Source of the DNA: a virus
IMG/VR virus record: IMGVR_UViG_3300020048_003650
Coordinates: 32,001-96,000 of that record
Reading direction: 5' to 3' (one strand)
Length of the DNA stretch: 64,000 nt
The notes beneath the pieces are model-generated. The model made no database searches and was not told where the DNA came from. It saw nothing but the letters and a program-made list of their open reading frames with translations. Shown here piece by piece: positions 1-64,000 of the stretch. The first letter of the stretch is position 1; the number at the start of each line of letters is the position of its first letter. A program made the position numbers and the translations under genes.

Positions 1-141
1 CATTACTGGCTTACCGTCTTTGCCACGAACGTCATTACAAACAGTACGCATTTCTCCCTTATTTTCATCTGGCTTTGTATCTTGTGCCCAGACAGTGCCT
101 AGGGCAAAACACAACGCTAGTGTCGTTATTATTTTTTTCAT
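1..141 (-). CDS. Secreted small protein, truncated by window edge
   Basis: ATG at 141 with AAGGA SD; MKKIITTLALCFALGTVWA signal peptide; not in ORF track. Confidence 0.65.
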   Translation of the reverse strand, partial: MKKIITTLALCFALGTVWAQDTKPDENKGEMRTVCNDVRGKDGKPVM

Positions 142-160
142 TTTTATTTTCCTTTTTAAA

Positions 161-628
161 TTAAACTACTGGATAATCAGGTTCTACTGGTCTTGCTTTT
201 CCGGCGCTGATTCCACTGTATGATGAGCCGTAACCGGCTACTGGAGATCCAAATGCGCCCATGGTATTTCCGCCAGACATTCTATTAGAATAACTATTGC
301 TAGCAATAGTAGATGAATAATTATTTGATGATATTAAACCACCGTTGTTGGCTCCTGCTAATTTTTCTTGTGTGCGACCAAATGCTGCAATACCTAAAAT
401 AGCACCCATGGCCATATGGAATAATCCGGCACCTTGTAGTGTAATAGGATTCCACTGAGTGTGAACCTGTCCACCGTGACCAGCCTGTATCAGACTCCAT
501 AAAACTGGAAATAGCACAAAGTCTGCCATACACACTGCCATGTACATCCACCCCATCATCGGACGCCATTTGGTGTTCATCCAGTCTTCTTTTTTCTTTT
601 CGCTTGCGCTCATTGTTTTTTCGGACAT
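161..628 (-). CDS. Holin-like membrane protein (GTA 3TM-holin type)
   Basis: WRPMMGW...PITLQGAGLFH...GRTQEK pattern, hydrophobic helices; GATAAATA upstream. Confidence 0.6.
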   Translation of the reverse strand: MSEKTMSASEKKKEDWMNTKWRPMMGWMYMAVCMADFVLFPVLWSLIQAGHGGQVHTQWNPITLQGAGLFHMAMGAILGIAAFGRTQEKLAGANNGGLISSNNYSSTIASNSYSNRMSGGNTMGAFGSPVAGYGSSYSGISAGKARPVEPDYPVV

Positions 629-709
629 TTATGTCTCTCCTTATTATTGTCACAGTATTTATCTATTTTGGTTCAGGGATTAGTCACTAGTATTGGGTAT
701 CCAAAAAAG

Positions 710-738
710 TTGACGCTGTTACATAACTATAGTATAAT
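710..738 (+). promoter_or_regulatory. sigma70 promoter
   Basis: TTGACG-N17-TATAAT. Confidence 0.7.
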
Positions 739-767
739 AAGTACATTAGTTACTAGGAAAATAATAC

Positions 768-938
768 ATGGGCAATCCAACACCAGATTATCTTTTAAAA
801 AGAGACCAAGAAATACGTGATCGTCTGACCGCTACTGCCGAAGCAGAACAAAAACGTAATGAAACAGAATCTAAAGAAAGTATTATTAAAAATGTAGATT
901 CTATTGATTCTGATAAATCTACAACACAGTCGAAGTAA
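768..938 (+). CDS. Small hypothetical protein (56 aa)
   Basis: AGGA SD, follows promoter; MGNPTPDYLLKRD...; below ORF-track cutoff. Confidence 0.55.
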   Translation: MGNPTPDYLLKRDQEIRDRLTATAEAEQKRNETESKESIIKNVDSIDSDKSTTQSK

Positions 939-1096
939 TACTAAGCGTAATCAGAGTTAGTTCATCAGTGTTCAAGCCTCGTGTTTAGTGGTCAGAACTA
1001 CTCTGCTTAAGTCTTAGCAGTACGTTGGTTTTATTAAGATATACAGAGATATTGTTTGACAAATTGTATTAAATATTAATACAAGGTAGATCAAAC

Positions 1097-1567
1097 ATGT
1101 ATAAAAATAATAAAAATAAAATACAAGTTGGTCTAGTAACGATATTGGCATGCACGGCATTCCAAGGGTCGGTCCTAGCCAGCGAACTGGTACATCATTT
1201 TAATAGTCCTGCCTTTAGTGGCCAGGGCTACTCGGCTCACGTCTTGACAATAGAACAATTAGAAGCACAACGCAAACAAAAAATTGCTGACGGTAAACAG
1301 TCTGTACTTGACAAAGCCGAGCGTGACGCTAAAAATACAACCTTATCAAAGTTCATTGTTAACTTAGAGTCTAGAATTTATGCTCAGTTGAGTAAACAGT
1401 TGGCTGATAATATGTTTGGAGAAAGTGGTAGAGACACGGGCACCTTAGACTTTCAGGGCAGCAGCATAACCTGGCTCAAGAGTGGCACTTCAGTAACACT
1501 AACTGTACTCGAAGCAAGTGGCAACAGAACTGAGATTACAGTACCAATAGCGAGCTTTGCGTTTTAA
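1097..1567 (+). CDS. csgF: Curli assembly protein CsgF-like
   Basis: Signal peptide then ASELVHHFNSPAFSG (CsgF N-terminal F-x-[NS]-P-x-F-x-G); LESRIYAQLS; adjacent to csgG. Confidence 0.8.
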   Translation: MYKNNKNKIQVGLVTILACTAFQGSVLASELVHHFNSPAFSGQGYSAHVLTIEQLEAQRKQKIADGKQSVLDKAERDAKNTTLSKFIVNLESRIYAQLSKQLADNMFGESGRDTGTLDFQGSSITWLKSGTSVTLTVLEASGNRTEITVPIASFAF

Positions 1568-1568
1568 T

Positions 1569-2342
1569 ATGCGTAATCTCATCTCACTCTTACTTGTATT
1601 GGTTTTATCTGGCTGTGCTCAAATTCACATGAACCTTGCTCAGGAAGAGCCTATTGAAATCAAGCCTCGTGAAAATTTAATCTCAAAGATTCCGCCGCTA
1701 GAAGGACCGGTTATCACCGTCGCTGTGTATGGATTCGCTGATAAAACAGGACAGCTTAAACCCAATGACAAAATAGCGTTATTTAGTAAGGCGGTTACAC
1801 AGGGCGCAGAAGTATTCTTGATTAAGAGTCTCAAAGATATTCCTGGTTGGTTTCGTGTAGTCGAGCGTGTAGGTCTAGACAATCTAATCAAAGAACGTCA
1901 ACTAATCAGAAATCAACGTGAAGTTTATGAGGGCAAGGATGCCCGACCGCTTAAGCCCATGACTGTCGCTGGACTTATCATAGAAGGCGGCATCATCGGC
2001 TATGATAGTAATATTAGAACCGGCGGTAACGGAGCCCGAATATTAGGAATTGGCGGCAGTCAACAGTATCGTGTTGATGAAGTAGTAGTCAGCGTTAGAT
2101 TGATTTCTGTTAATAGCGGTGAAGTACTCATAAGTAACTCAATCTCTAAAACGATTTACAGTACTTCTCACACACTAGGAGCACTTAAGTTCTTTGACTC
2201 TGCGACAATGAGCGTGGAGCTAGAAAACGGCGCAAGCTTGAATGAACCAACTACATATGCAGTACGTGTAGCAATCGAGCAAGCGGTGTATGAAATGATC
2301 ATGAGCGGCGAACGTTCAGGTCTATGGCATTTCAAAAAATAA
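1569..2342 (+). CDS. csgG: Curli secretion channel CsgG lipoprotein
   Basis: LSGC lipobox; AVYGFADKTGQ, FSKAVTQG, WFRVVER..L..L.KERQLIR, IEGGIIGYD. Confidence 0.9.
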   Translation: MRNLISLLLVLVLSGCAQIHMNLAQEEPIEIKPRENLISKIPPLEGPVITVAVYGFADKTGQLKPNDKIALFSKAVTQGAEVFLIKSLKDIPGWFRVVERVGLDNLIKERQLIRNQREVYEGKDARPLKPMTVAGLIIEGGIIGYDSNIRTGGNGARILGIGGSQQYRVDEVVVSVRLISVNSGEVLISNSISKTIYSTSHTLGALKFFDSATMSVELENGASLNEPTTYAVRVAIEQAVYEMIMSGERSGLWHFKK

Positions 2343-2360
2343 TAATAACAAGGAAACAAC

Positions 2361-2972
2361 ATGTTTAAACAACTAGGAATCATATCAGTGATAGCGGCCT
2401 TATTTTTCACGTCGCCCACTATTGCAAATGATATTTACATCGAACAGATAGGTGATGGTGCTACGGTCACACTTACACAGGATGGGTCGAGCAACAGAAT
2501 AGGCAGCGAGAACACACCTTCGCTCATCAAGGGTGACGCTAATGTGGTTACAGTTGATCAGATAGGCAGCGCAAATGAACTGGACATCTTGATCAACGGC
2601 ACGGCAGTCACGGCTACAGTCACTACAACTGGCAGCTACAACACTCAATCTATCACATGTGGCGCCTCTAACACGGCATCATGTGGAAGTTCGTTCATCA
2701 AACAAGAAACCACTGGTGATAATAACACAGTAACTCAAAACTTGATGAGCGCTGCTACACAACACAGTGAAATATTAGTATCTGGTGACTACAACACAGT
2801 GACACATGATACTACAGGTTCGGGCGGACACTCAGCAATAATCACTGTTGTTGGTGGCGTTGCACTGGGTGGTAATACTATTAGCTTAACACAGGGCGGA
2901 ACTAATGCACAACAGGCAACTATTACGTCAACTGGCAATAGCAACAATATTACTATCAATCAGTCAAACTAA
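2361..2972 (+). CDS. Curlin-like beta-solenoid secreted protein
   Basis: Signal peptide; repeated Q-x-G-x-x-N / G-x-x-N-x-[VI]-x-[QI] units; N/Q/G/T/S rich; follows csgFG. Confidence 0.7.
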   Translation: MFKQLGIISVIAALFFTSPTIANDIYIEQIGDGATVTLTQDGSSNRIGSENTPSLIKGDANVVTVDQIGSANELDILINGTAVTATVTTTGSYNTQSITCGASNTASCGSSFIKQETTGDNNTVTQNLMSAATQHSEILVSGDYNTVTHDTTGSGGHSAIITVVGGVALGGNTISLTQGGTNAQQATITSTGNSNNITINQSN

Positions 2973-3999
2973 TTTAGCTGCATCAATAGGACGAGTTACT
3001 GAACAAACTGGTCCTACTGAGATTGTTAGAAATAGCAAAAGTGTAGTTAGTGGTGTAGATGTTGGCGTTGAAATGCAGGACACGATAACGACTGCTCGTA
3101 GTCGGGTCACGCTTGCATTCGACGATAAGACTACTGTAAAAATAACTGAGCAGAGTAAGCTGGTGATTGATGACTTTGTCTATGACGCAAAACGTGGAAC
3201 AGGCAAACTTGCAGTACGAGTAGCACTAGGCACTGCCCGCTATGCATCAGGACAGATAGCCAAGAACTCACCACAATCTGTTAGCGTTAAGACACCAACT
3301 GCTACCGTCGCAGTTCGCGGCACTGACTTCGCAATGACTGTAGATGAACTAGGTCGTAGTCTTGTTATCTTACTGCCAAGCTGTGACAATCGTGGCTGTG
3401 TAACCGGCGCTATTGAAGTCTCTAACGAAGCGGGAACTGTACTACTAGATGTAGCGTATCAGGCTACATTAGTTGCTAGTCTAACACAACCGCCAACTAA
3501 GCCAGTGATAGTTAATCTCGATCAAGCCAACATCAATAACATGTTGATTATAAGTCCGCCGCCTGAGGTCGCTGACACCGCATACAGAGTTGAAAAAACA
3601 GCGTTAGACAGAAACGAACTTGATGTAGACTTACTGGCATTTAAAGACTTAGATCGAAATGACCTAGATGATAAGCGGGCGATTGATCGTAACGATTTAG
3701 AGATTGACCTACTATCATTCGTAGAAACTGATGAGTTATCTGCTGCAAATAAAACTGCACTGGGGAATGCTTTCGAAAAAAATATTCTGCCTAACTACAA
3801 TCCTGCTACAAACTTAAACTACTATTTCAATGATGATAGGAGTAAGATCACCCTGTATCGTAAACCTGATCATGTAGCAGAAGTTACATTCGACACTGAC
3901 AAGAATGTACAGCTTACCGTGAATCAAGATGGCACTATTGTACGACAACAAGTAAATCAAGGTGGCAGTACAGTCATCAACATCAAGCAGACTAAGTGA
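2905..3999 (+). CDS. FecR-domain periplasmic protein
   Basis: Signal peptide; D.I.T...F.D.T, EQSKLVIDDFVYD, VKTPTATVAVRGTDF, GAIEVSN. Confidence 0.85.
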   Translation: MHNRQLLRQLAIATILLSISQTNLAASIGRVTEQTGPTEIVRNSKSVVSGVDVGVEMQDTITTARSRVTLAFDDKTTVKITEQSKLVIDDFVYDAKRGTGKLAVRVALGTARYASGQIAKNSPQSVSVKTPTATVAVRGTDFAMTVDELGRSLVILLPSCDNRGCVTGAIEVSNEAGTVLLDVAYQATLVASLTQPPTKPVIVNLDQANINNMLIISPPPEVADTAYRVEKTALDRNELDVDLLAFKDLDRNDLDDKRAIDRNDLEIDLLSFVETDELSAANKTALGNAFEKNILPNYNPATNLNYYFNDDRSKITLYRKPDHVAEVTFDTDKNVQLTVNQDGTIVRQQVNQGGSTVINIKQTK

Positions 4000-4074
4000 T
4001 TTCAAATGTAACAAAACCGTAATAATAATATGCTACTATTATTGTAAATACTTTGTAACTTAAAGGAGATTACA

Positions 4075-5085
4075 ATGAAGAAAATAGTAGCTGTACTATT
4101 ATTAGCAGTATCCACATTCGTGGCATCGGCACAACAAATCACAGGCGCAGGCGCCACATTCCCTTATCCCATCTATGCTAAGTGGGCAGAAGTTTACAAT
4201 AAGGAAACTGGTATCAAATTCAATTATCAATCAATCGGCAGTTCAGGTGGCGTAAGACAAATCACAAACAAGACAGTAATGTTTGGCGCATCGGATGCTC
4301 CAGTATCAGGTGACAAACTATCCGAGACGGGGTTGTTGCAGTTTCCGGCTATTCTAGGCGGTGTAGTTCCAATCGCTAACTTAGATGGTTTCAAGCAAGG
4401 CGAACTGAGACTAACTGGTCCAGTGCTGGCTGAAATTTATCAAGGTACAATCCTTAAATGGAATGACGCTAAGATTGCCGCACTGAATCCTGGCAAACGT
4501 CTGCCGAATCAAAATATCACCGTAGTACATCGTGCTGACGGTTCTGGTACTACCTATCACTTTACAGATTATCTTGCCACAGTATCAAAGGACTGGGCAG
4601 ACAAGGTTGGTAAAGGTAACGCCGTGAAATGGCCAGCAGCCAGTTCAGTTGGTGGTAAAGGCAACGAAGGCGTAGCTGCTAACGTGACACGAGTTAAGGG
4701 TGCTATTGGTTATGTAGAATATGCCTACGCTAAAAAGAACAATATTAAATACCTTCAATTGCAGAATCGTGATGGCAACTATGTAAATCCCAACGAAGAA
4801 TCATTTGCCGCAGCAGCCGCTGATGCTGATTGGTTCAGTAAGCCAGGTATGGGCATTAGTATTATTGATGCTGCAGGCGCTAAGAGTTGGCCTATTGCTG
4901 GTGCCAGTTTTATATTAGTGTATGCAAAACCCTCTGATCCTCGAGCAACGGCAGAAGTCATTAAGTTTTTCGACTGGGCATTCCGTAACGGTAAGGCCAT
5001 GGCATCAGAGCTGGACTATGTGGCATTGCCTGACACGTTGACTGATCAGATCCGTGCTCGTGTTTGGTCACAGATCTCAAAGTAA
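4075..5085 (+). CDS. pstS: Phosphate ABC transporter substrate-binding protein
   Basis: GAGATFPYP, YQSIGSSGG, FGASD, RADGSGTT, GKGNEGV, IGYVEYAYA. Confidence 0.97.
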   Translation: MKKIVAVLLLAVSTFVASAQQITGAGATFPYPIYAKWAEVYNKETGIKFNYQSIGSSGGVRQITNKTVMFGASDAPVSGDKLSETGLLQFPAILGGVVPIANLDGFKQGELRLTGPVLAEIYQGTILKWNDAKIAALNPGKRLPNQNITVVHRADGSGTTYHFTDYLATVSKDWADKVGKGNAVKWPAASSVGGKGNEGVAANVTRVKGAIGYVEYAYAKKNNIKYLQLQNRDGNYVNPNEESFAAAAADADWFSKPGMGISIIDAAGAKSWPIAGASFILVYAKPSDPRATAEVIKFFDWAFRNGKAMASELDYVALPDTLTDQIRARVWSQISK

Positions 5086-5091
5086 ACCGGG

Positions 5092-5126
5092 TACAAGATA
5101 GAGTACACGCTGGAACTCGTAACCAG
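5092..5126 (+). repeat. Copy 1 of two-hairpin element
   Basis: tacaagatagagta-cacg-ctggaactcgtaaccag; near-identical copy at 7080. Confidence 0.85.
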
Positions 5127-5130
5127 TACT

Positions 5131-5152
5131 AAGAGCCGAGAGGCTCTTTTTT
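5131..5152 (+). terminator. Intrinsic terminator
   Basis: aagagcc-gaga-ggctctt followed by T run. Confidence 0.85.
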
Positions 5153-5175
5153 ATTACCAAGGGGTATATGGGGAT

Positions 5176-6048
5176 ATGAAGACTTATCGTTCAATTTTTG
5201 TCAGCGATGTCCATCTTGGCACTAAGGATAGCCAAGCAGAAAAACTCAACAACTTCTTAAAGCATAATACTTGCGATACTTTGTATCTAGTAGGAGATAT
5301 CATTGATGCGTGGAAGATACAACAAAATCGTTGGCGATGGAAACAAAGCCATACCAATGTAGTGCGTAGAGTACTAGGACATGCCAAGCGTGGCACTCGT
5401 GTGGTATTCATAGCAGGAAACCATGATGAATTTTTACGTTCGATGATACCGTATGGATTTAGTTTTGGTTCGATAGAAATACACAATCAAATAGAACATG
5501 TGGGTGCAGATGGCAAGCATTACTTGGTCACACACGGCGATCTGTTTGATGGTATTACTAGGCTAGCACCGTGGATTAGTTTTTTAGGAGATAGAGCATA
5601 TGACTTTATTCTCAGTGCCAACAGCAAATTTAATTGGATTCGTCATCGCCTGGGATTCGGTTATTGGAGTTTGAGTCAGTATCTCAAACAGCGAGTCAAA
5701 AAGGCAGTGGACTTTATATTTCAGTTTGAACGAAATCTAGCAGACTATTGTCGCAAGCGTGGCTTTGATGGAGTCATATGCGGACACATACATCACGCTG
5801 AGATCAAAGACATAGATGGAATAACATACATGAATGACGGCGACTGGGTTGAAAGTTGTACAGCACTAGTCGAACATCATGACGGCCGCTGGGAAATTGT
5901 AACTTGGACAAAGGAGAGTGATAATGGAATGGATATTGATAGTGATAGCAGTACACATAAACAATCCAATGGATCAACCAGGCCGAGTGGAAATACAAAT
6001 GCCCAGCCAACAGATTTGCGAACAAGCGTTGACAACAATCAAGTATGA
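5176..6048 (+). CDS. Metallophosphoesterase of PlcP/LpxH-like family
   Basis: SDVHLG, LVGDIID, GNHD, THGD, GHIH, NDGDWVES; next to pstS and a GT4. Confidence 0.85.
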   Translation: MKTYRSIFVSDVHLGTKDSQAEKLNNFLKHNTCDTLYLVGDIIDAWKIQQNRWRWKQSHTNVVRRVLGHAKRGTRVVFIAGNHDEFLRSMIPYGFSFGSIEIHNQIEHVGADGKHYLVTHGDLFDGITRLAPWISFLGDRAYDFILSANSKFNWIRHRLGFGYWSLSQYLKQRVKKAVDFIFQFERNLADYCRKRGFDGVICGHIHHAEIKDIDGITYMNDGDWVESCTALVEHHDGRWEIVTWTKESDNGMDIDSDSSTHKQSNGSTRPSGNTNAQPTDLRTSVDNNQV

Positions 6049-6097
6049 ATTCAAATTTAAATCTTTCAAGGTAGAAGCACAGTGCAAGAAAAAATAA
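5924..6097 (+). CDS. Overlapping 57-aa protein
   Basis: AAGGAG SD; MEWILIVIAVHINNP...CKKK; hydrophobic N-terminus, 2 Cys; absent from ORF track. Confidence 0.6.
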   Translation: MEWILIVIAVHINNPMDQPGRVEIQMPSQQICEQALTTIKYEFKFKSFKVEAQCKKK

Positions 6098-7089
6098 TTT
6101 TAGTTATCACTGACAATACTCGGGAGCAAGTAAATGGCGTGGTTACAACTTTCAAGAATATTGAGGCGCTGGCTGTTTTGGACGGGTATCGCATTGTATA
6201 CCTTGATCCCGGGCAGTTCCTACATGTTGGTTGCCCAGGCTACCCTGAAGTTAAACTTGGCCTTCCTTGGCAGATCGGCAAGAAGATCGAGGCGTTGGCT
6301 CCGGATCATATACACATCGCCACAGAAGGTCCTGTCGGTTTGTGTGCTAGACTTTATCTTGACAAACGCGGCTATCGTTACAATACTAGTTACCATACTA
6401 AATTCCCTGAGTTTCTAAACAAGTTGTACAAAATACCTACCAACTGGACTTATTGGTATGTGCGTTGGTTTCACAAACATTCAGGACGAGTATTGACCAC
6501 CACACCTGGCATGGTTGAAGATCTTAAACAAAATGGATTTACAGATGTTATGCCGTGGACTCGTGGAGTTAATCGTGACAATCTTTCAGCAACACAACCA
6601 AGGACGGCCAACTCTGAACCCATACTGCTTAGTGTAGGACGCTTGTCGCGAGAAAAAGGTCTCGATGATCTTGTGCCTCTACAGCACGAATTTCAAATTG
6701 TGATAGTGGGCGATGGTCCTTATCGTGCTGAACTAGAACGCAAAATGCCCAAGGCCAAATTTGTTGGTTATAAATCAGGATCTGAATTGGCCAATCTTTA
6801 TCAACAAGCAGATGTATTTGTGTTTCCCAGTCGCACAGACACTTTTGGATTGGTCATGATTGAATCCATGAGCCTGGGCACACCGGTTGCAGCCTATCCT
6901 GTGCGTGGTCCAATTGATGTGATAGAACCAAATGTCACAGGAGTTATGGATCAAGACTTGCGTACGGCTGTGAATCAAGCACTGTTATTGAATCGAACAC
7001 AGGTAAAAACAGCAGCGCAGTCATGGACCTGGGAGCGGGTCTGGACTATATTTCGTGAAAGTCTAATAGAAAAATCGGATACAAGATAG
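6082..7089 (+). CDS. GT4 glycosyltransferase (Agt-like)
   Basis: QVNGV, HIATEGPVG, SYHTKFPE, VGRLSREK, FPSRTDTFGLVMIE. Confidence 0.9.
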   Translation: MQEKIILVITDNTREQVNGVVTTFKNIEALAVLDGYRIVYLDPGQFLHVGCPGYPEVKLGLPWQIGKKIEALAPDHIHIATEGPVGLCARLYLDKRGYRYNTSYHTKFPEFLNKLYKIPTNWTYWYVRWFHKHSGRVLTTTPGMVEDLKQNGFTDVMPWTRGVNRDNLSATQPRTANSEPILLSVGRLSREKGLDDLVPLQHEFQIVIVGDGPYRAELERKMPKAKFVGYKSGSELANLYQQADVFVFPSRTDTFGLVMIESMSLGTPVAAYPVRGPIDVIEPNVTGVMDQDLRTAVNQALLLNRTQVKTAAQSWTWERVWTIFRESLIEKSDTR

Positions 7090-7113
7090 AGTATCTCTGG
7101 AACTCGTAACCAG
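7080..7113 (+). repeat. Copy 2 of two-hairpin element
   Basis: tacaagatagagta-tct-ctggaactcgtaaccag. Confidence 0.85.
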
Positions 7114-7126
7114 AATAAATAATAGT

Positions 7127-9175
7127 ATGATTAAACGCATACTACTCTCGCCATGGATGGCTCTACTTACACTCACTCTTGTAGTGTTAGTTCGAGTTAT
7201 AGATCCCGCGTTCGTAGAGAGCGTTAGATTAAGATATTTTGATACCTTAATCGTCAACAAGCCCGCGACAGAAAACAATATCTATACTGTAAATATTGAT
7301 GAAACAGCGATTGACGAGTACGGCCAGTGGCCGTTCAATCGTTCTGTGTATGCTGATATTATCAATGATTTATATAAGCGTGATGCTGGTCTCGTAGTAT
7401 TCAATGTGTTAATGTCTGAGACTGATCGATCACGTGGCGACGGCGTACTCGCTAAAACTATGCAGAAAGCACCTGTCATATTACCAAACATACCCGCTGA
7501 ACAAACAAAGAACACGCCAAAAAATCCCGGTGTGGCGATATTAGGTCCCCAATATCTCAATACGGTAATCACGTACCCGGGCATTATTGCTAACATACCA
7601 GTATTAGAAAATGCTGCAGCCGGTGTAGGAATAGTTAACACTCTGCCAGAAATTGATGGAGTAAATCGTAGACTACCGCTAGTAGTCGCTGCAAATGAAA
7701 AACTCTATCCTAGTATGGCACTAGAAGTACTCAGAGTGGCAGCTGGTGACCCTAGTTTTCAAATCAAACTAAATGAATCAGGTGTAGAGCGATTACGGAT
7801 TCCAAAGTTTGGACCAATATCAACAGATAATCTTGGTCGCATATGGATTGATTGGAGTCAACAGTCTCGTTCAGTATCGCTATCAGAACTACCTGATAAT
7901 TTAGACGGTGCTATCGTGATAGTTGGTCTCACTGCTGCTGGTATCAGTAACCCTGTTCCCACTGCAGTCGGAGCCCAATTTCCGCATTATGTACAAGCCG
8001 CTGTGATAGGCACCATGGCCAATGGCGTCAACATTCAAAGACCAGGCTGGGCAGATGGTGCTGAACTTTTAACTCTGTTTGCTGTGGGTGTTTTACTTTT
8101 ATTTTTAACCGGTTGGACCTATGTTGGAATTATCAGTGGTATTGTTGTTATTGTTGCTTTGTATCCTATTTCCCTGTATGTTTTCACGAATCATTTGTGG
8201 CTTGTTGATATCACTTCTGCTGCTGGTCTTGTTGTCGTGTTACTTCATGCTTATGGCACTAAGTTTGTAAGTGAGTTCTTACAGAAACAAGCAATCAAAC
8301 GACAGTTTGCAGGTTACGCATCACCAACAGTTGTGAAGTTGTTACAAGAGAATCCAGACTTAATTAAGCGTGGTGTTAAGCGTGAAGTATCTATCTGTTT
8401 TAGCGATCTCAGGGGCTTTACGCCATTAGGCGAAAGTTTCGGTGATGATGTCGGCGGCTTAACTGAAGTCATGAACGGTTACATGGATGCTATTACTCAG
8501 CCAGTGCTGGAAGCCAACGGTATGATTATCAAGTACATCGGTGACGCTTCAATGCATATTCACAATGCTCCTATTGAGGACCCCGACCATGCAAAAACAG
8601 CGGTGAGAGTAGGACTCCGGATGGTCGAGGCTGTACGGGAATTCAGTAAACAGTTGGAGGCTAAAGGTCGACCGGGTGTTAAGATGGGTGCTGGTATCAA
8701 TACAGGACTTGGTTACATTGGCGAGATGGGCTCTACTCAACGACATAGTTATGATGTACTAGGTGATGCTGTATCTACTACTGCCCGTATTGAGAGCAAG
8801 TGTAAAGAATATGGCTGTGTGCTGTTGGTCGGAGAAAACACAGTCAAACAGTGCGGAGATGATTTCTTGTTTCTCAAGATTGATGATCTGGCGGTCAAAG
8901 GCAAATCAGTTGGAGTTGGCATCTACACGGTGTTAGGCGTCATTGGTGATGCCACGCTGCGACAGGTTAGAGCGCAGAGAGAACACGATGAAATGCACAC
9001 GCTGTATCGTGCTCAGAAGTTTAGTGAAGCAATCGAAATGTGTGAAGAACTAAAATCGGAGTTTGATGGAAAAATGACAGACTACTACGACATGTGGATA
9101 GAACGCTGTGAATTTCAAAAGACACAGCGTCTACCGGCTGATTGGTCGGGCGTGTTTATTGCCCAGTCCAAGTAA
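7127..9175 (+). CDS. CHASE2-domain class III adenylate/guanylate cyclase
   Basis: N-terminal TM; IDE...GQWPF.R, DGV.RR (CHASE2); TM bundle; FSDLRGFT, KYIGDA, GINTG, YDVLGDAV..ARIES. Confidence 0.93.
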   Translation: MIKRILLSPWMALLTLTLVVLVRVIDPAFVESVRLRYFDTLIVNKPATENNIYTVNIDETAIDEYGQWPFNRSVYADIINDLYKRDAGLVVFNVLMSETDRSRGDGVLAKTMQKAPVILPNIPAEQTKNTPKNPGVAILGPQYLNTVITYPGIIANIPVLENAAAGVGIVNTLPEIDGVNRRLPLVVAANEKLYPSMALEVLRVAAGDPSFQIKLNESGVERLRIPKFGPISTDNLGRIWIDWSQQSRSVSLSELPDNLDGAIVIVGLTAAGISNPVPTAVGAQFPHYVQAAVIGTMANGVNIQRPGWADGAELLTLFAVGVLLLFLTGWTYVGIISGIVVIVALYPISLYVFTNHLWLVDITSAAGLVVVLLHAYGTKFVSEFLQKQAIKRQFAGYASPTVVKLLQENPDLIKRGVKREVSICFSDLRGFTPLGESFGDDVGGLTEVMNGYMDAITQPVLEANGMIIKYIGDASMHIHNAPIEDPDHAKTAVRVGLRMVEAVREFSKQLEAKGRPGVKMGAGINTGLGYIGEMGSTQRHSYDVLGDAVSTTARIESKCKEYGCVLLVGENTVKQCGDDFLFLKIDDLAVKGKSVGVGIYTVLGVIGDATLRQVRAQREHDEMHTLYRAQKFSEAIEMCEELKSEFDGKMTDYYDMWIERCEFQKTQRLPADWSGVFIAQSK

Positions 9176-9919
9176 CTACGCTGAGTTTGATTTCTTCTTT
9201 CTGTGATCGCTTCTCTTAGTATTTCCCTCTTGGGACTTTCCTATATTATTACGATGTTCATCTGTAAACTTTAGTCGTCCTCTACTCCAAGTGTCATCTG
9301 GTGGATTGAACGCCATACAACTCTTAATGCCATTATTCCACCAAGTTTTACCACGAACATTCGTATTTCCTCGTTGAGCATCTGCTGATCGTCTAACCGC
9401 ATCTTCTGATTTTTTCTTGCCTTGTCTTGCCTTGACACTATTAGCGACTGCTTCTGCTGATGGAGCACGCCCGCTATTAGATTTACCAATTCTTTTTTTC
9501 TTTTCTTCTGAACAAGGTCTTTGATTTAAAATAGACATTGTTCCCGACCACAGTTCTTTTGCCAATTGATATTCTTCTGGTGACATCTCAAGTCGTTGCA
9601 TATTCTCGTCATAAGCAGACGCCATCTTCCAATAAGCACAAACCATCTTGTGATAATTTGAACCCGAGGTCATCTCAATAAGTAGTTTGTGACAACGAAG
9701 GTGTTCAGCCGCTGTAAGTAGTATTAGATTCCACTTTTCTTTTTTGTATTGTGGAAATAATGATTTCGGTAAAGCATGATGAGTTTCATAATAGGAATAA
9801 TTTGGATTATTCTTTCTTAGTTTTTTTCTTGATTGTGTTCGTGCATATTCGAGTATTGAATAGTATTCTGATGTTGCACTATTATCAGTGAACGCTTCGT
9901 CGTGTGAATAAATATTCAT
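9176..9919 (-). mobile_element. Free-standing HNH homing endonuclease with NUMOD3-like repeats
   Basis: ETHHALPKS...NLILLTAAEHLRCHKLL; SEEKKKRIGKSN and TDEHRNNIGKSQ repeats; likely start ATG 9919 with AAGGAG. Confidence 0.8.
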
Positions 9920-9975
9920 GTTGATGCTCCTTACAGCATTAAAGTGAGTGGGGATTCCAGTCCCGCGACTCACAA

Positions 9976-10269
9976 CTATTTATCTTTATCTACATCATTG
10001 ATATGTTTTTCGGATTCAACTCGTTCGTACTCTATCGTTTTTCCTCTCAGATGCAGTACAGTATTGACTTTTTGATTTAATCGTAGTAAATCATTATCAA
10101 GACATCTTACCCTATCAATCAGTGCGATCAGTACGGTGTTTGCTTCATTGATAACCGGCTTGATTTCTTTTGTAGCCCATGTGAATACATACTTGATCAT
10201 CATGCCCATGCCAACCGCCGCTACAATCGGAAATCCATACTTGTTGATTGCGTCAATAATTTCAGTCAT
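9976..10269 (-). CDS. Small single-TM protein (GFPI motif)
   Basis: INKYGFPIVAAVGMG then coiled coil; paralog of next gene. Confidence 0.65.
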   Translation of the reverse strand: MTEIIDAINKYGFPIVAAVGMGMMIKYVFTWATKEIKPVINEANTVLIALIDRVRCLDNDLLRLNQKVNTVLHLRGKTIEYERVESEKHINDVDKDK

Positions 10270-10280
10270 GTTGTTTCCTC

Positions 10281-10562
10281 TTAATCTTTTCTACAATCTG
10301 ATTTGCCATCAGCACGAGCAATTCTATCAGTATCTGGTTTTAATCCTAGAGCATTACTTATTTGCATGTCTACTCGAATCACTTCATGATTCATGGTCTT
10401 AACACGATTATCAAGTGCTATGATGATTCCCATCATTCCTTTAACCGATGATAGTACACCAGCAAGTAGTAGCTTTATCGTTAGAAACATAAAGTAACCG
10501 CCGGCAATTGCCGCAGCAATCGGGAACCCCAAATCTGAGATTAGTTTAAAAATTTCATTCAT
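10281..10562 (-). CDS. Small single-TM protein (GFPI motif)
   Basis: ISDLGFPIAAAIAGG; likely start 10562; GATAAATA upstream. Confidence 0.65.
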   Translation of the reverse strand: MNEIFKLISDLGFPIAAAIAGGYFMFLTIKLLLAGVLSSVKGMMGIIIALDNRVKTMNHEVIRVDMQISNALGLKPDTDRIARADGKSDCRKD

Positions 10563-10678
10563 GGTTAAACCTTTATTTTTATTATTGTAACAGTATTTAT
10601 CTGAGATATCGTCCAAAATAGTTGTTTTAAATGTGTAAATATAGTAGTATAAGTAAAGTTGCAACCAGGAGAATCACA

Positions 10679-11116
10679 ATGAGTAATAAAAAAATTCCGG
10701 TAATTGATATTATGGATTTCGAGGGTGTTACTATTGATGCTGCCAAATGGAATAGCGGAGTCTATACAGTGATGTTTAACTTTTGGAAAAACATTGATTT
10801 AGAAACCGTTAAGAAATTAAAAGCAGAATCTTCAGATGATGGTATGATATTATGTACTCATATCGAGTGTAGTACCTTACAGGAATGTTGGTCGAAAATT
10901 CATTTGGTGTTAAAAAGTCAAATTTTTGACGGCACAAATATTTTTCTTTATGGAAATTTATGGACCGAAGACGGTGAATTATTGCACGATATTGATTGGA
11001 TGGATTATTGTGATAATGAAACCGCTGATAGATTATTATCCGAAACCGTAATGGAAGAAGAACTATTAAAATACTCACTAATCAACATTCATCCAGCATC
11101 GTCTACGGTACATTAA
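10679..11116 (+). CDS. Hypothetical acidic protein
   Basis: AGGAG SD before ATG 10679. Confidence 0.6.
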   Translation: MSNKKIPVIDIMDFEGVTIDAAKWNSGVYTVMFNFWKNIDLETVKKLKAESSDDGMILCTHIECSTLQECWSKIHLVLKSQIFDGTNIFLYGNLWTEDGELLHDIDWMDYCDNETADRLLSETVMEEELLKYSLINIHPASSTVH

Positions 11117-11227
11117 ATTTTACCAACAATATTTTACTACTAAATAGTAGTCATTAGTCCAATATGATTGACTATTAATAAAATATCTGTCATAATGTAC
11201 TATAGTATTTTTAAACAAGGAGAAGTA

Positions 11228-12391
11228 ATGAAACTTAATAAACTATCGGCTGCTGTACTGGCCACAATGGCTCTGGGTACTACAGCTCAAGCACAATCGT
11301 CTGTTACTCTGTATGGCATCTTAGATGGCGGATTACGTTATCAAAGCGCCAGTGTACAGGGTCAATCAGCATCAAACTTCGGTGCTGCCTACGGTGTTCA
11401 GAGTGGCAACCGTTTTGGTCTACGTGGAGTCGAAGACATTGGCGGCGGAAATCGTGTTACTTTCGTCTTGGAAAGCGGATTTGACTTAGGCAATGGCACA
11501 ACAGGTCAGGCTAATAGACTTTTCGGTCGTCAGGCTTACTTGGGCGTTGAGAATGATTCCTGGGGTCTGGCACGTATTGGTCGTCAATACAACTTTGCCT
11601 CTGATTACTTTGGCGCTATCGACCCGTTTAGTCAGGGATTCGGTCAGGCCAACATCGGTGCAGCATTCGGCGCAGCAAACACGCTCCGTATGAGCAATGC
11701 TATCAAGTATCAGTCACCTACAATGTCTGGATTTAAAGTTGGTGCAGCCTATTCATTTGCTAACGGCATGACTAATACTGCTATCAATAATAGTACTGTG
11801 GCAGCAGGCTCGTCTGGTTACAACTTTGAAACTAACAACAACGTTCGTCAGTTGTCATTGGGTACTAACTATTCCAATGGTCCTGTCTATGTTGCACTGT
11901 CATATGATAAAATCTACGCTCCCTCTAACTCTATCAGTGACAGTAATCCAAGTTCATGGAACCTTGGCGGAGCATACGATCTGAAAGTTGCTAAACTATC
12001 AGCAGCCTACGGTCAGACACGTGGTGGTTACATCCTGGGTCAGGGTAACGGCGCTACAGGTGCTGGTGTCAATCTTAACGGTAACCCAGCCAATGCTAAC
12101 GGCGATGTAATCTTTGATCAGAACATGGGATACAACAGTTATCTGTTGGGTGCTACTGTTCCAGTCAACACTGTAAGTCGTGTAATGTTGTCATGGACAC
12201 TGTTGACTCCTAACACCAATATGAAAGACGTTTACAATGCCCAGAATCAGTCAACATACAGTTTGGGTTATTCATATGACTTTACTCGCAGAACCAACGC
12301 GTATGCTTATGTGTCATACATGGACAACCTAGCAACAGTCGACACTGCTAAGAGCACCGTACTTGGTGTGGGTGTCAGACACCAATTTTGA
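11228..12391 (+). CDS. Gram-negative trimeric porin (betaproteobacterial type)
   Basis: AQAQSSVTLYGILD, RFGLRGVEDIG, LFGRQAYLG, C-terminal GVRHQF. Confidence 0.93.
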   Translation: MKLNKLSAAVLATMALGTTAQAQSSVTLYGILDGGLRYQSASVQGQSASNFGAAYGVQSGNRFGLRGVEDIGGGNRVTFVLESGFDLGNGTTGQANRLFGRQAYLGVENDSWGLARIGRQYNFASDYFGAIDPFSQGFGQANIGAAFGAANTLRMSNAIKYQSPTMSGFKVGAAYSFANGMTNTAINNSTVAAGSSGYNFETNNNVRQLSLGTNYSNGPVYVALSYDKIYAPSNSISDSNPSSWNLGGAYDLKVAKLSAAYGQTRGGYILGQGNGATGAGVNLNGNPANANGDVIFDQNMGYNSYLLGATVPVNTVSRVMLSWTLLTPNTNMKDVYNAQNQSTYSLGYSYDFTRRTNAYAYVSYMDNLATVDTAKSTVLGVGVRHQF

Positions 12392-12406
12392 TTGGTGAGT
12401 TCTAAT

Positions 12407-12432
12407 AATAAAGGCACCTAGGTGCCTTTATT
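12407..12432. terminator. Palindromic intrinsic terminator
   Basis: aataaaggcacc-ta-ggtgcctttatt. Confidence 0.8.
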
Positions 12433-12479
12433 TTATCTATTTGTGATGCTTAAGTAAATAGATTATTAAAGGAGATTTA

Positions 12480-13028
12480 ATGAAAGCATTATTAGCAGTC
12501 ATGTTATCCGCTGTTACATTTCTGGCAGTTGCTCAAGGCACTCCAGGTTATGTAACAGACGGTTCTGGACAAATCGTTAAGACAGGTTCTGGACTTTGTT
12601 TACACACTGGTACTTGGACCACCGCCGATGCAGTTCGCGGTTGTGATCCTGTTCCAGAACGTGCTCCAGTATCCATCGGTGGCGATGTGTTGTTTGAGTT
12701 TGACTCAGCGGCACTGACCGTATCTGGCAGGGCAGCACTAGATCGATTAGTGCCAACCGTTGTACCAGGTAGTACAGTTACCGTAGTAGGTCATACTGAC
12801 AGTATTGGCACTGCCCAGTACAATCTTAAATTGAGTCAAGAACGTGCTGGCGCTGTGGGAGATTATCTCAATGCTAAATCTGGATTTAAGTCCAAGTTTA
12901 TCGTACAAGGCGTTGGAGCAACTCAGCCAACTGAAGGTACTAAGTTGTGTACTGGCATGCGTAACTTCGAACGATATAAGGCTTGTTTAGCACCCGATCG
13001 TAGGGTAGTTATTACAGTCATCAAGTAA
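12480..13028 (+). CDS. ompA: OmpA-family peptidoglycan-binding protein
   Basis: Signal peptide; G.C..TG.W motif; VLFEFDS, GHTDSIG..YN..LS..RA, DRRV. Confidence 0.88.
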   Translation: MKALLAVMLSAVTFLAVAQGTPGYVTDGSGQIVKTGSGLCLHTGTWTTADAVRGCDPVPERAPVSIGGDVLFEFDSAALTVSGRAALDRLVPTVVPGSTVTVVGHTDSIGTAQYNLKLSQERAGAVGDYLNAKSGFKSKFIVQGVGATQPTEGTKLCTGMRNFERYKACLAPDRRVVITVIK

Positions 13029-13058
13029 TAAAAATGCCTCTTCGGAGGCATTTTTATT
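13027..13058. terminator. Bidirectional terminator between convergent genes
   Basis: aataaaaatgcctc-ttcg-gaggcatttttatt. Confidence 0.9.
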
Positions 13059-13068
13059 GTCCGTCTAC

Positions 13069-16000
13069 TTATCCCTTGATAATCAATTTAGTTGCCGCAA
13101 CTGCTGTACCGGCAAATACTGATGGAGTTCCTGGAGTCAGATTCAGAGTTCCGTCAGTCTGTACATAGTAGGACTGACCTGGTGCGAGTCCGCTCTGAGC
13201 ATCGTTCACCGAGCTCACAATCTGTACGTTAGCAGTATCACCGTTGCTGTAGTCTCCGACGTTGATGCCAATGTAGTTTTCTGCGGTTAGGTTTGTCCAT
13301 GCCAGTCTTAGAACATAAGCCCTGCCCACGGTGTCTGAAGATGCCAGTACTACGTTGCGTAGAGGACCATCATCAGTGTAGGTTGCTGCTGTGTAGGTTG
13401 AAGAATTACTATTGTACACCACTGGTGTGTTAAACAAAATTGAGGTGCCGGAAATCTGTCCAGCCACATAGGTTCCTCGATTTGAATTACCAACATTTGA
13501 ATAAGCAATTACTACTCGATCCGCGGCAATATTATAGGTGGCCGATGTGTACCGTACCCATGCACTTTGAAATACCGCCGCTGTTCCAAAAGAGATTGTA
13601 AGATCAGATACTGTGGCCACGATAGCGGTTCCAAAATTACTAGACCCTTGATTACTGTATGCGAATACAACTTTGAAAGAATTTGAATCATAACAAGAAG
13701 AAACATTATCACAGAAGCTGGTGGTGTATTGCACTGGGGTTCCAAGAGTCACTGAACCGGTTGAGCCTGATCCTGTTAATCTTCCCACTATAGCCCAGTT
13801 ACGATTGCTGGCTGGAGTGCCGGCGACTCGCAAAAATCCAATCACAAGTCTATCCTGTTGTGTGTGATAACAGGCTGTTAAGGCATTAGTGTCACCAAAG
13901 TCTGCGTTTTCAAATACCACTGATGTACCAAATACAAATTGAGTATCAACAATTTGAGCTGTGCGTACACGTCCAATGACCGAAGCGCCTCGGTTACGCC
14001 AGACAATTGCAACAGTGTCGGCATCACCGGTTGTTTTTGCTACAACACTAATATTATCGGATCCTGCGACAGTGTCAGAAGTATCAAAGAACTCACTATC
14101 ATTCTGAGTTATCGAGTTGTCAGATACTGTAAACAAATTTACAGTTCCGCGGCCACCGCTCAGTCCGTCGCTGCGATAGGCAACTACAATTTTTTGTGGA
14201 CCAGGAACATAAGTTATCGATATGTAGGATGCGCCGAAGTCGGCAAATACCAACGGTGTTCCAAAAGTAATTGTTGGTGGTAATACGGGGCCGCCCGAAG
14301 AAATAGTACCCACTATTATAGTTCCTCTATTCGAGTTGCCGACATCTCTATATGCAATCACCACTCGATTATTCACTGGGTCATAGGTCGCGGCCGAATA
14401 ACTGGTTTCTGAACCGTCATATGTAACAGCAGAACCAATGGCCGTGATGGCGGATCCACTCACTACGCTGACCGTGCCATCTGCGTTTACAATCACCTTG
14501 TCACCGTTTTCCATTAAACCGTAGGCAATATCAAAGGTATTCAGAGTATTGGCTACGGCCTGCAGTGTGCCGCCACCGCCGCCAGTTGCCGGAGTTGTAA
14601 AACTCAGAGTTCCTGAACCGTTTGTAGTTAGTACTTGACCTGTAATTCCACCTGTTATCTTGACGTTACCAATCGGACCCAATGATACGTTAGAACTGCC
14701 AATAAAGTCGATGACGCCATTCGCTGTTAAGTTACCGGTAGTCACGTTGGTGAGTGCAGCGTTTCCGGCGCTGAATCCACCTGTACTGTTGCGTTGAACT
14801 AGTGTATTAGCTGTGTTTGCTGTATCAGGTGCAAATCCTTGTACTGTATTGGCATTAAGATTGGCCACCAAAGTGGTTGATGAAATCTTCAGTGGTGCAG
14901 TACCGGTGGCTACTGGTATGTCTAGCTGACCCAGTGTGTTAAAAGTTACACGGGTGTAGGCAGATGTGTTAGATACGTTGCTGATGTTGCCACTGGTAAA
15001 TTGTAAATTACCGCCGGTATTGGTGAAATTATCAGGACTTTCAAATATTTGCCAGAGATTTCCACCGAGCCAACCTATACCTTCACTCGAACCAGGATCT
15101 GCTATAGTTATATGGTTGACATTGGCAATGCTACGGCCGCCCATGTTAAGAGAACCACCTGAGATGGTCATACCGTTAGTAGCTGTAACAAGAGCAGTAG
15201 AGATATTACCACTTGTAGTGTTACCAGTTACTGCCAATGAACTAAGAGTGCCAACTGATGTAATGTTAGATTGTGCTGCTGTTGTAACTGTGCCTGCCGT
15301 AGTGGCAGCGGCAACAGTACCTGTAACATTTGCACCTGTTAGTGATGTCAGTGCTGCCCCATTACCTGTTACCGTAGTAAATGCACCAGTCGAGCCACTT
15401 ACATTACCAGATGTGATGTTGCCAGTTACCGCTAATGATGTTAAGATGCCAACAGAAGTGATGTTAGGTTGTGTTACGGTTGTTAGTGTTCCACCTAGTC
15501 TAGTAGCGTTTACGTTAGCTACGTTTATATTTCCAGTAACATTTAATGCAGCCAGTGTGCCTACGGATGTGATGTTAGGTTGTGCCGCGGTTGTAACAGT
15601 ACCAGCGGTAGTGGCTGAGGCAACAGTACCAGTAACATTAGCGCCTGTTAGTGATGTCAGTGCTGCGCCATTACCTGTTACAGTAGTAAATGCACCGGTC
15701 GCGCCGCTTACATTACCTGTTGCTATTACTTGACCATTTGCTGTGATGTTGCCAATGGCATTTATTGCTCCGGATTCAATGTTACCACCAGTGGTGATAT
15801 CGGTGCCAACTGAGAGGTAGCCATTAGTTTGTAAAAAGTTAGTGGCTACCACAGCGGTTGTAATAATATTACCGGCACTGAATCCACCTGTACTGCTGCG
15901 CTGAACTAGAGTATTGGCTGTGTTTGCTGTAGCAGGTGCAAATCCTTGTACTGTGTTGGCATTGAGATTGGCAACCAAGGTGTTACTGGCTACCAAGAAC

Positions 16001-18600
16001 GGTGCAATACCAGTCACTGGAACAGATATTTGTCCAAGAGTGTTGAATGTTACTCGTGTGTAGGCAGAAGTATTAGATACATTGCTGATGTTGCCTGACG
16101 TAAATTGTAAATTACCACCCGTGTTGGTGAAACTATCAGGGCTTTCAAATATCTGCCAGAGATTTCCACCAAGCCAATTAATACCTTCACTTGGACCAGG
16201 ATCTGCTACGGTTATGCCATTGACATTAGCGATAGTGCGACCACTCATGTTAAGAGTGCCGCCTGTGATGGTCATGCCGTTAGAAGCGGTAACGAGAGCA
16301 GTAGAGATATTACCTGTTGTGGCATTGCCAGTTACCGCTAATGATGTTAGGGTGCCAACTGATGTGATGTTAGGTTGTGCTGCTGTTGTGACTGTTCCGG
16401 CAGTTGTAGCGGATCCTGCGGTTGTTGCTGATCCTGCAGTTGTAGCGGATCCTGCGGTTGTTGCTGAGCCAACTGTTCCCGATACGTTACCGCCCTGAAT
16501 ATTTGATAGATTACCTCCCTCACCTACGAAATGTGCCGCTGTTGAGTTGCCGGTTGTTGTGAAGTTAGGTGCCTGGAATAGTAGTGATGAGTTCCATGAG
16601 TTAGAGGCTTCAAGAAAAGTCAGGCTGCCTATTGTCGGACTTGTATTTCCTACGAATAATCCTCCGCCATTTGCTGTTAGTGCGTTAGCGCCACTAGCAA
16701 TAACGATAGTAGCGTTGGCTATGTCTAAATTACTTACGTTAGAAGTTGTTGTTGTGCCAGTAACGGTCAAATTACCTACGTTGATATTTCCGAATAGAGA
16801 ATTTCCTGTTACTTCTAGATTGATTAATGTTCCTACTGATGTGATATTAGGCTGTGCTGCTTCATAAACCGTGCCAGATACCAGTGCATTTGCAACTTGA
16901 CCCGTAACGTTAGCACCTGCTACACCATTAGCCGTTGCTGCAAAGGCAACTTCACCACTTACATCGGCACCTGCTACACTGTTAGCAACCGCCGCAAAGG
17001 CAACTTCACCGGTTACATTGGCACCTGCTACACTATTAGCCGTTGCTGCAAAGGCGACTTCACCGGTTACATTGGCACCTGCTACGCTATTAGCCGTTGC
17101 TGCAAAATCTACTTCACCCGTGACGTTAACACCGGCTACTGAATCAGCCAATAGAGCGCTTCCAGATGTTGTTGCAAAAGCGGCATTTGCTACTTCACCC
17201 GTGACATTAGCACCGGCAACTGAATCTGCAGTTGTAGCACTAGCCGCTGTTGTTGCAAACGTGGCATTTGCTACCTCGCCAACGACATTAGCGCCAGCAA
17301 CACCGTTAGCTGTTGCCGCAAAGGTCACTTGACCAGTAACGTTAGCACCTGCTACACCGTTAGCTGTTGCCGCAAAGGCCACTTGACCAGTAACGTTGGC
17401 ACCTGCTACTGAATCGGCCGTTGTAGCGCCAGCCGCTGTTGTTGCAAAAGTAGCGTTTGCTACAGTTCCAACTACATTAGCACCTGCTACACTATTAGCA
17501 ATTGATGCAAAGACCACTTCACCGATTACGTTAGCACCTGCTACACTATTGGCCGTTGCTGCAAAGGCAACTTCACCTGTTACGTTAGCACCGGCTACTG
17601 AATCAGCCGCGCCCGCTGTTGTTGCAAAAGTGGCGTTTGCTACTTCACCCGTGACATTAGCGCCTGCTACACCGTTGGCCGTTGCTGCAAAGGCAACTTC
17701 ACCTGTGACATTAGCACCGGCTACTGAATCAGCCGCACCTGCTGTTGTTGCAAAAGCGGCATTTGCTACTTCACCGACGACGTTAGCACCCTGAATATTA
17801 GATAGTTCACCGCCGTCACCTATAAAAAAGCTACCAGAGCCTAGTGTGATGTTGCCAGTAACATCTAGTGTTGTGAGAGTACCCACAGATGTGATGTTAG
17901 ACTGTGTATTGGCGTAAACTGTACCAGATACCAGAGCATTTGCTACTTGACCAGTAACGTTAGCGCCAGCGATGTTTGACAATCCAACGCCGTTACCAGT
18001 GATTGTGCCTGACAGAGTGATGTTAGTAACGTTACCCAAGTTGCCTGTATATGTAGGTAGAAAAAGAGCCACGTCTCCATTGCCGTATCCGCCACCACCA
18101 CCGCTGATGTTTGATATCAATCCGCCGTCGCCAATAAAAAAGTATCCCGTGTTCGCAACGACGTTGCCATCTGATGTCAGCCCACCAACTTCGATTGTTC
18201 CTGTAGTTACAATATTTGAGTTACCGCCACTTACTAATAGTGGTTCACCAGCGAATGTCAGTGTATCGTTGATTGCTGATAGCGGCACTGAGTTAAAGTA
18301 AATAGTTGCGTTAGATACCCACAGGTCTCGCCACTGATTTGTAATATTACCCAATGAGTTAACTGCATTACCATCTGGAATAATATTGCCAACTTGACCG
18401 TTTGCCAAGAAAGCGTTTGCGTTTGCGTTTGTGTAAGAACTACCGTTGCCGCCAGATACTGGTAACAATGTGCCCGTAGAATCGCCTACCCAAACCGAAT
18501 AGGTATCCAAATCTATGACGATTTCTCCGTTGCGGGCTTGCCCGTCATATTGTGCTAAACTTAAACTAGTGTATTTATTATCGTCGCGTCTGATAGCCAT
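13069..18600 (-). CDS. Long repeat-rich virion fibre/adhesin (1843 aa)
   Basis: G/N/T/A rich; AQPNITSVGTL and VAGANVTGEV repeats; C-terminal beta-propeller-like repeats; GATAAATA upstream. Confidence 0.75.
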   Translation of the reverse strand: MAIRRDDNKYTSLSLAQYDGQARNGEIVIDLDTYSVWVGDSTGTLLPVSGGNGSSYTNANANAFLANGQVGNIIPDGNAVNSLGNITNQWRDLWVSNATIYFNSVPLSAINDTLTFAGEPLLVSGGNSNIVTTGTIEVGGLTSDGNVVANTGYFFIGDGGLISNISGGGGGYGNGDVALFLPTYTGNLGNVTNITLSGTITGNGVGLSNIAGANVTGQVANALVSGTVYANTQSNITSVGTLTTLDVTGNITLGSGSFFIGDGGELSNIQGANVVGEVANAAFATTAGAADSVAGANVTGEVAFAATANGVAGANVTGEVANATFATTAGAADSVAGANVTGEVAFAATANSVAGANVIGEVVFASIANSVAGANVVGTVANATFATTAAGATTADSVAGANVTGQVAFAATANGVAGANVTGQVTFAATANGVAGANVVGEVANATFATTAASATTADSVAGANVTGEVANAAFATTSGSALLADSVAGVNVTGEVDFAATANSVAGANVTGEVAFAATANSVAGANVTGEVAFAAVANSVAGADVSGEVAFAATANGVAGANVTGQVANALVSGTVYEAAQPNITSVGTLINLEVTGNSLFGNINVGNLTVTGTTTTSNVSNLDIANATIVIASGANALTANGGGLFVGNTSPTIGSLTFLEASNSWNSSLLFQAPNFTTTGNSTAAHFVGEGGNLSNIQGGNVSGTVGSATTAGSATTAGSATTAGSATTAGTVTTAAQPNITSVGTLTSLAVTGNATTGNISTALVTASNGMTITGGTLNMSGRTIANVNGITVADPGPSEGINWLGGNLWQIFESPDSFTNTGGNLQFTSGNISNVSNTSAYTRVTFNTLGQISVPVTGIAPFLVASNTLVANLNANTVQGFAPATANTANTLVQRSSTGGFSAGNIITTAVVATNFLQTNGYLSVGTDITTGGNIESGAINAIGNITANGQVIATGNVSGATGAFTTVTGNGAALTSLTGANVTGTVASATTAGTVTTAAQPNITSVGTLAALNVTGNINVANVNATRLGGTLTTVTQPNITSVGILTSLAVTGNITSGNVSGSTGAFTTVTGNGAALTSLTGANVTGTVAAATTAGTVTTAAQSNITSVGTLSSLAVTGNTTSGNISTALVTATNGMTISGGSLNMGGRSIANVNHITIADPGSSEGIGWLGGNLWQIFESPDNFTNTGGNLQFTSGNISNVSNTSAYTRVTFNTLGQLDIPVATGTAPLKISSTTLVANLNANTVQGFAPDTANTANTLVQRNSTGGFSAGNAALTNVTTGNLTANGVIDFIGSSNVSLGPIGNVKITGGITGQVLTTNGSGTLSFTTPATGGGGGTLQAVANTLNTFDIAYGLMENGDKVIVNADGTVSVVSGSAITAIGSAVTYDGSETSYSAATYDPVNNRVVIAYRDVGNSNRGTIIVGTISSGGPVLPPTITFGTPLVFADFGASYISITYVPGPQKIVVAYRSDGLSGGRGTVNLFTVSDNSITQNDSEFFDTSDTVAGSDNISVVAKTTGDADTVAIVWRNRGASVIGRVRTAQIVDTQFVFGTSVVFENADFGDTNALTACYHTQQDRLVIGFLRVAGTPASNRNWAIVGRLTGSGSTGSVTLGTPVQYTTSFCDNVSSCYDSNSFKVVFAYSNQGSSNFGTAIVATVSDLTISFGTAAVFQSAWVRYTSATYNIAADRVVIAYSNVGNSNRGTYVAGQISGTSILFNTPVVYNSNSSTYTAATYTDDGPLRNVVLASSDTVGRAYVLRLAWTNLTAENYIGINVGDYSNGDTANVQIVSSVNDAQSGLAPGQSYYVQTDGTLNLTPGTPSVFAGTAVAATKLIIKG
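14761..16405 (-). repeat. Internal duplication of about 180 aa (about 14761-15303 and 15868-16405)
   Basis: WLGGNLWQIFESPD.FTNTGGNLQFTSGNISNVSNTSAYTRVTFNTLGQ occurs twice. Confidence 0.9.
16890..17790 (-). repeat. Tandem coding repeats VAGANVTGEVAFAATANS (about 18-27 aa units)
   Basis: More than a dozen imperfect copies in the translation. Confidence 0.9.
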
Positions 18601-18817
18601 GATGTTGAGTATTCCTTATCATTGTATTTATCTCAAATATTAACAAAACTATCCTTGAGATAGTGCATATTTTAATTATTTACAAGCTGCCTACAGAACA
18701 GTTTTAGTTTCTAGCTAATTTTACTATTAGAAAATACAATCGAAAATCTATGAAAAACGCTTGACTAATAGAGTAAATAAAAGTATAATATTATCTACAT
18801 TACACAAGGAGATTTAA

Positions 18818-19258
18818 ATGTCAGACAATTTAAAAGGCACTAAAACAGAACAATGTTTGAAAGATGCATTTGCAGGTGAATCAAAAGCCAACCGTCGCTA
18901 TTTGTATTTTGCAAACATGGCCGATATTGCAGGAGCACAAGATGTTGCATCAGTATTTCGTCACACAGCCGAAGGCGAGACCGGACACGCACATGGTCAT
19001 ATGGAATTCTTAATTGGCGGTGGTTCTGGTGATCCAGAAACTGGCTTGCCTGCAGGTAATGTGGAGGAAGCACTGGAGAGTTCAATCCACGGCGAAACAC
19101 ACGAGTATACCGATATGTATCCTGGCATGGCCAAGACTGCCCGTGATGAAGGCTTTGATGAAATTGCTGATTGGTTTGAAACTTTGGCAAAAGCCGAGCG
19201 TTCACACGCTGGTAAGTTTACTCGCACATTAGCAGCATACAAAGCAGACCAGCAGTAA
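18818..19258 (+). CDS. Rubrerythrin (short form)
   Basis: [46 protein letters not shown]; TTGACT-N17-TATAAT upstream. Confidence 0.93.
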
Positions 19259-19350
19259 TTATATTTTAAATATTGCCAAAATTAGAAAAGGGTCTTGACG
19301 ATCCTTTTCTATTATGTTATAATATAGTTATTAAAGTTTAAAGGAATACT

Positions 19351-19770
19351 ATGTTAGAATGTTTAATTTTAGGCGATTCAATCGCGGTTGGAACACATCA
19401 ATTTTATCAAGAATGTCAGTTAGTTGGCAAAGGTGGAATCAATACCTGGCAATGGAATCAAATGTATCCAAAGGCAGATCTTACTGCCGGTACTGTGATT
19501 ATCAGTCTTGCTACCAATGATCACAAATACATCAAAACCGAAGCCGAACTCATTAAAATGCGTGAACGTGTTAAAAGTTCCAGAGTATTTTGGGTATTAC
19601 CAGCAGGAAACTTAAAGGGTAGTGAAGTGCCAATCGAAACTATTCAAGGATATGTTCGTCGGGTAGCAGCACAATACGGTGATACAGTATTGCCAATTCG
19701 AGGCCTACAACGGGATGGAATTCATCCCAGCTGGAGTGGATATCGAGATATTATAGAAAGAACACGATGA
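19351..19770 (+). CDS. SGNH/GDSL hydrolase
   Basis: ILGDSIA, LATND, DGIHP. Confidence 0.8.
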   Translation: MLECLILGDSIAVGTHQFYQECQLVGKGGINTWQWNQMYPKADLTAGTVIISLATNDHKYIKTEAELIKMRERVKSSRVFWVLPAGNLKGSEVPIETIQGYVRRVAAQYGDTVLPIRGLQRDGIHPSWSGYRDIIERTR

Positions 19771-19810
19771 TATCAAAATAATTTAATTAATAAATTTTTA
19801 AGTTGATTTT

Positions 19811-19895
19811 AGTGTTGTAAAAATACAACACTATCGATTTGACAACAAATCAGATATGTGGTATAATACACCATACACTCGAAAAAGGAAGAAAC
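19811..19895 (+). promoter_or_regulatory. Stem-loop plus early promoter cassette 1
   Basis: agtgttgta-aaaa-tacaacact; TTGACA(19839)-N17-TATAAT(19862); conserved leader acaccatacact. Confidence 0.9.
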
Positions 19896-20024
19896 ATGTT
19901 AGCAATCGATAATACTACTGGTCGTGTTGTTCGTGTCGTGATCCTAGCCGATGGTCAGGTTTCAATCCGACTTCCTGATGGCACACGTAAAATCATCGCC
20001 CCATTCAGTTTATCTCCGTTGTAA
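19896..20024 (+). CDS. Small early protein (42 aa)
   Basis: AAGGAAG SD; stop lies inside next stem-loop. Confidence 0.6.
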   Translation: MLAIDNTTGRVVRVVILADGQVSIRLPDGTRKIIAPFSLSPL

Positions 20025-20103
20025 AAATACAACACCGGTTCGCTTGACAATAAATGAAATTTGTGGTATAATACACACATACACTGATAAAACGGAGAAG
20101 TAA
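20018..20103 (+). promoter_or_regulatory. Stem-loop plus early promoter cassette 2
   Basis: gttgtaaaaatacaac; TTGACA(20044)-N17-TATAAT(20067). Confidence 0.9.
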
Positions 20104-20364
20104 ATGATTTCAGCAGCCAAATTACATCAATTATCGAACATTAATGCCGATCAATTGGTCGAACTTCTACTGGAAAATGGTCATGACAACGCCGATGAGC
20201 CTATCATCAATACTCATTTCGACGGTGTTTCAGTAGGTACTGAAAACTTATATTTTTCCTACCAAGCCACGTATGTTCACGTAGACGGCGGACTTCAATT
20301 TGCCGACATAGTGGTAACGTATCACATTGACAGTGGTAAACTCTCAGCATATATTGGTCAATAA
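20104..20364 (+). CDS. Hypothetical early protein
   Basis: GGAG SD after cassette promoter. Confidence 0.65.
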   Translation: MISAAKLHQLSNINADQLVELLLENGHDNADEPIINTHFDGVSVGTENLYFSYQATYVHVDGGLQFADIVVTYHIDSGKLSAYIGQ

Positions 20365-20379
20365 ATAAAGGAACTAACG

Positions 20380-20637
20380 ATGTCATCATTAACCGCATAC
20401 TTAGATACCCGTAACGCTTTTGCATCACTCTTTGGTCATCGACAGTTAAGTTTACAGAATTCAGCCGACCGTCAAGCACTGGCAGATATGATTGACAGTG
20501 CCCTGAGTCCAGAGAACCTGTCCTGTGACGGAGAACTCTCCAGAGCAGAAGTTAATCGCCGCTACCAAGAGTTGATGGCTGTGGCCAATCAGTTGAAAAA
20601 GTTGGATCCCTCAGTTAAATTTTACGAATGTTTCTAA
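20380..20637 (+). CDS. Hypothetical early protein
   Basis: AAGGA SD; LSPENLSCDGE motif. Confidence 0.7.
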   Translation: MSSLTAYLDTRNAFASLFGHRQLSLQNSADRQALADMIDSALSPENLSCDGELSRAEVNRRYQELMAVANQLKKLDPSVKFYECF

Positions 20638-20712
20638 AATACAACACTATCACTTGACAACAAATCGGTTTCATGGTATAATACACCATACACTTGAGAA
20701 AGGGAAGAAAAT
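20629..20712 (+). promoter_or_regulatory. Degenerate stem-loop plus early promoter cassette 3
   Basis: tgtttctaaaatacaacac; TTGACA(20654)-N17-TATAAT(20677). Confidence 0.85.
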
Positions 20713-20961
20713 ATGTCTAAGTCACGATTTGTATTTTTTGGTGCCACCAATGGTCAGGTAACGGTTTCTATCAATCAAGTTTTGGTAGGCGTGGCAAGTG
20801 ACAGCGAACAGCTGGTTGCTATTTTACAGGAAAACGGCGTTACTCTTGCCGATGAAATGTTTCAAAGTAGCAGTGTTGATTTTGCTGCCGAAGAAGGTTT
20901 TGCGGATGATAATGGTGCCTATGATATCATTGAGCCTGCCCTTGAGTTGATCTCGAACTAA
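20713..20961 (+). CDS. Hypothetical acidic early protein
   Basis: Follows cassette promoter and SD. Confidence 0.65.
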   Translation: MSKSRFVFFGATNGQVTVSINQVLVGVASDSEQLVAILQENGVTLADEMFQSSSVDFAAEEGFADDNGAYDIIEPALELISN

Positions 20962-20964
20962 AAT

Positions 20965-21051
20965 GTGTTGTAAAAATACAACTCTCTGAGTTTGACAATA
21001 AATGGATTATGTGGTATAATACACCATACACTGAGAAAACAAGGAAAGAAA
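20965..21051 (+). promoter_or_regulatory. Stem-loop plus early promoter cassette 4
   Basis: gtgttgtaaaaatacaac; TTGACA(20992)-N17-TATAAT(21015); leader identical to cassette 5. Confidence 0.9.
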
Positions 21052-21324
21052 ATGATACAAGCCGAAAAGAATGATGTTATCCGTTCATATGATTTTAAAC
21101 CTATGTACGGTCGTCCTGATTGTTTTGTTGAAGGTAGTGTTATTGAATTGACCAACGAGCCTGGATATGCCGCAATTAAAATTCGTGTGTTAGTAGATGA
21201 GTTTGACGGCCGGCGTTTCGAGGAACGTGGTTATGGTAGTCGTGTTGGCGAAATCGTATTTGTTCCACAGATGGTTTCGTTCGGCGAATACCCAGGTCGT
21301 GTTATGAATCTTACTCGATTTTAA
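21052..21324 (+). CDS. Hypothetical early protein
   Basis: Start ATG 21052 after AAGGA. Confidence 0.65.
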   Translation: MIQAEKNDVIRSYDFKPMYGRPDCFVEGSVIELTNEPGYAAIKIRVLVDEFDGRRFEERGYGSRVGEIVFVPQMVSFGEYPGRVMNLTRF

Positions 21325-21339
21325 TTCAAGGAATACAAA

Positions 21340-21528
21340 ATGACTAAAGAAAACTTGGCTCAATCTATTCGTAGCGGATTTTTTTCTGAACGTGATAACT
21401 TGTCGGATGCGTTTGACTATGCCTATGCACTATTGAAAAATAATCCAGGCGGAATGACAGCTCTACACGTTGTTCTAAATACCGTAGCAAAAGAAATTCT
21501 CAAAATTGAACAAAAGGAAACAGTATAA
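21340..21528 (+). CDS. Hypothetical protein
   Basis: AAGGA SD. Confidence 0.6.
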   Translation: MTKENLAQSIRSGFFSERDNLSDAFDYAYALLKNNPGGMTALHVVLNTVAKEILKIEQKETV

Positions 21529-21974
21529 TGGGCACACGATCCACAATCGCCGTAGTTCACGAAGATGGCACCGTAAGTCAAATTTATTGCCATTTGGATG
21601 GTCACTTGTCACACAATGGTAAATTGTTGGTAGAAAATTACAATAGCCTGTTGGCTGTTGAATTTTTGATTAGCAAAGGTGCTCTGTCAGTCTTGGCAGA
21701 ACGTGTGACTCCTGATCGTGATCGCATTCATTCGTTCGAAGTGGCACAGAATGGCGTGTGCGTATACTACGGTCGTGATCGTGGTGAAACAGGCTGTGAG
21801 CCAAAAGTTTTTGATACGGTCAGTGATTATTTTCTCTATGGTCAACAAGAGGAATATAACTACTTGTTTGCCTGTGATGAATGGATGTACCAGCTAAAAG
21901 TCAACGACCCTGGAATGCATTCGATATCTGAGGCGTTGGGTATCACGGTAGACAACACAGATACAGTGTTGTAA
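21528..21974 (+). CDS. Phage hypothetical protein (MGTRS...YCH.DG type)
   Basis: MGTRSTI...IYCHLDG, YYGRDRGE, EEYNYLF. Confidence 0.7.
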   Translation: MGTRSTIAVVHEDGTVSQIYCHLDGHLSHNGKLLVENYNSLLAVEFLISKGALSVLAERVTPDRDRIHSFEVAQNGVCVYYGRDRGETGCEPKVFDTVSDYFLYGQQEEYNYLFACDEWMYQLKVNDPGMHSISEALGITVDNTDTVL

Positions 21975-22059
21975 AAATACAACACGATAAAATTTCGACT
22001 TGACAACAAATCGGATATGTGGTATAATACACCATACACTGAGAAAACAAGGAAAGAAA
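21966..22059 (+). promoter_or_regulatory. Stem-loop plus early promoter cassette 5
   Basis: gtgttgtaaaaatacaacac; TTGACA(22000)-N17-TATAAT(22023). Confidence 0.9.
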
Positions 22060-22347
22060 ATGTTATCACTTGAAAAATTCAACATACGTATCGTATTCCG
22101 TGGTGAAGGTTACGGCGTCAATGACGCAATTATTCATGATAAGGATCGCCCCCTGGTTGAATTTTACGACGGTCGCTACACAAAAATCAACCCACGCGGC
22201 CAGTTTGTGTCACGCTATTATGCGTCTACGTTATTGGAAAGTGAAAATCGTGGCGGTGGATTGAGTTTGTACGGGGACGTGCCTGAATGGACTGTATCTG
22301 CCGAAGACATGGAAACCGTTTATCAATACATCAAACAAGTGTTGTAA
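22060..22347 (+). CDS. Phage hypothetical protein
   Basis: PLVEFYD...GQFVSRYY..TL; start ATG 22060. Confidence 0.7.
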   Translation: MLSLEKFNIRIVFRGEGYGVNDAIIHDKDRPLVEFYDGRYTKINPRGQFVSRYYASTLLESENRGGGLSLYGDVPEWTVSAEDMETVYQYIKQVL

Positions 22348-22423
22348 AAATACAACGGTTAAAACTTGACAACAAATCGGACGTGTGCTACAATGTACAC
22401 ATACACTGACAGAGACGGAGCGA
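22339..22423 (+). promoter_or_regulatory. Stem-loop plus early promoter cassette 6
   Basis: gtgttgtaaaaatacaac; TTGACA(22366)-N17-TACAAT(22389). Confidence 0.88.
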
Positions 22424-22684
22424 ATGATGATTAAGTTTGGCAAGAGTAGCACTGATTTGATGTTCTCGGTAAACGGTTTCGAGTATCGCGTATATCGTGA
22501 TGTCCAGGACGACTGCATCAAGAACTATCATTTAGTATTTTTTGGCAATGATGAACTGGAAATTCCAGCTATTGCCAACACATCGCCATATGATGAGCTA
22601 GATTCTGATACTTTTTATAGCCACATTATTGACTGGTTGATGTATCAACCAGATTTCATGAGTTTGATAAATTCTAAAATTTGA
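22424..22684 (+). CDS. Hypothetical early protein
   Basis: GGAG SD; stop TGA lies inside next -35 box. Confidence 0.6.
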   Translation: MMIKFGKSSTDLMFSVNGFEYRVYRDVQDDCIKNYHLVFFGNDELEIPAIANTSPYDELDSDTFYSHIIDWLMYQPDFMSLINSKI

Positions 22685-22741
22685 CAACAAATCGATTATG
22701 TGGTATAATATACACATACACTGACAGAACTGGAGAATAAA
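22681..22741 (+). promoter_or_regulatory. Early promoter cassette 7 (no stem-loop)
   Basis: TTGACA(22681)-N17-TATAAT(22704); same leader. Confidence 0.88.
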
Positions 22742-23017
22742 ATGAAAGCAAACGATATCAAACGTGCTATTATGTTGGGCAATTTTACAAACGATGAGTT
22801 AAATTTAATTTCCGAATCTGTTCGCTATGCCAGAGCCTCACTGGTCATGCACAAAAAACAAGAACTATCAGTAGGTTCACAGATTCAATTTTCGTCTAGA
22901 GGTCAGGTCTTTCACGGTACTATCGAAAGCATCAAGATTAAAAATGCACTGGTCGCGACAGCCGGTGGTCGCTATCGTGTTCCGCTGAATATGTTGAATA
23001 TTGCTCAGGTGACGTAA
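22742..23017 (+). CDS. Hypothetical protein, SH3-like C-terminus
   Basis: LSVGSQIQF...G.IESI.IKNA.V...YRVP..ML. Confidence 0.65.
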   Translation: MKANDIKRAIMLGNFTNDELNLISESVRYARASLVMHKKQELSVGSQIQFSSRGQVFHGTIESIKIKNALVATAGGRYRVPLNMLNIAQVT

Positions 23018-23022
23018 AAATT

Positions 23023-23202
23023 ATGGGTCGCGTAAAACAATATTATCATAATTTATTGGGCGGAGGCGAATTGGAAAATGTTCCTTCAATATACAGAATG
23101 AATCCGGAAGAGGTTCATGAAATGATTATCGAAGAAGTTAATACCGAGTTACGTATCATTTCACAGTTACAACAATCGGAATTTGACAACTATTCTGAAT
23201 AG
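23023..23202 (+). CDS. Small hypothetical protein (59 aa)
   Basis: MGRVKQYY...; fills the gap; below ORF-track cutoff. Confidence 0.5.
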   Translation: MGRVKQYYHNLLGGGELENVPSIYRMNPEEVHEMIIEEVNTELRIISQLQQSEFDNYSE

Positions 23203-23291
23203 TAGTATAATATGTATTATTACAGTGTGGCGAATATTCCCGAGTTCACTAACACTGATATACAAGTTTCGGGCACAAAAATGGAGTTTTC

Positions 23292-23960
23292 ATGAATTAT
23301 AAATTATTAGCCGTTGTCGGCGTATCTGCAGTTCTAGCCGGCTGTAGCTCACCGAAATATCATAGTAACAACAATCCTGGTGGTCAGGTCGCCCCCGGGA
23401 ATCAGTCCGCTATTAGTGAACAGCGTGCAACAGAGGACTTTAAGCGACAGGGCATCAAGATTGAATACACCTGGGGTGGCATGGGTAGCGGCATCAAAGC
23501 GCTTGAGGTAACTGGCTACGCCCCAGTGTGGGGTAATAGTTCACAGGCAATTGAGAGTTCCTACAAAGTGGCAGAGTTGGATGCCAAACGTAAGTTAAAT
23601 GATTTTATCAATCGTGAAAGTATTCAAAGTTCTACAAGTGTCAATATTATCACTCGTAACTTGGAAAAGGCACAGGATAACAAGCGTAACAATATTGCTA
23701 CCAACGTTACTACCAGTGACGCCGATGTAGAATCCGGTGGCGGCAGTAGGAACGATAACGTTGCTACTAGACAGGACGCACTTAATATTGCCAGCACCCT
23801 TCAACAAAGTATTAGAACAAGTAGCCGCGGTATTTTAGGCGGTCTTCGTATGGTAGATAATGAAGTTATCAACGGTGGTCGCACTGTTCGTGTTGTCTTT
23901 CGTTGGGAAGAAGGTCTTAATAAAAGCGTAATCGATGTTCGAAAAGTCATGAGTCGCTAG
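23292..23960 (+). CDS. Lipoprotein (LPP20-like)
   Basis: LAGC lipobox; AELDAKRKL; promoter TTGACA(23183)-N17-TATAAT. Confidence 0.7.
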   Translation: MNYKLLAVVGVSAVLAGCSSPKYHSNNNPGGQVAPGNQSAISEQRATEDFKRQGIKIEYTWGGMGSGIKALEVTGYAPVWGNSSQAIESSYKVAELDAKRKLNDFINRESIQSSTSVNIITRNLEKAQDNKRNNIATNVTTSDADVESGGGSRNDNVATRQDALNIASTLQQSIRTSSRGILGGLRMVDNEVINGGRTVRVVFRWEEGLNKSVIDVRKVMSR

Positions 23961-23968
23961 GAATAACG

Positions 23969-25105
23969 ATGAAGTATAGATTGATATCTTCTCTATCTGT
24001 TATTTGTGGTTTATTGACTGGGTGCGCTGGCGGCGGAGTGAACGTTGCCAGCAGCATGGGCGGAATCGGCTCAGCAGTTCAGGCTGCCAGCCCCGTCTTA
24101 ACAGTGATTAGCGTTAGTGCTACGGCAGTTGACATCTTAACAAGTGGTCAGCGAGAATATCGAGTTAAAATTCGTTCTACCGATACGGATCGTAACAGCG
24201 CACTACGACAGGCATTTCAGGAAGCCTGTAGCGTAACATTCGGTAGTACGGTGGCTAGTGAATTGGAAAGCAATCAGGGTCGACTTACTCGTGATAATGT
24301 TGTTAGTTACACCGGTTGTTATGTCAAGAATCAGGTAATAGAATCACAATCTCGCGAGCCAAATGGCGAAGTAACCGTGCTGGCTACCATTACGGTAGCT
24401 AGCAATAAATTAAGTGGTCGTCTACTGGGTAACAGTAGTCATGATCAATCATTCAACGGTGAACAACACGCCGATAGAATATCCACATTTCAAACAGCGA
24501 TGTCTGGTGGTGACCAACTGATTGACACTGTTATGAAAGACTTTCCCTCACGCGCCTACAAGTTAGATATTGCCAAGATTAGAACCATGACAAATCGTGA
24601 CAGGTCTGGATTCATATTGATAGATTATCTCATTCAGTTAGACCCAAACTATTACAAGGCACTTGAGAATTTATTTGCCGTTACTGGAAAAATTCCAGCT
24701 GGTAAAATCATGGGTGTTTATCCTGCCGGAAAGTGGGGCGTTAATAATCCTGTGGCGGAGATACGAGTTCCTGGATTTATGTCCATGAATACCTATCAGT
24801 TTAGTGATCAGATTACCGTTGATAAAATCTCGGCTGGACTTAATCGTCCTCAAATGATGAAAATTTATGCCGAGTTCGGCGGCGAATACAGTCATTTAAA
24901 CGCTAACGGATGGAAATTAATTGGCTGTGTTCCCGCTGCGTGGAGTCGTGATACCAAGATGATAGATATTAGCAGTCGAGGTGGCAGTATTAGTGATAAA
25001 AAAGTATGGTATCAATTTAGATTGGATTATAGAACTCCACAAGAACTAGACACACTTAGAAATATTACTAATTTAAAACTATCGGTAACTGGCGATAATT
25101 GTTAG
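23969..25105 (+). CDS. Lipoprotein of unknown function
   Basis: LTGC lipobox; ALRQAF.EA...FG..V.SE motif. Confidence 0.65.
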   Translation: MKYRLISSLSVICGLLTGCAGGGVNVASSMGGIGSAVQAASPVLTVISVSATAVDILTSGQREYRVKIRSTDTDRNSALRQAFQEACSVTFGSTVASELESNQGRLTRDNVVSYTGCYVKNQVIESQSREPNGEVTVLATITVASNKLSGRLLGNSSHDQSFNGEQHADRISTFQTAMSGGDQLIDTVMKDFPSRAYKLDIAKIRTMTNRDRSGFILIDYLIQLDPNYYKALENLFAVTGKIPAGKIMGVYPAGKWGVNNPVAEIRVPGFMSMNTYQFSDQITVDKISAGLNRPQMMKIYAEFGGEYSHLNANGWKLIGCVPAAWSRDTKMIDISSRGGSISDKKVWYQFRLDYRTPQELDTLRNITNLKLSVTGDNC

Positions 25106-25145
25106 GAATTTAATAGTCATCTATGAAAAAAGATAAGTATTATCT

Positions 25146-26351
25146 ATGAGTAGCATATTACATTGTTCCTTCTGTGGAAAACATAAAAACGCCGTTAAAA
25201 AATTAATCGTCGGTGACAGTTCAGCAATCTGTAATGATTGTATTGAACTGTGCACGGATTTATTACTATCCGATACTGAATTAGATGTTCAGTCTGAATC
25301 TAAACGTGTTAGTTTATTTCCAGATGATATCAAACGTTTTTTAGACGAATACATTATCGGCCAAGATCGTGCCAAAAAAATAATAAGTGTCGCCGTTGCC
25401 AATCACTATAAAAGAATAAACAATAAAAGCGATAATATCACTGTTCAGAAAAGTAACGTGTTGATAGTTGGTCCAACCGGTAGCGGAAAAACTCTGCTTG
25501 CTAAAACTGTTGCCAAATATCTAGATGTTCCATTTGTAATAGCAGATGCAACTAGTTTAACCGAGGCTGGTTACGTTGGCGACGATGTAGAAAGTATGAT
25601 TACTAGATTGTTGGCGGCGGCCGGCGGCGATGTTGAACGTGCTGAACGAGGAATTGTTTTTATTGACGAAGTTGATAAAATTGCTAGAAAGAGTGAAAGT
25701 GCTAGTATTACTAGAGATGTCTCTGGCGAGGGTGTTCAACAGGCACTACTAAAATTAGTAGAAGGCACTGTGTGTAGAATATCACAAGACGGTAAAAGAA
25801 AAAATCCCAGTCAATCAATGATAGAAATAGATACTACTAATATCTTGTTTATCGCTGGTGGTGCATTTGTCGGATTAAGACAGTTAGTAGAAAATAGAGT
25901 CAGCGGAAATAGTATTGGATTTTCTGCATCAGTTGCAAATAAAGATAACAACATTGAGTATCTTGATCAATTGATGCCGGACGATCTTACTAAGTTCGGT
26001 ATGATACCAGAATTTACTGGCAGATTTACCAGCATTGTTAATATTACTGAACTAGATAAAGAGCAGTTAATACGAATCCTTACCGATGTTAAAAGTAACT
26101 TTATAGATCAATACACTTATCTATTTGGACTAGATGATATCGAATTACGTTTTGAAGCGGAGGCTATTGAAAAAATCGCAGAAAATTGTCTTAGATTAAA
26201 AACTGGCGCAAGGGGTCTACATAATGAAATGGAACGAGTTCTGATGCCTCATATGTATGAGATACAATCTTACATAAAAAACAACACTCGTCTGATAAAT
26301 ATTACCAGTGAACTAGTAGATAGTCCCACAGTATTACTGGAGGATAAATGA
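25146..26351 (+). CDS. clpX: ATP-dependent Clp protease ATPase
   Basis: CSFC/CNDC zinc finger, GPTGSGKT, FIDEVDK, RDVSGEGVQQALLK, IGF loop, GARGL. Confidence 0.97.
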   Translation: MSSILHCSFCGKHKNAVKKLIVGDSSAICNDCIELCTDLLLSDTELDVQSESKRVSLFPDDIKRFLDEYIIGQDRAKKIISVAVANHYKRINNKSDNITVQKSNVLIVGPTGSGKTLLAKTVAKYLDVPFVIADATSLTEAGYVGDDVESMITRLLAAAGGDVERAERGIVFIDEVDKIARKSESASITRDVSGEGVQQALLKLVEGTVCRISQDGKRKNPSQSMIEIDTTNILFIAGGAFVGLRQLVENRVSGNSIGFSASVANKDNNIEYLDQLMPDDLTKFGMIPEFTGRFTSIVNITELDKEQLIRILTDVKSNFIDQYTYLFGLDDIELRFEAEAIEKIAENCLRLKTGARGLHNEMERVLMPHMYEIQSYIKNNTRLINITSELVDSPTVLLEDK

Positions 26352-26557
26352 AAGTAATTATCAAAGATGGTCAGTCGTTTGAAAGTGGAATACGTAAATT
26401 TAAAAAGAAAATAATTGATAGCGGTCTAATGCAGGAATTTAGAGACCGTGAGTTCTACGAAAAACCAACTACCGCTAGAAAAGTAGCCAAGGCAAAAGCA
26501 AAATCTCGTTGGAAAAAACATTTGCGTAGTCAAGAACTACCTAAAAAATTATATTAA
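26348..26557 (+). CDS. rpsU: Ribosomal protein bS21
   Basis: RKFKKK..G..E..REFYEKPT. Confidence 0.9.
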   Translation: MKVIIKDGQSFESGIRKFKKKIIDSGLMQEFRDREFYEKPTTARKVAKAKAKSRWKKHLRSQELPKKLY

Positions 26558-26559
26558 TA

Positions 26560-27132
26560 ATGATAGTCTATATTCATGGAGCCAACGCTACTGGTTCAAG
26601 TTTTAATTACTTGCGAGATCATTTAAAATATGATGATTTAGTAATTGAATATGACAGTAATAATGGCTTTATGAATAACGTGAATTTAATATCTGATCGA
26701 TTAAAAGACATTGATGAAATGTTTTTTATAGGTCACAGTCTAGGTGGAATTTATGCGCTACATTTATCTGAAATATTCGCTGATAAAATTCTAGGAGCCG
26801 TAACTCTAAGCACACCCTATAACGGAGCAGAATGTGCTGAATATGCTAAACATTTTTGGCCTAGGCATAGACTATTTCGTGATATCGGTCCATCAAGTGA
26901 ACCTATTAAACGTAGTAAAGAAATATCAATACCTCATCCATGGACAAATGTAGTATCTACTAGTGGCTCAAACCCACTAATTATTTACCCTAATGATGGT
27001 GTAGTTACAATAAATAGTATGAAGTGCAGAAATGATATGACTCTGATAGAAATCCCAGTCAATCATTATGAAGTGGTATTAAGTCCACTTTCGCTAGAAA
27101 TTATACAAGGAGAATTAAATGGCCTACGGTGA
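26560..27132 (+). CDS. Alpha/beta hydrolase
   Basis: IHGA, GHSLGG, STPY.G, NDGVV, NHYEV. Confidence 0.85.
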   Translation: MIVYIHGANATGSSFNYLRDHLKYDDLVIEYDSNNGFMNNVNLISDRLKDIDEMFFIGHSLGGIYALHLSEIFADKILGAVTLSTPYNGAECAEYAKHFWPRHRLFRDIGPSSEPIKRSKEISIPHPWTNVVSTSGSNPLIIYPNDGVVTINSMKCRNDMTLIEIPVNHYEVVLSPLSLEIIQGELNGLR

Positions 27133-28519
27133 AAAAGTTTTGGATCACTATGAAAATCCAAGAAATGTAGGATCATTGGATAAAAATGATCCTGAAGTTG
27201 GAACAGGCATGGTTGGTGCACCTGCATGCGGCGATGTTATGAAGTTACAGATTAGAGTAGAGAACGACATCATTATTGATGCTAAGTTTAAGACATATGG
27301 TTGTTTGACTAGCAATACCATGGTAAATACTCCAACAAAATCCAAGAAAATTTCTGATTTAAATGTTGGAGATGAAGTTCTCGCGTGGAACGGCGAAACA
27401 ATCGTCAATCAAAAAATCAAAGAAATAATTACACACAGTGTGCCGGTAGAAGAGTTATTAAAAATAACGTTTCAAAGAGAATCGCACCGTAAAAATATGA
27501 GACCAGGTACATTTTCTTTAATCTGCACGAAAGAACATGTTTTTTGGAATCATGATAATAAACCAATACTTGCTCAAGATTTAAAAATCAACGATGAGCT
27601 GTATGAAATAACAGAATACGAATTGAGAAAATTGACCAATGTTCGTCATCGGTCTGAATTAAAAAATAAAAACAGCGAAAGAATGTATGAGTTTAATAAA
27701 ATTTTTGACCATTCTGTTCTTCCTCAAAACCAAAAAGGTTACGTACATTCTGAAGAATTTTCTAAGAAAATAAGCGCATCATCTAATAGAAATTGGTCTA
27801 ATCCTATCTACATAGAGAACTGGAAAAATGGTATGGCTTCAATCGTCTGGACAAAACCAACAAGCGTAGAACAAAAATACATAGACCTCTTTGAGGAAAA
27901 TAACGTAGCGGTCAAATGGAGTTCTGGAAAAATATGGATTCAAACAGACTGTGGACCAGCCAGCCCAGATTTTATTGTTCCAGGTAAGAAAAAATGTATT
28001 GAGGTGTATACAAAGCGTATGCCTAAATTTATGCAAGATCGTTCCGAAGAATCGGATTATGTATTCAAAAGAACGCAACAATTAGCGTCTGCTGGATACG
28101 AAACTTTATTTTTGGCCGTAGAAGATATCGACGATTCATTACCTAAGGTCCAGAATTTTGTTCACAACGGGATGAAGATAACAAGTGTTTCCTCAATCGA
28201 TCACAAAAATATTTTGCGTGGTTGTCAACGTGACGGGAAAAATGTTATTGTTTATGATTTGAAATTAGAGGATGGTGCCCATGTATTTTTCACGAATAGG
28301 GTCGGGTCACATAATTGCGGCAGTGCGATTGCCAGTTCGTCATTGGTAACTGAGTGGGTCAAGGGCAAAACGCTTGACGAGGCTGGAACAATTCGTAATA
28401 CAGAAATTGCTCAGGAACTTGCCTTACCACCCGTTAAAATCCACTGCAGTATTCTGGCGGAGGATGCAATAAAAGCAGCAATAACGGATTACAGAAAGAA
28501 ACATGATATTGCCAATTAA
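27119..28519 (+). CDS. iscU: Fe-S scaffold IscU containing an intein
   Basis: DHYENPRNVG, APACGD, FKTYG|intein|CGSAIASS, LPPVKIHCS; exteins total 128 aa. Confidence 0.95.
   Translation: MAYGEKVLDHYENPRNVGSLDKNDPEVGTGMVGAPACGDVMKLQIRVENDIIIDAKFKTYGCLTSNTMVNTPTKSKKISDLNVGDEVLAWNGETIVNQKIKEIITHSVPVEELLKITFQRESHRKNMRPGTFSLICTKEHVFWNHDNKPILAQDLKINDELYEITEYELRKLTNVRHRSELKNKNSERMYEFNKIFDHSVLPQNQKGYVHSEEFSKKISASSNRNWSNPIYIENWKNGMASIVWTKPTSVEQKYIDLFEENNVAVKWSSGKIWIQTDCGPASPDFIVPGKKKCIEVYTKRMPKFMQDRSEESDYVFKRTQQLASAGYETLFLAVEDIDDSLPKVQNFVHNGMKITSVSSIDHKNILRGCQRDGKNVIVYDLKLEDGAHVFFTNRVGSHNCGSAIASSSLVTEWVKGKTLDEAGTIRNTEIAQELALPPVKIHCSILAEDAIKAAITDYRKKHDIAN
27302..28315 (+). mobile_element. Intein (338 aa) with PD-(D/E)xK-type endonuclease
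   Basis: N-terminal CLTSNT; block B CTKEHVF; block F VYDLKL; terminal SHN followed by Cys; internal KPTSVE...PDF...IEVY. Confidence 0.92.
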
Positions 28520-28994
28520 GGTCTGGCCAGATCCAATATTGATGAAGCCGTGTCAGCCGTGGGACTTCGAAGACCCGCCGTTAGTAGTAAATTTTTTAAT
28601 GGCAGATATGATTGAAACAATGGCAAAAAGCGGTGGCATTGGACTGGCTGCAAATCAAGTTGGAATTTCATATCGTGTAATTGCCATGCATGTACAGGAA
28701 ACTGGAGAGTACATCACTCTATTCAATCCTGAAATTGTATCCGTGAGTGAACTACAGTACATAGCAATGGAAGGTTGTTTAAGTTTTCCCAAAGTTATGC
28801 TAGACATATCTAGACCAAAAACAGTTGAGATTCGGTATGTTGATCATTTTGAACGAGAATATACAAGAACGTTCTCGGATATTGATGCTAAGTGTGTACT
28901 ACACGAAATTGACCATTTAGACGGGAAAACATTTAAAGAGTATGTTAGTCCACTTAAATTTAGTAGAGCCATAGAAAAAGGAAGAAAACGATGA
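28503..28994 (+). CDS. def: Peptide deformylase
   Basis: GIGLAANQVG, EGCLS, HEIDHLDG. Confidence 0.95.
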   Translation: MILPIKVWPDPILMKPCQPWDFEDPPLVVNFLMADMIETMAKSGGIGLAANQVGISYRVIAMHVQETGEYITLFNPEIVSVSELQYIAMEGCLSFPKVMLDISRPKTVEIRYVDHFEREYTRTFSDIDAKCVLHEIDHLDGKTFKEYVSPLKFSRAIEKGRKR

Positions 28995-29317
28995 TTACAG
29001 TAACTGAACTAGCATCAACGAAAATTAAATCGTTATTAGAAAAACGAGGCGGTGGTTTAGGCATCCGTATTGGAGTCAGAACAACCGGCTGTAGTGGATT
29101 GGCATACACACTAGAATATGTCGATGTTGCACCGGTGACACGTGATCAATTTGTCTATGAAAGTAATGATGTAAAAGTATGGGTTGACGGTAAAAGTTTA
29201 GTTTATCTTGATAATATGACCGTTGATTGGCGTCGCCAGGGTTTAAATGAGGGGTTTGACTTTATTAATTCCAAGGAAGCGGCCCGTTGTGGGTGCGGCG
29301 AAAGTTTTACAGTCTAA
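28991..29317 (+). CDS. iscA: A-type Fe-S carrier
   Basis: TTGCSGLAY, GLNEGF, CGCGESF. Confidence 0.93.
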   Translation: MITVTELASTKIKSLLEKRGGGLGIRIGVRTTGCSGLAYTLEYVDVAPVTRDQFVYESNDVKVWVDGKSLVYLDNMTVDWRRQGLNEGFDFINSKEAARCGCGESFTV

Positions 29318-29369
29318 TTCATCCAAATAATATTGACATATTTAACCCAATGTAGTATCATAAATACAT

Positions 29370-29427
29370 ATACAGATGCCGATGGTCGGGTCTGTATTAA
29401 AATTCTTGCTTAATAGGAGAAAATATC
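29370..29427 (+). promoter_or_regulatory. ROSE-like RNA thermometer leader
   Basis: Upstream hairpin, then UCUUGCU-uaau-AGGAGA pairing over the SD. Confidence 0.6.
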
Positions 29428-29874
29428 ATGACAAGAACTCTTTCACTTCGTACCTCAGATTTACATCCCACACTACATAAATTCGGAATTGGCTTTGAAG
29501 ACATGCTTGATAACATTCTACGCACTGGCGCAAACCAAGCAGTTGGATATCCTCCGTATAATATTGTTAAACAAACAGATGAAAAATATTACATTGAGAT
29601 TGCTACTGCCGGATTCACAGAGGGAGAAGTATCAATCGAATTGAACAATCAAGTACTGACTGTTCGAGGAGAAAAACAAGATAGTGGTGACGCAGAGCCT
29701 GAATATCTACATCGTGGAATCAGTAGCAGAAGTTTTGAGCGTGTCTACACATTAGCAGAACACGTTGAGATTATTGACGCTACTAATCGAGATGGCATCT
29801 TAACTATCTTCTTGGAGCGAATTGTTCCTGAAGAAAAACGTCCAAAAACTATTGACATTAAGTATTTAAAATAG
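29428..29874 (+). CDS. Small heat-shock protein Hsp20/IbpA
   Basis: YPPYNI, AGF, YLHRGISSRSF, DGIL.I.L, PEEKRPK.I.I. Confidence 0.95.
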   Translation: MTRTLSLRTSDLHPTLHKFGIGFEDMLDNILRTGANQAVGYPPYNIVKQTDEKYYIEIATAGFTEGEVSIELNNQVLTVRGEKQDSGDAEPEYLHRGISSRSFERVYTLAEHVEIIDATNRDGILTIFLERIVPEEKRPKTIDIKYLK

Positions 29875-29936
29875 TATAATAGTTACTTAAAATGATGGCG
29901 ACGTCGGTCGCCATCAAACAATACAAGGGAATAAAA

Positions 29937-30242
29937 ATGTCTAAAGTAGAAGTTGGCACAAAAATTAAACCAAACACCAGAATTGCAGAACCTTCACTTT
30001 ATCGAGTATTTTACATTAATGATGATGTTACTACTATGAACTTTGTCGTGACTTCGTTAGTTCAATACTTTAATCACACAGAAGAATCTGCCATTGAAAT
30101 GACTGAAACTATTCATAACAATGGTAGCGCCGTTGTGGCTATTTTACCATATGAAATTGCCGAACAGAAAGGGGTAGAAGTTACATTGGAAGCCAGAAAA
30201 AATGGATATCCTCTACAAGTTAAAATTGAGCCAGAGTCCTAA
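29937..30242 (+). CDS. clpS: N-degron adaptor ClpS
   Basis: PSLYRV..INDDVTTMNFV, IH..G.AV, EIAE.K, YPL; likely start 29937. Confidence 0.9.
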   Translation: MSKVEVGTKIKPNTRIAEPSLYRVFYINDDVTTMNFVVTSLVQYFNHTEESAIEMTETIHNNGSAVVAILPYEIAEQKGVEVTLEARKNGYPLQVKIEPES

Positions 30243-30937
30243 ATCTCTACACGTTTTGGCCAATATGGAATACTGATATCTCTGGGGTTATTTAAAAAGT
30301 GTATTCTATCAATTTTAATATCCACGGTGATGTCATTAGTTCCAAATAACCAAGCAAGTATCTTTTGATTCGTGTCAAACATCAGACTCATTGCTAAATT
30401 CATAGGATCTTCAAAGTGAGATGTTGAATTTTTAAAAGCCAGATATTCACTAGGCATACTATTACTAATTACTAATATTTTTTCAACATCTTGTTGAGTT
30501 TGCAATTTTTTAATCGTAGAAGACAAATAAGAAACATCATCAATTTTAAGTTGCTGAACAGTATGAATATCTTCCAAATCAAAGATATCACGTTTATTTC
30601 CAAACCAACCATTACAGCCTACAATAGCAACATCATTTATTATAATTGCATGATTGTGCAGATATATTACATTTGATAACTTATTACATATTTCTTTTAT
30701 ATCTGATATTCTTTGTTCATAATTATGTATGTTAGAATGCTCTATTGCGCCATCAATGTAAAAAACACCTCGATAAACTTCGTCGAGATGTTCTAGTACA
30801 CGCTGAACTACAAATAAATCATCGCTAATGTTTCCGGCAATCGCACAAAATAAACTAGTTGGCTTACCAGTCCAATCAAACATATCAGTATCTGATAAAT
30901 TTAAATCACTGATGAGATCAATCGAAAATGGTGCCAT
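30239..30937 (-). CDS. Degenerate metallophosphoesterase-like protein
   Basis: ISDLNL, AGNI, DGAIEH, FGTN, NNPR; metal ligands replaced relative to 49491. Confidence 0.65.
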   Translation of the reverse strand: MAPFSIDLISDLNLSDTDMFDWTGKPTSLFCAIAGNISDDLFVVQRVLEHLDEVYRGVFYIDGAIEHSNIHNYEQRISDIKEICNKLSNVIYLHNHAIIINDVAIVGCNGWFGNKRDIFDLEDIHTVQQLKIDDVSYLSSTIKKLQTQQDVEKILVISNSMPSEYLAFKNSTSHFEDPMNLAMSLMFDTNQKILAWLFGTNDITVDIKIDRIHFLNNPRDISIPYWPKRVEI

Positions 30938-30943
30938 TATTTT

Positions 30944-31339
30944 TTATTTTGTTGGTGTCGGTGTTGGCTTTGGCTGTCTCCTTGGAGTAGGCTTTTTAAC
31001 ACTAGTAGAAGGTGAATTAGTTTTCGGTTCAACCGTTGTTTTTGGTTTTGGTCTGGCTCGTGGCTTTCGACCTCGAGTTTGTTTTCCACCAGTTTCAACT
31101 TTTAATTCCGGAACCTTATTTTCAACAACAGTTTCAGATTTAACCGTAGCCACTAGCGGCACGTTATCTGATTGACTGCTATTAGTTACTACTGGGGGCT
31201 CTACTTTGTACGGTGCTTCAAAATCCGCTGCTTTATTGGAATTATCAGAATCTTGCTTTTTGGATGCAAAAAACACATGATAAGCTGCCCATACCAATGC
31301 TACACCAATTAATACAAATACGACGACTTCTAAGTTCAT
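30944..31339 (-). CDS. Membrane-anchored protein with basic Pro/Lys tail
   Basis: N-terminal TM, APYKVEPP, K/P-rich C-terminus. Confidence 0.7.
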   Translation of the reverse strand: MNLEVVVFVLIGVALVWAAYHVFFASKKQDSDNSNKAADFEAPYKVEPPVVTNSSQSDNVPLVATVKSETVVENKVPELKVETGGKQTRGRKPRARPKPKTTVEPKTNSPSTSVKKPTPRRQPKPTPTPTK

Positions 31340-31437
31340 TAAAATTCTCCTAAAATTTTATTTATTATCCAATATTATTGACATAACACTTTTTATGATA
31401 TATAATACAAGAGTAAAATATTTATCAAGGATATTCA

Positions 31438-32052
31438 ATGACAAAAGATAATATTTCTGTTGAATCACAGGACGGTGAGCCTGGTGATTTTCTAAGAAAA
31501 TATGGAATTTATGTATTCATGGATGAGGTCACCAATGAAACCATCAAGCCAGTAATAGAATGGATACTACACGAGAATTATGTGGTAAAGAATAAAAAGA
31601 AAGAATTACTATTAATGATCTGTAGTGACGGCGGCGAATTAAGTAGCGCATTTGCACTAATTGATACAATGAGATCTAGTCATATTCCAATTAAAACAGT
31701 TGGACTTGGATTGATTGCCAGTAGTGGGTTGTTGATTTTTATCAGCGGCGCAAAGGGTAGAAGAATTTTAACTCCCAACACCAGTATCTTAAGTCATCAA
31801 TTTTCTGCAGGTTCAGAAGGAAAATCTCATGAACTATTTGCCACTGTTCGAGAGTTTGAATTAATTAACAAGCGTTTGATAGAACACTATCGTTTATGCA
31901 CAGGTCTAGATACTGATACTATCACGGCAAGATTATTGCCGGCACAAGATGTGTGGTTAGATCACGAATCTGCTCTGGAACTTAATATCTGCGATAGTGT
32001 CAGTGATTGGGATCCGCCTGCCAATAGAACCAGAAAACCCAAAATCTCTTGA
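31438..32052 (+). CDS. ClpP-like protease (divergent)
   Basis: ICSDGG, GLIASSG, ILSHQ, DVWL..AL..ICD. Confidence 0.85.
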   Translation: MTKDNISVESQDGEPGDFLRKYGIYVFMDEVTNETIKPVIEWILHENYVVKNKKKELLLMICSDGGELSSAFALIDTMRSSHIPIKTVGLGLIASSGLLIFISGAKGRRILTPNTSILSHQFSAGSEGKSHELFATVREFELINKRLIEHYRLCTGLDTDTITARLLPAQDVWLDHESALELNICDSVSDWDPPANRTRKPKIS

Positions 32053-32107
32053 TTTATATTAAAGATTGTAGTATAATCATTACTAACAACGTCAAAAGGA
32101 AAACATA

Positions 32108-32692
32108 ATGGCTTCATTAGTACCAATGGTAGTTGAGCAAACAAGTAAGGGCGAACGTGCCATGGACATCTATTCTCGTCTACTTAAAGATCGAGTAATT
32201 ATGTTAGACACGGATGTAAATGAAACCAGCGCCAGTTTAATTGTGGCACAGTTGCTATTTTTAGAATCAGAAGATTCAGATAGTGATATCAACTTCTATA
32301 TCAATAGTCCTGGTGGCTCGGTAATTGCCGGCTTGAGTATCTTAGATACCATGAGATTTATTAAGTGTGATGTGTCAACTATTGTCATGGGACAAGCTGC
32401 TAGTATGGGGTCATTGTTGGCAAGTAGCGGCACTCCTGGCAAGCGACTGATGTTGCCTAGCGCTAGACATATGATTCATCAAGTATCTAGTGGTACTCGT
32501 GGCACGGCGATTGATATGAAAATCGCACTTGAAGAAACACTTAAGCTGAATGAATATTTAACACGTATCTATGTAGAGAACACTGGCAAGACATATGAAC
32601 AACTTGAACAGGACATGAGTCGTGATAAGTTTATGTCAGCACAGGAGTCGGTTGAATACGGTCTAGTGGATCGAATTATCGTCAAGAGATAA
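32108..32692 (+). CDS. clpP: Clp protease proteolytic subunit
   Basis: [40 protein letters not shown]. Confidence 0.97.
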
Positions 32693-32704
32693 ATTAGCGT
32701 AGAA

Positions 32705-32983
32705 ATGAAATCACTAACCGTGTCCGAAAGATTAGAATTAAGTAAACTTATAGACGAGATAGCGCATAATTTATCTCAGATGAGGGACGAAAAACTAATT
32801 GTTAGTGAGCAGCAAAATGGAAACTACTATATCGTGTTCTTATCCAGTTACGATTTTTGGACTGAACATTATGATGAACTATGTGAATGGTCTCAGCAGT
32901 ATTCTGGAATTAAAGTTCTGGGAATGACGGTTCAGATAGATTCTGAGGAATTGTTAACAGTGTTTTTATTAAAATGGAATTAG
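32705..32983 (+). CDS. FxLxW-motif small protein
   Basis: Ends VFLLKWN. Confidence 0.7.
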   Translation: MKSLTVSERLELSKLIDEIAHNLSQMRDEKLIVSEQQNGNYYIVFLSSYDFWTEHYDELCEWSQQYSGIKVLGMTVQIDSEELLTVFLLKWN

Positions 32984-33246
32984 AATCTATAAAAACATAT
33001 TGTCATAAATTAATGAAAAATCATGGTTCATCAGACTCCTCCATTCCAATTAGATGGAATGATGAATTACAACAAGCAGGCTATTATTCGTGTAATCTGA
33101 GCGTGATAGATTCAACAACTAGATGGCAACAGGCTCATGCATGGTGTGATCTCAACATAGGAGAACAACATTATGTATGGACTGGTTCTAAATTTTGGTT
33201 CGATCGCTCGGACAATCTTGTTATGTTTTCATTAAAATGGGGTTAA
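32974..33246 (+). CDS. FxLxW-motif small protein
   Basis: AWCD; ends MFSLKWG. Confidence 0.7.
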   Translation: MELESIKTYCHKLMKNHGSSDSSIPIRWNDELQQAGYYSCNLSVIDSTTRWQQAHAWCDLNIGEQHYVWTGSKFWFDRSDNLVMFSLKWG

Positions 33247-33247
33247 C

Positions 33248-33523
33248 ATGAACGACAATGAACTAGATGGTTACTATCAAGACCGAGATTCCAGATTAAA
33301 TACAATATTGGCAGCAGATAGTGAGTTATGGATAAAAATAACCCGTAGCAAGGATGATTTTGCAAAATCATTGGCAGAAGGCGATGTATGGTCAATGGAG
33401 AAATTTTCTAGATGGCTAATAGATAATTATGGAATCAAATTATCATTTAGCGATGGCGTAATTGATTTGAAAGTAGAGATCATAGACGAACATAAATTAA
33501 CTATCTTTTTATTAAAATACTAA
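33248..33523 (+). CDS. FxLxW-motif small protein
   Basis: Ends IFLLKY. Confidence 0.7.
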   Translation: MNDNELDGYYQDRDSRLNTILAADSELWIKITRSKDDFAKSLAEGDVWSMEKFSRWLIDNYGIKLSFSDGVIDLKVEIIDEHKLTIFLLKY

Positions 33524-33524
33524 T

Positions 33525-33752
33525 ATGGAACTTCCGGTAATATATTTTAGCGGTGACACAGATAGTAAAATTATTGTTGTTGATGACAGCATAGATAGTT
33601 ACGTAATATTGAATGGCACACTATTATCTAGTTTGGAACTTGCGGAGATAAAAAAATGGTGTGTCAACACTGAGAGTATTTACTACGCATGTGGAATAGT
33701 TAAATTTGATAATCCTATCAGATTATATGAATTTGTGTTGACTTGGGGATAA
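33525..33752 (+). CDS. FxLxW-motif small protein
   Basis: KWC; ends EFVLTWG. Confidence 0.7.
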   Translation: MELPVIYFSGDTDSKIIVVDDSIDSYVILNGTLLSSLELAEIKKWCVNTESIYYACGIVKFDNPIRLYEFVLTWG

Positions 33753-33754
33753 CT

Positions 33755-34090
33755 ATGGCACTTCAACAACACATGGATGAACAACTGCAAATCAGGGACT
33801 TAGCATTACGATTGTATCGAGCCTCTGATAGAATTGACACTGGTCCCGGGTCTAATAAAACAGTAATAGATATTATTGAAGTTGAGTGGCTCAATATAGA
33901 ACATTGGGGGAAAACAATTGCTGACTGGTTCAAACAAGAAAATGAAAAATTCGAGTGGGCATTAAGGCATTCGAACAGACCTATAGAAATTATATCATCG
34001 ATTGATGCTGCGGAACTTGTAAAAAAATATGCTTTAATTGCATATCTGTCAGATAGATCACTAACCGAATGGGTATTACGATTTAAATAA
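33755..34090 (+). CDS. FxLxW-motif-like small protein
   Basis: Ends EWVLRFK. Confidence 0.65.
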   Translation: MALQQHMDEQLQIRDLALRLYRASDRIDTGPGSNKTVIDIIEVEWLNIEHWGKTIADWFKQENEKFEWALRHSNRPIEIISSIDAAELVKKYALIAYLSDRSLTEWVLRFK

Positions 34091-34156
34091 TATTTGACAA
34101 TAAATCACCAGTATGATACAATATGTAATATTAAAAATGGCAACATTGGAGAAGAT

Positions 34157-34897
34157 ATGCGTGTAAAAATTGGAAAATATGTTAACTTTTTTGGGCCGTT
34201 TCAACTGGCAGAATCACTTTGTTTTTGGGCACGTGATGTCAACGACGAATATGGATTAAAGAGAAAGCCCGATTGGGTTCATAATTTTGGGGAATTTCTG
34301 GCCTATGGAAAAATTTCATCGGAGCCTGCAGCGGATGAGACACGCCCACTTCTCAATAATGATGATGAAGAAACATGGCTCTATCGTTTATTAATGTGGA
34401 TTCATAATCATCGTCAGCGCAAAATAAAAATTCATATTGATCGCTGGGATACCTGGAGTATGGATGATACACTAGCTAAAATTATTCTGCCTATGCTTCG
34501 TCAATTGAAAGAATCCAAACATGGCGCACCGTGTGTTGACTCGAAAGATGTTCCGGAAAATCTACGCGCCACACGTTCAGAGGCGGCAGCATTTCGCCGT
34601 AATGGAACAACCGATGATAAGTTTTTTGAACGTTGGGATTGGGTCATATCAGAAATGATTTTTGCATTTGAACATATTGTAGATGACTCGTGGGAAGATC
34701 AATATCGTCAGGGCGAAATTGACTGGCTTAGTAAACCAGTCGAATGGGATGATAAAGGAAAACCAACCATGTATCAGATGGTAGACGGACCCAATCATAC
34801 ATATGAATGTGACTATGATGCTATCCGTGACGTTCATAAGCGAATTGATCGTGGACTACTATTTTTTGGCAAATACTACCGACACCTGTGGGATTAA
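34157..34897 (+). CDS. Phage hypothetical protein
   Basis: DTWSMD.TLA.II.PML, GAP.VD, FGKYY..LWD; promoter TTGACA(34094)-N17-TACAAT. Confidence 0.75.
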   Translation: MRVKIGKYVNFFGPFQLAESLCFWARDVNDEYGLKRKPDWVHNFGEFLAYGKISSEPAADETRPLLNNDDEETWLYRLLMWIHNHRQRKIKIHIDRWDTWSMDDTLAKIILPMLRQLKESKHGAPCVDSKDVPENLRATRSEAAAFRRNGTTDDKFFERWDWVISEMIFAFEHIVDDSWEDQYRQGEIDWLSKPVEWDDKGKPTMYQMVDGPNHTYECDYDAIRDVHKRIDRGLLFFGKYYRHLWD

Positions 34898-34908
34898 TAG
34901 GATATCTA

Positions 34909-35379
34909 ATGAAACAGACATTTTACAGACGAGTAGGACGTAAATATGTTCCTGTGATGGAATATGATAGCGAAGTATCTAATAGTTTTACTGAAGGCTA
35001 TCATCTTATCGTATGCAGACCAGGCAGTGTTCTCACACTATACGATATTGTTCCGGAACATGCGCCACTAATTGCCGCGGCACAAATTGCACGTGATGTA
35101 ATGTCAGAAACTATGAGAAAGGAATTAGAACTTAAGCCATCTAATAAGCCAATTACACCAGAACAACGTGCAGCATGGGATAATTTGGCACAAACATTTG
35201 GAGATAATTTATCTACACTGGAATCTAATAGTGTGTACAACGTTGTTAATGCAGGATTAGATTCACTGATCGGCGAGGCATCTAAATTATTGACCAACGA
35301 AAGTGTAAAATTAGCATACGAGAATTTTTTATTATTATCAGCACTAACCAAGGAGCAAAAAAATGACACACGAAGTTAA
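34909..35379 (+). CDS. Phage hypothetical protein
   Basis: FYRRVGRKYVPV.EYD; AGGA SD. Confidence 0.7.
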   Translation: MKQTFYRRVGRKYVPVMEYDSEVSNSFTEGYHLIVCRPGSVLTLYDIVPEHAPLIAAAQIARDVMSETMRKELELKPSNKPITPEQRAAWDNLAQTFGDNLSTLESNSVYNVVNAGLDSLIGEASKLLTNESVKLAYENFLLLSALTKEQKNDTRS

Positions 35380-35446
35380 AATCGGAATCGTATTAGCAGT
35401 AATAGTGTATGTAGTATTACCGGCTATGTACTGGCTATCACAGTAA
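35363..35446 (+). CDS. 27-aa membrane peptide
   Basis: AAGGAG SD; MTHEVKIGIVLAVIVYVVLPAMYWLSQ. Confidence 0.5.
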   Translation: MTHEVKIGIVLAVIVYVVLPAMYWLSQ

Positions 35447-35468
35447 TGGAATTCGTATTGCCTTAATC

Positions 35469-35690
35469 ATGAAATATCATGACATAATGGAATCATTGAT
35501 GATGAACTATCTATTCGAGCCGTGGGATGCTCAAACACGACTTCAATTGGAATATGATTTTAGATCACAGTGTCCTGGTCCATATATTATTACATGGACA
35601 AAACGATGGGAAAGTGACGGTATTCCGGTTTATCTATTTCAATTCGAAGATCCAGTTGAGGAAACAATGTGGCTGTTGAGGTGGTCATGA
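35469..35690 (+). CDS. FxLxW-motif small protein
   Basis: Ends MWLLRWS. Confidence 0.7.
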   Translation: MKYHDIMESLMMNYLFEPWDAQTRLQLEYDFRSQCPGPYIITWTKRWESDGIPVYLFQFEDPVEETMWLLRWS

Positions 35691-35887
35691 AAATAGAATC
35701 TACAACTTATCATGGCTGGACCAATCAACAGAGCGTATATCGAGTTAAAACTTACGATGATTTTATAGAAATCTCTAAATGGATGCAACTCAATGGGGTA
35801 GACAACGCACTATTGTCGTCTGGATTGAATGAATACATATTTGAAGTTCGTGATAATCATGAATGGTTTATTCTGAAATGGCTATAA
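35687..35887 (+). CDS. FxLxW-motif small protein
   Basis: ATGA overlap; ends WFILKWL. Confidence 0.7.
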   Translation: MKIESTTYHGWTNQQSVYRVKTYDDFIEISKWMQLNGVDNALLSSGLNEYIFEVRDNHEWFILKWL

Positions 35888-36054
35888 TATATCGAGCAAA
35901 GATTCCAGAAGCATGGGCAAGAGTAAAATGGTGCGAACAACAGTTTGGTCCCACAGTTTGGTGGAACTCAACGGCTCGCTGGTATCGGGATGGCGGGTAT
36001 ATATGCTTTCGTGATGAATCGGATTACGTGTTATACTTGCTAAGATGGGCATGA
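35878..36054 (+). CDS. FxLxW-motif small protein
   Basis: KWCEQQFG; ends LYLLRWA. Confidence 0.7.
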   Translation: MAIIYRAKIPEAWARVKWCEQQFGPTVWWNSTARWYRDGGYICFRDESDYVLYLLRWA

Positions 36055-36257
36055 TTATTCAATTACATAAAGAGTTTAGGATTTGGAGAGAAATGGTTCC
36101 GTGGTTGGTAGAACATTGTGGTCCAGTCTTGAATAGTAAACCTGTTGTATATTGGAGAGGACGGGAGTGGGAGTTGAGTTACGAATCGTCAAATTATTGG
36201 CAAGTGAATATAAATGACGAGAAAATGGCTACATTATTTGTATTGAGATGGTATTGA
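36045..36257 (+). CDS. FxLxW-motif small protein
   Basis: WLVEHCG; ends LFVLRWY. Confidence 0.7.
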   Translation: MGMIIQLHKEFRIWREMVPWLVEHCGPVLNSKPVVYWRGREWELSYESSNYWQVNINDEKMATLFVLRWY

Positions 36258-36258
36258 G

Positions 36259-36540
36259 ATGGGCATGACTCAATACGAACATTGGAAACGAGATCACGAT
36301 AGAACAATGGAAGAAATGGATATTCTAGCGGAATGGAAATACAAAAGATTTGTAATCGTCGATCCGGAATTACATGACTATTCTAATCATGTAATATTAC
36401 TATATGACTATTTGTATTGGTCAGATAATATTCTTGAGTTAGTTGAATGGTGTCATAATAACAACTGTAAGTTAAAGGGAATGACCATAGAAATACCAAA
36501 TGATTCTTTGCTGACTATGTTTATCTTGAGGTGGACATGA
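36259..36540 (+). CDS. FxLxW-motif small protein
   Basis: EWC...GMTIEI; ends MFILRWT; resembles 32705. Confidence 0.7.
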   Translation: MGMTQYEHWKRDHDRTMEEMDILAEWKYKRFVIVDPELHDYSNHVILLYDYLYWSDNILELVEWCHNNNCKLKGMTIEIPNDSLLTMFILRWT

Positions 36541-36737
36541 TTAAATTACCAGTAGAACCCTATTGGGTTAACGCCGCTGATTGGTGGCTGAAGAATCGCA
36601 ACAACAATAACCATGAATTCAATCTATGGTTACGTGAACAGGGTGTGCACGTTGTCAAGCGAGATAAATTTTATCCCTGGATTGAATTTCATGATTCAGT
36701 TCATGCGGTAATTTTTCAATTAAAATGGAGTGATTAG
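36537..36737 (+). CDS. FxLxW-motif small protein
   Basis: NA..WW...F..WLREQG; ends IFQLKWSD. Confidence 0.7.
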   Translation: MIKLPVEPYWVNAADWWLKNRNNNNHEFNLWLREQGVHVVKRDKFYPWIEFHDSVHAVIFQLKWSD

Positions 36738-37114
36738 TGACAACTGAACACTTCCTGTTATTAGGGTTCACACTGTTTGCCGTTAAACATTACATATGTG
36801 ATTTTGTATTGCAAACAAATGATATGATTCGGTCTAAAGGACACTGGGGTGAATGGCGGGGTATTGTACACAGCGTATATCATGGAATGGGAACTATGGT
36901 AGTCATTGGCATAATGGGATTTGGAACGGTGTCGTGCATACTCATGGGATTGCTTGACACGGTAGTACACTATCATGTTGACTGGGCAAAACAAAAACTT
37001 AATGATGCGTTAAAATACACTGTGGATAATCCTAAATTCTGGAATTTATTAGGCCTAGACCAACTGCTACACACGCTAACTTATGTCGGAATATTACTGA
37101 CGGTCACATCGTGA
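36737..37114 (+). CDS. DUF3307-like membrane protein
   Basis: KHYICDFVLQT, HS..H, HYHVDWAK, GLDQLLH. Confidence 0.75.
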   Translation: MTTEHFLLLGFTLFAVKHYICDFVLQTNDMIRSKGHWGEWRGIVHSVYHGMGTMVVIGIMGFGTVSCILMGLLDTVVHYHVDWAKQKLNDALKYTVDNPKFWNLLGLDQLLHTLTYVGILLTVTS

Positions 37115-37434
37115 TTGAAATTGATGTAGATTTAACTGTAGATACTGATTCTGAGGTGTATCAGAATGCCATTGCCTACTGGGCAAATCTCGATGAGAAC
37201 AGGAGCAAATGGAATAAAAAATGGCAGTCGGCGGTCACTGCCGCTAACGACTATAAAAACCTTGTGGTTGAACCATTTCATCAGTGGCTAGCATCTCAGG
37301 GAGCAACCGTGTCCAATAATAAAAAACCCACTGACCTCTACATGGTTGATAGCTATAACATAGCACAGGGAATAGATGTCCTGTTATTTGACACAGAACA
37401 GAATAAATTGATTTTTTTACTAAGGTGGAGTTAG
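37111..37434 (+). CDS. FxLxW-motif small protein
   Basis: NA..YW...F..WLASQG; ends IFLLRWS. Confidence 0.7.
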   Translation: MIEIDVDLTVDTDSEVYQNAIAYWANLDENRSKWNKKWQSAVTAANDYKNLVVEPFHQWLASQGATVSNNKKPTDLYMVDSYNIAQGIDVLLFDTEQNKLIFLLRWS

Positions 37435-37505
37435 TGTTGTATCTTTACAACACTATTTTTACTAAGAAAAATTTAGTTGACAATAAATCAGAGGTGTGAT
37501 ATACT
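37432..37505 (+). promoter_or_regulatory. Stem-loop plus early promoter (same element family)
   Basis: tagtgttgta-tctt-tacaacacta; TTGACA(37477)-N17-TATACT. Confidence 0.85.
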
Positions 37506-37558
37506 GTAGTTATAGTAGATAGAAATTGTTTTATCTACGAATTTAAAGGCGTTACGAC

Positions 37559-37795
37559 ATGAAATTTGAAACTAAACTGCCAACTCTTAAATCAATGAAA
37601 GAAGATGGGTGGAAACTCACCCATATTAATGGTGTTAAATGTTTGAAACTAGTAAGTGACGATTGTACTTTTGTAGGCGAATGGAATAAGTCTGGATATA
37701 TGTCGCCTACCAACATGTTATCGATTATATCAAAATTAGGGCAGCCTAAACGTATTCATACGATGAATAATTCAGTTACTACCCTAGAATACTAA
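37559..37795 (+). CDS. Hypothetical protein
   Basis: Follows promoter. Confidence 0.6.
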   Translation: MKFETKLPTLKSMKEDGWKLTHINGVKCLKLVSDDCTFVGEWNKSGYMSPTNMLSIISKLGQPKRIHTMNNSVTTLEY

Positions 37796-37878
37796 ACAAT
37801 ATTTAACTTGACAATTAATACCACTTGTGATATACTGTAGTTATAGTAGATAAACACTTAAACACACAGGGATACAAA

Positions 37879-38400
37879 ATGACTTCAAAACTTACCTCAA
37901 CAGACCCACGTATCGTTGATTTATTTAAATCGTATCATCGCCGAGTTAAATCTCGTCCACAGTTATTTAATAATAGTAACTCAATGATTACCGTTGGATT
38001 ATCGGCCGATTTGTTAGATTACGCTAATGCCGCGGCTGGTCATAGTGGCTTTGCTGCTAGTGCACGCCCAGTTGGTATTCGAGTGACCGTGAGTGATAGT
38101 ACTAAATCTCTTAAAGATATCTTTAGTTCGTGTGAATCACTGGCCGAGTTTATTAACTCAAGTGAGTGCAATGCCGCGGAGTATATTGCTAGAATTAGAG
38201 ATCGTGATTCTAAAGTATCTAATAAACCAGGCAAGAACGCAATTACAATCGATATCCGTCCAATCAAAGATGCTTTCTACGATTTAGGGTACAACTTTGA
38301 TCTAATTCAAAAACTCAAGAATACGTACGGCACTGACACCGTTAAACGTGACTGGGACAATCTTCAGGTTACAGAATTTCAACTTCGCTACGCTGTCTAA
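37879..38400 (+). CDS. Hypothetical protein at start of MTase island
   Basis: Promoter TTGACA(37808)-N17-TATACT. Confidence 0.65.
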   Translation: MTSKLTSTDPRIVDLFKSYHRRVKSRPQLFNNSNSMITVGLSADLLDYANAAAGHSGFAASARPVGIRVTVSDSTKSLKDIFSSCESLAEFINSSECNAAEYIARIRDRDSKVSNKPGKNAITIDIRPIKDAFYDLGYNFDLIQKLKNTYGTDTVKRDWDNLQVTEFQLRYAV

Positions 38401-38413
38401 CACAGGTACTGTC

Positions 38414-39370
38414 GTGATAAATAATTCGGTCGTCAACGTACTTGACACACTCAAAAAAGAAGATTACAATATTCTAATAGTTAATGCCCTTAACGGAGCG
38501 TTTCCTATTAGAGTTCGTAAAAAATATCCAAAAGCTAGAATTATCTGCGCCGAGATATTTCCATACTTCAAATCTCATCTACTCAAGTTGGGATTTGAAG
38601 TCATTGATTTTTCAATATTGACCGAAGATATGATAAAACGATTTAATGTGACTTTAGGTAATCCACCGTTTCAGGCAATGAAGTCTGATGGAGAGCGCAG
38701 TGATCAGGCTAGTAACCTGTGGAGTAAATTTTGGGTCAAGTCATTGGATATTACCAATGACAATGGAATTGTTGCTTTGGTTAGTCCAACTAGTTGGATT
38801 TCTCCTAGTTCAGAGATACGAGGCAAATGGTCTCGTAACGGCAAATCTAGATTGTGGGAGGTATTCGATCAATACGGTAGCTACGCTAATGTGACAGATG
38901 TAAAAAAACATTTTGATGGTGTGGGTTCTACATTTGGATATGTGATCGTAGATAAATCTAAAGATACTGGATTGATATTTTCAGACGGCGTGTCAACTAA
39001 ATTAGGATTTCGCGCTCATGGAGAATATGACCGAGTTGAATTGGAACTAGATCGAATAGAGAATCTTGATAAACATTTTAAGATTAATCAAGTTAATTCC
39101 CCCGGTCTAAGAGTTAGCTTTCCGTTAACCAGAACATTAACCGTTAACAGCGTAGAGATATTAACAGGACAATCGTCGCCGACTACCGGCTCTGATAAAG
39201 ATGGTTTGTATCTGTACATTCACGTGAATAATCTCACTGAAGCGGAATTGGTAAAAAACCGAATTATTGATTGTTTGGATATTTTAAATAAACTCTGCAA
39301 GTACAGTGGATTTATTAATATCCAAACAGTAAAAATGATTAAATTCTTCGATAGTGTTGTAAAAAGTTGA
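38414..39370 (+). CDS. Amino-MTase catalytic/TRD protein with degenerate SAM-binding motif (start uncertain)
   Basis: YNILIVNALNG, IICAE, LGNPPF, LWSKF, GIVALVSP.SW, HF.GVGS. Confidence 0.7.
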   Translation: MINNSVVNVLDTLKKEDYNILIVNALNGAFPIRVRKKYPKARIICAEIFPYFKSHLLKLGFEVIDFSILTEDMIKRFNVTLGNPPFQAMKSDGERSDQASNLWSKFWVKSLDITNDNGIVALVSPTSWISPSSEIRGKWSRNGKSRLWEVFDQYGSYANVTDVKKHFDGVGSTFGYVIVDKSKDTGLIFSDGVSTKLGFRAHGEYDRVELELDRIENLDKHFKINQVNSPGLRVSFPLTRTLTVNSVEILTGQSSPTTGSDKDGLYLYIHVNNLTEAELVKNRIIDCLDILNKLCKYSGFINIQTVKMIKFFDSVVKS

Positions 39371-39426
39371 CAATAAATCCCACTTGTGATATACTGTAGT
39401 TATTCTAACACATAGAGAATAGTTAA

Positions 39427-41907
39427 ATGAGTTTAAAGATTATTGGTGACAGAGCCAAGATACACTGGTTGAGTTCAACTAAATCAGTAACCTTGACCAA
39501 AGATCAGGGCGTACTCTATATCACTCAAGATGGTAAACTTGGTCAGGCAACCGTAGAGAGTTATGCCGGTCTGACTCCGGCCGAGGCATTCGTGCGTCGC
39601 TATAATGGCATGAAGTCTGCCATGAATGGTAACTTTATTGCCGATGATCTCGTGGTGATTGATAAGACGTATGGTGAGAATCATGATTATGATGATGGTG
39701 TTCGTCTACTGATTAATAAATTAAACAAGATCAATCTGATTGATTTTCGAGCTAACGTTCTATCTCAACAGACCGAAAATTCAAACAGCGAGGCACTAAT
39801 AGATTACAAGTCATCGTCGCATAGAGACGATGTTATCAATTGTATCAAACAATATCTAGGAATTAACACATACTACAATACTCACACACCATTTCAACCA
39901 CGTTACGGCCAACAGTGGGCCGTCGACGGTATTGTTAGCGGTCTCGCTCAGTATGATCGTGTGTTGTTTGCTGGCTACACGGGCGTTGGCAAGAGCAAGA
40001 TTGCCTTAGAGGCAATTCATCAGTACTATCCTGGTGGCGCTGTGATTCTTATTACCACACCTATTACCGAGACCATTACGTCATTCAAGGACGCCGTCGA
40101 TGATACAAGATTTGGCAATTCTCCAACCAGAGAGACTGTGATATATTCGACCGATAATATGCCGAGTGTCAAGAATATCAAAAACTCTGTTGCCAATGGC
40201 AATATTGTTATTGTTATTGCCACAGTACAGGATATTCGCTATCAAGACAGTTCTTCAATTACCACACCGAATAAAAAACTTCGTACAAAATACACGTCAC
40301 TGTGTCAGATAGTTGATCTATGGATTCGTGATGAGTATCATAAAGAGTACGGCGGAACAGTTACTCAGGAGGTATTCAAACATATCAAGACCAGTAAAAA
40401 ACTAGACTTGACCGCCACGCCGTATTCGGTCATTGATGAATATGATAGTGAACAGGTAATCTCACGTACACTATTGTGGGCAGTGGCAAATCGTGCTAAT
40501 ACCGGCGTGCCAAATTTTGGTATTGACTGTTTAGCCGGCTTGTTGCCAAAAAACATGAGTAAGTGGGGCGACCTATTCAGCGAGAGCGAGGGCTTTCACA
40601 GTCATAAATTGGTCGAACAATGCAGTTCAACAGGCGAGTTCGTAAACTTCGGAATCATCGAGGATATGATCGAGCGTTCATACTGTATGAATACCGTGCC
40701 TCGTAAAAAGAACGTGTTCAGCATCGGTAATGATGCTGAGTTGAGTCTTGTCGCCCGTGAAGTTGGATTGTGGATTATGCCAGAGGGAGCAAATGGCATT
40801 TCGGCATCAGACTACATTGTGTCACTGGCAGACAAATTGAATCGTTGTGGCACAATTAATAAACACGTTAAAGTTACAACGGCATATGAGATTGACGGTC
40901 TGCGTAAACAGTTAACTGTGGAAGAATATGTTAATTCAATCAAAGACCATCGTGTCTTGATTATCCTTACTCACGGTAAGTTCAAAACCGGAACTGATAT
41001 ACCCTGTTTAGGTCACATTGTATTACTAGACAAGATTAGTAATATAGCGGAGTTTGAACAAACTGTTGGTAGAATCATGCGTGTCTATCCAACTAAGGAC
41101 TACACTAAAATGTATGTGTACAGTCCAGGTGTCACCGTCAAGGAAGTAGTTACTGAGTTAGCCCATCAGAATACTAAATTGTCCACGGACGAGACCCGTA
41201 GTGAATTGGATTTCTTAAGTTGTTTTCCAATTAGCGAGTATGATGGTCTGTCTATCCAGTCTCTCGATCCAGTTACACTGTTTGAAGAGTTTAAAGAAAA
41301 ACTTAGACTCAAGAGTGCAATTGCCAACTTTAAATTGCCCAGTGAAATTCGTTCAATGATTGAGAATAATTCAGATATCGCGGACGAATTATCTTTGCTG
41401 TCTAAGAAAAATGGTAAGCGCGATGGCCTAAGTTCGGACCTTACAGAAGATAATAACTCTGAGGTTTTTGGCAACCGTAATAAAAAAAATGGCAACACGA
41501 AAAAATCAACACCAGTCAACCAAGATCAAAAAACTATCAATAATATCATTAACGGACTGGAAGAAATTTGGATAAACGTTCCGCCATTTGCCATTATTAC
41601 AGATAGTGACGACATCGTTGATGTGTTACAATGTGAACCGCTAATTGAAATGTTCGGTCATGATCATATCTATTCAGTCGTCGATGTGATGAATAATTAT
41701 CCAGACTTTAAGAAACGACTGCAACTTAGATTGAACGTGTTCTTGACTGCATTCCGTGATCTACCGCCGGAACAGTGTTACGATTCAGTATTTAAAAACT
41801 GTGATAAAAAAATGAAACAGGGATTGGTATTCACCCCGTTTAGTTTAATTGATGAATTGTTGGATAAATTGCCTATGGACAGTTACAACGCTAAATATGG
41901 ATACTAA
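39427..41907 (+). CDS. SF2 helicase / restriction-like subunit
   Basis: GYTGVGKS, DEYH, LTATP, TGTDIP, QTVGRIMR; C-terminal GLVFTP; promoter TTGACA(39367)-N17-TATACT. Confidence 0.8.
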   Translation: MSLKIIGDRAKIHWLSSTKSVTLTKDQGVLYITQDGKLGQATVESYAGLTPAEAFVRRYNGMKSAMNGNFIADDLVVIDKTYGENHDYDDGVRLLINKLNKINLIDFRANVLSQQTENSNSEALIDYKSSSHRDDVINCIKQYLGINTYYNTHTPFQPRYGQQWAVDGIVSGLAQYDRVLFAGYTGVGKSKIALEAIHQYYPGGAVILITTPITETITSFKDAVDDTRFGNSPTRETVIYSTDNMPSVKNIKNSVANGNIVIVIATVQDIRYQDSSSITTPNKKLRTKYTSLCQIVDLWIRDEYHKEYGGTVTQEVFKHIKTSKKLDLTATPYSVIDEYDSEQVISRTLLWAVANRANTGVPNFGIDCLAGLLPKNMSKWGDLFSESEGFHSHKLVEQCSSTGEFVNFGIIEDMIERSYCMNTVPRKKNVFSIGNDAELSLVAREVGLWIMPEGANGISASDYIVSLADKLNRCGTINKHVKVTTAYEIDGLRKQLTVEEYVNSIKDHRVLIILTHGKFKTGTDIPCLGHIVLLDKISNIAEFEQTVGRIMRVYPTKDYTKMYVYSPGVTVKEVVTELAHQNTKLSTDETRSELDFLSCFPISEYDGLSIQSLDPVTLFEEFKEKLRLKSAIANFKLPSEIRSMIENNSDIADELSLLSKKNGKRDGLSSDLTEDNNSEVFGNRNKKNGNTKKSTPVNQDQKTINNIINGLEEIWINVPPFAIITDSDDIVDVLQCEPLIEMFGHDHIYSVVDVMNNYPDFKKRLQLRLNVFLTAFRDLPPEQCYDSVFKNCDKKMKQGLVFTPFSLIDELLDKLPMDSYNAKYGY

Positions 41908-42934
41908 GATGATTGACAAGTTAAGCGATAAAGACTACAATATCTTAGTGATAAATGCACTTAACGGCACATTTGCAATTAAACTCAGACAGCGGTATCC
42001 ACGTGCCAGAATTATCTGTGCCGAGATGTTCTCTTACTACGGAGAACACCTGACTAAACTGGGTTTTGAAGTTATCGACTACAAAGACTTGGACAAGAGT
42101 ATGAGATTTGATGTAATAGCCGGAAATCCTCCTTATCTTAAAGGAAAATGGATAGAGTTTTTAAAACGTTCTATCGAACTTTCCAATAAACACGTTCTGA
42201 TGATTTCTCCAGACGGAACGAATAATTTTTCCACTCGCTCTGATAAATTGATCAGTTTTCTTAAGGAAAATGGAATTCAATCAAAAGTTGAATGCACTGA
42301 TTCTTTCCCTACTGTTCTTAGCGGCAAGATTGTCACTTATTTTTTGGATAAAAGTAAACCTGGAAATTCAGATATCTTTGACCCAGTTGATGATCTTGGA
42401 CGACTGTTAAAACAAGTTATCCCGAATTCCAGAAAAAGTTTTCGGGGCGGCTATGAATTTATGGAACCAAAAGTAAAAGGAATTAAGCGTAACAAGAACA
42501 AGGACGTTCTGCCAAGTAATGATTCACAATCGTCAGAATATTCTCAACGAGTAATTGTGGGTGTCACCAGAAAAGGAATCATCGAACGATATTTTGCTGA
42601 ACAATCTAGCGAGAGTCAGGCTACGGAACTAGGGTTTGTCATAAATCGCTCATTCGGACAAGGGTCCAATAAAGACGTTTATTTGGTAGATTCACAGAAT
42701 ACACAATTTACCAATAATGTCATTTGGTTCGAGGCATATCCTGGAGAGACTGTGGAATCATTCTTATCAGTTTTTGGTAGTAATCTTTACGGCGAATTAC
42801 TTACTCGTTTACGTAATGGTTCCATGGATATTCGAGCAACTCATCTTCAGGCATTGCCATGTCCGCCGCTAACTCGTGTGTATTCTGAACAAGAAGTCCA
42901 CAATTTTGTTAAAAATCAACAAAAATATGGCTAA
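41897..42934 (+). CDS. Amino-MTase catalytic/TRD protein with degenerate SAM-binding motif
   Basis: YNILVINALNG, IICAE, FDVIAGNPPY; paralog of 38414. Confidence 0.72.
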   Translation: MDTKMIDKLSDKDYNILVINALNGTFAIKLRQRYPRARIICAEMFSYYGEHLTKLGFEVIDYKDLDKSMRFDVIAGNPPYLKGKWIEFLKRSIELSNKHVLMISPDGTNNFSTRSDKLISFLKENGIQSKVECTDSFPTVLSGKIVTYFLDKSKPGNSDIFDPVDDLGRLLKQVIPNSRKSFRGGYEFMEPKVKGIKRNKNKDVLPSNDSQSSEYSQRVIVGVTRKGIIERYFAEQSSESQATELGFVINRSFGQGSNKDVYLVDSQNTQFTNNVIWFEAYPGETVESFLSVFGSNLYGELLTRLRNGSMDIRATHLQALPCPPLTRVYSEQEVHNFVKNQQKYG

Positions 42935-42985
42935 AGCCATACAAAATCACTTGACACCGATCAACTATTAGAGTACAATAGTCAC

Positions 42986-43516
42986 ATGAACATTGAAACT
43001 ATTATCAAACATTTACGTGAACGTGAATACATGTCGGGCGTTGACCGTGACAAAACTCGTGTAAAAGCGACCGGCGAAGTCTACACTCCAACTCCTCTTG
43101 TACAAGAGATCCTCCATCAAATACCACAAGATCAATTTCAGGATCCCACTAAGACATTCTTAGACCCGACCTGTGGTGACGGTCAGTTCTTGAGTGAAAT
43201 CATTATCAAGAAGATCGAATCTGGTTCAACATACGAACAGGCACTCTCAACTACCTATGGCGTTGATTTAATGCCAGATAACTGCCGTGAGTGTATCAGG
43301 CGATTGTACGGCGCCCTGGGTGAGCCTGTTATTGAAACCCTAGAAAATGGAGATATCCCCCTGGAGTGGCAGCGTGATGGCGTCATCGCGGTATTCAGGG
43401 TGAACGGCACAATCTGTAACATTGTCTGTGCAGACGGACTTAAATATGACTACAGTTTTGGTGAATTGCCTGAGCCAGAGGTGTTTGGCAATTCGCTATT
43501 CGAAATAGGAGCATGA
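42986..43516 (+). CDS. Stand-alone SAM-binding half of an N6-adenine MTase
   Basis: GEVYTP (X), FLDPTCGDG (I), GVDL (II), CADGL (III); no NPPY. Confidence 0.78.
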   Translation: MNIETIIKHLREREYMSGVDRDKTRVKATGEVYTPTPLVQEILHQIPQDQFQDPTKTFLDPTCGDGQFLSEIIIKKIESGSTYEQALSTTYGVDLMPDNCRECIRRLYGALGEPVIETLENGDIPLEWQRDGVIAVFRVNGTICNIVCADGLKYDYSFGELPEPEVFGNSLFEIGA

Positions 43517-44535
43517 ATTCATTACTAAACTACATTGGTCACAAGTCAAAAAATATGAATAATTTTTACGTTCTAAAACGTGATGTGCTATCAATGAACA
43601 AGATCAATGAACTAGTTGACCTTGTTTATATCGATCCTCCATTTAATTTGAGTCGAAGATTTGAAATGGAAGGTGGTAGCGGATTTGATGATTATTGGAA
43701 AAATGATGATGAATACTTAGATTGGTATGCGTCTATTATCACTGGATGTTATAATGTCCTGGGTAAGAACGGGACCATCTATTGTCATAATAACTTTATA
43801 AATAACGCATTGGTTCTTTCGAGAGTGTCGGAAAAAATTAGAAAATCATTCGATACCAATATTTCTTGGAAACGTAGTCACCCTCACAATAACATCAAAA
43901 ATGGTTGGGGTAATATTACAGACAGTATTATTGTTTTTAAAAAGGGAAAACCATATTTTCAGCCAGAATACACTGAGTTAAATGAGAACTACAAAACTGG
44001 TAGTTTTAATAACTGTGATAGTCGCGGAAACTATAGTTTGAGTCCTATTACAGGAGAGAAATCACGATTGGGTCATATGTACACGTTTAATGGATACACA
44101 CCCACTTATGGTTGGCGTAAGACTCTCGAGGATGTTCAAATTCTACACGAACAAAATATGATTCATTATGGAGATAATAAACCATATATGAAAAAATATT
44201 TAAACGAAAGTAAGGGTGTGCCAGTTCAAAATTTTTGGAACGATATACATCCTATCACCAGAAGTGAGAAGAATAAGCGTGAGTACCCAACACAAAAACC
44301 AACATTGTTACTGGAGCGTATTATCAGAGCTAGTTGCCCTGTAAATGGTTTGGTTTTTGACCCGTTCTGTGGTAGCGGAACTACAATGATGGCCACAGTT
44401 AATGTTGGAAATAGACGTTGTATCACAAGCGATCTAAATGATGAAGCTCTACAATTATGTAAAAATTCTCTACAACAACTATTAATATTCCCCGATATTG
44501 ACGGAGAAAATATTTGGCCTACGTCCCAGTTATGA
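43513..44535 (+). CDS. Beta-class N4/N6 DNA methyltransferase
   Basis: YIDPPF, YPTQKP..LL.RII, DPFCGSGTT; N-terminal MNSLLNYIGHKSK stub. Confidence 0.9.
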   Translation: MNSLLNYIGHKSKNMNNFYVLKRDVLSMNKINELVDLVYIDPPFNLSRRFEMEGGSGFDDYWKNDDEYLDWYASIITGCYNVLGKNGTIYCHNNFINNALVLSRVSEKIRKSFDTNISWKRSHPHNNIKNGWGNITDSIIVFKKGKPYFQPEYTELNENYKTGSFNNCDSRGNYSLSPITGEKSRLGHMYTFNGYTPTYGWRKTLEDVQILHEQNMIHYGDNKPYMKKYLNESKGVPVQNFWNDIHPITRSEKNKREYPTQKPTLLLERIIRASCPVNGLVFDPFCGSGTTMMATVNVGNRRCITSDLNDEALQLCKNSLQQLLIFPDIDGENIWPTSQL

Positions 44536-44606
44536 TACTGATAAAAATAATTTATTTTTCTTTGAAAACACTTGACAGTATTAACAGACTATAGTATAAT
44601 ATCTGA

Positions 44607-45425
44607 ATGAGATTTGATGTAATAGCCGGAAATCCTCCATTTAATATTTCTAGTGATAGCGAAAACACTATTGCTGGAACCAGTGGCAATACTACACTTT
44701 ACAAAAAGTTTATTGACATTAGTTTATCATTATCAGACACTGTGGCTATGGTGGTTCAACGTAATGGAGTCAGATATGCCGACAAAAAATCAGGCGGTGT
44801 GAGTAAATATTGTCTTGACACTACTCAGCACTGGAATTTTAACACTGGGTGGTTTATCACTAATAAGTCAGACACATCAGTAGAGAACTGTTCTAAGAAT
44901 CAGATTATCAAAAAAATATATTTATTAGAACAACAGTGGAATTACTCGGCCCCACTCAGCGGAAGTTATTCTAAGAATATCGATAAGAAGTTTTGGCTAA
45001 AATCCAATGGTCAAGATGTTTATGGAATAGTTGACACTCCAACGAAGGATTTCGACGAATGTCGATACGGATATTTTGAATCACCGTATCGTAGTGGTTC
45101 ACAACTGATATTCAAGGGATTGGAAAGTATCAACAGTTATGTGGTGACTGATGAGTTTACCAAGGCAGGCAGTACGGCTGTATTGTTTTTTGACACAATT
45201 GAACAGGCTCATTTGGCAAAGAAATTTATTCTTAACAATCTTGTGATTAAATATTTAAAATCAATAATTCATGAAAAGACACTGGGTATGGTATTTAGAT
45301 ATCTACGAAAGTTTGATTTGAATCAAATAAAGACTGGTTATGAATATCCCGTGGAATGGAATCTAAGTGAACAAGACATTGAAAAAATAGAAAACAATCA
45401 ATCAAAGTTATCCAAAATTACTTGA
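44607..45425 (+). CDS. Stand-alone catalytic/TRD half of an amino-MTase
   Basis: Begins MRFDVIAGNPPF; LYKKFI; no motif I; promoter TTGACA(44572)-N17-TATAAT(44595). Confidence 0.72.
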   Translation: MRFDVIAGNPPFNISSDSENTIAGTSGNTTLYKKFIDISLSLSDTVAMVVQRNGVRYADKKSGGVSKYCLDTTQHWNFNTGWFITNKSDTSVENCSKNQIIKKIYLLEQQWNYSAPLSGSYSKNIDKKFWLKSNGQDVYGIVDTPTKDFDECRYGYFESPYRSGSQLIFKGLESINSYVVTDEFTKAGSTAVLFFDTIEQAHLAKKFILNNLVIKYLKSIIHEKTLGMVFRYLRKFDLNQIKTGYEYPVEWNLSEQDIEKIENNQSKLSKIT

Positions 45426-45540
45426 CACCGATCAACTATCATAGTACAATGTCTGTGCGAACGGACTTAAATATGACTACAGTTTTGGCGAATTGCCAGA
45501 ATCAGAGATCATTGGAAATGGTCTGTTTGAAATCGGATAA
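45422..45540 (+). pseudogene. Deletion remnant of a 42986 paralog
   Basis: Near-identical promoter to 42951 fused to VCANGLKYDYSFGELPESEIIGNGLFEIG*. Confidence 0.85.
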
Positions 45541-45594
45541 TCCTAGTTTTACTTAGATAAATACTCTATCTTTACTGGATTAATCGAGGTCAAA

Positions 45595-47064
45595 ATGAAA
45601 ATAACAGAAGTTATACAAGAGTCGGAATCAAAATTAAAATCAAGAGTTAAAAGAGCGATTGATAAACTAGATGATTCTGATGCGGAACAGATTCAGACTC
45701 TAAATCACGTAAAAAATGTTATTTATGACAGTGTATTGCAAAAAACATTTAATGAAAGTGACATCCAGTCTAGATGTCGTCCTATTGCGTACGAATGGTT
45801 CAAGGCTGCGTTAGAACGGATCGGTGTTCCTCTCGAAGATAAGGTATATCTGATAAAATTGATGGGAGACGAAAGATATTTAATTCCTGAAGAAATATAT
45901 CAGAAAAATACCAATGGCAACTTGTTAAATCACGTAAGCGACAAGATAAGAACAAACTCGGCGTTCAAGGAATTGGCTAGCCCGTTGTGGAAATATAAAA
46001 TAGGTGGCCAGGGCGGAATGGGACCTGGTGAGTTGTTTATGTCGCTTTTTTCAAAAAACGGCAAGGAAGGAGAAGGCAAAAAAGGAGGAGATGTCACAGT
46101 CGGAAGTTGGAAAATAGAACTGAAGCAGGGAGGAGTCGTTCCGCCCGGTGACACCAAAAATACAGGATTAGTTGATAAGTTAAACAAAAATCTATTGGAT
46201 ATTGCAAAAAAAGAAAACTTTTTAGATAGATTAGATTTAAAATCGTCTGCTGGAAAAGATAATCCCAACAATTTAAGTTCTGGATGGATTCCTCAGTTTT
46301 TTAAAACATACACTGAACTTCACGATGAGTCATCATCTAAAAAAATACTTACTAAATATCTAACGGATTTGTATGGAAGTTCGGCACGTGCATATGCCGA
46401 TTTGACTTTTGATAACTTAGGTAAACCCGGAGCAGAAAGAGTATTAGCTCCGATGATTTTAGATATGTATAAGGATTCCCACGAGTGGGATAGTATTTGT
46501 TTTGTTGATGAAAACTTTAAATTCATTAACCTGGTTACCTTTGAAAATATACCAAATGATCTTAAGTTTTCACTGAAACTGAAAAGAGGAGGAGATACTA
46601 ATGCTGTTGCCGACGGTTACATGGTTGTCGGTTTTAATAATGACAAAAAACAATCTTCAACTAAGAATAACAAAAAAATAGACAATAAATCAACTATACA
46701 AACATCTAAGAAAAATGACGGTGATGTAAAAAACAAAAACATACCATCTGACAATAAAAAGATTCAACCTCCAGTTCCAGAAAAAACCGCCAAACAACAG
46801 GCAAAAGATCAGGTCAGAGATTCTAAAATTAATGATATGATCAATCTTATCAAAACTGAACCTTCAAAACCATTATCGGTTGCGATTAAGAAAACTATTG
46901 GTATGAATCCTACCATAAATCAACTTGAAATAATAGGTGATGTTATTGATGACATGGAATCCGGAGTCTCTGTCGATCAAATTATCGCCGACCGGTCCGG
47001 ACCAGAAAATTTTTATGAATCATCAATGCAGTTAATGGGAATAAAACGTCTACTCCAATTTTAA
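45595..47064 (+). CDS. Late protein with PD-(D/E)xK nuclease-like core
   Basis: GPGELF...GDV...IELK; GATAAATA at 45556; N-terminus MKITEVIQE. Confidence 0.55.
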   Translation: MKITEVIQESESKLKSRVKRAIDKLDDSDAEQIQTLNHVKNVIYDSVLQKTFNESDIQSRCRPIAYEWFKAALERIGVPLEDKVYLIKLMGDERYLIPEEIYQKNTNGNLLNHVSDKIRTNSAFKELASPLWKYKIGGQGGMGPGELFMSLFSKNGKEGEGKKGGDVTVGSWKIELKQGGVVPPGDTKNTGLVDKLNKNLLDIAKKENFLDRLDLKSSAGKDNPNNLSSGWIPQFFKTYTELHDESSSKKILTKYLTDLYGSSARAYADLTFDNLGKPGAERVLAPMILDMYKDSHEWDSICFVDENFKFINLVTFENIPNDLKFSLKLKRGGDTNAVADGYMVVGFNNDKKQSSTKNNKKIDNKSTIQTSKKNDGDVKNKNIPSDNKKIQPPVPEKTAKQQAKDQVRDSKINDMINLIKTEPSKPLSVAIKKTIGMNPTINQLEIIGDVIDDMESGVSVDQIIADRSGPENFYESSMQLMGIKRLLQF

Positions 47065-47128
47065 AATATCTGACTATTTTGGATAATATTATCTTGACTT
47101 TCATGTGCCTATAACATATAATAGATAC

Positions 47129-48061
47129 ATGTCAAAATATAAAAAACCTCTGTTTATGTGGGCCGGCGGCAAAACTAAAATGATCAAGTTTTATGATCAG
47201 AGTCGAATAATGCCAACTACAGTCAACCGATACATTGAACCATTCTTTGGTGGCGGAGCAATGTACATCGAAGTGATGGAAAGATTTAATCCAAAGATAT
47301 CAATTATCAACGATATAAATTCCAGTATAGTTAAAATTTATCAATCTATCAAAACTGATTATGATAATTTTATTATTCATCTGGATCGATTATGTGTTAA
47401 ATATCTAGCCATGAACACCGTTGATCGTAAAACGTTTTATTACGAGGTTAGAAATTTACACGCGTATCATTATCAAAATTGGAGTAGTACTCAAGAATCC
47501 GCTACTCTTTACTTTTTGATGAAAACTGGATTCAACGGAATATGGCAATGTAATCAAAATACAAATGGTAGATTTGGAACACCTAGTGGCCTATTGAATC
47601 AGAAAGACAGAGTCTATGATGTGGACGTAATCAAATATTGGAATAATATTCTTCAATCATCCATTATTTTAAATCAAGATTGCAAATCTGTTTTATCACA
47701 ATATCCAGACGTAGACGATAGTTTTTATTTTTTAGACCCTCCATATAGAGGGAGTTTTACTCATTACAGTCAAACTTTCACAGATCAAGACCAAACAGAT
47801 TTGTTAACCTTCGCCAAATCTGTCTCGTCTAATAGTAGGATATTATTGTGTAATGATGACGTTGGAGATAATTTTTTTCAGAATCAAATAGGTTCTCTTC
47901 AAATAGAGTCATACAATCTAAAACATACAGCGGGCCGTAGAAAAAAAACTGATGATGGATTTATCGCAAAGTCGGTAACGGAAATAGTCATTCATAACTC
48001 ATCGAACATAAAATCCACATCGGAATCTTTTGGAAACGACCTATTCGAAATCGGCGCATGA
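47129..48061 (+). CDS. Dam-like (D12 class) adenine methyltransferase
   Basis: PLFMWAGGK, EPFFGGGA, INDIN, GFNG, FLDPPY, TEIVI.N. Confidence 0.92.
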   Translation: MSKYKKPLFMWAGGKTKMIKFYDQSRIMPTTVNRYIEPFFGGGAMYIEVMERFNPKISIINDINSSIVKIYQSIKTDYDNFIIHLDRLCVKYLAMNTVDRKTFYYEVRNLHAYHYQNWSSTQESATLYFLMKTGFNGIWQCNQNTNGRFGTPSGLLNQKDRVYDVDVIKYWNNILQSSIILNQDCKSVLSQYPDVDDSFYFLDPPYRGSFTHYSQTFTDQDQTDLLTFAKSVSSNSRILLCNDDVGDNFFQNQIGSLQIESYNLKHTAGRRKKTDDGFIAKSVTEIVIHNSSNIKSTSESFGNDLFEIGA

Positions 48062-48099
48062 ATTCATTACTGAACTACATTGGTCATAAATCAAAATGA
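48058..48099 (+). pseudogene. 13-codon dam-like stub MNSLLNYIGHKSK
   Basis: Overlaps both neighbours by ATGA. Confidence 0.75.
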
Positions 48100-49001
48100 A
48101 ACATGATTACAGATTAGGCGATTGTTTTGAACATCTCGCCTCTATACAGGACAACTCGGTCGATCTATGTCTAACCGACCCGCCATACTTTATAGATGGA
48201 TTGGGCGATGAATGGGACACTGATAAAATTAAAGCCAGTATTTCGACCAACGCCACGTCTACCATCAAGTCCTTGCCAGTTGGTATGAAGTTTGACCCAT
48301 CTCAAGGTCCACGTTTTCAAGAATTCATGGAACGAGTCTCCACGGAAGTATTTAGAGTTCTTAAACCTGGCGGATTTTATGTTGCTTTCAGTCAAGCGAG
48401 ACTGTATCATCGACTGGGCATTGCCGTTGAAAATTGCGGATTTGAAATTAGAGACATGTTAGGCTGGACTTATCAGGGACAAGCCAAAGCATTTAGTCAA
48501 GATCATATCATTCGTAAGCAAAAAAACTTAACCGAAGACGAAAAGACCTCACTGATAAAAGAGTTAGATGGCTGGAAAACTCCACAATTAAAACCCTGTA
48601 TCGAACCGATGACTTTGGCACAAAAACCCATAGAGGGTAAGTTTATCGATAATTGGCAAAAGTGGGGTGTGGGGTTAATTAACACTAATCAGCGTTGGGA
48701 CGACAGTTTTCCTGGAAATATTATCGGGTGTAATAAGCCCACCAAAAAAGAAAAGGGAGATTACAATAATCATGTGAGTGTTAAGCCTCTAGAGTTATGT
48801 GAGCATTTAATAAAACTTTTAACCAGAGAAAACGCCATCGTTCTGGATCCATTTTTAGGTTCAGGTACTACGCTAATAGCCGCTGAAAATACTCAACGCA
48901 GATGTATTGGATTTGAATTATCATCTGAGTACTTTGATATTATACAACGTAGGCTAAGTACGGCGACCCATTATAATAAAATTTTAGGATTTGATAGTTG
49001 A
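48096..49001 (+). CDS. Beta-class N4/N6 DNA methyltransferase
   Basis: LTDPPY, H.SVKP..L..LI, DPFLGSGTT, IGFE. Confidence 0.92.
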   Translation: MKHDYRLGDCFEHLASIQDNSVDLCLTDPPYFIDGLGDEWDTDKIKASISTNATSTIKSLPVGMKFDPSQGPRFQEFMERVSTEVFRVLKPGGFYVAFSQARLYHRLGIAVENCGFEIRDMLGWTYQGQAKAFSQDHIIRKQKNLTEDEKTSLIKELDGWKTPQLKPCIEPMTLAQKPIEGKFIDNWQKWGVGLINTNQRWDDSFPGNIIGCNKPTKKEKGDYNNHVSVKPLELCEHLIKLLTRENAIVLDPFLGSGTTLIAAENTQRRCIGFELSSEYFDIIQRRLSTATHYNKILGFDS

Positions 49002-49205
49002 ATGAACTCACTTCTCAACTACATTGGTCACAAGTCAAAAATCGTCAACCAAATCAAGATGTATTTGCCTGAGACTGTTATTGAACTGGCTAAAAAATAT
49101 CGAAAATGGGCAAGCGCTGGCAACAAAACCGTAGAGCGTGGCTCTAAAATCAATCGAGAAGTCTTAGTACTATCATATCGGTCGCCAATAATTCAAATCG
49201 TTTAA
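49002..49205 (+). pseudogene. Internally deleted Dam-like MTase
   Basis: Dam-type N-terminus LLNYIGHKSKIVNQI..YLP joined to C-terminal EVLVLSY; catalytic motifs missing. Confidence 0.7.
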
Positions 49206-49269
49206 TACCAATTACACTTGACAATAAATCACAACTATGATACAATGTAGTTATTGTGAGGTAAATTCT

Positions 49270-49476
49270 ATGTTAAAAAATAAAGTATCTATTAGTATTC
49301 GTGAACTTGAAGTCATCAATAAAATTGTAGAGGAAAACACAATTACTGATTCTATTGATTTAGTTATCAGGGATGGCAGCGGCGTTGGCTATACATTAGA
49401 TTTGGAATTTGAAACCGTTCTAAATGATAGAACAGTAACAGTTAGAATTCCGGTAACTACCATCAACGACTGGTAA
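49270..49476 (+). CDS. Hypothetical protein
   Basis: Promoter TTGACA(49218)-N17-TACAAT; GAGG SD. Confidence 0.65.
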   Translation: MLKNKVSISIRELEVINKIVEENTITDSIDLVIRDGSGVGYTLDLEFETVLNDRTVTVRIPVTTINDW

Positions 49477-49490
49477 AATTAGGAAAAATT

Positions 49491-50402
49491 ATGCGTATTA
49501 AAGTTGTTTCCGATCTGCATCTTGAGTTTAGTGATATCCTTATCAACAACGACGAGGGCGCAGATGTTCTCATCTTGGGCGGTGATATCATGACTGCACA
49601 GGATCTGCACGATCACCCACCTATACTTGATACTCGCGAACAATGGTTGATTGCTAGTGGAACTGGACTGAGTAAACGTCAGCAATTGGCACAACGATAT
49701 CGTGATTTTCTACAGCGTTGCAGTTCACAATTTCCCCATGTTATTTTCATTGCAGGAAATCATGAATTCTATCAAAGCAAGTTCTATGCTGCCATCGACT
49801 ATCTACGTGATGAGTGTGCACGTTATCCTAATGTCCACTTTTTAGAGCGTGACACCAAAATAATTGACGGTGTTGTGTTTGTTGGCGGGACACTATGGAC
49901 AGATATGAATCGCGGAGACCCACTGACTCAGCACGCTATTCGTGACATGATGAATGATTTTCGTATTATCAGAAACGATCATCGTGAATATGCTAGATTG
50001 ACTCCACGGGATGCCATGGAACGACATATTCAAACAAAGCAATACTTCAAACAGGTATTACAGAATCACCCTAACGACAGATGTGTTGTGGTCGGTCATC
50101 ACGGTCCTACTTTTCAGAGCGTGCACGAACAATATCAACATGATACCTTAATGAACGGCGGATATCACAGCGACTTAAGTGAATTTATTTTAGATCACCC
50201 ACAAATCAAATTATGGACACTTGGTCATACTCATCACAGTCACTGGTATTATGTAGGTGATACACTGGTAGTGTGTAATCCTCGTGGTTACCAAACTGAT
50301 GGTTATGTGGAGCATACTGGTTTTCAATCAAATTTTGTGGTGGATTTAGACAATATGCCAGATCCTACATACGTCAGTGATCATTACGATGGCCACCCAT
50401 AA
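49491..50402 (+). CDS. Calcineurin-like metallophosphoesterase
   Basis: SDLHLE, GGDI, GNHE, TLWTD, HHGP, GHTH, NPRGY. Confidence 0.9.
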   Translation: MRIKVVSDLHLEFSDILINNDEGADVLILGGDIMTAQDLHDHPPILDTREQWLIASGTGLSKRQQLAQRYRDFLQRCSSQFPHVIFIAGNHEFYQSKFYAAIDYLRDECARYPNVHFLERDTKIIDGVVFVGGTLWTDMNRGDPLTQHAIRDMMNDFRIIRNDHREYARLTPRDAMERHIQTKQYFKQVLQNHPNDRCVVVGHHGPTFQSVHEQYQHDTLMNGGYHSDLSEFILDHPQIKLWTLGHTHHSHWYYVGDTLVVCNPRGYQTDGYVEHTGFQSNFVVDLDNMPDPTYVSDHYDGHP

Positions 50403-50528
50403 CAACGATTTTGGATACATGATGTACATTGTGTATCCAAAACATATTGACTAATATCACTGTATATGTTAATATGTCTTTACACTGAAATAACAGTGAA
50501 ACTTAACTTAACTTTAAAGGAAATAAAG

Positions 50529-50792
50529 ATGAAAACAGTATCTAAACAAGCACGTTTGACAGAAGCATTTTTGGCAGGTCAAGAGTTGACAGTTGGTCAG
50601 ATTAAGAGCCGTTACGGTATCGCTAATCCAACAGCTACAATCTCCGAGATCCGTTTCGCTGGCTATGCTATCTACGCTAACAAGCGTAAGAACAGCGTTG
50701 GCGAAGTTCACACCAAGTATCGCTTGGGCACACCAACACGTAAAGTTGTTGCTGCTGGCTACCGTGCATTAGCAATGGGCCTGGTCGCCTAA
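50529..50792 (+). CDS. Small basic HTH-like DNA-binding protein
   Basis: G.ELT..QI...I.NP.A.IS.IR..G, YRLG.P; AAGGA SD. Confidence 0.65.
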   Translation: MKTVSKQARLTEAFLAGQELTVGQIKSRYGIANPTATISEIRFAGYAIYANKRKNSVGEVHTKYRLGTPTRKVVAAGYRALAMGLVA

Positions 50793-50899
50793 TAGTCAAC
50801 ACCACCGAAATTTCATCGGTGTCTACTAGAGATTTTGACTACAGTAGTAAAACGGCACTACTATCTCGAAAGCCGTTGCTACTTAATTAGAGACTGACT

Positions 50900-51190
50900 A
50901 TGGAACAACAAACACACGAGGTTATGGCTATTCTACAAGAAGAGTGTAGCGAAGTCACACAGGCAGTCAGTAAATGTTTTAGGTTTGGAATCGATGGTGA
51001 ATACAATAATCGTACCAACAGACAGCGCTTAGAAGAAGAATTAGGCGATGTATTGGCAATGATTGATATCTTAAAATATCAGGGCGTGATTGATGGTGAA
51101 AAATTAGAGTTGTATAAAACTAATAAATTTGTCAAATTAAAACGCTGGTCTACTATTGCAATTGATCCTATCGTGGAATCATTAAAATGA
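50900..51190 (+). CDS. MazG-like NTP pyrophosphohydrolase
   Basis: QEECSEV.QA.SK, LEEELGDV. Confidence 0.8.
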   Translation: MEQQTHEVMAILQEECSEVTQAVSKCFRFGIDGEYNNRTNRQRLEEELGDVLAMIDILKYQGVIDGEKLELYKTNKFVKLKRWSTIAIDPIVESLK

Positions 51191-51510
51191 TGGAACTATT
51201 AGTACTATTTGTATTTGGATTCGTCGTTGCTGCGGGATCTTTTTATCTAGGTTGGAGACAACATGCTAAACACACTGATGATTTTCTAAATTATATTTTA
51301 GAAGAAATAACGGTAGAACTAGTATTAGAAAAGGACAACGGTCAATATTTCTTATATAAAGAAGATGACGGACAATTTGTTTGTCAATCAGAAACTATTG
51401 AGGAGTTGGCAAAATTATTCACTGAACAAATGGGCTCTGAAAAAATTGGACGTGTTAGTGGCAATCAAACTTTTTCCATAGTTGACGGAAAAGTTGAATA
51501 CGAAACATGA
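51187..51510 (+). CDS. Single-TM hypothetical protein
   Basis: N-terminal hydrophobic helix. Confidence 0.65.
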   Translation: MMELLVLFVFGFVVAAGSFYLGWRQHAKHTDDFLNYILEEITVELVLEKDNGQYFLYKEDDGQFVCQSETIEELAKLFTEQMGSEKIGRVSGNQTFSIVDGKVEYET

Positions 51511-51758
51511 TAGGTGATATTTCTATTATGACTCATCAAAATTATCTTGAAAATTCATCGGTGAAAAAAAATTACATCACCACGGAAGAATACGATAAAT
51601 TCAAGAAACAATATTTGATAGATGTATTCAAGGGATTGCGTTACGGTCAATCGTTCTGTAATTATTTTAACATACCAAATGGAACTCCGCTATACTACTT
51701 TAGTGATCACAATACCTGCGAAAATTGGATTATAGATAATTACCTAGAGAAGAAATGA
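51507..51758 (+). CDS. Hypothetical protein
   Basis: RYGQSFCNYF motif; coupled to neighbours. Confidence 0.6.
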   Translation: MIGDISIMTHQNYLENSSVKKNYITTEEYDKFKKQYLIDVFKGLRYGQSFCNYFNIPNGTPLYYFSDHNTCENWIIDNYLEKK

Positions 51759-52219
51759 AAGACAAATTTGTTAATTACTATATGAAATTGGCAGACTTAA
51801 CCAGTGATCTAAGTTCAGCAATAAAACTTAAAGTGGGCAGCGTTATCGTTCGTGATAATCAGATTCTAGCAACAGGATACAACGGCACTCCAAGTGGCTG
51901 GGATAATAGATGTGAAGACGAAATTGTGGATAGTTACGCAGGATTCGAAGGTGCTATCCATGGGGTCAAATTAAAAACCAGACCCGAGGTAATTCATAGT
52001 GAGTCAAACGCTATCTTAAAGGTTGCCAGGAGCACAGAATCCAGCGTCAATGCTACTATGTTCTGTACACACGCACCGTGTATTGATTGTGCAAAATTAA
52101 TATATCAAAGCGGAATAAATACACTGTATTACAGAAATACCTATAGAAGTCAAGAGGGTCTAGAATTCTTGAAAAAGAGCGGGGTCAATGTCCACAGATA
52201 CAGTCAAGAGAACAGTTGA
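51755..52219 (+). CDS. dCMP deaminase
   Basis: KVG, GYNG, HSESNA, PCIDC. Confidence 0.93.
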   Translation: MKDKFVNYYMKLADLTSDLSSAIKLKVGSVIVRDNQILATGYNGTPSGWDNRCEDEIVDSYAGFEGAIHGVKLKTRPEVIHSESNAILKVARSTESSVNATMFCTHAPCIDCAKLIYQSGINTLYYRNTYRSQEGLEFLKKSGVNVHRYSQENS

Positions 52220-52391
52220 TCTGCCATTTAAGTACGGAAAGATACAATCAGTTTTAGACTGGTGTGATGAAAATTGTTTAGGAAACTGGAAACTTGGTGC
52301 TGCTAGTTGGGAAGTGTCAAATGAACCGTCGTGGACTTTTGATTTTGAAAATGAAACTGATTATGTTTTGTTTATGTTAACATGGAAATGA
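52188..52391 (+). CDS. FxLxW-motif small protein (isolated copy)
   Basis: DWCDENC.G.W; ends LFMLTWK. Confidence 0.7.
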   Translation: MSTDTVKRTVDLPFKYGKIQSVLDWCDENCLGNWKLGAASWEVSNEPSWTFDFENETDYVLFMLTWK

Positions 52392-52834
52392 TGTACTTAA
52401 TTACACATATTTTTTACTTTTTATTATGGACACTGTGTTTGTACATTATACACAGAATTGTTCATGTAATCAAATATTTTAAAACATTTCATTACGATCA
52501 TCATGTTTATATATTAAAAAATAAAACAGGATGGCGGTGGAATAATCTACTATTGTTTAGCGATACTTGGCGTAGCACGGTAGATTTATGGACCACCGAG
52601 GTGATTCCAACTGTACTATTTTCGTTAATCACAGGACAATGGTGGATTTCGTTTTTTTACTATTTGTGGGCAGCCTTTCTTCAAGAAAACTTAGAGCACA
52701 ATTGTAATATCAATTATTATCCGTTTACCGCCGGTCGTTGGCATTTAAGACATCACGAACGACCAGATGTAAATTTTGGTTTGTTTTTTCCCATATGGGA
52801 TAAATTATTTAAAACCGAACAGATTGTAAAATAA
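52382..52834 (+). CDS. Fatty-acid hydroxylase/sterol desaturase family
   Basis: HRIVH, HYDHH, HLRHH, NFG...WDKLF.T. Confidence 0.8.
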   Translation: MEMMYLITHIFYFLLWTLCLYIIHRIVHVIKYFKTFHYDHHVYILKNKTGWRWNNLLLFSDTWRSTVDLWTTEVIPTVLFSLITGQWWISFFYYLWAAFLQENLEHNCNINYYPFTAGRWHLRHHERPDVNFGLFFPIWDKLFKTEQIVK

Positions 52835-52861
52835 ATATCTACGACACTAAAGGAAAAATCT

Positions 52862-53530
52862 ATGAATACAGTAACTTATCGTACAGCAGAGGCTGTTAAC
52901 GACGGCATGATTCAGGTATATAAAAATATGTTTTTGGCTGTCATTAACAGTCTGATAGTTAGTTATCTAGTAAGTTCGAATGTGGACTTAATGAGATTTA
53001 TTTTCGATACCCCACTTAAGTGGGTAGTTATTTTTGCTCCGCTAGTCATGGTGTTTGCTATATCAATGATATTGAATCGGGTTTCTCGTTCACAGGCACT
53101 AATGCTATTACATCTATTTGCCGCCGTTATGGGCGTAAGTTTAAGTACCATTTTTATTACATATACTAGTTTCAGCATAGTATCTGCATTCGTGGGTGCT
53201 TCTACTCTATTTGGAACTATGAGCCTATGGGGATACTTGACTAAGCGTAGTCTAGAAAACTGGGGACAATTTCTATTCATCGGTGTTATCGCAATTATAA
53301 TTGCATCTGTCATTAACTTGTTTATCGGTAGCACCGTACTACAAATGACTGTAAGCGCAATTGCGATCATAGTGTTTTCGGGTTTAACTGCCTATGATAG
53401 TCAACAAATACGAGAAATGTTATCAGTAAATTCTGAAAGTAACACCGAAGTGTCAGGCGCCCTTAGTTTGTACATCAACTTTATTAACATTTTTGTATCG
53501 TTACTTCAACTGTTTGGCGATAAAAAATAA
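52862..53530 (+). CDS. Bax inhibitor-1/YccA family membrane protein
   Basis: About 7 TM; TAYDSQ.I, ALSLYINFINIF..LL. Confidence 0.9.
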   Translation: MNTVTYRTAEAVNDGMIQVYKNMFLAVINSLIVSYLVSSNVDLMRFIFDTPLKWVVIFAPLVMVFAISMILNRVSRSQALMLLHLFAAVMGVSLSTIFITYTSFSIVSAFVGASTLFGTMSLWGYLTKRSLENWGQFLFIGVIAIIIASVINLFIGSTVLQMTVSAIAIIVFSGLTAYDSQQIREMLSVNSESNTEVSGALSLYINFINIFVSLLQLFGDKK

Positions 53531-54235
53531 CTAATTTTTTATTTTAAGTAATCGAAGAAATTCAAAAACTTTAATCCAGAACCAGCCAATATCGAATTCC
53601 CACCACCTTAGGCTGAGTTTTGGGTTAGTTGCGTCTAAATGATGATTATTATGTAGTTCTTCGCCGCCGATAATAATGCCTAACGGACTGATATTAGTGC
53701 TACGATCAGTTGTGTTGCCATTACGATATCCCCACCAATGACCTAGTCCGTTGACTACGCCTGCCGCCCAGAAAGGAATCCAAATCATCTGTACTAGCCA
53801 ACAAATAAAACCAACCCATCCAAACACAGCCAAGTTGAACAATAGTAGAAGTCCAACTCCTGCCAGAGGATAACGTTGATAAATGTGTTGCTCTACCCAA
53901 TCATCGGGCGATCCATAACTCAGTTGAGATATTAAGTTAGCATCCTGAGATGACCGACGATACAACCATGCTCCTGCAAACAGTACTTTAAAGATTCCAT
54001 GATAGTGAGGACTATGTGGGTCCTCTGGACCATCACATTTTTGATGATGGTATCTATGAACAGCAACCCATTCACGAGTTACCATGCCAGTAGTTAACCA
54101 TAGCCAGAATCTAAAGAAATGACTTAGTCCGGAATGAAAACTCAAGGAACGATGCGCCATTCCTCGATGTAGATAGATAGTAACACACAGTATTGTAATA
54201 TGTGTCATGATTAAGGTGTAGAGTATCTCGGTCAA
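53531..54235 (-). CDS. Delta-9-type fatty acid desaturase
   Basis: HRGMAH, HRYHH, DPHSP, GEELHNNHH, WWEFDIGW. Confidence 0.92.
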   Translation of the reverse strand: MTEILYTLIMTHITILCVTIYLHRGMAHRSLSFHSGLSHFFRFWLWLTTGMVTREWVAVHRYHHQKCDGPEDPHSPHYHGIFKVLFAGAWLYRRSSQDANLISQLSYGSPDDWVEQHIYQRYPLAGVGLLLLFNLAVFGWVGFICWLVQMIWIPFWAAGVVNGLGHWWGYRNGNTTDRSTNISPLGIIIGGEELHNNHHLDATNPKLSLRWWEFDIGWFWIKVFEFLRLLKIKN

Positions 54236-54304
54236 GTGTTTCTCCTTGTGGTATTTAGCGCTATGTGACGTGTTAATACTAAATACTATTAACGGAGAAA
54301 CAAC

Positions 54305-54616
54305 GTGAACAAATTTTTATTCTGTTTTCTAATATTACCCACAATTGTATTTTCTCAATCAATAGATACTCAAGAATCCTTGGTAGTCAATAAACCCATC
54401 GTATGTGAACGTATTGATATTGTTGCTAAATGGATTACCAGTCCGGAACGAAATCAAAAACCATTTTGGATTGGTGACTCTAAATCTCAGGAGAGTTTTT
54501 ACGGTGTAATTGTAAATGAAAAAACTGGTTCATGGACAATAGTAGAATTTAATCATGAGTTTGCGTGTATTTTAGGAACTGGCAATAAAAACAGACTAAC
54601 GTTGCCCATGAATTAA
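54305..54616 (+). CDS. Secreted hypothetical protein
   Basis: Signal peptide; KPIVC, TGSWTIVEF, ACILGTG. Confidence 0.65.
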   Translation: MNKFLFCFLILPTIVFSQSIDTQESLVVNKPIVCERIDIVAKWITSPERNQKPFWIGDSKSQESFYGVIVNEKTGSWTIVEFNHEFACILGTGNKNRLTLPMN

Positions 54617-54649
54617 TGATAAATACTTAGGTAAACAGGAAGATTTAGC

Positions 54650-55069
54650 ATGATAATCAATGAAATACTAATAGAAAATCCAGAAATCGGAGATAGTATA
54701 GACATAGAGTTCGGAGATGTACTAATCGAATCTACAATTGAAGATATCACGGATGATGGCATAGTTGTTTATCTAGATGAAACTGCCATTAAAATGTTAG
54801 TTGATAGCCGTCGACAGATGAATGAGGCCGAGTATCAGGGACGCAAAGTCTCGTTGGGTAAGCCGTTCATGAACACAGACGGCAAATCAAAACGTAGCGT
54901 TTATGTTAAAAATCCCAAGGGCAATGTTGTCAGGGTTAACTTCGGTCAAAAAGGCGTGAAAATTAAGAAAAATAATCCCGCTAGACGCAAGAGTTTTCGT
55001 GCTAGACATAACTGTAGTAATCCTGGACCAAGACATAAAGCCCGGTACTGGTCATGTAAATTCTGGTGA
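54650..55069 (+). CDS. Late protein with acidic propeptide and basic C-domain
   Basis: MIINEILIE; EAEYQGRKV; RKSFRARHNC...YWSC..W; GATAAATA 54618. Confidence 0.65.
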   Translation: MIINEILIENPEIGDSIDIEFGDVLIESTIEDITDDGIVVYLDETAIKMLVDSRRQMNEAEYQGRKVSLGKPFMNTDGKSKRSVYVKNPKGNVVRVNFGQKGVKIKKNNPARRKSFRARHNCSNPGPRHKARYWSCKFW

Positions 55070-55395
55070 TCGATGTGAATATTCTAGAACTACTTCAAAC
55101 AATTGAGAGTAATTGGCCACTGCTGGCAGTAGTATTTGGATTGGGAGGTGCCTGGTGGCAAGGAGCAGTTTGGTTCAAGCGAGTTAACACATCACTAGAC
55201 TATGCTAACTCTCAACATCGAATTCAACATTCAATGTTATGTGATATTAAAAACAAAACAGAAAATTTAGAAAAACGTATTGATAAAATAGAAATAATTA
55301 CAGTTCAAATTCATGAAGAACTACATGATCAGGAAATAAAATTAGCAGTATTAGAAACAGCCCAACAAGCAAAAAGACGACAATCTAAATTGTAG
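55066..55395 (+). CDS. TM plus coiled-coil protein
   Basis: Hydrophobic segment then heptads. Confidence 0.6.
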   Translation: MIDVNILELLQTIESNWPLLAVVFGLGGAWWQGAVWFKRVNTSLDYANSQHRIQHSMLCDIKNKTENLEKRIDKIEIITVQIHEELHDQEIKLAVLETAQQAKRRQSKL

Positions 55396-55426
55396 ATAAA
55401 TACAGTAATATTAACGGATATTACTA

Positions 55427-57454
55427 ATGAGATTTTATCAAATTCAAAAACTAATAGAACAAGAACAACAAATCGACGAAGTTCGAATGGGTTCAAGTGA
55501 CTTTGCAAAGTTTTTACAAACTCCACTAGCAAAAGAAATGAAGGCTGGATTTGAAGCGGAATTGATATTTCGAGGCGGAGCTGGTGATAGGAGAGACTAT
55601 TATGATTATGACCCCGAATATGAACCAGACTACGATATGAATGAGACTGTATATTCTATCGAAGATATCATAGACTTCTATCGTAACGGAGACTTTGCTG
55701 ATATCGGTAGGGCCCAGGCTATTAGAATTCGTGATGAGATGATGGAAGATTATCTAGAATGGAGATTTGAGCAGCGAATAGAAGATTTTGAATCAAGGGC
55801 CCAACCATTAATTAGTGATTGGATATATGAAAATGAAATTGACGAAGACGATGCACTAGAAGAATATCTTAGAAACGAAATGGAATTAACTGACGAACAA
55901 GTAAAAGAGGCATTAGAGGCAGGCAAGCGTTATGCCAAACGTATTACAAGTTCCAAAATGCAGAAAGAAATACGAGAAGAAGTTCCAGCCTATGATAATT
56001 TTCTAACAGCATCGAATGCCATAGATGAACAGGTATCTAGTAGAGTAGAACAAGCGATTGAAGAGCGTGATGTCATATGGGATAGAGTCGAAGAAGAGTT
56101 TATGGATGATGACGATGGTAATGATTACGGTGAAGAAGAATGGCTAAGATCACGTGACATTAGAACTGCTAGAGACATTGAAGGAGAATATGACTTAAAT
56201 TGGCCTCACATGATTGATGTCAACGATAGTTCAAGTCAAGATGGTGAGTTCAATAAAAGTTATGCAGAAACACTAGCTGATAGCCTAGAACAAGATCTGG
56301 GAGTCACAACCACAGTTAGCGGTGGCTATCATAGTGCAAGACGAGATGAAACTACCTGGATTTTTGAACCAGATAGTAGTTTAGAGGCAGATGACTCTGA
56401 AGACATGCCAGTAGAGATAGTTAGTCCTCCTATGAGTTTGCCAGAAACTAATGAAATTTTACCCAAGTTTTTCAAGTGGGCTGAAGAAAATGGGGCATAT
56501 GCCAACGAGTCGACCGGTTTTCATATGAGTGTTAGTTTACCCAATCACAACCCAGAAGATATTGATTTTACTAAATTGGCATTGTTTTTGGGTGATCAAT
56601 ACGTACTGGATAGTTTTGGCAGAGCGGCTAATACCTATGCTGCCAGTGCACTTGGTAAAATAAAAGGTAAAGCAAAATCAATCGACATCCCCGAAGCGTT
56701 TAAACAGATGAAAACTGACTTATCAAAAATGGCCAGTGATAGTCTTTCAAAATCTAGTGGGTTTGGGAAATACACTAGTATCAACCCTAAAAATGGTTAC
56801 ATAGAGTTTCGCAGTGCCGGCGGCTCAGATTATTTTAATGATATGAAAAAGATACAAAATACTCTGATAAGATATGCCTATGCTACTAGCATTGCCAGTA
56901 ATGATAAAATAGAACGTAACGAGTATGCTAAGAAGTTGTACAAATTATTATCCAGCGTCGAGGACAAAAATAGTGATATTATCAATCTATTCAGTCAGTA
57001 CTCAGCAGGTGTGATGCAGGCGTCGGCATTAAAGAGCCACTTGAAACAACTACAATATGACAGAGAAGTGATTCGTCGCAAGGGAAAGTTCAATTACGAT
57101 GATTCTAGTATGCCACCCCTTGATTGGAATGGCAAGTATCAGATTTACAATACAAAATCACCTGATAATCTTGTCTATGAATTTAACGTAGATACTGATG
57201 ACGAGGCTCTTGCCGCGTTGGCATACTGGCGTAAAAATATCATGAGTCCAAATCTAGATCCATATAACTTCTCGGTCAGACGAAATCGTGACGCTAGTCT
57301 TGTCTCATACGAAATTACTTATGAACAACAAGGTCGAGAGGGTGTCATGCGTGTTAGAGCCGAGTCTGATTCCGCCGCCCGTAGAGATTTTCTAAATCGT
57401 GTGCGTACCAGTGGCGGCGAGCCCGCCACGATACTACGGGTAGATCGAGTGTAG
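55427..57454 (+). CDS. Putative amidoligase (COOH-NH2 ligase type 2)
   Basis: GFEAE, PDSSL, EIVSPP, NESTGFH, KY.SIN, IEFR; GATAAATA 55395. Confidence 0.75.
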   Translation: MRFYQIQKLIEQEQQIDEVRMGSSDFAKFLQTPLAKEMKAGFEAELIFRGGAGDRRDYYDYDPEYEPDYDMNETVYSIEDIIDFYRNGDFADIGRAQAIRIRDEMMEDYLEWRFEQRIEDFESRAQPLISDWIYENEIDEDDALEEYLRNEMELTDEQVKEALEAGKRYAKRITSSKMQKEIREEVPAYDNFLTASNAIDEQVSSRVEQAIEERDVIWDRVEEEFMDDDDGNDYGEEEWLRSRDIRTARDIEGEYDLNWPHMIDVNDSSSQDGEFNKSYAETLADSLEQDLGVTTTVSGGYHSARRDETTWIFEPDSSLEADDSEDMPVEIVSPPMSLPETNEILPKFFKWAEENGAYANESTGFHMSVSLPNHNPEDIDFTKLALFLGDQYVLDSFGRAANTYAASALGKIKGKAKSIDIPEAFKQMKTDLSKMASDSLSKSSGFGKYTSINPKNGYIEFRSAGGSDYFNDMKKIQNTLIRYAYATSIASNDKIERNEYAKKLYKLLSSVEDKNSDIINLFSQYSAGVMQASALKSHLKQLQYDREVIRRKGKFNYDDSSMPPLDWNGKYQIYNTKSPDNLVYEFNVDTDDEALAALAYWRKNIMSPNLDPYNFSVRRNRDASLVSYEITYEQQGREGVMRVRAESDSAARRDFLNRVRTSGGEPATILRVDRV

Positions 57455-57455
57455 T

Positions 57456-58157
57456 ATGAGAGCAAGAGAAATAACTGAAATTGTCAAGATTCCCCGTGGC
57501 GAATTCACTCCTAGTAAGAGCAATATGGAAAAATATAATCCCGCTCTTGACAAGATTTCTAAACCCTTGCCTGGTGGGTCAGGACTGAAATATGTAGTGA
57601 AACGGGACGGCGGCACATTGTCCATTTATATACTAGATCCGGGTGCTTTTTCGGGAGGCGGAGACTTAGTTGGTCAAATTACACTGGGCCGTTTCCACCA
57701 ATTCCCTATTAAAAATGCCTGGCAAGTTGATTCTACCGTGGTTGACCCTGATTATAGGAGTCAAGGCATCGGCAAATCCATGTACGGCGTTATTCTAAGC
57801 ATATTGAAATTGACATTGATTGCCGGCGGGGATCAAACCGAGGGTGGCCAACGTAGTTGGCTAAGTTTAGCCAATATTCCTGGAGTCGAAGTTCGTGGTT
57901 ATGTACCAGTTAGTGACAGTTATTTTTCCGACAATGATTCTAGCAACTTGCAAAAGAAAAAATTCAACCAGTTGATTGACAACATCATGAGCATGGGCGG
58001 CGAATATATAGGTCGTAGCAAGAATGCTCACTATTTTAGTTTTGATGTGGTTCCTGGTACAGGTGAACTAGAGCCAGCAGTTAAAAAAGAATTGAAACTA
58101 TATGGTTATAACGATTTAACCAATCCTGGATTGTATGCTACTTGGAGCGGTAACTAA
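57456..58157 (+). CDS. GNAT-fold acetyltransferase
   Basis: VDPDYRSQGIGKSMY, QT.GG...W. Confidence 0.7.
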   Translation: MRAREITEIVKIPRGEFTPSKSNMEKYNPALDKISKPLPGGSGLKYVVKRDGGTLSIYILDPGAFSGGGDLVGQITLGRFHQFPIKNAWQVDSTVVDPDYRSQGIGKSMYGVILSILKLTLIAGGDQTEGGQRSWLSLANIPGVEVRGYVPVSDSYFSDNDSSNLQKKKFNQLIDNIMSMGGEYIGRSKNAHYFSFDVVPGTGELEPAVKKELKLYGYNDLTNPGLYATWSGN

Positions 58158-59042
58158 ATGAGATACACAGACTTTATCACGGAATCATTAAGTAGAGTTG
58201 CATATCACTACACTAATCTTTTTAATGCTGCAAAGATAATGCAGTCAGGCGAGTTTCAACTATCCAGCACACTCGGAAGCGTAGAACAACAGTATGCTCC
58301 CAAGGGTCATGCTTACTTTTTAAGTACAACACGTACTAAAGTAGGTGGCTATCATGATTATATCTCGGCAGGAGCAGTAATGTTCGTGCTTGATGGCAAT
58401 TGGTTCAATCAACACTATAGATCAGGGCCAGTGGATTACTGGGGAAATCGTGACCCGCTACAATCTCATCACAAAGCGCATGAGGCCGAAGACCGAGTAT
58501 TTTCTAAAGAACCTACGATGCCTATTGACGGTATCAGTGCTGTCCATGTACTGATTAAGCCCGATAGTGATAATCCAAATTTAGGAGCATGGGCTAGAAC
58601 AGTGTTTATTAATGCTAAGAAACGTGGTATTACAGCATATCTCTATGACAACGAAGATGATTGGCGAAAACTGGATATCAGGAAAAGTAAATCACTATCT
58701 AAAAATCCAGCACTGCGTGGACAACAACCTATAGTTACTAGACAGTCGATGTATAATCGAAAAGGTTACTTACATCCCTGGGTACAACTGATCACTGCAA
58801 CTGATAAATCTCAATTAACCAAAAAAGCAGATGACATACGTTATAGGCTAGGATACCCCTATGATGCTCAAAGCGCACTACAGGGACTGGGAGTCGAAAT
58901 GTCAAACGCTCGTAAGCCAGGGTCAGGTATTGATCGTGATAACGCGGTTAAGATTATTGATTACATGCGCAAAAATAAGTTGAACGATCTAGAAGAGTTG
59001 ATAGTTAATCTAAAGAAAAAATGGGTTCCAGAAAGGACCTAA
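58158..59042 (+). CDS. Late hypothetical protein, possibly ADP-ribosyltransferase-like
   Basis: MRYTDFITE; YHYT...I...G, FLSTTR, EAEDR pattern. Confidence 0.5.
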   Translation: MRYTDFITESLSRVAYHYTNLFNAAKIMQSGEFQLSSTLGSVEQQYAPKGHAYFLSTTRTKVGGYHDYISAGAVMFVLDGNWFNQHYRSGPVDYWGNRDPLQSHHKAHEAEDRVFSKEPTMPIDGISAVHVLIKPDSDNPNLGAWARTVFINAKKRGITAYLYDNEDDWRKLDIRKSKSLSKNPALRGQQPIVTRQSMYNRKGYLHPWVQLITATDKSQLTKKADDIRYRLGYPYDAQSALQGLGVEMSNARKPGSGIDRDNAVKIIDYMRKNKLNDLEELIVNLKKKWVPERT

Positions 59043-59091
59043 TTTATCCAAATTTACTTGACTATTATTAATATCATGTTAAAATATTAAT

Positions 59092-59265
59092 ATGAATACA
59101 AACATAAGATACGAAGTTATTACTCAAATAGATTCCGAAACCGGAGATACTATTGTACCTATTCCACAAGAAATATTAGATCAAATGGGATGGAAAGAAG
59201 GCGATTCCATTGAATTTACTGACAACGGTGACGGTACTCTTATTCTGACAAAACATCAAAGATAA
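59092..59265 (+). CDS. AbrB/MazE-like DNA-binding protein (57 aa)
   Basis: IVPIPQEILDQMGWKEGDSIEF; absent from ORF track. Confidence 0.75.
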   Translation: MNTNIRYEVITQIDSETGDTIVPIPQEILDQMGWKEGDSIEFTDNGDGTLILTKHQR

Positions 59266-59266
59266 C

Positions 59267-59722
59267 ATGACAAAAAATTCTGTGATATTAGGCAATATGT
59301 CATCAATGATTGATGATGATTTAACAATAACTTCAACAGGGTGCTTAATCTGGCCGTTTCCGAATTCCATGAATGATACGATTTCGATTTCTAGTGCCTG
59401 TATTCCTTCGTCTATTTCTAGTGCCTCTATTTCTAGTGCCTCTATTCCTTCGTCTATTTTTTCTATCGATCAACCACATGATTTACAAGTATCAGGCAAT
59501 TCTGATTTCAAGGGTAATGTAACGGTCAATGGCAATCTAAAGATAGGTAATGTTGACCTAGGCGAACGTTTAGATAAAATAGAACAACGATTGGCAATAC
59601 TGCGTCCAAACATAGAAATTGAATCGCGATGGGAACAACTTAAACAATTAGGCGAACAATATCGTCAATTAGAACGTGAGTTGATTGAGCGAGATTGGAT
59701 ATTTGAACAGTTGAAGAAATAA
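59267..59722 (+). CDS. Hypothetical protein with Ser-rich repeats and coiled coil
   Basis: SISSA repeats; LDKIEQRLAIL.P. Confidence 0.65.
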   Translation: MTKNSVILGNMSSMIDDDLTITSTGCLIWPFPNSMNDTISISSACIPSSISSASISSASIPSSIFSIDQPHDLQVSGNSDFKGNVTVNGNLKIGNVDLGERLDKIEQRLAILRPNIEIESRWEQLKQLGEQYRQLERELIERDWIFEQLKK

Positions 59723-59749
59723 TATACTAACGCTTTCGTCTAAATACCC

Positions 59750-60679
59750 ATGATGAAAGTGATAAAATTCTACGAACCAGGACAAGAGAATCCAGAACAT
59801 CTTATTGTACAATGGAATTTAGGAAATACATGTAACTATAGTTGTGAATACTGTCCTAGTTACTTACATAATGGAACTGTTTCATGGCCAGATATTGAAT
59901 CTGTCAAACAGGTATTAACAAAAATAAGATCAAAATTCAACAAGAACATCAAAGTTGAGTTCGTTGGCGGCGAAGTTACTTTATGGAAAGATTATATTGA
60001 TCTTGTGAAGTTTTGTAAATCTAATACTATTCGTTCATTTATGATATCGAATTCTAGTAGAACTGTTAGATATTGGAATGATATTGCTCCCTACTTAGAC
60101 GAAGTTTTGTTGACGTTTCATCCTGACACCGTTGATAGGGACCATTTTGATTCTGTATTAAATGTTTTGTTAGAACACAATGTCTACTGTATCGTTCATA
60201 TTGCTATGAAACAATCTGAGTTTTGGCCATTGGCCGAGTACTACAATATATTACGTGATAGATATCCACAAGTTAACATCGATATGATACCATTGATGGA
60301 CAAAGAAAATAAATTCAATAATAACGGATATTATTATAACTATGATGATTCACAGTTAAGTCATCTTGCGAAAAATGAATTTTCTACCATGAATTACACG
60401 GTCGAATATCAAGACGGAACAAGTCAGTTATTAAGTTTACACGAGATACGAAACAGTGGTTTAAATGACTTTCGTGGTTTTGTGTGTGGAACAAACGTAT
60501 CACTAATATGTATTGATTTTCGTGGCTTAGCAGCCATTACAGTATGTAATCAACGTAAACGTATCAATATTTATAACGATGATATTGATGAAATATTTCG
60601 ACCAATAGTATGCCAGGCCTCACGTTGTGACAATAGTAGTGACTTGAGAATTTTAAAAATTGGACAAAATAATACTTGA
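59750..60679 (+). CDS. Radical SAM protein
   Basis: CNYSCEYC, GGEVT, SN.S; C-terminal Cys cluster. Confidence 0.88.
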   Translation: MMKVIKFYEPGQENPEHLIVQWNLGNTCNYSCEYCPSYLHNGTVSWPDIESVKQVLTKIRSKFNKNIKVEFVGGEVTLWKDYIDLVKFCKSNTIRSFMISNSSRTVRYWNDIAPYLDEVLLTFHPDTVDRDHFDSVLNVLLEHNVYCIVHIAMKQSEFWPLAEYYNILRDRYPQVNIDMIPLMDKENKFNNNGYYYNYDDSQLSHLAKNEFSTMNYTVEYQDGTSQLLSLHEIRNSGLNDFRGFVCGTNVSLICIDFRGLAAITVCNQRKRINIYNDDIDEIFRPIVCQASRCDNSSDLRILKIGQNNT

Positions 60680-60738
60680 CAATAAATCAACTATCTGATA
60701 TAATAGTAACTAATAACTGTTAAATTGGATATTGTATT

Positions 60739-61113
60739 ATGACTATGCATCTTACACATCACACCACCACTGGGCGGCGTCGAGCTAAGTTTAAGTATGC
60801 GTCCGCTGATCAAAAGCGGCAGGCGTTGGAATTGGAACAAGAGTGGAACTCACTCAAACAACGTCATGCTGGCAAGACTACAACGAAATCATCTGGATCT
60901 ATCGTGAGAAAATACAAGTTAGAAATACCCGCCGGTCGTGGCACTGGACACATTCCCAGTAGAAGTTCCGGTGTTGGCACGGCGATTAAGAATGACATTC
61001 CGGTATATACCGGTACAAAAATGATTGGCATCGGTGTACTGCACAAATCAAACGCGGTTCCGGTTTTCAGTGACGAAGAAGCGGTGGAAATCTCAAAAAT
61101 GAGAAGAGGATAA
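60739..61113 (+). CDS. Basic phage hypothetical protein
   Basis: YTGT.M.GI...HKSNAVPVF...MRR; promoter TTGACA(60676)-N17-TATAAT. Confidence 0.7.
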   Translation: MTMHLTHHTTTGRRRAKFKYASADQKRQALELEQEWNSLKQRHAGKTTTKSSGSIVRKYKLEIPAGRGTGHIPSRSSGVGTAIKNDIPVYTGTKMIGIGVLHKSNAVPVFSDEEAVEISKMRRG

Positions 61114-61135
61114 TAAATTGTATATCTTTACGAAA

Positions 61136-61909
61136 ATGATTAAATCAATCACTGTCATTTTGCTGATTTCGTTTTCATCAATATCTTATGGGGATTGTAA
61201 CACGCTTCACATAAGACGAAGTCTCAATCATACAGAACATGGTTTTACCAAGGAAAAAGAGATTGTCAAATCAGGGAATTTTTCTCAACGATTCGAACTA
61301 AGACATAATGAATGCGGTTATTATAATAAGGGTTGGAACGATTGTAACACAGACAGATCCAGATCGGAAGTAACCGTTTTGAAGGATATCCCAGTAAATT
61401 CAACTAGATTTATTCGATATAATCTATATTTGCCAGAAGATTTTGAAACTAGCAAATACGTAAGAACAACTCTTGGTCAAGTACATCAAAGAGGTGGGCC
61501 AGTTAGAACGGTAGGGGGATATCCTTCAATGCCTCCTCTGTTACAGTTTAATGCAAGAGGAAAAAATTATAACTTGTGTTGGCATACTAAAATAAATGAA
61601 AAAATATCTTGTAAGACATACAAAATAATGTCAATATCGGATTTAAAAGGTAAATGGACAGAAATTTTAATTGAGTTAAATACATCACCCAAAAACGGAT
61701 ATGCTAAAATTTTTGTAAACGGTGAATTAAAGGTTAGCATTGACGAGCCACTTTTTGAACATATTCCAAAGGAATTTTATTTTAAATATGGAATATATAA
61801 CTCATTTGTCTCCAGGAATAAAGGACCAATGCCAACTCAAGTTGTTTATTATGATGAAGTACAAATTGTAAATTCTAAAGACAAACTTTGTAAAAAATAT
61901 TTGGATTAA
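61136..61909 (+). CDS. Polysaccharide lyase-like (jelly-roll) secreted protein
   Basis: Signal peptide; RFEL...C, RSE, Q.H, FKYGIY, YYDEV. Confidence 0.7.
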   Translation: MIKSITVILLISFSSISYGDCNTLHIRRSLNHTEHGFTKEKEIVKSGNFSQRFELRHNECGYYNKGWNDCNTDRSRSEVTVLKDIPVNSTRFIRYNLYLPEDFETSKYVRTTLGQVHQRGGPVRTVGGYPSMPPLLQFNARGKNYNLCWHTKINEKISCKTYKIMSISDLKGKWTEILIELNTSPKNGYAKIFVNGELKVSIDEPLFEHIPKEFYFKYGIYNSFVSRNKGPMPTQVVYYDEVQIVNSKDKLCKKYLD

Positions 61910-61925
61910 ATTAAAGGAAATAATA

Positions 61926-62306
61926 ATGGATTTTGAACAAGAACAAGTAGTTAATCGGCTATCACAATCAGGTGAATTCAAAGCTCATGAGTGTACTGAA
62001 CAAAATCTAGCGGACCCTGTCTTTAGAAGACAAATTCGAAGCCTACTTCAAGACTGCGTTATGCTGATTGAGTTTACAAAAACCAACGGCGAGACTCGGG
62101 TAATGAGTTGTACTCTGAATGAAGGGTTAGGAGCACGATTCACATCAACAGTTCATCTAGAGGAGGGTGCCTCATCAGGCGCGTCAACACCACGTAAACA
62201 AAATGACGAGGTATGTGCAGTCTGGGACGTAAAAGCGGAGGCCTGGCGAAGTTTTCGCTGGTCAAATTTGAAAAAAATTGATTTTGTTGTACCCAACACT
62301 AAATAA
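61926..62306 (+). CDS. WYL_2/Sm-like SH3 phage protein
   Basis: FTK.NGE.R.M.CTL, VWD....WRSFR. Confidence 0.75.
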
Positions 62307-62310
62307 TAGG

Positions 62311-62523
62311 ATGAAAGAAGAATCCATAAAGATAGACGGCGTTGTAACAGAACTATTGCCCAACGCTATGTTCAGAGTACGTTTGCCCAATGAAAAGATT
62401 GTCATAGGTGTAATCTCAGGTCGAATGCGGCAAAATTCTATCAAAATTTTAATGGGTGACACCGTAGAACTTGAATTTAGTCCCTACGACTTAAGTCGCG
62501 GTAGAATAGTTCGTAGACGATAA
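62311..62523 (+). CDS. infA: Translation initiation factor IF-1
   Basis: [19 protein letters not shown]...I.IL.GD.V..E.SPYDL.RGRI. Confidence 0.95.
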
Positions 62524-62531
62524 ATATCTAC

Positions 62532-63089
62532 ATGCGAGAAATAATCACACTTATAGAAAGTCGTAGCAAAACAGATGATATTGAAATCATTCCGTTAAAT
62601 TATTCGGAATCTGATTTAGAACCTGTATTGAGCAAAGAAAATATCAAATTTCATTATGGTAAATTAGCTCACGGCTACGCTGATAGATTTAACAATAAAG
62701 AGGGCGATTCAGAGTTTAATTACGCTGGAGCATTTCTGCATAATATGTTGTTTACTCAATATCGATCTTCTAGAAACAACAATAAACCCAATGGCCCAGT
62801 TGCCAAACTGATAAATTCTAAGTTTAAATCCTGGGACGATTTTAAAGAAACGTTTAAAATCGAAGCGATGAAGATTCAGGGTAGCGGATGGTGTTATCTA
62901 TCTAAAGACGGAACAATTAAAATTATACCTAATCACGAAGTCAGAGACGATATTCTGATACTTGTAGATATGTGGGAACACGCATTTCAAATGAACTATG
63001 GGTCTGACAAATCTAGATATCTAGATAATATATGGAAGATTATTAATTGGTCTGTTATTAATTTACGATGGGGAGCATCATACAAATGA
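62532..63089 (+). CDS. Fe/Mn superoxide dismutase
   Basis: L.Y...LEP, HYGK, LHN, GSGW, DMWEHA, INW. Confidence 0.88.
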   Translation: MREIITLIESRSKTDDIEIIPLNYSESDLEPVLSKENIKFHYGKLAHGYADRFNNKEGDSEFNYAGAFLHNMLFTQYRSSRNNNKPNGPVAKLINSKFKSWDDFKETFKIEAMKIQGSGWCYLSKDGTIKIIPNHEVRDDILILVDMWEHAFQMNYGSDKSRYLDNIWKIINWSVINLRWGASYK

Positions 63090-63460
63090 TTACAATTTCT
63101 GAAAGCGCAATTTCTAAAATAAAAGATATTATTATAGAAGAAAACAATCCTAAAATTAAACTTAGAGTTGGTGTTCAGGGCGGAGGCTGTAGTGGCATGC
63201 AATACTTTTTCACTCTTGATGAAGAATATTCTGAAGAGGATGATTTTGTAATTCCAGCCGGAGATATCAACGTTATCGTTGATAGTATTAGTAGTCAATA
63301 TCTACGAGGAGCCGAAATCGATTATGTAGATGATATTCGAGGAAGCAACTTCAGTATCAATAATCCCAACGCCCAAACTAGTTGTGGATGCGGTAGTAGT
63401 TTTAACGTCAGCGATAGTTTCAACGACAACTATTATTCCGGATACGAACATACTCAATAA
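63086..63460 (+). CDS. erpA: A-type Fe-S carrier ErpA
   Basis: LRV.VQGGGCSG.QY, S.QYL.GA.IDY, NPNA..SCGCG.SF. Confidence 0.9.
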   Translation: MITISESAISKIKDIIIEENNPKIKLRVGVQGGGCSGMQYFFTLDEEYSEEDDFVIPAGDINVIVDSISSQYLRGAEIDYVDDIRGSNFSINNPNAQTSCGCGSSFNVSDSFNDNYYSGYEHTQ

Positions 63461-63474
63461 AATAGTGATATGCC

Positions 63475-63511
63475 TTCCTCTGTCTATCGTGATAAATAAT
63501 AGATAGAGGAA
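63475..63511 (+). promoter_or_regulatory. Late promoter inside RBS-sequestering hairpin
   Basis: ttcctctgtctat / atagatagaggaa 13-bp stem; loop contains GATAAATA. Confidence 0.7.
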
Positions 63512-63517
63512 AAAACA

Positions 63518-64000
63518 ATGGCGATATCAGGACAAGAACCCATCAGAATTGGTCAACCCAATCAATCTGCTAATAGCGATAGTCTATACCAGGCATTTAA
63601 TGCGATACAAAATAATTTTACTACAGTGTTTAATACTGCTAGTAATATTAGTACTGTTGTTGCAGGAAACGGAATTCAAGTCTCTAATGTCGGAAACGGT
63701 GTATCAATAACAAATACCGGCGTTACTAGATTAATCGCCGGAGATAATGTAACCATCACTAATTTAAACGGTGCCCCTGGAGCAAACGGAGCATTGGTTA
63801 TTAGTAGTACCGGAACCGGCGGAAATGGTGGCGGCACTGTTACTAGTGTCGGTATAGTTAGTAATACTCTATCTATCGTAGATACTCCGGTTATAGGTTC
63901 TGGAAACATTTCAGTAAACTTACCGACACTTGCCAACGTATCTGGTTCCTATAGAAATCCCAATATTACCGTGGATTCAACCGGAAGAGTAGTCTCAATT
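63518..64000 (+). CDS. Virion structural protein (baseplate/fibre, gp9/gp10-like N-terminus), truncated
   Basis: I.IG..N....DSL..AF..I.NNF; G/N/T-rich; open to window end. Confidence 0.7.
   Translation, partial: MAISGQEPIRIGQPNQSANSDSLYQAFNAIQNNFTTVFNTASNISTVVAGNGIQVSNVGNGVSITNTGVTRLIAGDNVTITNLNGAPGANGALVISSTGTGGNGGGTVTSVGIVSNTLSIVDTPVIGSGNISVNLPTLANVSGSYRNPNITVDSTGRVVSI

Follow-up and report, generated by a model that had tools for sequence, protein, structure and literature searches.

Why should a virus keep, directly behind its clpP gene, a run of small and highly divergent proteins that end in variants of F-x-L-[KR]-W? The window analysed here, 64,000 nucleotides of IMG/VR record IMGVR_UViG_3300020048_003650, carries twelve such genes at 32705-37434 and a solitary one further downstream. 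The region holds a local array of 'LRW-tail' mini-proteins, a phage-only family that is very large and has no name, and the best explanation places it in the hyperplastic, early-transcribed section of an uncultured jumbo phage of roughly 350 kb. As to what these proteins do, we assign a probability of about one half to the reading that the array is an early accessory repertoire of binders for host takeover, counter-defence or phage-phage conflict, and that its members are not Clp partners.

All 13 C-termini quoted in the first-pass annotation are present in the ORF list where it had placed them, including LFMLTWK of the solitary gene at 52188-52391 (Table 1). An ORF end of L[KR]W plus 0-2 residues occurs nine times, always on the + strand and always within 32705-37434 (the window has 336 ORFs of 40 aa or more, and the whole contig 662 ORFs), compared with 0.3 expected from composition. 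Leave-one-out HMMs recovered 11 of the 13 copies at E<0.01, ranking above all non-family ORFs, and a broader family HMM, made mostly of outside sequences, recovered 12 of the 13 at E<2e-5. By these sequence comparisons, 11 array genes and the copy at 52188 rank as solid paralogues, while the copy at 33755-34090 is marginal. The two subfamilies first proposed fared differently: the pair 32705/36259 stands (BLASTP E 1e-12), whereas the pair 36537/37111 is weakly supported (E 0.12). The array does begin directly after clpP, as had been noted, starting 12 nt past it in an operon common to both (ClpP stop 32692, first copy start 32705), and is interrupted by three unrelated genes (orf247, orf163 and a DUF3307 gene).

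Table 1. Array genes, neighbouring genes and regulatory signals in the window (F, family copies; L numbers, array loci elsewhere).
Feature	Position	Strand	Evidence and remarks
Putative early promoter, sigma70-type, TTGACA-17-TATAAT	31378..31406	+	12/12 consensus match; function read from consensus only
Putative operon behind the 31378 promoter: ClpP-like, ClpP, F1-F5		+	promoter consensus
ClpP-like, divergent; context, non-family	31438-32052	+	Pfam PF00574 E 2e-25
ClpP, canonical; context, non-family	32108-32692	+	Pfam PF00574 E 2e-73
F1, 92 aa, end VFLLKWN	32705..32983	+	leave-one-out HMM E 2.7e-9; BLASTP to F10 E 1e-12; subfamily pattern VILSD..YW..DEL.EWC..GMTV
F2, 90 aa, end MFSLKWG	32974..33246	+	family HMM E 1.9e-20; AlphaFold2 pLDDT 82; subfamily pattern AGYY..W..H.WC..G..HY.WTG..FWF, relatives in 36 of the first 38 IMG/VR loci
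F3, 91 aa, end IFLLKY	33248..33523	+	leave-one-out E 0.0056; family HMM E 6.8e-8
F4, 75 aa, end EFVLTWG	33525..33752	+	leave-one-out E 0.0065; family HMM E 9.7e-9; strain variant with in-frame 6-nt insertion near codon 20
F5, 111 aa, end EWVLRFK, marginal member	33755..34090	+	leave-one-out E 12; family HMM (hmmsearch) E 0.037; hhalign to family E 0.001, probability 21%
Putative second early promoter, TTGACA-17-TACAAT, TG extension	34094..34122	+	promoter consensus
orf247, non-family	34157-34897	+	no Pfam match; hhalign to family probability <1%; homologues adjoin arrays in 12/74 loci
orf163, non-family	34888-35379	+	no Pfam match; hhalign to family probability <1%
F6, 73 aa, end MWLLRWS	35469..35690	+	leave-one-out E 2.7e-4
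F7, 66 aa, end WFILKWL	35687..35887	+	leave-one-out E 0.25; broad family HMM E 1.4e-6; 50% identity to a copy in L007
F8, 58 aa, end LYLLRWA, minimal core-only member	35878..36054	+	leave-one-out E 1.4e-4
F9, 70 aa, end LFVLRWY	36045..36257	+	leave-one-out E 9.4e-4
F10, 93 aa, end MFILRWT	36259..36540	+	family HMM E 6e-22; AlphaFold2 pLDDT 84.5 overall; same subfamily as F1
F11, 66 aa, end IFQLKWSD	36537..36737	+	leave-one-out E 0.002; 60% identity to a copy in L013
DUF3307 membrane protein, non-family, inside array	36737..37114	+	Pfam PF11750 E 1e-10; also adjoins arrays in L022, L025, L004, L008, L056
F12, 107 aa, end IFLLRWS, last operon gene	37111..37434	+	leave-one-out E 0.009
Putative intrinsic terminator (37432-37455), then next early promoter (37477-37505)	37432..37505	+	PeSL-like unit
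F13, 67 aa, end LFMLTWK, solitary	52188..52391	+	leave-one-out E 1.6e-7

Beyond the window, a profile search of 1.84 billion representatives returned 200 proteins at E<=1e-3, nearly all of 50-110 aa and with the match running to the C-terminus; a second search gave 483, all unnamed or 'hypothetical' except two with evidently automatic JGI labels. The 74 loci found in IMG/VR hold 609 copies (median length 84 aa) with the domain terminal, a median of 0 residues beyond it and one strand used throughout, and 390 of their 515 unique sequences have the strict ending L[KR]W plus 0-3 residues. Arrays of related phages reach 27-29 copies, and two-domain fusions (P0116, P0036) also occur in the family. 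Searches of Pfam, PHROG, PDB sequences and PDB folds yielded no match to anything characterised, in agreement with the initial impression that no characterised family was involved. One array carrier, Atu_ph07, is a cultured phage.

The C-terminal part of each copy is predicted to be a ~50-residue beta-alpha-beta-beta-alpha domain. Two AlphaFold2 models computed from non-overlapping subfamily alignments, of F2 (E38-41, H48-61, E67-69, E73-76, H79-89) and F10 (E44-48, H51-67, E71-73, E76-79, H82-92), are identical in topology, and the ten-residue blocks of the F10 model from residue 31 to the end have pLDDT values of 90-98. Conserved positions are almost all hydrophobic (W..WC in helix 1, h-x-F in strand 3, F-x-L-[KR]-W in helix 2) and would presumably form the core of the domain; an acidic turn is conserved as well, and all else varies between copies, including 0-60 N-terminal residues. 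The 'W[CL] helix' (W-x5-W[CL]) and the strand-acidic turn ahead of the final helix, both picked out in the first reading, are present in the alignment and in both models, and its larger claim, that a family has expanded while keeping a single small fold and letting the rest of the sequence diverge widely, is borne out. The accompanying notion of a docking helix is not supported: the models confidently place F-x-L-[KR]-W and its final Trp within the closing helix of the folded core (motif block pLDDT 86-97), with no free or flexible tail. F2 and F10 both match the same generic ferredoxin-like chains; in the comparison with ferredoxin-like, ACT- and RRM-type alpha+beta sandwiches, the best structural matches (3rrk_A, Z 5.6, rmsd 2.7, 63 aligned; 7np8_A, Z 6.2, rmsd 2.3, 59 aligned) are within the background range of the tool, and Foldseek gave E values above 0.4.

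The array genes appear to belong to sigma70-type early operons and are probably expressed early, the timing being read from the perfect or near-perfect sigma70 consensus at 31378 and 34094 and the terminator at 37432. Arbiol et al. (2010; PMC2839356) described PeSL (promoter-early stem-loop) cassettes in the hyperplastic early regions of T4-type phages, and the layout here resembles them. In both, small non-essential ORFs of unknown function stand behind strong sigma70-like early promoters, a stem-loop terminator is paired with a promoter (here 37432-37505), near-identical promoter copies are repeated (here four, at 34094, 37477, 37808 and 39367), and close relatives vary in gene content. However, the T4-type ORFs are mostly unrelated ORFans whereas these are paralogues of one fold, and the recombining unit there is the regulatory cassette, whereas most joints here are promoterless and the sole strain change mapped inside the array sits at a coding joint, 36054.

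If the array is indeed a repertoire of binders, each member would be a small, stable scaffold that uses its variable surface and N-terminal extension to bind a target of its own early in infection; the members together would form an accessory set for the conflicts named above, and the neighbouring Clp protease would not be a partner of the copies. The early promoters and the cassette turnover would fit an anti-defence role, one of the alternatives raised at the outset. The pI of the copies spans 4.2 to 8.7, so no one physico-chemical mode, DNA mimicry for instance, fits them all. Lineage-specific expansions of small binding domains in large viruses and conflict systems, among them SUKH/US22-type immunity arrays and the ankyrin/BTB expansions of poxviruses and giant viruses, are usually interpreted as binder repertoires. 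The LRW-tail array is like them in its many divergent tandem copies of a small fold with conserved core and variable surfaces, but shows no kinship to them in sequence or fold (VIA Z 5.6-6.2 to generic ferredoxin-like domains; Foldseek E >0.4), its domain is much smaller (~50 aa), and its C-terminal codons double as translation signals.

It is also conceivable that the targets lie within the phage itself. In other phages, some array members bear a copy of MCP residues 86-131 (T4 gp23), the most conserved segment of the capsid protein, and some bear a piece resembling the Walker-A start of their own DnaB-like helicase; judging from these sequences, the LRW domain tolerates foreign N-terminal segments. 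Together with selection that is purifying and not diversifying, such pieces could mean that the copies bind abundant proteins of the phage (capsid, replisome), serving as small chaperones, assembly timers or regulators. We regard this as doubtful, though worth weighing, as the array sits apart from structural and replication genes, in an early region that varies, copy sets differ between relatives, and the N-terminal parts of the 13 window copies resemble no other protein of the contig.

The turnover of the array invites a different explanation. Related phages differ in their copy sets at the gene joints, and so do even near-identical strains: in the syntenic loci L022 and L025, where flanking proteins keep 46-89% identity (orf247 36%), copies keep 25-39% and number 4-6 vs 12-13 here. 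In run X2, a contig of 3516 nt matches the sequence to the left and right of 36054/36063 and carries 1038 extra letters in between, the insertion site being directly past the F8 stop, a coding joint and not a promoter; a candidate promoter-to-promoter joint in the same run, 34123 to 37468, has only 30 letters on its short side. Perhaps, then, the copies are selfish or near-neutral cassettes whose proteins do little and whose spread is driven by harmless insertion and easy recombination, helped by repeated early promoters and by self-contained joints that pack stop, Shine-Dalgarno and start into 10-15 nt. The differences in copy number and order between close relatives, the 1-kb strain insertion falling exactly on a joint, the PeSL-like promoter copies around the array and the two-domain fusions all agree with this. 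We nevertheless find it unlikely, given that the hydrophobic core is kept across phages in copies <30% identical, that the domain is always complete, that solitary copies such as F13 hold their position in relatives, and that orthologue pairs have a median dN/dS of 0.16 (n=59), near that of adjoining genes (0.12 for other ORFs). Most of the strain SNPs listed in C-terminal domains are synonymous, and the substitution patterns overall indicate that individual orthologues are under purifying selection and that the genes are not junk. At 0.16, dN/dS also gives no sign of pervasive positive selection, and thus does not demonstrate a fast arms race.

The foreign segments suggest one further, more speculative possibility, namely that the LRW domain is a universal miniature carrier showing short 'bait' peptides early in infection and that the arrays are decoy or inhibitor repertoires. 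The capsid segment belongs to the first quarter of T4 gp23, the part in which the Gol peptide reportedly lies; Gol binds EF-Tu and triggers the Lit abortive-infection protease. Were this improbable reading true, the arrays, this one included, would target host sensors of conserved phage proteins or rival phages.

The position behind clpP had initially suggested Clp adaptors or modulators, each copy delivering a different host protein to phage ClpXP/ClpS via a constant C-terminal helix. Several features speak for this: the array shares an operon with clpP, the contig also codes for a ClpX-like AAA+ protein, ClpS and a second ClpP-like gene, and the gene order is the same in L022 and L025. Of 5 complete array-bearing genomes, 4 contain ClpP at some position, so a more distant functional connection with Clp is conceivable, and the Atu_ph07 annotation includes a Clp ATP-binding subunit, although co-occurrence among related genomes is non-independent evidence. 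ClpS- and SspB-type adaptors are likewise small proteins coded beside Clp genes, and SspB docks to ClpX through its C-terminal LRVVK peptide; the LRW-tail proteins, in contrast, are modelled as ending in a folded helix and their Clp neighbourhood is not conserved. Only 6 of the 74 loci have ClpP within 8-10 kb of the array and only 5 have ClpS there, the array-to-ClpP distance in complete genomes is 20-190 kb, and G012, G014 and G015, with 17-18 copies, lack ClpP in the 54-77% of the genome covered. Across the 74 loci and the complete genomes, we find no conserved genomic association of arrays with clpP, clpX or clpS. Furthermore, no copy reaches E<=1 to PF02617 or any adaptor family in the Pfam search, and the true ClpS of the phage is a separate gene, 29892-30242. 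We therefore consider a Clp-adaptor role very improbable, and return to the repertoire of binders as the preferred account.

Whatever the targets, the conserved ending has a second use at the nucleotide level. The last codons of the copies also give the start of the next gene, either as ATG within A-TGG or as GAGGTGG followed by ATGA, so that the copies are chained by translational coupling. At seven junctions in the window the [KR]-W-x codons contain an ATG or a G-rich stretch resembling a Shine-Dalgarno: F2 and F8 start at an ATG inside the K-W codons of F1 and F7, F9 inside the R-W codons of F8, and at the F6/F7 joint, GAGGTGGTCATGA, the R-W codons of F6 are the Shine-Dalgarno and F7 starts by ATGA overlap. 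Among the 438 adjacent pairs of the 74 loci, overlaps of 4 nt (ATGA) account for 47%, of 1 nt for 10% and of 10 nt (ATG inside the [KR]-W codons) for 6%, together 63%. The 4-nt and 1-nt overlaps, with a Shine-Dalgarno in the upstream coding end, are as in ATGA/TAATG stop-start coupling of polycistronic operons; the difference is that the signal here is written in fold-invariant residues (R-W = AGG TGG; K-W = AAA TGG, containing ATG), so that in each copy the protein limits the signal and the signal the protein. That the shared ending is a mere by-product of such signals (A-TGG, AGGTGG) in otherwise unrelated ORFs, which the first-pass annotation had named as a way to overturn its proposal, is almost certainly wrong: the junctions and overlaps do place signals at the terminal codons, yet they fail as a full explanation, for the homology covers about 50 residues, the motif is kept in F12 and F13 where no gene of the chain follows, and the predicted fold is common to two models. 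The leave-one-out HMMs together with both structure models have already refuted the idea. F13 itself is located after a dCMP deaminase gene, a position kept in relatives, and the orthologues at that position in L022 and L025 share 33-34% identity with it, vs 54-55% for the adjoining deaminase.

All of the C-termini quoted in the first-pass annotation are present in the ORF list where it had placed them, and the ending they share reflects homology and is more than a motif. Leave-one-out HMMs recovered 11 of the 13 copies (F1-F12 in the array at 32705-37434 and the solitary F13 at 52188-52391) at E<0.01, outscoring all other ORFs, and, with mostly outside sequences as input, an HMM recovered 12 of the 13. 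Across the contig, L[KR]W followed by 0-2 residues closes nine ORFs, every one within 32705-37434, against 0.3 expected from composition. Gene F5 (33755-34090) is a marginal family member. Identity among paralogues reaches at most ~30%, with 39-44% only across short alignments of 25-28 residues; of the two subfamilies initially proposed, the pairing of F1 with F10 is clear (E 1e-12), whereas that of F11 with F12 is not significant. The N-terminal parts of the 13 copies found no match elsewhere in the contig or in the 74 related IMG/VR loci. The row is broken by three unrelated genes, orf247, orf163 and one encoding a DUF3307 membrane protein. As possible hidden family members, orf247, orf163, orf78 and orf173 (the last ending EFQLRYAV) were tested and rejected. 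Separately, orf247 (34157-34897), which has no Pfam match, recurs beside arrays in 12 of the 74 loci; its C-terminus reads ...YYRHLWD, and the CTG TGG codons there contain the GTG start of the downstream gene.

Among 1.84 billion cluster representatives, a profile of the last 52 residues has 200 matches at E<=1e-3, nearly all of them proteins of 50-110 residues in which the match extends to the C-terminal end. A second search returned 483 proteins, all unnamed or "hypothetical" except for two evidently automatic JGI labels. The earlier statement that no characterised family could be recognised is borne out by Pfam, PHROG and PDB searches, none of which gave an assignment: neither the window copies nor 75 relatives matched Pfam or PHROG, bar one borderline DUF7122 match (E 0.009), and no match in a profile search of the PDB was better than E 0.07. 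Furthermore, tblastn of F1, F2 and the database relative P0233 had no match among 50,697 phage records of GenBank, matches in BFVD were limited to uncharacterised phage proteins and those in the ESM Atlas to unnamed viral clusters, and a literature search for the family found no description. Within the 74 loci we count 609 copies (515 unique), all on the same strand, with a median of 8.5 per 16-20 kb locus and a maximum of 27 under the stricter per-domain threshold, or 29 (in locus L040) under the per-sequence threshold; complete genomes carry 10-24 copies with a conservative profile. Jumbo phages from aquatic and wetland samples spend 10-24 or more genes per genome on one tiny fold named in no database. 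At least three divergent, scattered members, ending in LRF/LRY-type tails and all annotated as hypothetical, occur in the cultured Agrobacterium jumbo phage Atu_ph07, which opens the family to experiment in a laboratory system. Two other database members, P0116 (141 aa) and P0036 (105 aa), hold two of the C-terminal (LRW) domains within one reading frame and are probably fused array neighbours.

Features of the array, its surroundings and its relatives (window or contig coordinates unless another record is named)
Feature	Coordinates	Details
ClpX-like AAA+ gene	25146-26351	upstream of array
ClpS gene	29892-30242	upstream of array
Divergent ClpP-like gene and canonical ClpP	31438-32692	upstream of array
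Four near-identical extended early promoters (predicted)	34094-34135, 37477-37520, 37808-37850, 39367-39410	TTGACAATAAATC...TGTGATATACTGTAGTTAT
Strong terminator	37432-37455	after last copy F12; 10-bp stem
Capsid-segment chimeras	L040:9968-10357, L039:5778-6170, L041:225-617, L043:9968-10363, L057:9956-10363 (related IMG/VR loci)	protein P0163
Atu_ph07 members AUZ95034.1, AUZ95037.1, AUZ95077.1	MF403008.1 198223-198555, 199522-199830, 239836-240018	family HMM E 7e-7 to 7e-5

The family consensus (..W..ih.WC.e.fG..hY.W.G..FwFe.e.DA.lF.LRWs) has invariant W, W, F, F, L and W positions. From subfamily alignments that do not overlap, two AlphaFold2 models were made, of F2 (pLDDT 82) and of F10 (pLDDT 84.5 overall and 90-98 across the ten-residue blocks of the domain), and both predict a common strand-helix-strand-strand-helix core, which supports the first-pass idea of a constant fold with variable surfaces. 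The terminal F-x-L-[KR]-W is modelled inside the last helix in both, and we therefore read it as part of the predicted fold core and not as a docking tail. Fold searches yielded nothing more specific than generic two-layer alpha+beta sandwiches (ACT, RRM, DCoH, designed ferredoxins) at Z 4-6.2, within the background range of the tool, and for neither model did Foldseek find a PDB match with E below 0.4.

In other phages the domain is found behind recognisable foreign sequence. About a quarter of the best database matches are proteins of 105-145 residues whose N-terminus matches Pfam Gp23 profile positions 3-60; here the first ~50 residues copy the best-conserved segment of the phage major capsid protein and are fused to the LRW domain. 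In one such protein, P0163, residues 3-49 are 49% identical to residues 86-131 of T4 gp23 (E 6e-11), and its capsid-like part matches capsid genes in 1918 phage records, in none of which is the LRW domain covered. These chimeras lie within arrays, such as that of L040 with its 29 copies, and no capsid gene was found within 10 kb of them. The copied segment may coincide with the Gol region of gp23, which binds EF-Tu. According to a review, the Gol peptide, 29 residues from the first quarter of gp23 and its most conserved region, binds EF-Tu and triggers the Lit protease (PMC3014915). In a second class (L040:13630-14109; P0152, P0177, P0233), the N-terminus contains a Walker-A piece (GRQTGKS or GTQPGKS) that is weakly similar to the beginning of the DnaB_C domain in the ~480-aa replicative helicase of the same phages, whose gene lies a few kb away in several of these loci. 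Both classes are absent from the contig, where neither a GVQPM-type capsid segment nor a PF07068 match is present. The chimeras indicate that the LRW domain tolerates foreign N-terminal segments, and perhaps it presents them; we see in it a compact natural scaffold of 50-60 residues for what would be binders.

The window covers bases 32001-96000 of a linear IMG/VR virus record of 104,535 bases, which is ~30% complete according to CheckV and so represents a fragment of a ~350 kb phage; nearly all of its genes are on the + strand. One sigma70 promoter precedes the ClpP-like gene (31378) and another lies at 34094, both with a perfect or almost perfect consensus; together with the terminator behind F12 they divide the array into what would therefore be two operons, the first comprising the ClpP-like gene, ClpP and F1-F5 and the second orf247, orf163, F6-F11, the DUF3307 gene and F12. 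Judged from promoter consensus only, both would be early, making the array several kilobases of putatively early-transcribed DNA; none of the sequencing runs in which the stretch occurs is recorded as an RNA run. The promoter at 37477 follows the terminator, and this unit resembles the promoter-early stem-loop (PeSL) units of T4-type hyperplastic regions (PMC2839356).

The set of copies varies from one related phage to another. Loci L022 and L025 are syntenic with the window (IscA, Hsp20, ClpS, ClpP-like, ClpP), and identity to the window is 46-89% for most of their flanking proteins (36% for orf247) but only 25-39% for their family copies, which number 4-6 against 12-13 on the contig. A nucleotide search with 31000-38000 gave matches limited to clpP and a short piece of orf247. 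In X2, a metagenome run from another study that holds a near-identical strain, one contig aligns to 34909-36054 and to 36063-37202 at 95-97%, and 1038 additional letters separate the two parts, exactly after the F8 stop; this strain also carries 934 additional letters between its ClpP genes (window 32020-32039). Around Clp and F1-F5 it differs from the window by 0.3-1.7%, over F6-F12 by 3-5%. A further candidate joint in this run, from 34123 to 37468, is supported by 30 letters of promoter-like sequence. Among ungapped orthologue pairs between loci, median dN/dS is 0.16 for the family (n=59) and 0.12 for other ORFs (n=209). Of 15 strain SNPs listed in F genes, 10 are synonymous; four of the other five fall before the C-terminal domain (F2, F4), and the fifth is I84V in F12. 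On these data the copies are old, each is maintained in its own right, and whole genes are gained, lost or swapped.

We infer that the mini-proteins are small binders that make up an early, accessory repertoire serving host takeover or conflict, which we consider the best explanation at a probability of about 0.5. A large, phage-confined family under purifying selection and yet reshuffled between strains is a place where new activities in host takeover or counter-defence are likely to be found. It is unlikely that the copies are phage-internal helpers, and slightly less likely again that they are selfish cassettes. A uniform DNA-mimic role was ruled out because pI spans 4.2 to 8.7.

The initial proposal that the copies could act as Clp adaptors is not supported and is improbable. 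ClpP is present in 4 of the 5 array-bearing records of at least 90% completeness and in 11 of the 22 large array-bearing records overall; however, shared presence in phages that are related to one another cannot count as independent support, ClpP falls within the retrieved flank of 8-10 kb in only 6 of 74 loci (ClpS in 5), ClpP lies 20-190 kb from the arrays in complete genomes, and the motif is modelled in the last helix. Three records (54-77% complete, 17-18 copies each) had no ClpP in the part present. The Clp link is not general. As a separate observation, this phage encodes a full Clp set (ClpX-like AAA+ protein, ClpS, divergent ClpP-like protein and canonical ClpP), with IscA and Hsp20 adjoining it upstream of the array, and two ClpP paralogues are present also in the relatives G005, G006, G008 and G021.

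The terminal codons are also regulatory sequence. For three downstream genes in the window, the start ATG combines the final base of the K/R codon with the TG of the following Trp codon, so that the genes overlap by 10 nt; two joints read GAGGTGG followed by an ATGA overlap, and two read TGGGG-n-TAA-n-ATG. Across 438 adjacent pairs in the loci, the overlap is 4 nt in 47%, 1 nt in 10% and 10 nt in 6%. The terminal codons therefore serve both the fold and initiation of the next gene. Their threefold use (fold, stop context, next start) fuses coding and expression signals, so that the genes behave like plug-in cassettes. That the ending is purely a signal artefact is scarcely credible, since F12 and F13 retain it with no gene behind them. 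Directly downstream of the array lie an Eco57I-type methylase-like gene (38348-39370) and then a gene for an 826-aa ResIII/Helicase_C protein (39427-41907), each preceded by its own copy of the putative early promoter.

What the first reader, a model, noticed from the sequence alone, without database searches (positions are those of the whole stretch)
38414..45540. Naturally split amino-methyltransferase: one SAM-binding subunit, three catalytic/specificity subunits
Seen: 42986 has motifs X, I, II and III (GEVYTP, DPTCGDG, GVDL, CADGL) and ends before motif IV. 44607 starts at the motif IV strand (MRFDVIAGNPPF) and has no motif I. 38414 and 41897 carry NPPF/NPPY and dissimilar C-terminal regions, but only a decayed motif I (NALNG). 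The unit [catalytic gene]-[promoter plus SAM-half gene] occurs twice (41897/42986 and 44607/remnant at 45451). Known: gamma-class MTases carry X-I-II-III-IV-TRD in one chain. Inference: a two-chain MTase in which one SAM module serves several exchangeable recognition modules, widening anti-restriction methylation.
Basis: partly seen in the sequence, partly recalled or inferred. Interest (0 to 1): 0.85.

Follow-up and report, generated by a model that had tools for sequence, protein, structure and literature searches.

The report
Two-piece phage DNA adenine methylase
A large phage builds at least one of its DNA-marking enzymes from two separately encoded pieces, a small cofactor-binding half and a catalytic, DNA-reading half. 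This design is widespread in phages but unannotated, and it shows how such enzymes get their parts reordered in evolution.

Summary
42986-43516 encodes motifs X-I-II-III only. 44607-45425 starts exactly at motif IV. 38414 and 41897 carry NPPF/NPPY behind a 'NALNG' N-half. A promoter plus SAM-half unit occurs twice, the second copy gutted by a ~440-nt deletion.

The split is real and old.
- The SAM-half belongs to a family of 5,406 protein clusters (PHROG 'unknown function').
- It usually lies just behind Eco57I/TaqI-type methylase genes.
- 'Bare' catalytic genes starting at motif IV recur, for example Prochlorococcus phage P-SSM2 genes 036/037.
- Rare single-chain fusions exist (P0121, P0122, Aeromonas phage Aeh1 ORF084c). 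A model of one matches beta-class methylases over both halves.

So 44607 plus 42986 is most likely a two-chain enzyme with gamma-type sequence and beta-type order.

The reading 'one SAM half completes three catalytic halves' is only partly supported.
- 41897 is predicted to have a complete Rossmann fold of its own.
- NALNG is an invariant subfamily signature, not decay.
- SAM-half genes also follow methylases with intact X and I motifs.
- A complex prediction of 41897 with 42986 gave only weak support.

The scan has noted the same module on other genomes. I found no paper on it.

The parts
38414..39370 (+). Methylase A: gamma-type N6-adenine MTase with a NALNG-type N-half, NPPF at 38660 and its own TRD. 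No SAM-half gene follows it directly.
   Evidence: ORF and motifs. Pfam Eco57I 31.1 bits, E 3e-7. NALNG/CAE are invariant in alignment A2.
39427..41907 (+). SF2 helicase (826 aa). Its C-terminus carries a motif-X-like GLVFTP helix. It corresponds to the N-terminal ~800 aa of the 1130-1177-aa helicase-methylase fusions of relatives.
   Evidence: Pfam ResIII and Helicase_C. Junction sequence. Fused relatives L009, L018, L022 and L023.
41897..42934 (+). Methylase B: NALNG-type N-half, NPPY at 42125 and a TRD. It is the methylase piece of a helicase-methylase that has split into two genes.
   Evidence: AF2 pLDDT 83, pTM 0.76, with strands b1-b7. Foldseek best hits are CamA, M.TaqI and M.BseCI. P0134 is 96% identical from MRFD onward but has a canonical N-half.
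42951..42979 (+). Promoter-like site TTGACA-17-TACAAT, ending 6 nt before the ATG of the SAM-half gene.
   Evidence: 11 of 12 matches. Repeat family D5.
42986..43516 (+). SAM-half: a stand-alone cofactor-binding subunit with motifs X, I, II and III, then YDYSFGE and the tail FGNSLFEIGA.
   Evidence: (phrog_4376). The profile aligns to CamA residues 18-152. It is 51% identical to residues 281-449 of the fusion P0122.
43513..44535 (+). Independent beta-class N6/N4 methylase (DPPF ... FDPFCGSGTT) lying between the SAM-half and C. It is a neighbour, not a subunit.
   Evidence: Pfam N6_N4_Mtase, E 4.7e-38.
44572..44600 (+). Perfect consensus promoter-like site TTGACA-17-TATAAT, ending 6 nt before the ATG of C.
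   Evidence: 12 of 12 matches. Sequence.
44607..45425 (+). Methylase C: a 'bare' catalytic plus TRD subunit starting at strand b4 / motif IV (MRFDVIAGNPPF). It has no SAM-binding half.
   Evidence: It aligns end to end with homologues that start at the same residue. It maps on residues 1-259 of the beta-order fusion P0122 and 310-576 of the gamma-order P0194.
45404..45537 (+). Second copy of the promoter plus SAM-half unit. It is reduced by an internal deletion to the promoter and the last 29 codons, so it is a non-functional remnant.
   Evidence: Repeat families D5 and D3. tblastn 83% identity, E 8e-12. Sequence.
42101..42132 (+). 32 nt identical to 44607-44638 (MRFDVIAGNPP). This is the module joint between the N-half and the catalytic/TRD part.
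   Evidence: Repeat family D6, 100% identity.

Best explanation
42986 encodes a trans-acting cofactor (SAM)-binding half-subunit: motif X helix, strands b1-b3, and a short tail. 44607 encodes the complementary half: strand b4 with NPPF, strands b5-b7, and a TaqI/CamA-like target-recognition domain.

The two chains assemble into one Rossmann-fold N6-adenine DNA methyltransferase. Its parts are ordered as in beta-class enzymes (IV-VIII, TRD, then X-I-II-III). Its sequences are of the gamma (Eco57I/TaqI) type. Each gene has its own consensus promoter.

The copy of the SAM-half gene that once followed 44607 has been deleted. In the sequence held, 42986 is therefore the only cofactor half available to 44607.

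38414 and 41897 are single-chain gamma-type methylases of a conserved 'NALNG' subfamily, with a complete fold of their own. 41897 is the methylase piece of a helicase-methylase that has split into two genes. Genes of this subfamily are regularly followed by a SAM-half gene, so they may also bind 42986 (about even odds). If they do, it is not because their sheet is incomplete.

Shown: sequence anatomy, conservation, gene neighbourhoods, natural fusions and predicted folds. Inferred: assembly, SAM binding, activity and sharing.
For: 1. The stand-alone SAM-half family is large and conserved.
- 5,406 clusters of 96-308 aa, against 12 longer proteins.
- The SAM-binding residues E31, T34, P35, G64, G66 and F68 are invariant in 35 diverse members.
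- 66 SAM-halves and 63 in-chain N-halves need only 2 label changes on a tree (shuffled mean 43). The window's protein lies in a clade of 51 SAM-halves with SH-aLRT 99.

2. Natural fusions link the two halves.
- P0121, P0122, P0128-P0131, P0204, P0214, P0224 and Aeh1 ORF084c start at motif IV and end with the SAM-half.
- C maps on P0122 residues 1-259 and the SAM-half on residues 281-449.

3. The P0122 model (pLDDT 87.6, pTM 0.85) aligns in sequence order to beta-class methylases over model residues 1 to 390-454:
- M.MboIIA: Z 11.8, rmsd 3.4, 152 aligned.
- CcrM: Z 10.6.
- M.RsrI: Z 10.2.
- M.PvuII: Z 10.0.
- Gamma-class CamA, TaqI and BseCI match only residues 1-244 (Z 6.3-7.8).

4. Bare catalytic genes are a recurrent form.
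- 16 representatives. C is full length against them.
- L010-L013 and P-SSM2 036/037 pair a 193-aa bare gene with an overlapping 132-133-aa SAM-half gene.

5. C has a 12-of-12 consensus promoter.

6. The held genome record has three Eco57I-type genes, one intact SAM-half gene and one remnant.

7. For A and B:
- B alone is predicted as a complete fold and is TaqI/CamA-like.
- NALNG-type genes were followed by a SAM-half gene in all 9 loci fetched with a NALNG query, which are 4 distinct arrangements.
- The complete genomes of S-SKS1 and S-CAM7 hold 1+1 and 2+2 adjacent pairs. The cat genes inspected in each are not bare, and no stand-alone bare cat gene was seen.
- Complex prediction of B with the SAM-half and SAM gave weak support. 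The score was 0.52 and the best of 3 controls was 0.01. This mark was reached by 58 of 80 solved complexes and 2 of 110 mismatched pairs. At 0.60 or under, only 7 of those 80 solved complexes reached it, as did both mismatches that passed. The runs share at least 63% of contacts. Partner pLDDT is at least 80. No interface was given.
Against: - No direct test of assembly or activity was possible.
- The fold evidence is from the homologue P0122 (29% and 51% identical to the window's two proteins), not from the window's own pair.
- The record is only about 30% complete by CheckV. Other SAM-half genes or partners may lie elsewhere.
- The island holds real debris (remnant 45446-45537, 13-codon ORF at 48058, truncated ORF 49002-49205), so decay is active here.
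- SAM-half genes also follow methylases with intact X and I motifs, 7 of 14. The small protein may therefore have a role beyond replacing a missing half.
- 4 of 12 bare genes in the survey had no SAM-half gene within about 4 kb.
Confidence: 0.62

Rival explanations
1. One SAM-half is the obligatory cofactor subunit of all three catalytic/specificity proteins (A, B and C). The NALNG N-halves are structural relics that no longer bind SAM.
For: - NALNG-type genes were followed by a SAM-half gene in all 9 loci fetched, often with overlapping stop and start.
- In S-SKS1 the only Eco57I-type gene has a degenerate N-half and the only SAM-half gene overlaps it.
- Arrays with 2-3 catalytic genes and one SAM-half gene recur: L041, L047, L055 and L074.
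- Complex prediction of B with the SAM-half gave weak support. The score was 0.52 against a best control of 0.01. The mark was reached by 58 of 80 solved complexes and 2 of 110 mismatched pairs. At 0.60 or under only 7 of those 80 reached it, as did both passing mismatches. Runs share at least 63% of contacts. Partner pLDDT is at least 80.
Against: - B alone is predicted with a complete b1-b7 sheet. Its N-half has pLDDT above 90.
- N20, A21, L22, G24, C41 and E43 of the N-half are invariant. E43 sits at the motif II position of the ribose-binding acid. This fits a working pocket.
- SAM-half presence does not track loss of X or I motifs: X+I 7 of 14, I only 19 of 52, neither 16 of 28.
- A has no SAM-half gene next to it.
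Confidence: 0.28
2. Recent accident. 42986 and 44607 are the two ends of one ordinary gamma-order gene. It was cut in two by insertion of the beta-class methylase cassette 43513-44535, and the pieces may or may not still work.
For: - The gene order is SAM-half, insert, bare gene.
- SAM-half directly followed by a bare gene occurs in L052 and L077.
- The junction 'tail plus MNSLLNYIGHKSK start' recurs at 43484, 48029 and 48973, which shows cassette recombination.
Against: - The SAM-half ends with the stop and tail typical of thousands of stand-alone homologues.
- C starts at the residue typical of bare homologues.
- The promoter plus SAM-half unit was duplicated as a separate gene, as the remnant behind C shows.
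- Both genes have their own consensus promoters.
- So the split predates any insertion.
Confidence: 0.08
3. Debris. 44607 and/or 42986 are non-functional fragments in a fast-recombining methylase island.
For: - The island contains a deleted SAM-half copy, a 13-codon ORF at 48058 and a truncated D12-like ORF at 49002-49205.
- The exact 32-nt repeat marks recent recombination.
Against: - Both ORFs are intact and full length against large families.
- All family-invariant residues are present.
- C has a perfect promoter.
- The same two-gene layout occurs in the cultured phage P-SSM2.
Confidence: 0.06
4. The SAM-half has another job and does not complete a catalytic fold. Examples are a SAM buffer or carrier, a regulator of the neighbouring methylase, or an anti-defence SAM binder.
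For: - It also follows methylases that look complete.
- It is fused to unrelated N-terminal regions in P0123, P0125, P0126 and P0127.
Against: - Fusions to bare catalytic parts fold as complete beta-order methylases.
- Bare catalytic genes would have no cofactor site without it.
Confidence: 0.06

Closest known systems
Gamma-class N6-adenine DNA methyltransferases M.TaqI, CamA and M.BseCI (Pfam Eco57I PF07669 / N6_Mtase PF02384)
   Same: - NPPY/F catalytic motif.
- A TaqI-like TRD behind the catalytic half. The B model's best matches are CamA, TaqI and BseCI.
- The SAM-half profile aligns to CamA residues 18-152.
- The TRD part of the P0122 model matches TaqI residues 97-411.
   Different: - Those enzymes carry X-I-II-III-IV-TRD in one chain.
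- Here the SAM half is a separate gene for C.
- A and B have an atypical NALNG motif I.
- For B, motif X sits on the helicase gene.
Beta-class amino-methyltransferases (M.MboIIA, M.RsrI, CcrM, M.PvuII; Pfam N6_N4_Mtase PF01555)
   Same: - The order is catalytic half, TRD, then X-I-II-III.
- The fused homologue's model aligns in sequence order over both halves (Z 10-11.8).
   Different: - There is no sequence membership in PF01555. The hits are Eco57I and N6_Mtase.
- The TRD is TaqI-like.
- The window's version is two chains.
M.AquI and M.EcoHK31I, natural two-polypeptide C5-cytosine methyltransferases (cited in PMC5944983, PMC3404938 and PMC2836561)
   Same: One methyltransferase fold is encoded as two separate polypeptides.
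   Different: - Those are C5 enzymes, split late in the fold (from my own knowledge: around motifs VIII-IX).
- They are single known cases.
- Here the enzyme is an amino-methyltransferase split between motifs III and IV. The family has thousands of members, and several catalytic genes can accompany one cofactor gene.
Permutation-by-duplication model for DNA methyltransferases (Jeltsch 1999, as cited in PMC5944983)
   Same: All the stages that the model needs are extant within one family:
- Gamma-order single chains (P0194, L143).
- A full gene followed by a SAM-half gene.
- Degenerate or deleted N-halves.
- Bare gene plus SAM-half gene.
- Beta-order fusions.
   Different: - The model assumes an in-frame tandem fusion that is then trimmed.
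- Here the intermediate is a stable two-gene, two-chain state.
Type ISP restriction-modification enzymes LlaGI / LlaBIII
   Same: Relatives of the helicase plus B are single chains of 1130-1177 aa, with an SF2 motor followed by a gamma-type methylase and TRD.
   Different: - No nuclease domain was detected.
- The motor and the methylase are separate genes here.
- An extra SAM-half gene follows.
- A sequence search of the PDB with the helicase returned only a weak UvsW match.
Type I HsdM/HsdS logic
   Same: A constant part is combined with exchangeable specificity parts.
   Different: In Type I the catalytic motif and the SAM site stay together in HsdM. Here the catalytic motif travels with the TRD, and only the cofactor half is constant.

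Membership tests
Gamma-class N6-adenine DNA MTase (TaqI/CamA/Eco57I type) | Catalytic (N/D)PP(Y/F) motif after strand b4 | tested here: met
   NPPF at 38660, NPPY at 42125 and NPPF at 44631.
Gamma-class N6-adenine DNA MTase (TaqI/CamA/Eco57I type) | Motifs X-I-II-III-IV-...-TRD in that order in one chain | tested here: not met
   C lacks X-III, and the SAM-half lacks IV onward. A and B have I'-II'-III'-IV-TRD in one chain but no FTP motif X. For B, motif X lies on the helicase ORF.
Gamma-class N6-adenine DNA MTase (TaqI/CamA/Eco57I type) | Sequence and fold similarity to family members | tested here: met
   Pfam Eco57I: A 31.1 bits, B 24.7 and C 24.5, against a cut-off of 25.3. N6_Mtase on the SAM-half: 20.6 against 20.4. 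The B model matches CamA, TaqI and BseCI at Foldseek E about 1e-9, TM 0.54-0.61.
Beta-class amino-MTase (PF01555) | Order IV-VIII, TRD, X-I-II-III, with a complete fold | tested here: met
   Met for the fused homologues P0122, P0121 and Aeh1 ORF084c. The P0122 model aligns to MboIIA, CcrM, RsrI and PvuII over residues 1 to 390-454. For the window's own pair this is inferred from 29% and 51% identity.
Beta-class amino-MTase (PF01555) | Sequence membership in Pfam N6_N4_Mtase | tested here: not met
   No PF01555 hit for A, B, C or the SAM-half at E up to 0.1. Only the unrelated neighbour 43513-44535 hits it.
Natural two-polypeptide DNA MTases (M.AquI / M.EcoHK31I type) | Both polypeptides are required for activity and associate | not testable with these tools
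   Inferred from fusions, gene pairing and folds.
Natural two-polypeptide DNA MTases (M.AquI / M.EcoHK31I type) | C5-cytosine chemistry | tested here: not met
   The NPPF/NPPY amino-MTase motif and Eco57I/N6_Mtase hits show this is not a C5 enzyme.
Type ISP R-M enzyme (LlaGI/LlaBIII) | Single chain with nuclease, SF2 motor, gamma MTase and TRD | tested here: not met
   In the window the motor (39427-41907) and the MTase (41897-42934) are separate overlapping ORFs in different frames. Relatives are fused.
Type ISP R-M enzyme (LlaGI/LlaBIII) | N-terminal Mrr/PD-(D/E)xK nuclease domain | tested here: inconclusive
   Pfam and NCBIfam show only helicase domains. The first ~150 residues are unassigned. 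No fold was predicted for them.

The most novel reading that the evidence does not exclude
The SAM-half is a common, exchangeable cofactor subunit. In one phage it activates several different catalytic/specificity subunits: bare ones, ones with their own N-half, and helicase-coupled ones. That would give a combinatorial multi-specificity methylase system.

The same family preserves, as living genes, every stage of the gamma-to-beta circular permutation: single chain, gene plus half-gene, decayed N-half, bare plus half, and re-fused.
Probability: 0.33. Interest if true: 0.8.

Novelty: new variant of a known kind. Interest (0 to 1): 0.66.

Why it matters
1. Annotation. A family of more than 5,000 protein clusters is annotated as hypothetical (PHROG 'unknown function'). 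It would be the cofactor subunit of phage adenine methylases. Its partners that start at NPPY look like truncated pseudogenes to annotation pipelines. Phage methylase repertoires, including those of model cyanophages such as P-SSM2, would then be under-called.

2. Evolution. Natural split amino-methyltransferases have not, to my knowledge or in the papers I could search, been described. Only C5 cases (M.AquI, M.EcoHK31I) are cited. One family holding gamma-order, split and beta-order forms makes the long-standing permutation model directly testable.

3. Engineering. Targeted-methylation tools rely on artificially bisected methylases (PMC2836561, PMC3439449, PMC3404938). Naturally evolved halves could be better parts.

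4. Phage biology. The joint at motif IV seems to be a recombination point for swapping recognition domains. It carries an exact 32-nt repeat, and B's TRD is 96% identical to a protein with a different N-half. This bears on how phages keep up with host restriction systems.

Tried and rejected
- Megablast of 38000-48100 against phage genomes found no match.
Contexts of the closest protein relatives (P0007, P0122) could not be read.
- I tested the idea that a SAM-half gene accompanies only methylases lacking motif X or I. It was rejected. It follows 7 of 14 genes with both motifs, including clear GEVFTP plus DPCMGKGTF cases: L107, L110, L113 and L122. The motif classes were set by regular expressions and flanks of about 4-5 kb, so the counts are rough.
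- I considered that the tail FGNSLFEIGA is a leftover of strand b4 or a docking peptide. This is unresolved. The Dam-type methylase 47105-48061 carries the same tail, probably through recombination at the 68-nt junction repeat.
- I considered that the helicase/B boundary is a sequencing frameshift. This is unlikely. About 12 codons are duplicated on both sides, and L017 is split at the same place.
- PDB sequence searches gave little. The helicase returned only a weak UvsW match. 45595-47064 returned nothing meaningful.
- NCBIfam gave only far sub-threshold hits.
- Five full-text literature searches found no paper on a split phage amino-methyltransferase or on this small family. Bujnicki 2002 was not held.

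Full report
**Setting.** The window is bases 32001-96000 of a 104.5-kb IMG/VR virus record. CheckV rates the record about 30% complete, so it is probably a jumbo phage. Bases 38-50 kb form a methylase island on the + strand:
- A: 38414-39370.
- An 826-aa SF2 helicase: 39427-41907.
- B: 41897-42934.
- The 176-aa SAM-half: 42986-43516.
- A beta-class N6/N4 methylase: 43513-44535.
- C: 44607-45425.
- A remnant: 45446-45537.
- An unknown 489-aa gene.
- A D12/Dam methylase: 47105-48061.
- A second beta-class methylase: 48096-49001.
- A truncated D12-like ORF: 49002-49205.

**Observation.**
- The promoter plus SAM-half unit is duplicated. 42933-42979 matches 45404-45450 at 87%, and 43419-43510 matches 45446-45537 at 82%.
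- The second copy has lost about 440 nt between the -10 box and codon ~146.
- A 32-nt stretch encoding MRFDVIAGNPP is identical in B and at the start of C.

**The SAM-half is a real, old, stand-alone protein.**
- It has 5,406 cluster-level homologues of 96-308 aa, against only 12 longer proteins.
- It matches PHROG phrog_4376, 'unknown function'.
- In 35 diverse members the motif X and motif I residues are invariant. The C-terminal YDYSFGE plus a short aromatic tail is conserved.
- On a tree of 66 SAM-halves and 63 in-chain N-halves the label changes only twice (shuffled mean 43). The window's protein lies in a clade of 51 SAM-halves with SH-aLRT 99.
- It is therefore not a set of recent truncations of neighbouring genes.

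**Its partner genes.**
- In the 11 IMG/VR loci found with the SAM-half, an NPPY gene precedes it in all, immediately in nine. The same holds in S-CAM7 and S-SKS1.
- In L010-L013 and in the cultured Prochlorococcus phage P-SSM2 (genes 036/037), that gene is 193 aa and starts MKFTLAIGNPPY, just as C starts MRFDVIAGNPPF. The 132-133-aa SAM-half gene overlaps its end.
- A full HMMER scan with C found 87 representatives. They include 16 bare forms, forms with N-terminal extensions, four helicase fusions, and forms with a C-terminal SAM-half.
- C aligns end to end with the bare forms.

**Natural fusions and fold.**
- P0121, P0122, P0128-P0131, P0204, P0214, P0224 and Aeromonas phage Aeh1 ORF084c begin at motif IV and end with the SAM-half.
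- C maps on P0122 residues 1-259 and the SAM-half on residues 281-449. On the gamma-order single chain P0194 the SAM-half maps first (208-282) and C second (310-576).
- The AF2 model of P0122 is confident (pLDDT 87.6, pTM 0.85).
- Its best structural matches are beta-class methylases, aligned in sequence order over model residues 1 to 390-454 (MboIIA Z 11.8, CcrM 10.6, RsrI 10.2, PvuII 10.0).
- Gamma-class CamA, TaqI and BseCI match only the catalytic/TRD part, residues 1-244 (Z 6.3-7.8).
- So the catalytic part plus the SAM-half make one complete methylase fold, with beta order and gamma-type sequence.
- By homology, C plus 42986 is the two-chain version. This step is inferred.

**Expression signals.**
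- C has a 12-of-12 consensus promoter ending 6 nt before its ATG.
- The SAM-half has TTGACA-17-TACAAT at the same spacing.
- These are consensus matches, not proof of use.

**A and B.**
- Their N-half (…ILVINALNG…RIICAE…LGFEV…) is not random decay. N20, A21, L22, G24, I39, C41 and E43 are invariant in 21 homologues.
- B alone is predicted with all seven strands. The N-half has pLDDT above 90.
- The B model resembles CamA, M.TaqI and M.BseCI. Its Rossmann sheet does not need completing.
- B's part from MRFD onward is 96% identical to P0134, which has a canonical motif I N-half. Together with the 32-nt repeat, this marks motif IV as a module joint.
- The helicase plus B equals the 1130-1177-aa helicase-methylase fusions of relatives (L009, L018, L022, L023). 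The helicase C-terminus keeps the motif X helix, GLVFTP.
- All 9 loci fetched with a NALNG query (4 distinct arrangements) have a SAM-half gene directly downstream.
- The complete genomes of S-SKS1 and S-CAM7 hold 1+1 and 2+2 adjacent pairs. The cat genes I inspected there are not bare.
- This argues that the small protein also works with N-half-bearing enzymes.
- The complex prediction of B with the SAM-half and SAM gave weak support:
  - The score was 0.52 and the best of 3 controls was 0.01.
  - The mark was reached by 58 of 80 solved complexes and 2 of 110 mismatched pairs.
  - At 0.60 or under it was reached by only 7 of those 80, and by both mismatches that passed.
  - The runs agree in at least 63% of contacts. 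Partner pLDDT is at least 80. No interface was reported.

**A wider survey cautions against a simple complementation story.** It covered 119 distinct catalytic ORFs in loci fetched with catalytic-gene queries.
- A SAM-half gene lies directly downstream of 54 ORFs, upstream of 7, and elsewhere in the locus for 8.
- It follows 7 of 14 genes with intact X and I, 19 of 52 with I only, 16 of 28 with neither, and 4 of 12 bare genes (4 more have it nearby).
- Arrays with several catalytic genes and one SAM-half gene recur: L041, L047, L055 and L074. This matches the window's three-to-one layout.
- What the small protein does for enzymes that look complete is unexplained.

**Evolution.** One family holds all of the following forms:
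- Gamma-order single chains (P0194; L143, whose N-half reads …NIVC.NSLTFDY… directly before MKFDVIVGNPPY).
- A full gene followed by a SAM-half gene.
- Degenerate N-halves (NALNG, FNLEF and other types).
- Bare gene plus SAM-half gene.
- Beta-order fusions.

This is the series expected from permutation by duplication and trimming (Jeltsch 1999, as cited in PMC5944983). Here a stable two-gene stage stands in the middle.

**Novelty.**
- Five full-text searches found no description. Cited natural split methylases are C5 enzymes (M.AquI, M.EcoHK31I).
- Earlier notes of this scan describe the same small gene behind helicase-methylases in other genomes, and point to Type ISP enzymes as the nearest known machines. 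Those are unchecked AI notes. My results agree with them.
- This window adds four things: a bare catalytic gene with its own promoter, the deleted second SAM-half copy, the beta-class fold match of a natural fusion, and the cultured examples P-SSM2 036/037 and Aeh1 ORF084c.

**Limits.**
- There are no activity or binding data.
- The genome record is incomplete.
- Motif classes were set by regular expressions.
- Flanks were about 4-5 kb.

Noticed in passing
43484-43551, 48029-48096, 48973-49040: A 68-nt junction recurs three times. It encodes the SAM-half's tail (…FGNxLFEIGA, stop) overlapping an ATG that starts MNSLLNYIGHKSK. As a result the unrelated Dam-type methylase 47105-48061 ends with the same tail as the SAM-half. 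At 48058 the start is a 13-codon ORF. At 49002-49205 it heads a truncated D12-like methylase remnant. These look like cassette recombination scars.
   Followed up: partly
45595-47064: A 489-aa protein with no Pfam or PHROG match lies behind the promoter copy and the SAM-half remnant. The ESM Atlas gives only viral hypothetical clusters, with weak leads (0.77-0.78) to restriction-endonuclease families. The sequence has a GGDV…KIELK stretch that resembles a PD-(D/E)xK motif. It may be a nuclease inside the methylase island.
   Followed up: partly
35863-37434: Five tandem small ORFs (63-107 aa) all end in a hydrophobic stretch plus LRW[ASTY] or LKWSD. This is a paralogous mini-family of unknown function just upstream of the island.
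   Followed up: no
42951-42986, 44572-44607, 47094-47129: Three consensus promoter-like sites end exactly 6 nt before an ATG: the SAM-half, C, and an internal Met of the Dam ORF. This suggests leaderless or near-leaderless transcripts.
   Followed up: no
38442-38470 and 41913-41941: TTGACA-17-TACAAT (11 of 12 matches) also lies inside the 5' coding regions of A and B, at homologous codons (LDT…DYN / IDK…DYN). These could be internal promoters or a by-product of the coding sequence.
   Followed up: no
41849-41960: The helicase and methylase B overlap in different frames. About 12 codons seem duplicated on both sides (…LIDELLDKLPMDSYN… against MIDKLSDKDYN…). This suggests gene fission by a short duplication. 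L017 is split at the same point.
   Followed up: partly
37474-37513, 37805-37844, 39364-39403, 49215-49254: A family of four 40-nt early-promoter-like repeats (TTGACAAT…TGTGATATACTGTAGTTAT) lies ahead of the island's genes.
   Followed up: no
13069-18600 (- strand): A 1843-aa ORF lies on the opposite strand, in a stretch of higher G+C (0.45-0.48 against about 0.38). It was not examined.
   Followed up: no
P0123, P0124, P0125, P0126, P0127 (proteins): The SAM-half module also occurs fused to unrelated parts. These include a long low-complexity N-terminal region, an N6_N4 methylase domain (echoing the window's 42986/43513 adjacency), and repeats reading GPAV…W…G…HR.
   Followed up: no

Follow-up and report, generated by a model that had tools for sequence, protein, structure and literature searches.

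The window was a 64,000-nucleotide stretch of a 104.5-kb virus record. Its features are collected in Table 1, and the region from 38.3 to 49.2 kb would represent a hyperplastic methylase island of a phage of roughly the 350-kb type.

Table 1. Positions of genes, repeats and promoters in the methylase island (numbering of the window)
Feature	Position	Strand	Remarks
SF2 helicase (826 aa)	39427..41907	+	Pfam ResIII/Helicase_C; C-terminus with gamma-MTase motif X
M1, gamma-type NPPY/TRD methylase half	41897..42934	+	Eco57I-like match; ORF readable from 41849
32-nt exact repeat, copy 1 (MRFDVIAGNPP, motif IV strand)	42101..42132	+	100% identical to 44607-44638
Early sigma70-type promoter TTGACA-17-TACAAT	42951..42979	+	-10 ends 6 nt before ATG 42986
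SAM-binding half of split gamma MTase (176 aa), allele A	42986..43516	+	Limited to N6_Mtase motifs X and I-III
Tail-coding part of joint 1	43484..43516	+	FGNSLFEIGA, stop within ATGA
Dam start 1 (MNSLLNYIGHKSK)	43513..43551	+	In-frame fusion to beta1; same fusion ORF on Logan contig (P0403)
Beta1, beta-class N6/N4 MTase	43555..44535	+	Native start 43555; Pfam 4.7e-38
Consensus promoter (12/12)	44572..44600	+	-10 ends 6 nt before ATG 44607
M1b, catalytic/TRD half of second split gamma MTase (272 aa)	44607..45425	+	First 32 nt identical to M1
Second copy of the 42951 promoter	45422..45450	+	Repeat match
Start-less remnant of second SAM-half gene (allele B)	45446..45540	+	Ends IIGNGLFEIG and stop
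489-aa phage-only protein, possibly nuclease-like	45595..47064	+	No Pfam or PHROG family
Promoter	47094..47122	+	-10 ends 6 nt before ATG 47129
Dam318, D12-class adenine MTase, tail SFGNDLFEIGA	47129..48061	+	Pfam 6.6e-30 (D12 Dam, ORF 47105-48061)
Dam start 2	48058..48099	+	Free 13-codon ORF, ATGA overlap at each end
Beta2, second beta-class MTase	48096..49001	+	Pfam 7.3e-35; relatives in other contexts
Dam start 3 and internally deleted dam (67 aa)	49002..49205	+	ATG abuts beta2 stop (TGAATG)
Next early promoter, closing the island	49218..49246	+	Promoter match

Methylase genes of the island

The SF2 helicase was collinear with residues 125-632 of relatives of 1156-1247 aa, in which the helicase is fused to the next gene, and M1 aligned to residues ~851-1005 of these helicase-methylase fusions. 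The first tail-bearing gene, at 42986, was the small SAM-half. In 80 viral loci this gene was located downstream of a helicase-NPPY/TRD protein; the preceding gene there encoded either a fused helicase-MTase or a gamma NPPY protein. Its family gave 2167 matches, with a median length of 171 aa among the 150 best listed. Allele A was globular to approximately residue 155, followed by a linker and FGNSLFEIGA. In the predicted structure, pLDDT was above 90 at residues 40-150 and below 50 at residues 159-174. The modelled complex of the SAM-half with M1b scored 0.87, compared with 0.00 for the best of three controls, although this pass may reflect mere likeness to solved single-chain gamma MTases. 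In the benchmark of the score, 58 of 80 solved complexes attained the same mark, as did 2 of 110 mismatched pairs. At least 89% of the predicted contacts were common to the runs, and the partner pLDDT was at least 68.

Pfam N6_N4_Mtase was assigned to 43513-44535, the ORF that includes beta1, and to 48096-49001. The two beta methylases showed only 34% identity over 74 aa. The remnant at 45446-45540 retained 31 codons without a start and was 82-89% identical to 43419-43510. The GNGLFEIG end that had been noticed at 45514-45540 was the end of this remnant, and it was identical to the tail of the full-length relative P0413. In the case of the 489-aa protein, restriction-enzyme leads were only weak (0.77-0.78). 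Its putative homology to the ~418-aa gene located upstream of dam in relatives amounted to only 24% identity across 110 aa (pairwise E of 0.004). The segment 42933-42983, which holds the promoter at 42951, was 86% identical to 45404-45453, which holds the promoter at 45422-45450. The first gene of both operons appeared to be leaderless, as judged from the sequence.

The tail/dam-start joint

A joint of 68 nt was present twice, at 43484-43551 and 48029-48096, with 85% identity. The core was 91% identical between 43496-43551 and 48041-48096 (self-BLAST E 9e-16). In the joint, the 3' end of one DNA-methylase gene (ten codons) overlapped the 5' end of a dam gene (13 codons), and a third copy of the dam half was found at 49002-49040. 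In joint 1, the gene at 42986-43516 ended in FGNSLFEIGA, and its stop overlapped the ATG at 43513 as ATGA. From there, MNSLLNYIGHKSK read in frame into a beta-class MTase with its own ATG at 43555. In joint 2, the gene at 47129-48061 ended in FGNDLFEIGA, and its stop again overlapped an ATG as ATGA, here at 48058. A second ATGA, at 48096, closed the 13-codon stub and was the start of a different beta MTase. The genes on either side of the two joints were unrelated beyond the joint. These observations bore out the first-pass annotation, which had described two unrelated genes with a homologous end, their overlap with one dam-like start, and a different beta-class MTase after KSK at each. The GNxLFEIG DNA motif occurred three times in the window, where 0.03 were expected, and no further copy was found in the rest of the 104.5-kb record. 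The recurrence of the joint in front of different methylase genes was real and far above chance.

As read from the alignment of relatives, MNSLLNYIGHKSK was the unvarying 5' end of a dam gene specific to the lineage. Residues S3, L4, N6, Y7, G9, H10, K11, S12 and K13 were invariant in 10 relatives, and the near relatives P0001 and P0416 carried an intact dam with an identical start. The three copies in the island clustered together, with 3-5 differences among themselves compared with 6-13 to the relatives. They differed at 6 sites (7 changes), and all changes were synonymous, compared with 21% expected for random changes. The catalytic body (motif I, DPPY) was missing from all three. The third copy had been described as an internally deleted dam, and alignment to the intact P0001 agreed: 49002-49205 matched residues 1-26 and 270-313 of this 313-aa protein with 98% identity. 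The third copy was a recent in-frame deletion, in which 246 codons were lost at a 'TV' microhomology. It also carried D16N at a conserved site.

The joint had been proposed as a query against related phages. In 2.9 million viral contigs, the exact joint pattern had no match, and neither the stub nor the FEIGA*/MNSLL joint was present. The LNYIGHKSK pattern gave full-length dams only in the viral contigs and three bacterial or MAG matches in the genome contigs, whose sequences were not read. A metagenome scan by dam-homologue search gave only full-length or contig-truncated dams, and P0416 as a query had no match in the genome contigs. No matching paper was among the listed hits of a limited literature search.

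ATGA overlaps were located at 43513, 48058 and 48096, and a TGAATG at 48999. No SD was present upstream of 43555 or 48096. Overlapping stop and start codons together with a distal cistron without SD are the sequence features of translational coupling. The SD-less beta methylases could be reached only via the ATGA overlaps at the dam start, and therefore termination-reinitiation coupling of beta1 and beta2 through the stub was plausible. The first-pass suggestion of such coupling was supported to this extent by the overlaps, the lack of SD and the leaderless appearance of the first genes. The arrangement resembled known ATGA termination-reinitiation, in which a short ORF would relay ribosomes (Dam318 to stub to beta2 to deleted dam). 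Unlike in usual ATGA coupling, the relay ORF appeared to be a fossil of the 5' end of another gene. An RNA element at the joint was rejected, since folding z-scores of -0.6, +0.7 and +0.3 indicated neither a stable nor a common fold.

The conserved C-terminal tail

Sequence comparison showed the FGNxLFEIG end to be an old peptide, conserved at the C-termini of phage MTases, and not merely an exchange linker or cassette boundary. It was native to both tail-bearing gene families, the SAM-half and Dam318. In related phages, three methylase families unrelated to one another carried it, each time after a variable linker predicted to be disordered. The SAM-half C-termini from the 80 viral loci showed a variable linker followed by FGN[GND]LFE.. 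or xLF[DE]F... Linkers were 12-106 aa long, and 'LF' was present within the final 10 residues of 17 of 64 representatives compared with 2.3% of other windows. Phage homologues of Dam318 ended in ..IGNGLFEIG, ..GNGLFTLE or ..LRLFDIVE, whereas the cellular homologues (285 aa) ended ~20 aa earlier without the tail. In the MNSLL-dam family, the ends were ..FGNGLFTFA, ..FGNGLFEQE.. or ..EELFEFV. The identical tail SFGNDLFEIGA was present on Dam318 in P0012, P0419 and P0418, and VIGNGLFTLE on the 93%-identical P0027. SAM-half alleles were polymorphic for EIGA and EIG (P0412 versus P0413). The form with the final alanine was found on three backgrounds: SAM-half A, SAM-half B (P0412) and Dam318. The homology of the tails was due to this conserved C-terminal peptide. 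The idea that Dam318 and the remnant had exchanged tails reciprocally, argued from F/I and the presence or absence of Ala, was dropped, because the II-type tail proved, from P0412 and P0413, to belong natively to a SAM-half allele.

The tail most likely acts as a docking tag for one common partner. The bacterial beta-clamp motif is QL[SD]LF, and the [SDG]-L-F core of the tail resembled its final three residues, whereas the first two positions were G-N and not Q-L. By analogy, a sliding clamp would be the leading hypothetical partner. Sliding-clamp-binding epitopes are located at the C-termini of T4/RB69 gp43, gp55 and gp33 (PMC2988020). Like these, the tail was short, hydrophobic/acidic and located at the very C-terminus; it followed a divergent, probably unstructured linker and was common to otherwise unrelated proteins. 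Unlike the clamp epitopes, it was carried in the 104.5-kb record by methylases only, and it was absent there from any replicative polymerase or other known clamp client. PolIII alpha was absent from the record. In the 230-kb record G002, an LF tail was found only on Dam and one 329-aa ORF. A phage-encoded clamp was rejected as the partner: none of five Pfam clamp families was found in the window's record, nor any of three or four in each of eight other tail-bearing phage records (one 92% complete). The helicase-MTase module was an unlikely partner, because G002 carried a tail-bearing Dam and no such module in 230 kb. The tail was also predicted to be disordered and to lie outside the modelled SAM-half/M1b interface.

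Recombination and origin of the joints

The near relatives were seen only as protein termini and not as DNA, and we infer their co-location on contigs from the equal lengths of these contigs. Proteins with 88-100% identity differed at the borders, as seen from the termini of P0406, P0408, P0409, P0412, P0413, P0415 and P0027. Beta2 was located behind a promoter-like sequence without the stub in P0409/P0410, and another beta2-dam junction was present in P0408/P0001. P0406 was a beta1 with another 5' end. P0412 and P0413 were whole SAM-half proteins where the window has the remnant. P0415 was 97.8% identical to M1b, yet its start was MIFDVVATNPPF, and against it the 32-nt conversion of the M1b start became visible. 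Because near relatives carry other junctions at the same genes, the island was read as recombining, and the invariant gene order that would have contradicted the first-pass annotation was not observed. Integrase and resolvase families (PF00589 and PF00239) were absent from the 104.5-kb record, which covers only ~30% of a genome. A blastn search against GenBank phages gave nothing relevant, and the helicase query had no match in the viral contigs. In G009, the best available SAM-half relative (74% identity), the gene was located at the contig end, and few genes were in common.

Our preferred reading, with a probability of about 0.55, is a hyperplastic methylase island in which a joint of conserved tail and dam start was shuffled by recombination and the stub was kept for reinitiation. 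General recombination at short conserved sequences and microhomology deletions would have built and eroded the island. The joint would unite two parts, each conserved for its own reason: the dam start and the tail, the latter a putative peptide epitope that several unrelated methylases of this phage group carry after a flexible linker. The dam gene of the lineage would once have lain behind a gene with the tail and overlapped it by ATGA. Recombination inside the tail-coding homology would have carried the tail/dam-start joint to another methylase gene, and illegitimate joins in the A-run just past codon 13 would have brought two different beta-methylase genes, both without SD, to a place behind it. 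The dam start would have survived at the joints because it is a termination-reinitiation site giving access to the beta methylase for ribosomes leaving the promoter-proximal, apparently leaderless gene. Several points speak against this explanation. Two independent illegitimate joins within 1 nt would be a coincidence, which the A-run microhomology explains only partly. The lack of non-synonymous change in two stubs could mean selection on the 13-residue peptide itself, which the model does not require. In addition, the partner of the tail was not found, and the near relatives were represented by protein termini only.

The joint could also be a portable adaptor under selection, at which methylase cassettes land repeatedly; they would be swapped at this short homology without a recombinase, and the stub would couple the arriving gene. 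The start of two different beta MTases within 1 nt of the same point, the purely synonymous divergence of the stubs, the 'A*' tail form on three gene backgrounds, the different junctions in near relatives and the other contexts of each MTase in more distant phages would all fit. However, only two events were seen, both in A-run microhomology, and protein function accounts for the tail homology. No stub was present in other viral contigs or among the dams of the metagenome search, and homologues of beta1 (65-76% identity, all beginning at the equivalent Met) and of beta2 never carried it. Repetition at the joint was limited to the left border, and every arrival would still require an illegitimate join, because the right-hand border had no homology. 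We consider this possibility doubtful. A dedicated insertion site was not shown, and of the swapping at short homology proposed initially, the real joints and varying junctions stood. An extended form is similarly tentative: the tail homology would admit any tail-bearing methylase upstream, the dam start would reinitiate an SD-less gene downstream, and the tail would dock all products on one partner, e.g. the replication clamp. If true, co-circulating phages would reshuffle their methylase repertoire, an anti-restriction 'wardrobe', at one coding joint without a recombinase.

Pure decay would mean that several duplicated dam copies are being lost and that the stubs are neutral scars with a chance ATG. 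The plain in-frame deletion with D16N in the third copy, the reduction of the second SAM-half gene to 31 codons and the intact dam of a near-identical relative agree with this. Part of the cassette array proposed in the first-pass annotation was plain decay, namely the deleted dam and the deleted second SAM-half gene. As an explanation of the stubs, decay is unlikely, with 0 of 7 stub changes non-synonymous, both stubs at the precise place where a gene without SD would require a restart codon, and an intact stub-beta1 ORF in an independent assembly. This ORF, the exact 340-aa fusion (P0403) in the Logan assembly, also meant that junction 1 was not an artefact of one assembly. The collinear repeats R1-R2-R3 and the exact repeat of 32 nt look like allelic variants of one module and would suggest an assembly artefact, in which strain variants were concatenated at repeats. 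This is highly improbable, as the joint copies were just 85-91% identical, unique sequence (beta1 and the 489-aa gene) bridged the units, and both the Dam318 tail and an identical stub-beta1 ORF were seen again on independent JGI, Logan and ENA contigs. The joint is best understood as a common tail of proteins combined with remaining dam starts that would serve anew in coupled translation, within a methylase island scrambled by recombination.

Among known processes, modular shuffling driven by recombination at short conserved sequences (PeSL-type) comes closest. There, short repeats flank non-essential genes, and general recombination inserts, deletes and swaps modules between close relatives (2010, PMC2839356; PMC4122927). 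Similarly, repeats were located at the module borders of the island (two copies each of the 68-nt joint, the promoter and the 32-nt motif-IV box, and three of the dam half of the joint), no site-specific recombinase was found, and the island was studded with near-identical strong sigma70-type early promoters. Unlike in PeSL-type shuffling, the repeat was coding sequence, a protein tail and a gene start, and not a promoter-terminator cassette; the promoter repeats were beside the joint, which had no stem-loop. The island resembled integron arrays in its tandem promoter-distal exchangeable genes of one functional class, but it had no integrase, no attC-like folded site and no repeat unit flanking each gene.

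The methylase repertoire of a phage decides which restriction systems it escapes, and the rapid rebuilding of repertoires is only partly understood. This locus provides a concrete testable case, in which the same methylase genes have different borders in close relatives. One coding border serves the protein as a common tail, expression as a restart codon, and probably recombination. The FGNxLFE-type tail on three unrelated methylase families and on the widespread SAM-half subunit points to a common docking partner, which may organize methylation around one hub.

The joint and its expression

The repeat search of the window, self-BLAST, the raw sequence, and Pfam agreed that all elements listed in the first-pass annotation were present. 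The 68-nt joint, in which a methylase tail overlaps the first 13 codons of dam (the stub), was 85% identical between its two copies. In the third member of the family, the match was confined to the dam half. In self-BLAST, a 56-nt stretch of the joint matched at 91% (E 9e-16); the dam-start pairs gave 90% and 85%. The degenerate DNA motif for GNxLFEIG occurred 3 times in the window against 0.03 expected, and no further occurrence was found elsewhere in the entire record. In the raw sequence, the ATG of MNSLLNYIGHKSK was overlapped via ATGA by both FGNSLFEIGA-stop and FGNDLFEIGA-stop. Stub 1 continued in frame into a beta-class MTase (beta1) with its own ATG at 43555, and stub 2 closed in a second ATGA at 48096, where another, different beta MTase (beta2) begins. 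Pfam gave two N6_N4 MTases, a D12 Dam at 47105-48061 (Dam318), and an N-terminal N6_Mtase fragment at 42986-43516 (the SAM-half gene). The genes paired at the joint showed no relationship beyond the joint itself. The joint is genuine and has biological meaning.

Coordinates of the features in and around the methylase island
Feature	Position	Remarks
ClpX-like AAA+ protein	25146-26351	
NPPY-type gamma-MTase-like ORF	38348-39370	upstream of helicase
Helicase and next ORF	39427-42934	helicase of 826 aa, 39427-41907
Unit 1	41897-43516	helicase precedes; fused to unit in relatives
M1	41897-42934	
32-nt perfect repeat	42101-42132; 44607-44638	encodes MRFDVIAGNPP
Strong promoters in island	42951, 44572, 45422, 47094, 49218	
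68-nt repeat	43484-43551; 48029-48096; 48973-49040	
beta1	43555-44535	C-terminal motif at 44490-44535
Unit 2	44607-45540	intact NPPF/TRD gene (272 aa); SAM-half cut to last 31 codons
M1b	44607-45425	
SAM-half remnant	45446-45540	
489-aa phage-only protein	45595-47064	between methylase genes
Dam318	47129-48061	
beta2	48096-49001	

The window covers bases 32001-96000 of a 104,535-bp IMG/VR virus record. Its completeness was ~30% by CheckV, which implied a phage size of roughly 350 kb. The whole record contained 24 near-identical sigma70-type early promoters, TTGACA-N17-TA(C/T)AAT. An ATG lay 6 nt past the -10 box at 42986, 44607, and 47129, three methylase genes with near-consensus promoters, and this spacing suggested that the mRNAs of these first genes are probably leaderless. 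No SD was present in the sequence before beta1 and beta2. Access to beta1 was only via the dam-start ATGA, directly as a fusion. Access to beta2 was only via the dam-start ATGA and a 13-codon relay, and TGAATG then led into the deleted dam. Since this was the only access, translational coupling through the stub, as the first-pass annotation had proposed, would be the simplest reading of the sequence. No RNA structure was found at the joint.

C-terminal tails of the methylases

The tail peptide read ...EVFGNSLFEIGA. The small proteins related to the 176-aa SAM-half gene formed a very large family with 2167 matches (median 171 aa among the best 150 of 2167), and they comprised only the SAM-binding half of a gamma MTase (motifs X, I-III). 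At 80 viral loci, the SAM-half gene stood directly after a gamma NPPY/TRD protein (350-410 aa) or a helicase-MTase fusion (1155-1247 aa). The globular part of the family closed with ..NIVCADGLxYDYxFG, followed by a linker of 12-106 residues (acidic or K/P-rich) and a terminal peptide FGN[GND]LFE.. or xLF[DE]F.., and 'LF' was about twelve times commoner in the final ten residues than elsewhere in these proteins. The AlphaFold model of the SAM-half was confident to about residue 155, and residues 159-174 were disordered. Phage homologues of Dam318 with 75-79% identity ended in EVIGNGLFEIG, EIIGNGLFEIG, or EVIGNGLIEIG. Remoter members ended in ..LRLFDIVE or ..MRLFEIV, and cellular 285-aa homologues terminated about 20 residues sooner. 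The tails of the MNSLL-dam family were ..SFGNGLFTFA, ..VFGNGLFEQE.., ..EELFEFV, and ..PILFETG... Thus, two unrelated genes ended alike because the C-terminal epitope was common to the methylases of this phage group. As judged from these sequences, the tail is a protein feature native to methylase families and not merely a linker. The FEIGA homology on unrelated genes reported earlier was real. It did not stand as a cassette linker alone, since such tails were native to the SAM-half, Dam318, and MNSLL-dam families.

T4 gp43, gp55, and gp33 have hydrophobic/acidic C-termini behind divergent linkers (PMC2988020). The methylase tails were alike in lying at the C-terminus behind variable linkers, and by this analogy we read the tail as a putative docking tag. 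None of five Pfam clamp families was found in the window's record, and each of a further eight phage records with such tails, of which one was 92% complete, was without the three or four clamp families tested there. Eight of the nine tail-bearing records G000-G004 and G006-G009 extrapolated to ~350 kb by CheckV, a set that omits G005 (the record behind L087), also ~350 kb by CheckV. No Pfam-recognisable sliding clamp was found in these nine, including the 92%-complete record. In the window's record, no protein beyond those methylases bore the tail.

The beta1 family (homologues P0133-P0168) had a conserved motif, ..(F/L)xxxDGxD(I/L)W, at the extreme C-terminus or close to it, another type of methylase tail. 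The ClpX-like protein had an N-terminal zinc-finger match, and a ClpXP of the phage might also recognise C-terminal tags, methylase tails included.

Loss and conversion in the island

The 67-aa ORF at 49002 was 98% identical at both ends to the 313-aa relative P0001, an intact dam, and 246 codons were gone in frame at a 'TV' microhomology. This alignment indicated that the third dam-start copy belongs to a dam with an internal deletion. Across ten relatives, the dam family was nearly invariant over its first 15 residues. The three dam starts of the window differed at six sites (seven changes), every one synonymous, although chance would make just 21% of changes here synonymous. The copies had 3-5 differences in 33 nt among themselves and 6-13 versus any relative. 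The dam starts therefore diverged with the peptide under selection. Either the copies belonged to functional dam alleles, or the stub has an importance of its own. Several dam alleles occurred in near relatives (P0001, P0416, P0417).

The island held two copies of a module consisting of an NPPY/TRD half, a promoter, and a SAM-half. The SAM-half remnant of unit 2 lay immediately behind the promoter without a start codon. Near relatives carried an intact unit 2. Both P0415, which has 272 aa and is 97.8% identical, and P0412, a full-length allele of the SAM-half, came from contigs of 7597 bp. P0413 terminated exactly as the remnant. The start of M1b, the 272-aa gene, was MIFDVVATNPPF in P0415 and MRFDVIAGNPPF in the window, where its first 32 nt perfectly matched 42101-42132 in M1. 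Because P0415 differed here, the M1b start of the window was recently gene-converted to the M1 version. The conversion may have matched M1b to the sole intact SAM-half remaining in this genome.

When the SAM-half was modelled in complex with the 272-aa protein, the score was 0.87, and the best-scoring of three controls reached 0.00. Among solved complexes, 58 of 80 attained this mark, as did 2 of 110 mismatched pairs. Contact agreement between runs was 89% or more, and the partner pLDDT was at least 68. The SAM-half motif-I strand (residues 56-61) was modelled against partner residues 3-8, and the MRFDVIAGNPP repeat was the strand that paired with it. Since the interface was the sheet of an ordinary one-chain gamma MTase, the pass may reflect only that likeness. 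Tail residues 167-176 were not among the named interface residues.

The helicase C-terminus carried gamma-MTase motif X 'GLVFTPFSLIDELL', and an 11-nt overlap in different frames connected it to the next ORF (NPPY/TRD). In relatives, both formed one 1156-1247-aa protein with NPPY near residues 865-965. The break reflects either a frameshift, a genuine split, or an error in sequencing. Another NPPY-type ORF upstream ended in ..KFFDSVVKS and aligned with residues ~823-1005 of the fused relatives. The 489-aa protein had no Pfam or PHROG family. By eye, its GD..(9)..ELK stretch resembled PD-(D/E)xK, and the Atlas gave weak restriction-endonuclease leads (0.77-0.78).

Junctions in relatives and origin of the joint

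The borders differed among near relatives, which are known here from proteins alone. The Dam318 tail was SFGNDLFEIGA in P0012, P0419, and P0418 and VIGNGLFTLE in the 93%-identical P0027, and both EIGA-stop and EIG-stop occurred among SAM-half alleles. In a 95.7% relative, beta2 had in-frame ..LLVYNYS upstream of its M, a TATAAT-like stretch, in place of the stub. In P0408, beta2 was 100% identical over residues 1-291 and then had 11 different residues, VFLLERPLNNT (window 48966-49001). From the equal size (5736 bp) of the source contigs of P0408 and P0001, we infer that it lies beside intact dam, and its beta2/dam border has the form of a fresh breakpoint. In an 88% relative, beta1 began MASLQLDVDLIY.., and remoter homologues of each methylase had quite different gene neighbourhoods. 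These comparisons were evidence for reshuffling of the island in the population, and the invariant junction order that was to count against a landing site was not observed.

The reshuffled junctions were consistent with an adaptor or landing site for MTase genes that is reusable and under selection, as first proposed. However, a dedicated site is unlikely. No stub or FEIGA-stop/MNSLL joint was found elsewhere in the viral collection searched, and the metagenome scan by dam-homologue search gave only full-length or contig-truncated dams. Genome contigs gave three matches to the LNYIGHKSK pattern. The stub was missing from all 65-76% beta1 homologues and 67% beta2 homologues. No recombinase was found in the record, and the right border of the joint had no homology. 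Both right borders lay in a run TCAAAA(A) at codons 12-14, which meant microhomology to the A-rich stretch before many start codons. In addition, simple loss accounted for part of the array (deleted dam, deleted SAM-half). It is also rather improbable that the stubs are neutral scars. An assembly artefact deserves hardly any weight, since the stub-beta1 ORF and the tails recurred on contigs of independent origin (JGI, Logan, and ENA).

We favour shuffling and decay by recombination in the methylase island, with the repeated piece persisting as both halves are useful (probability about 0.55). The joint would be kept since its tail half may serve as a docking tail and its dam-start half may supply a restart codon.
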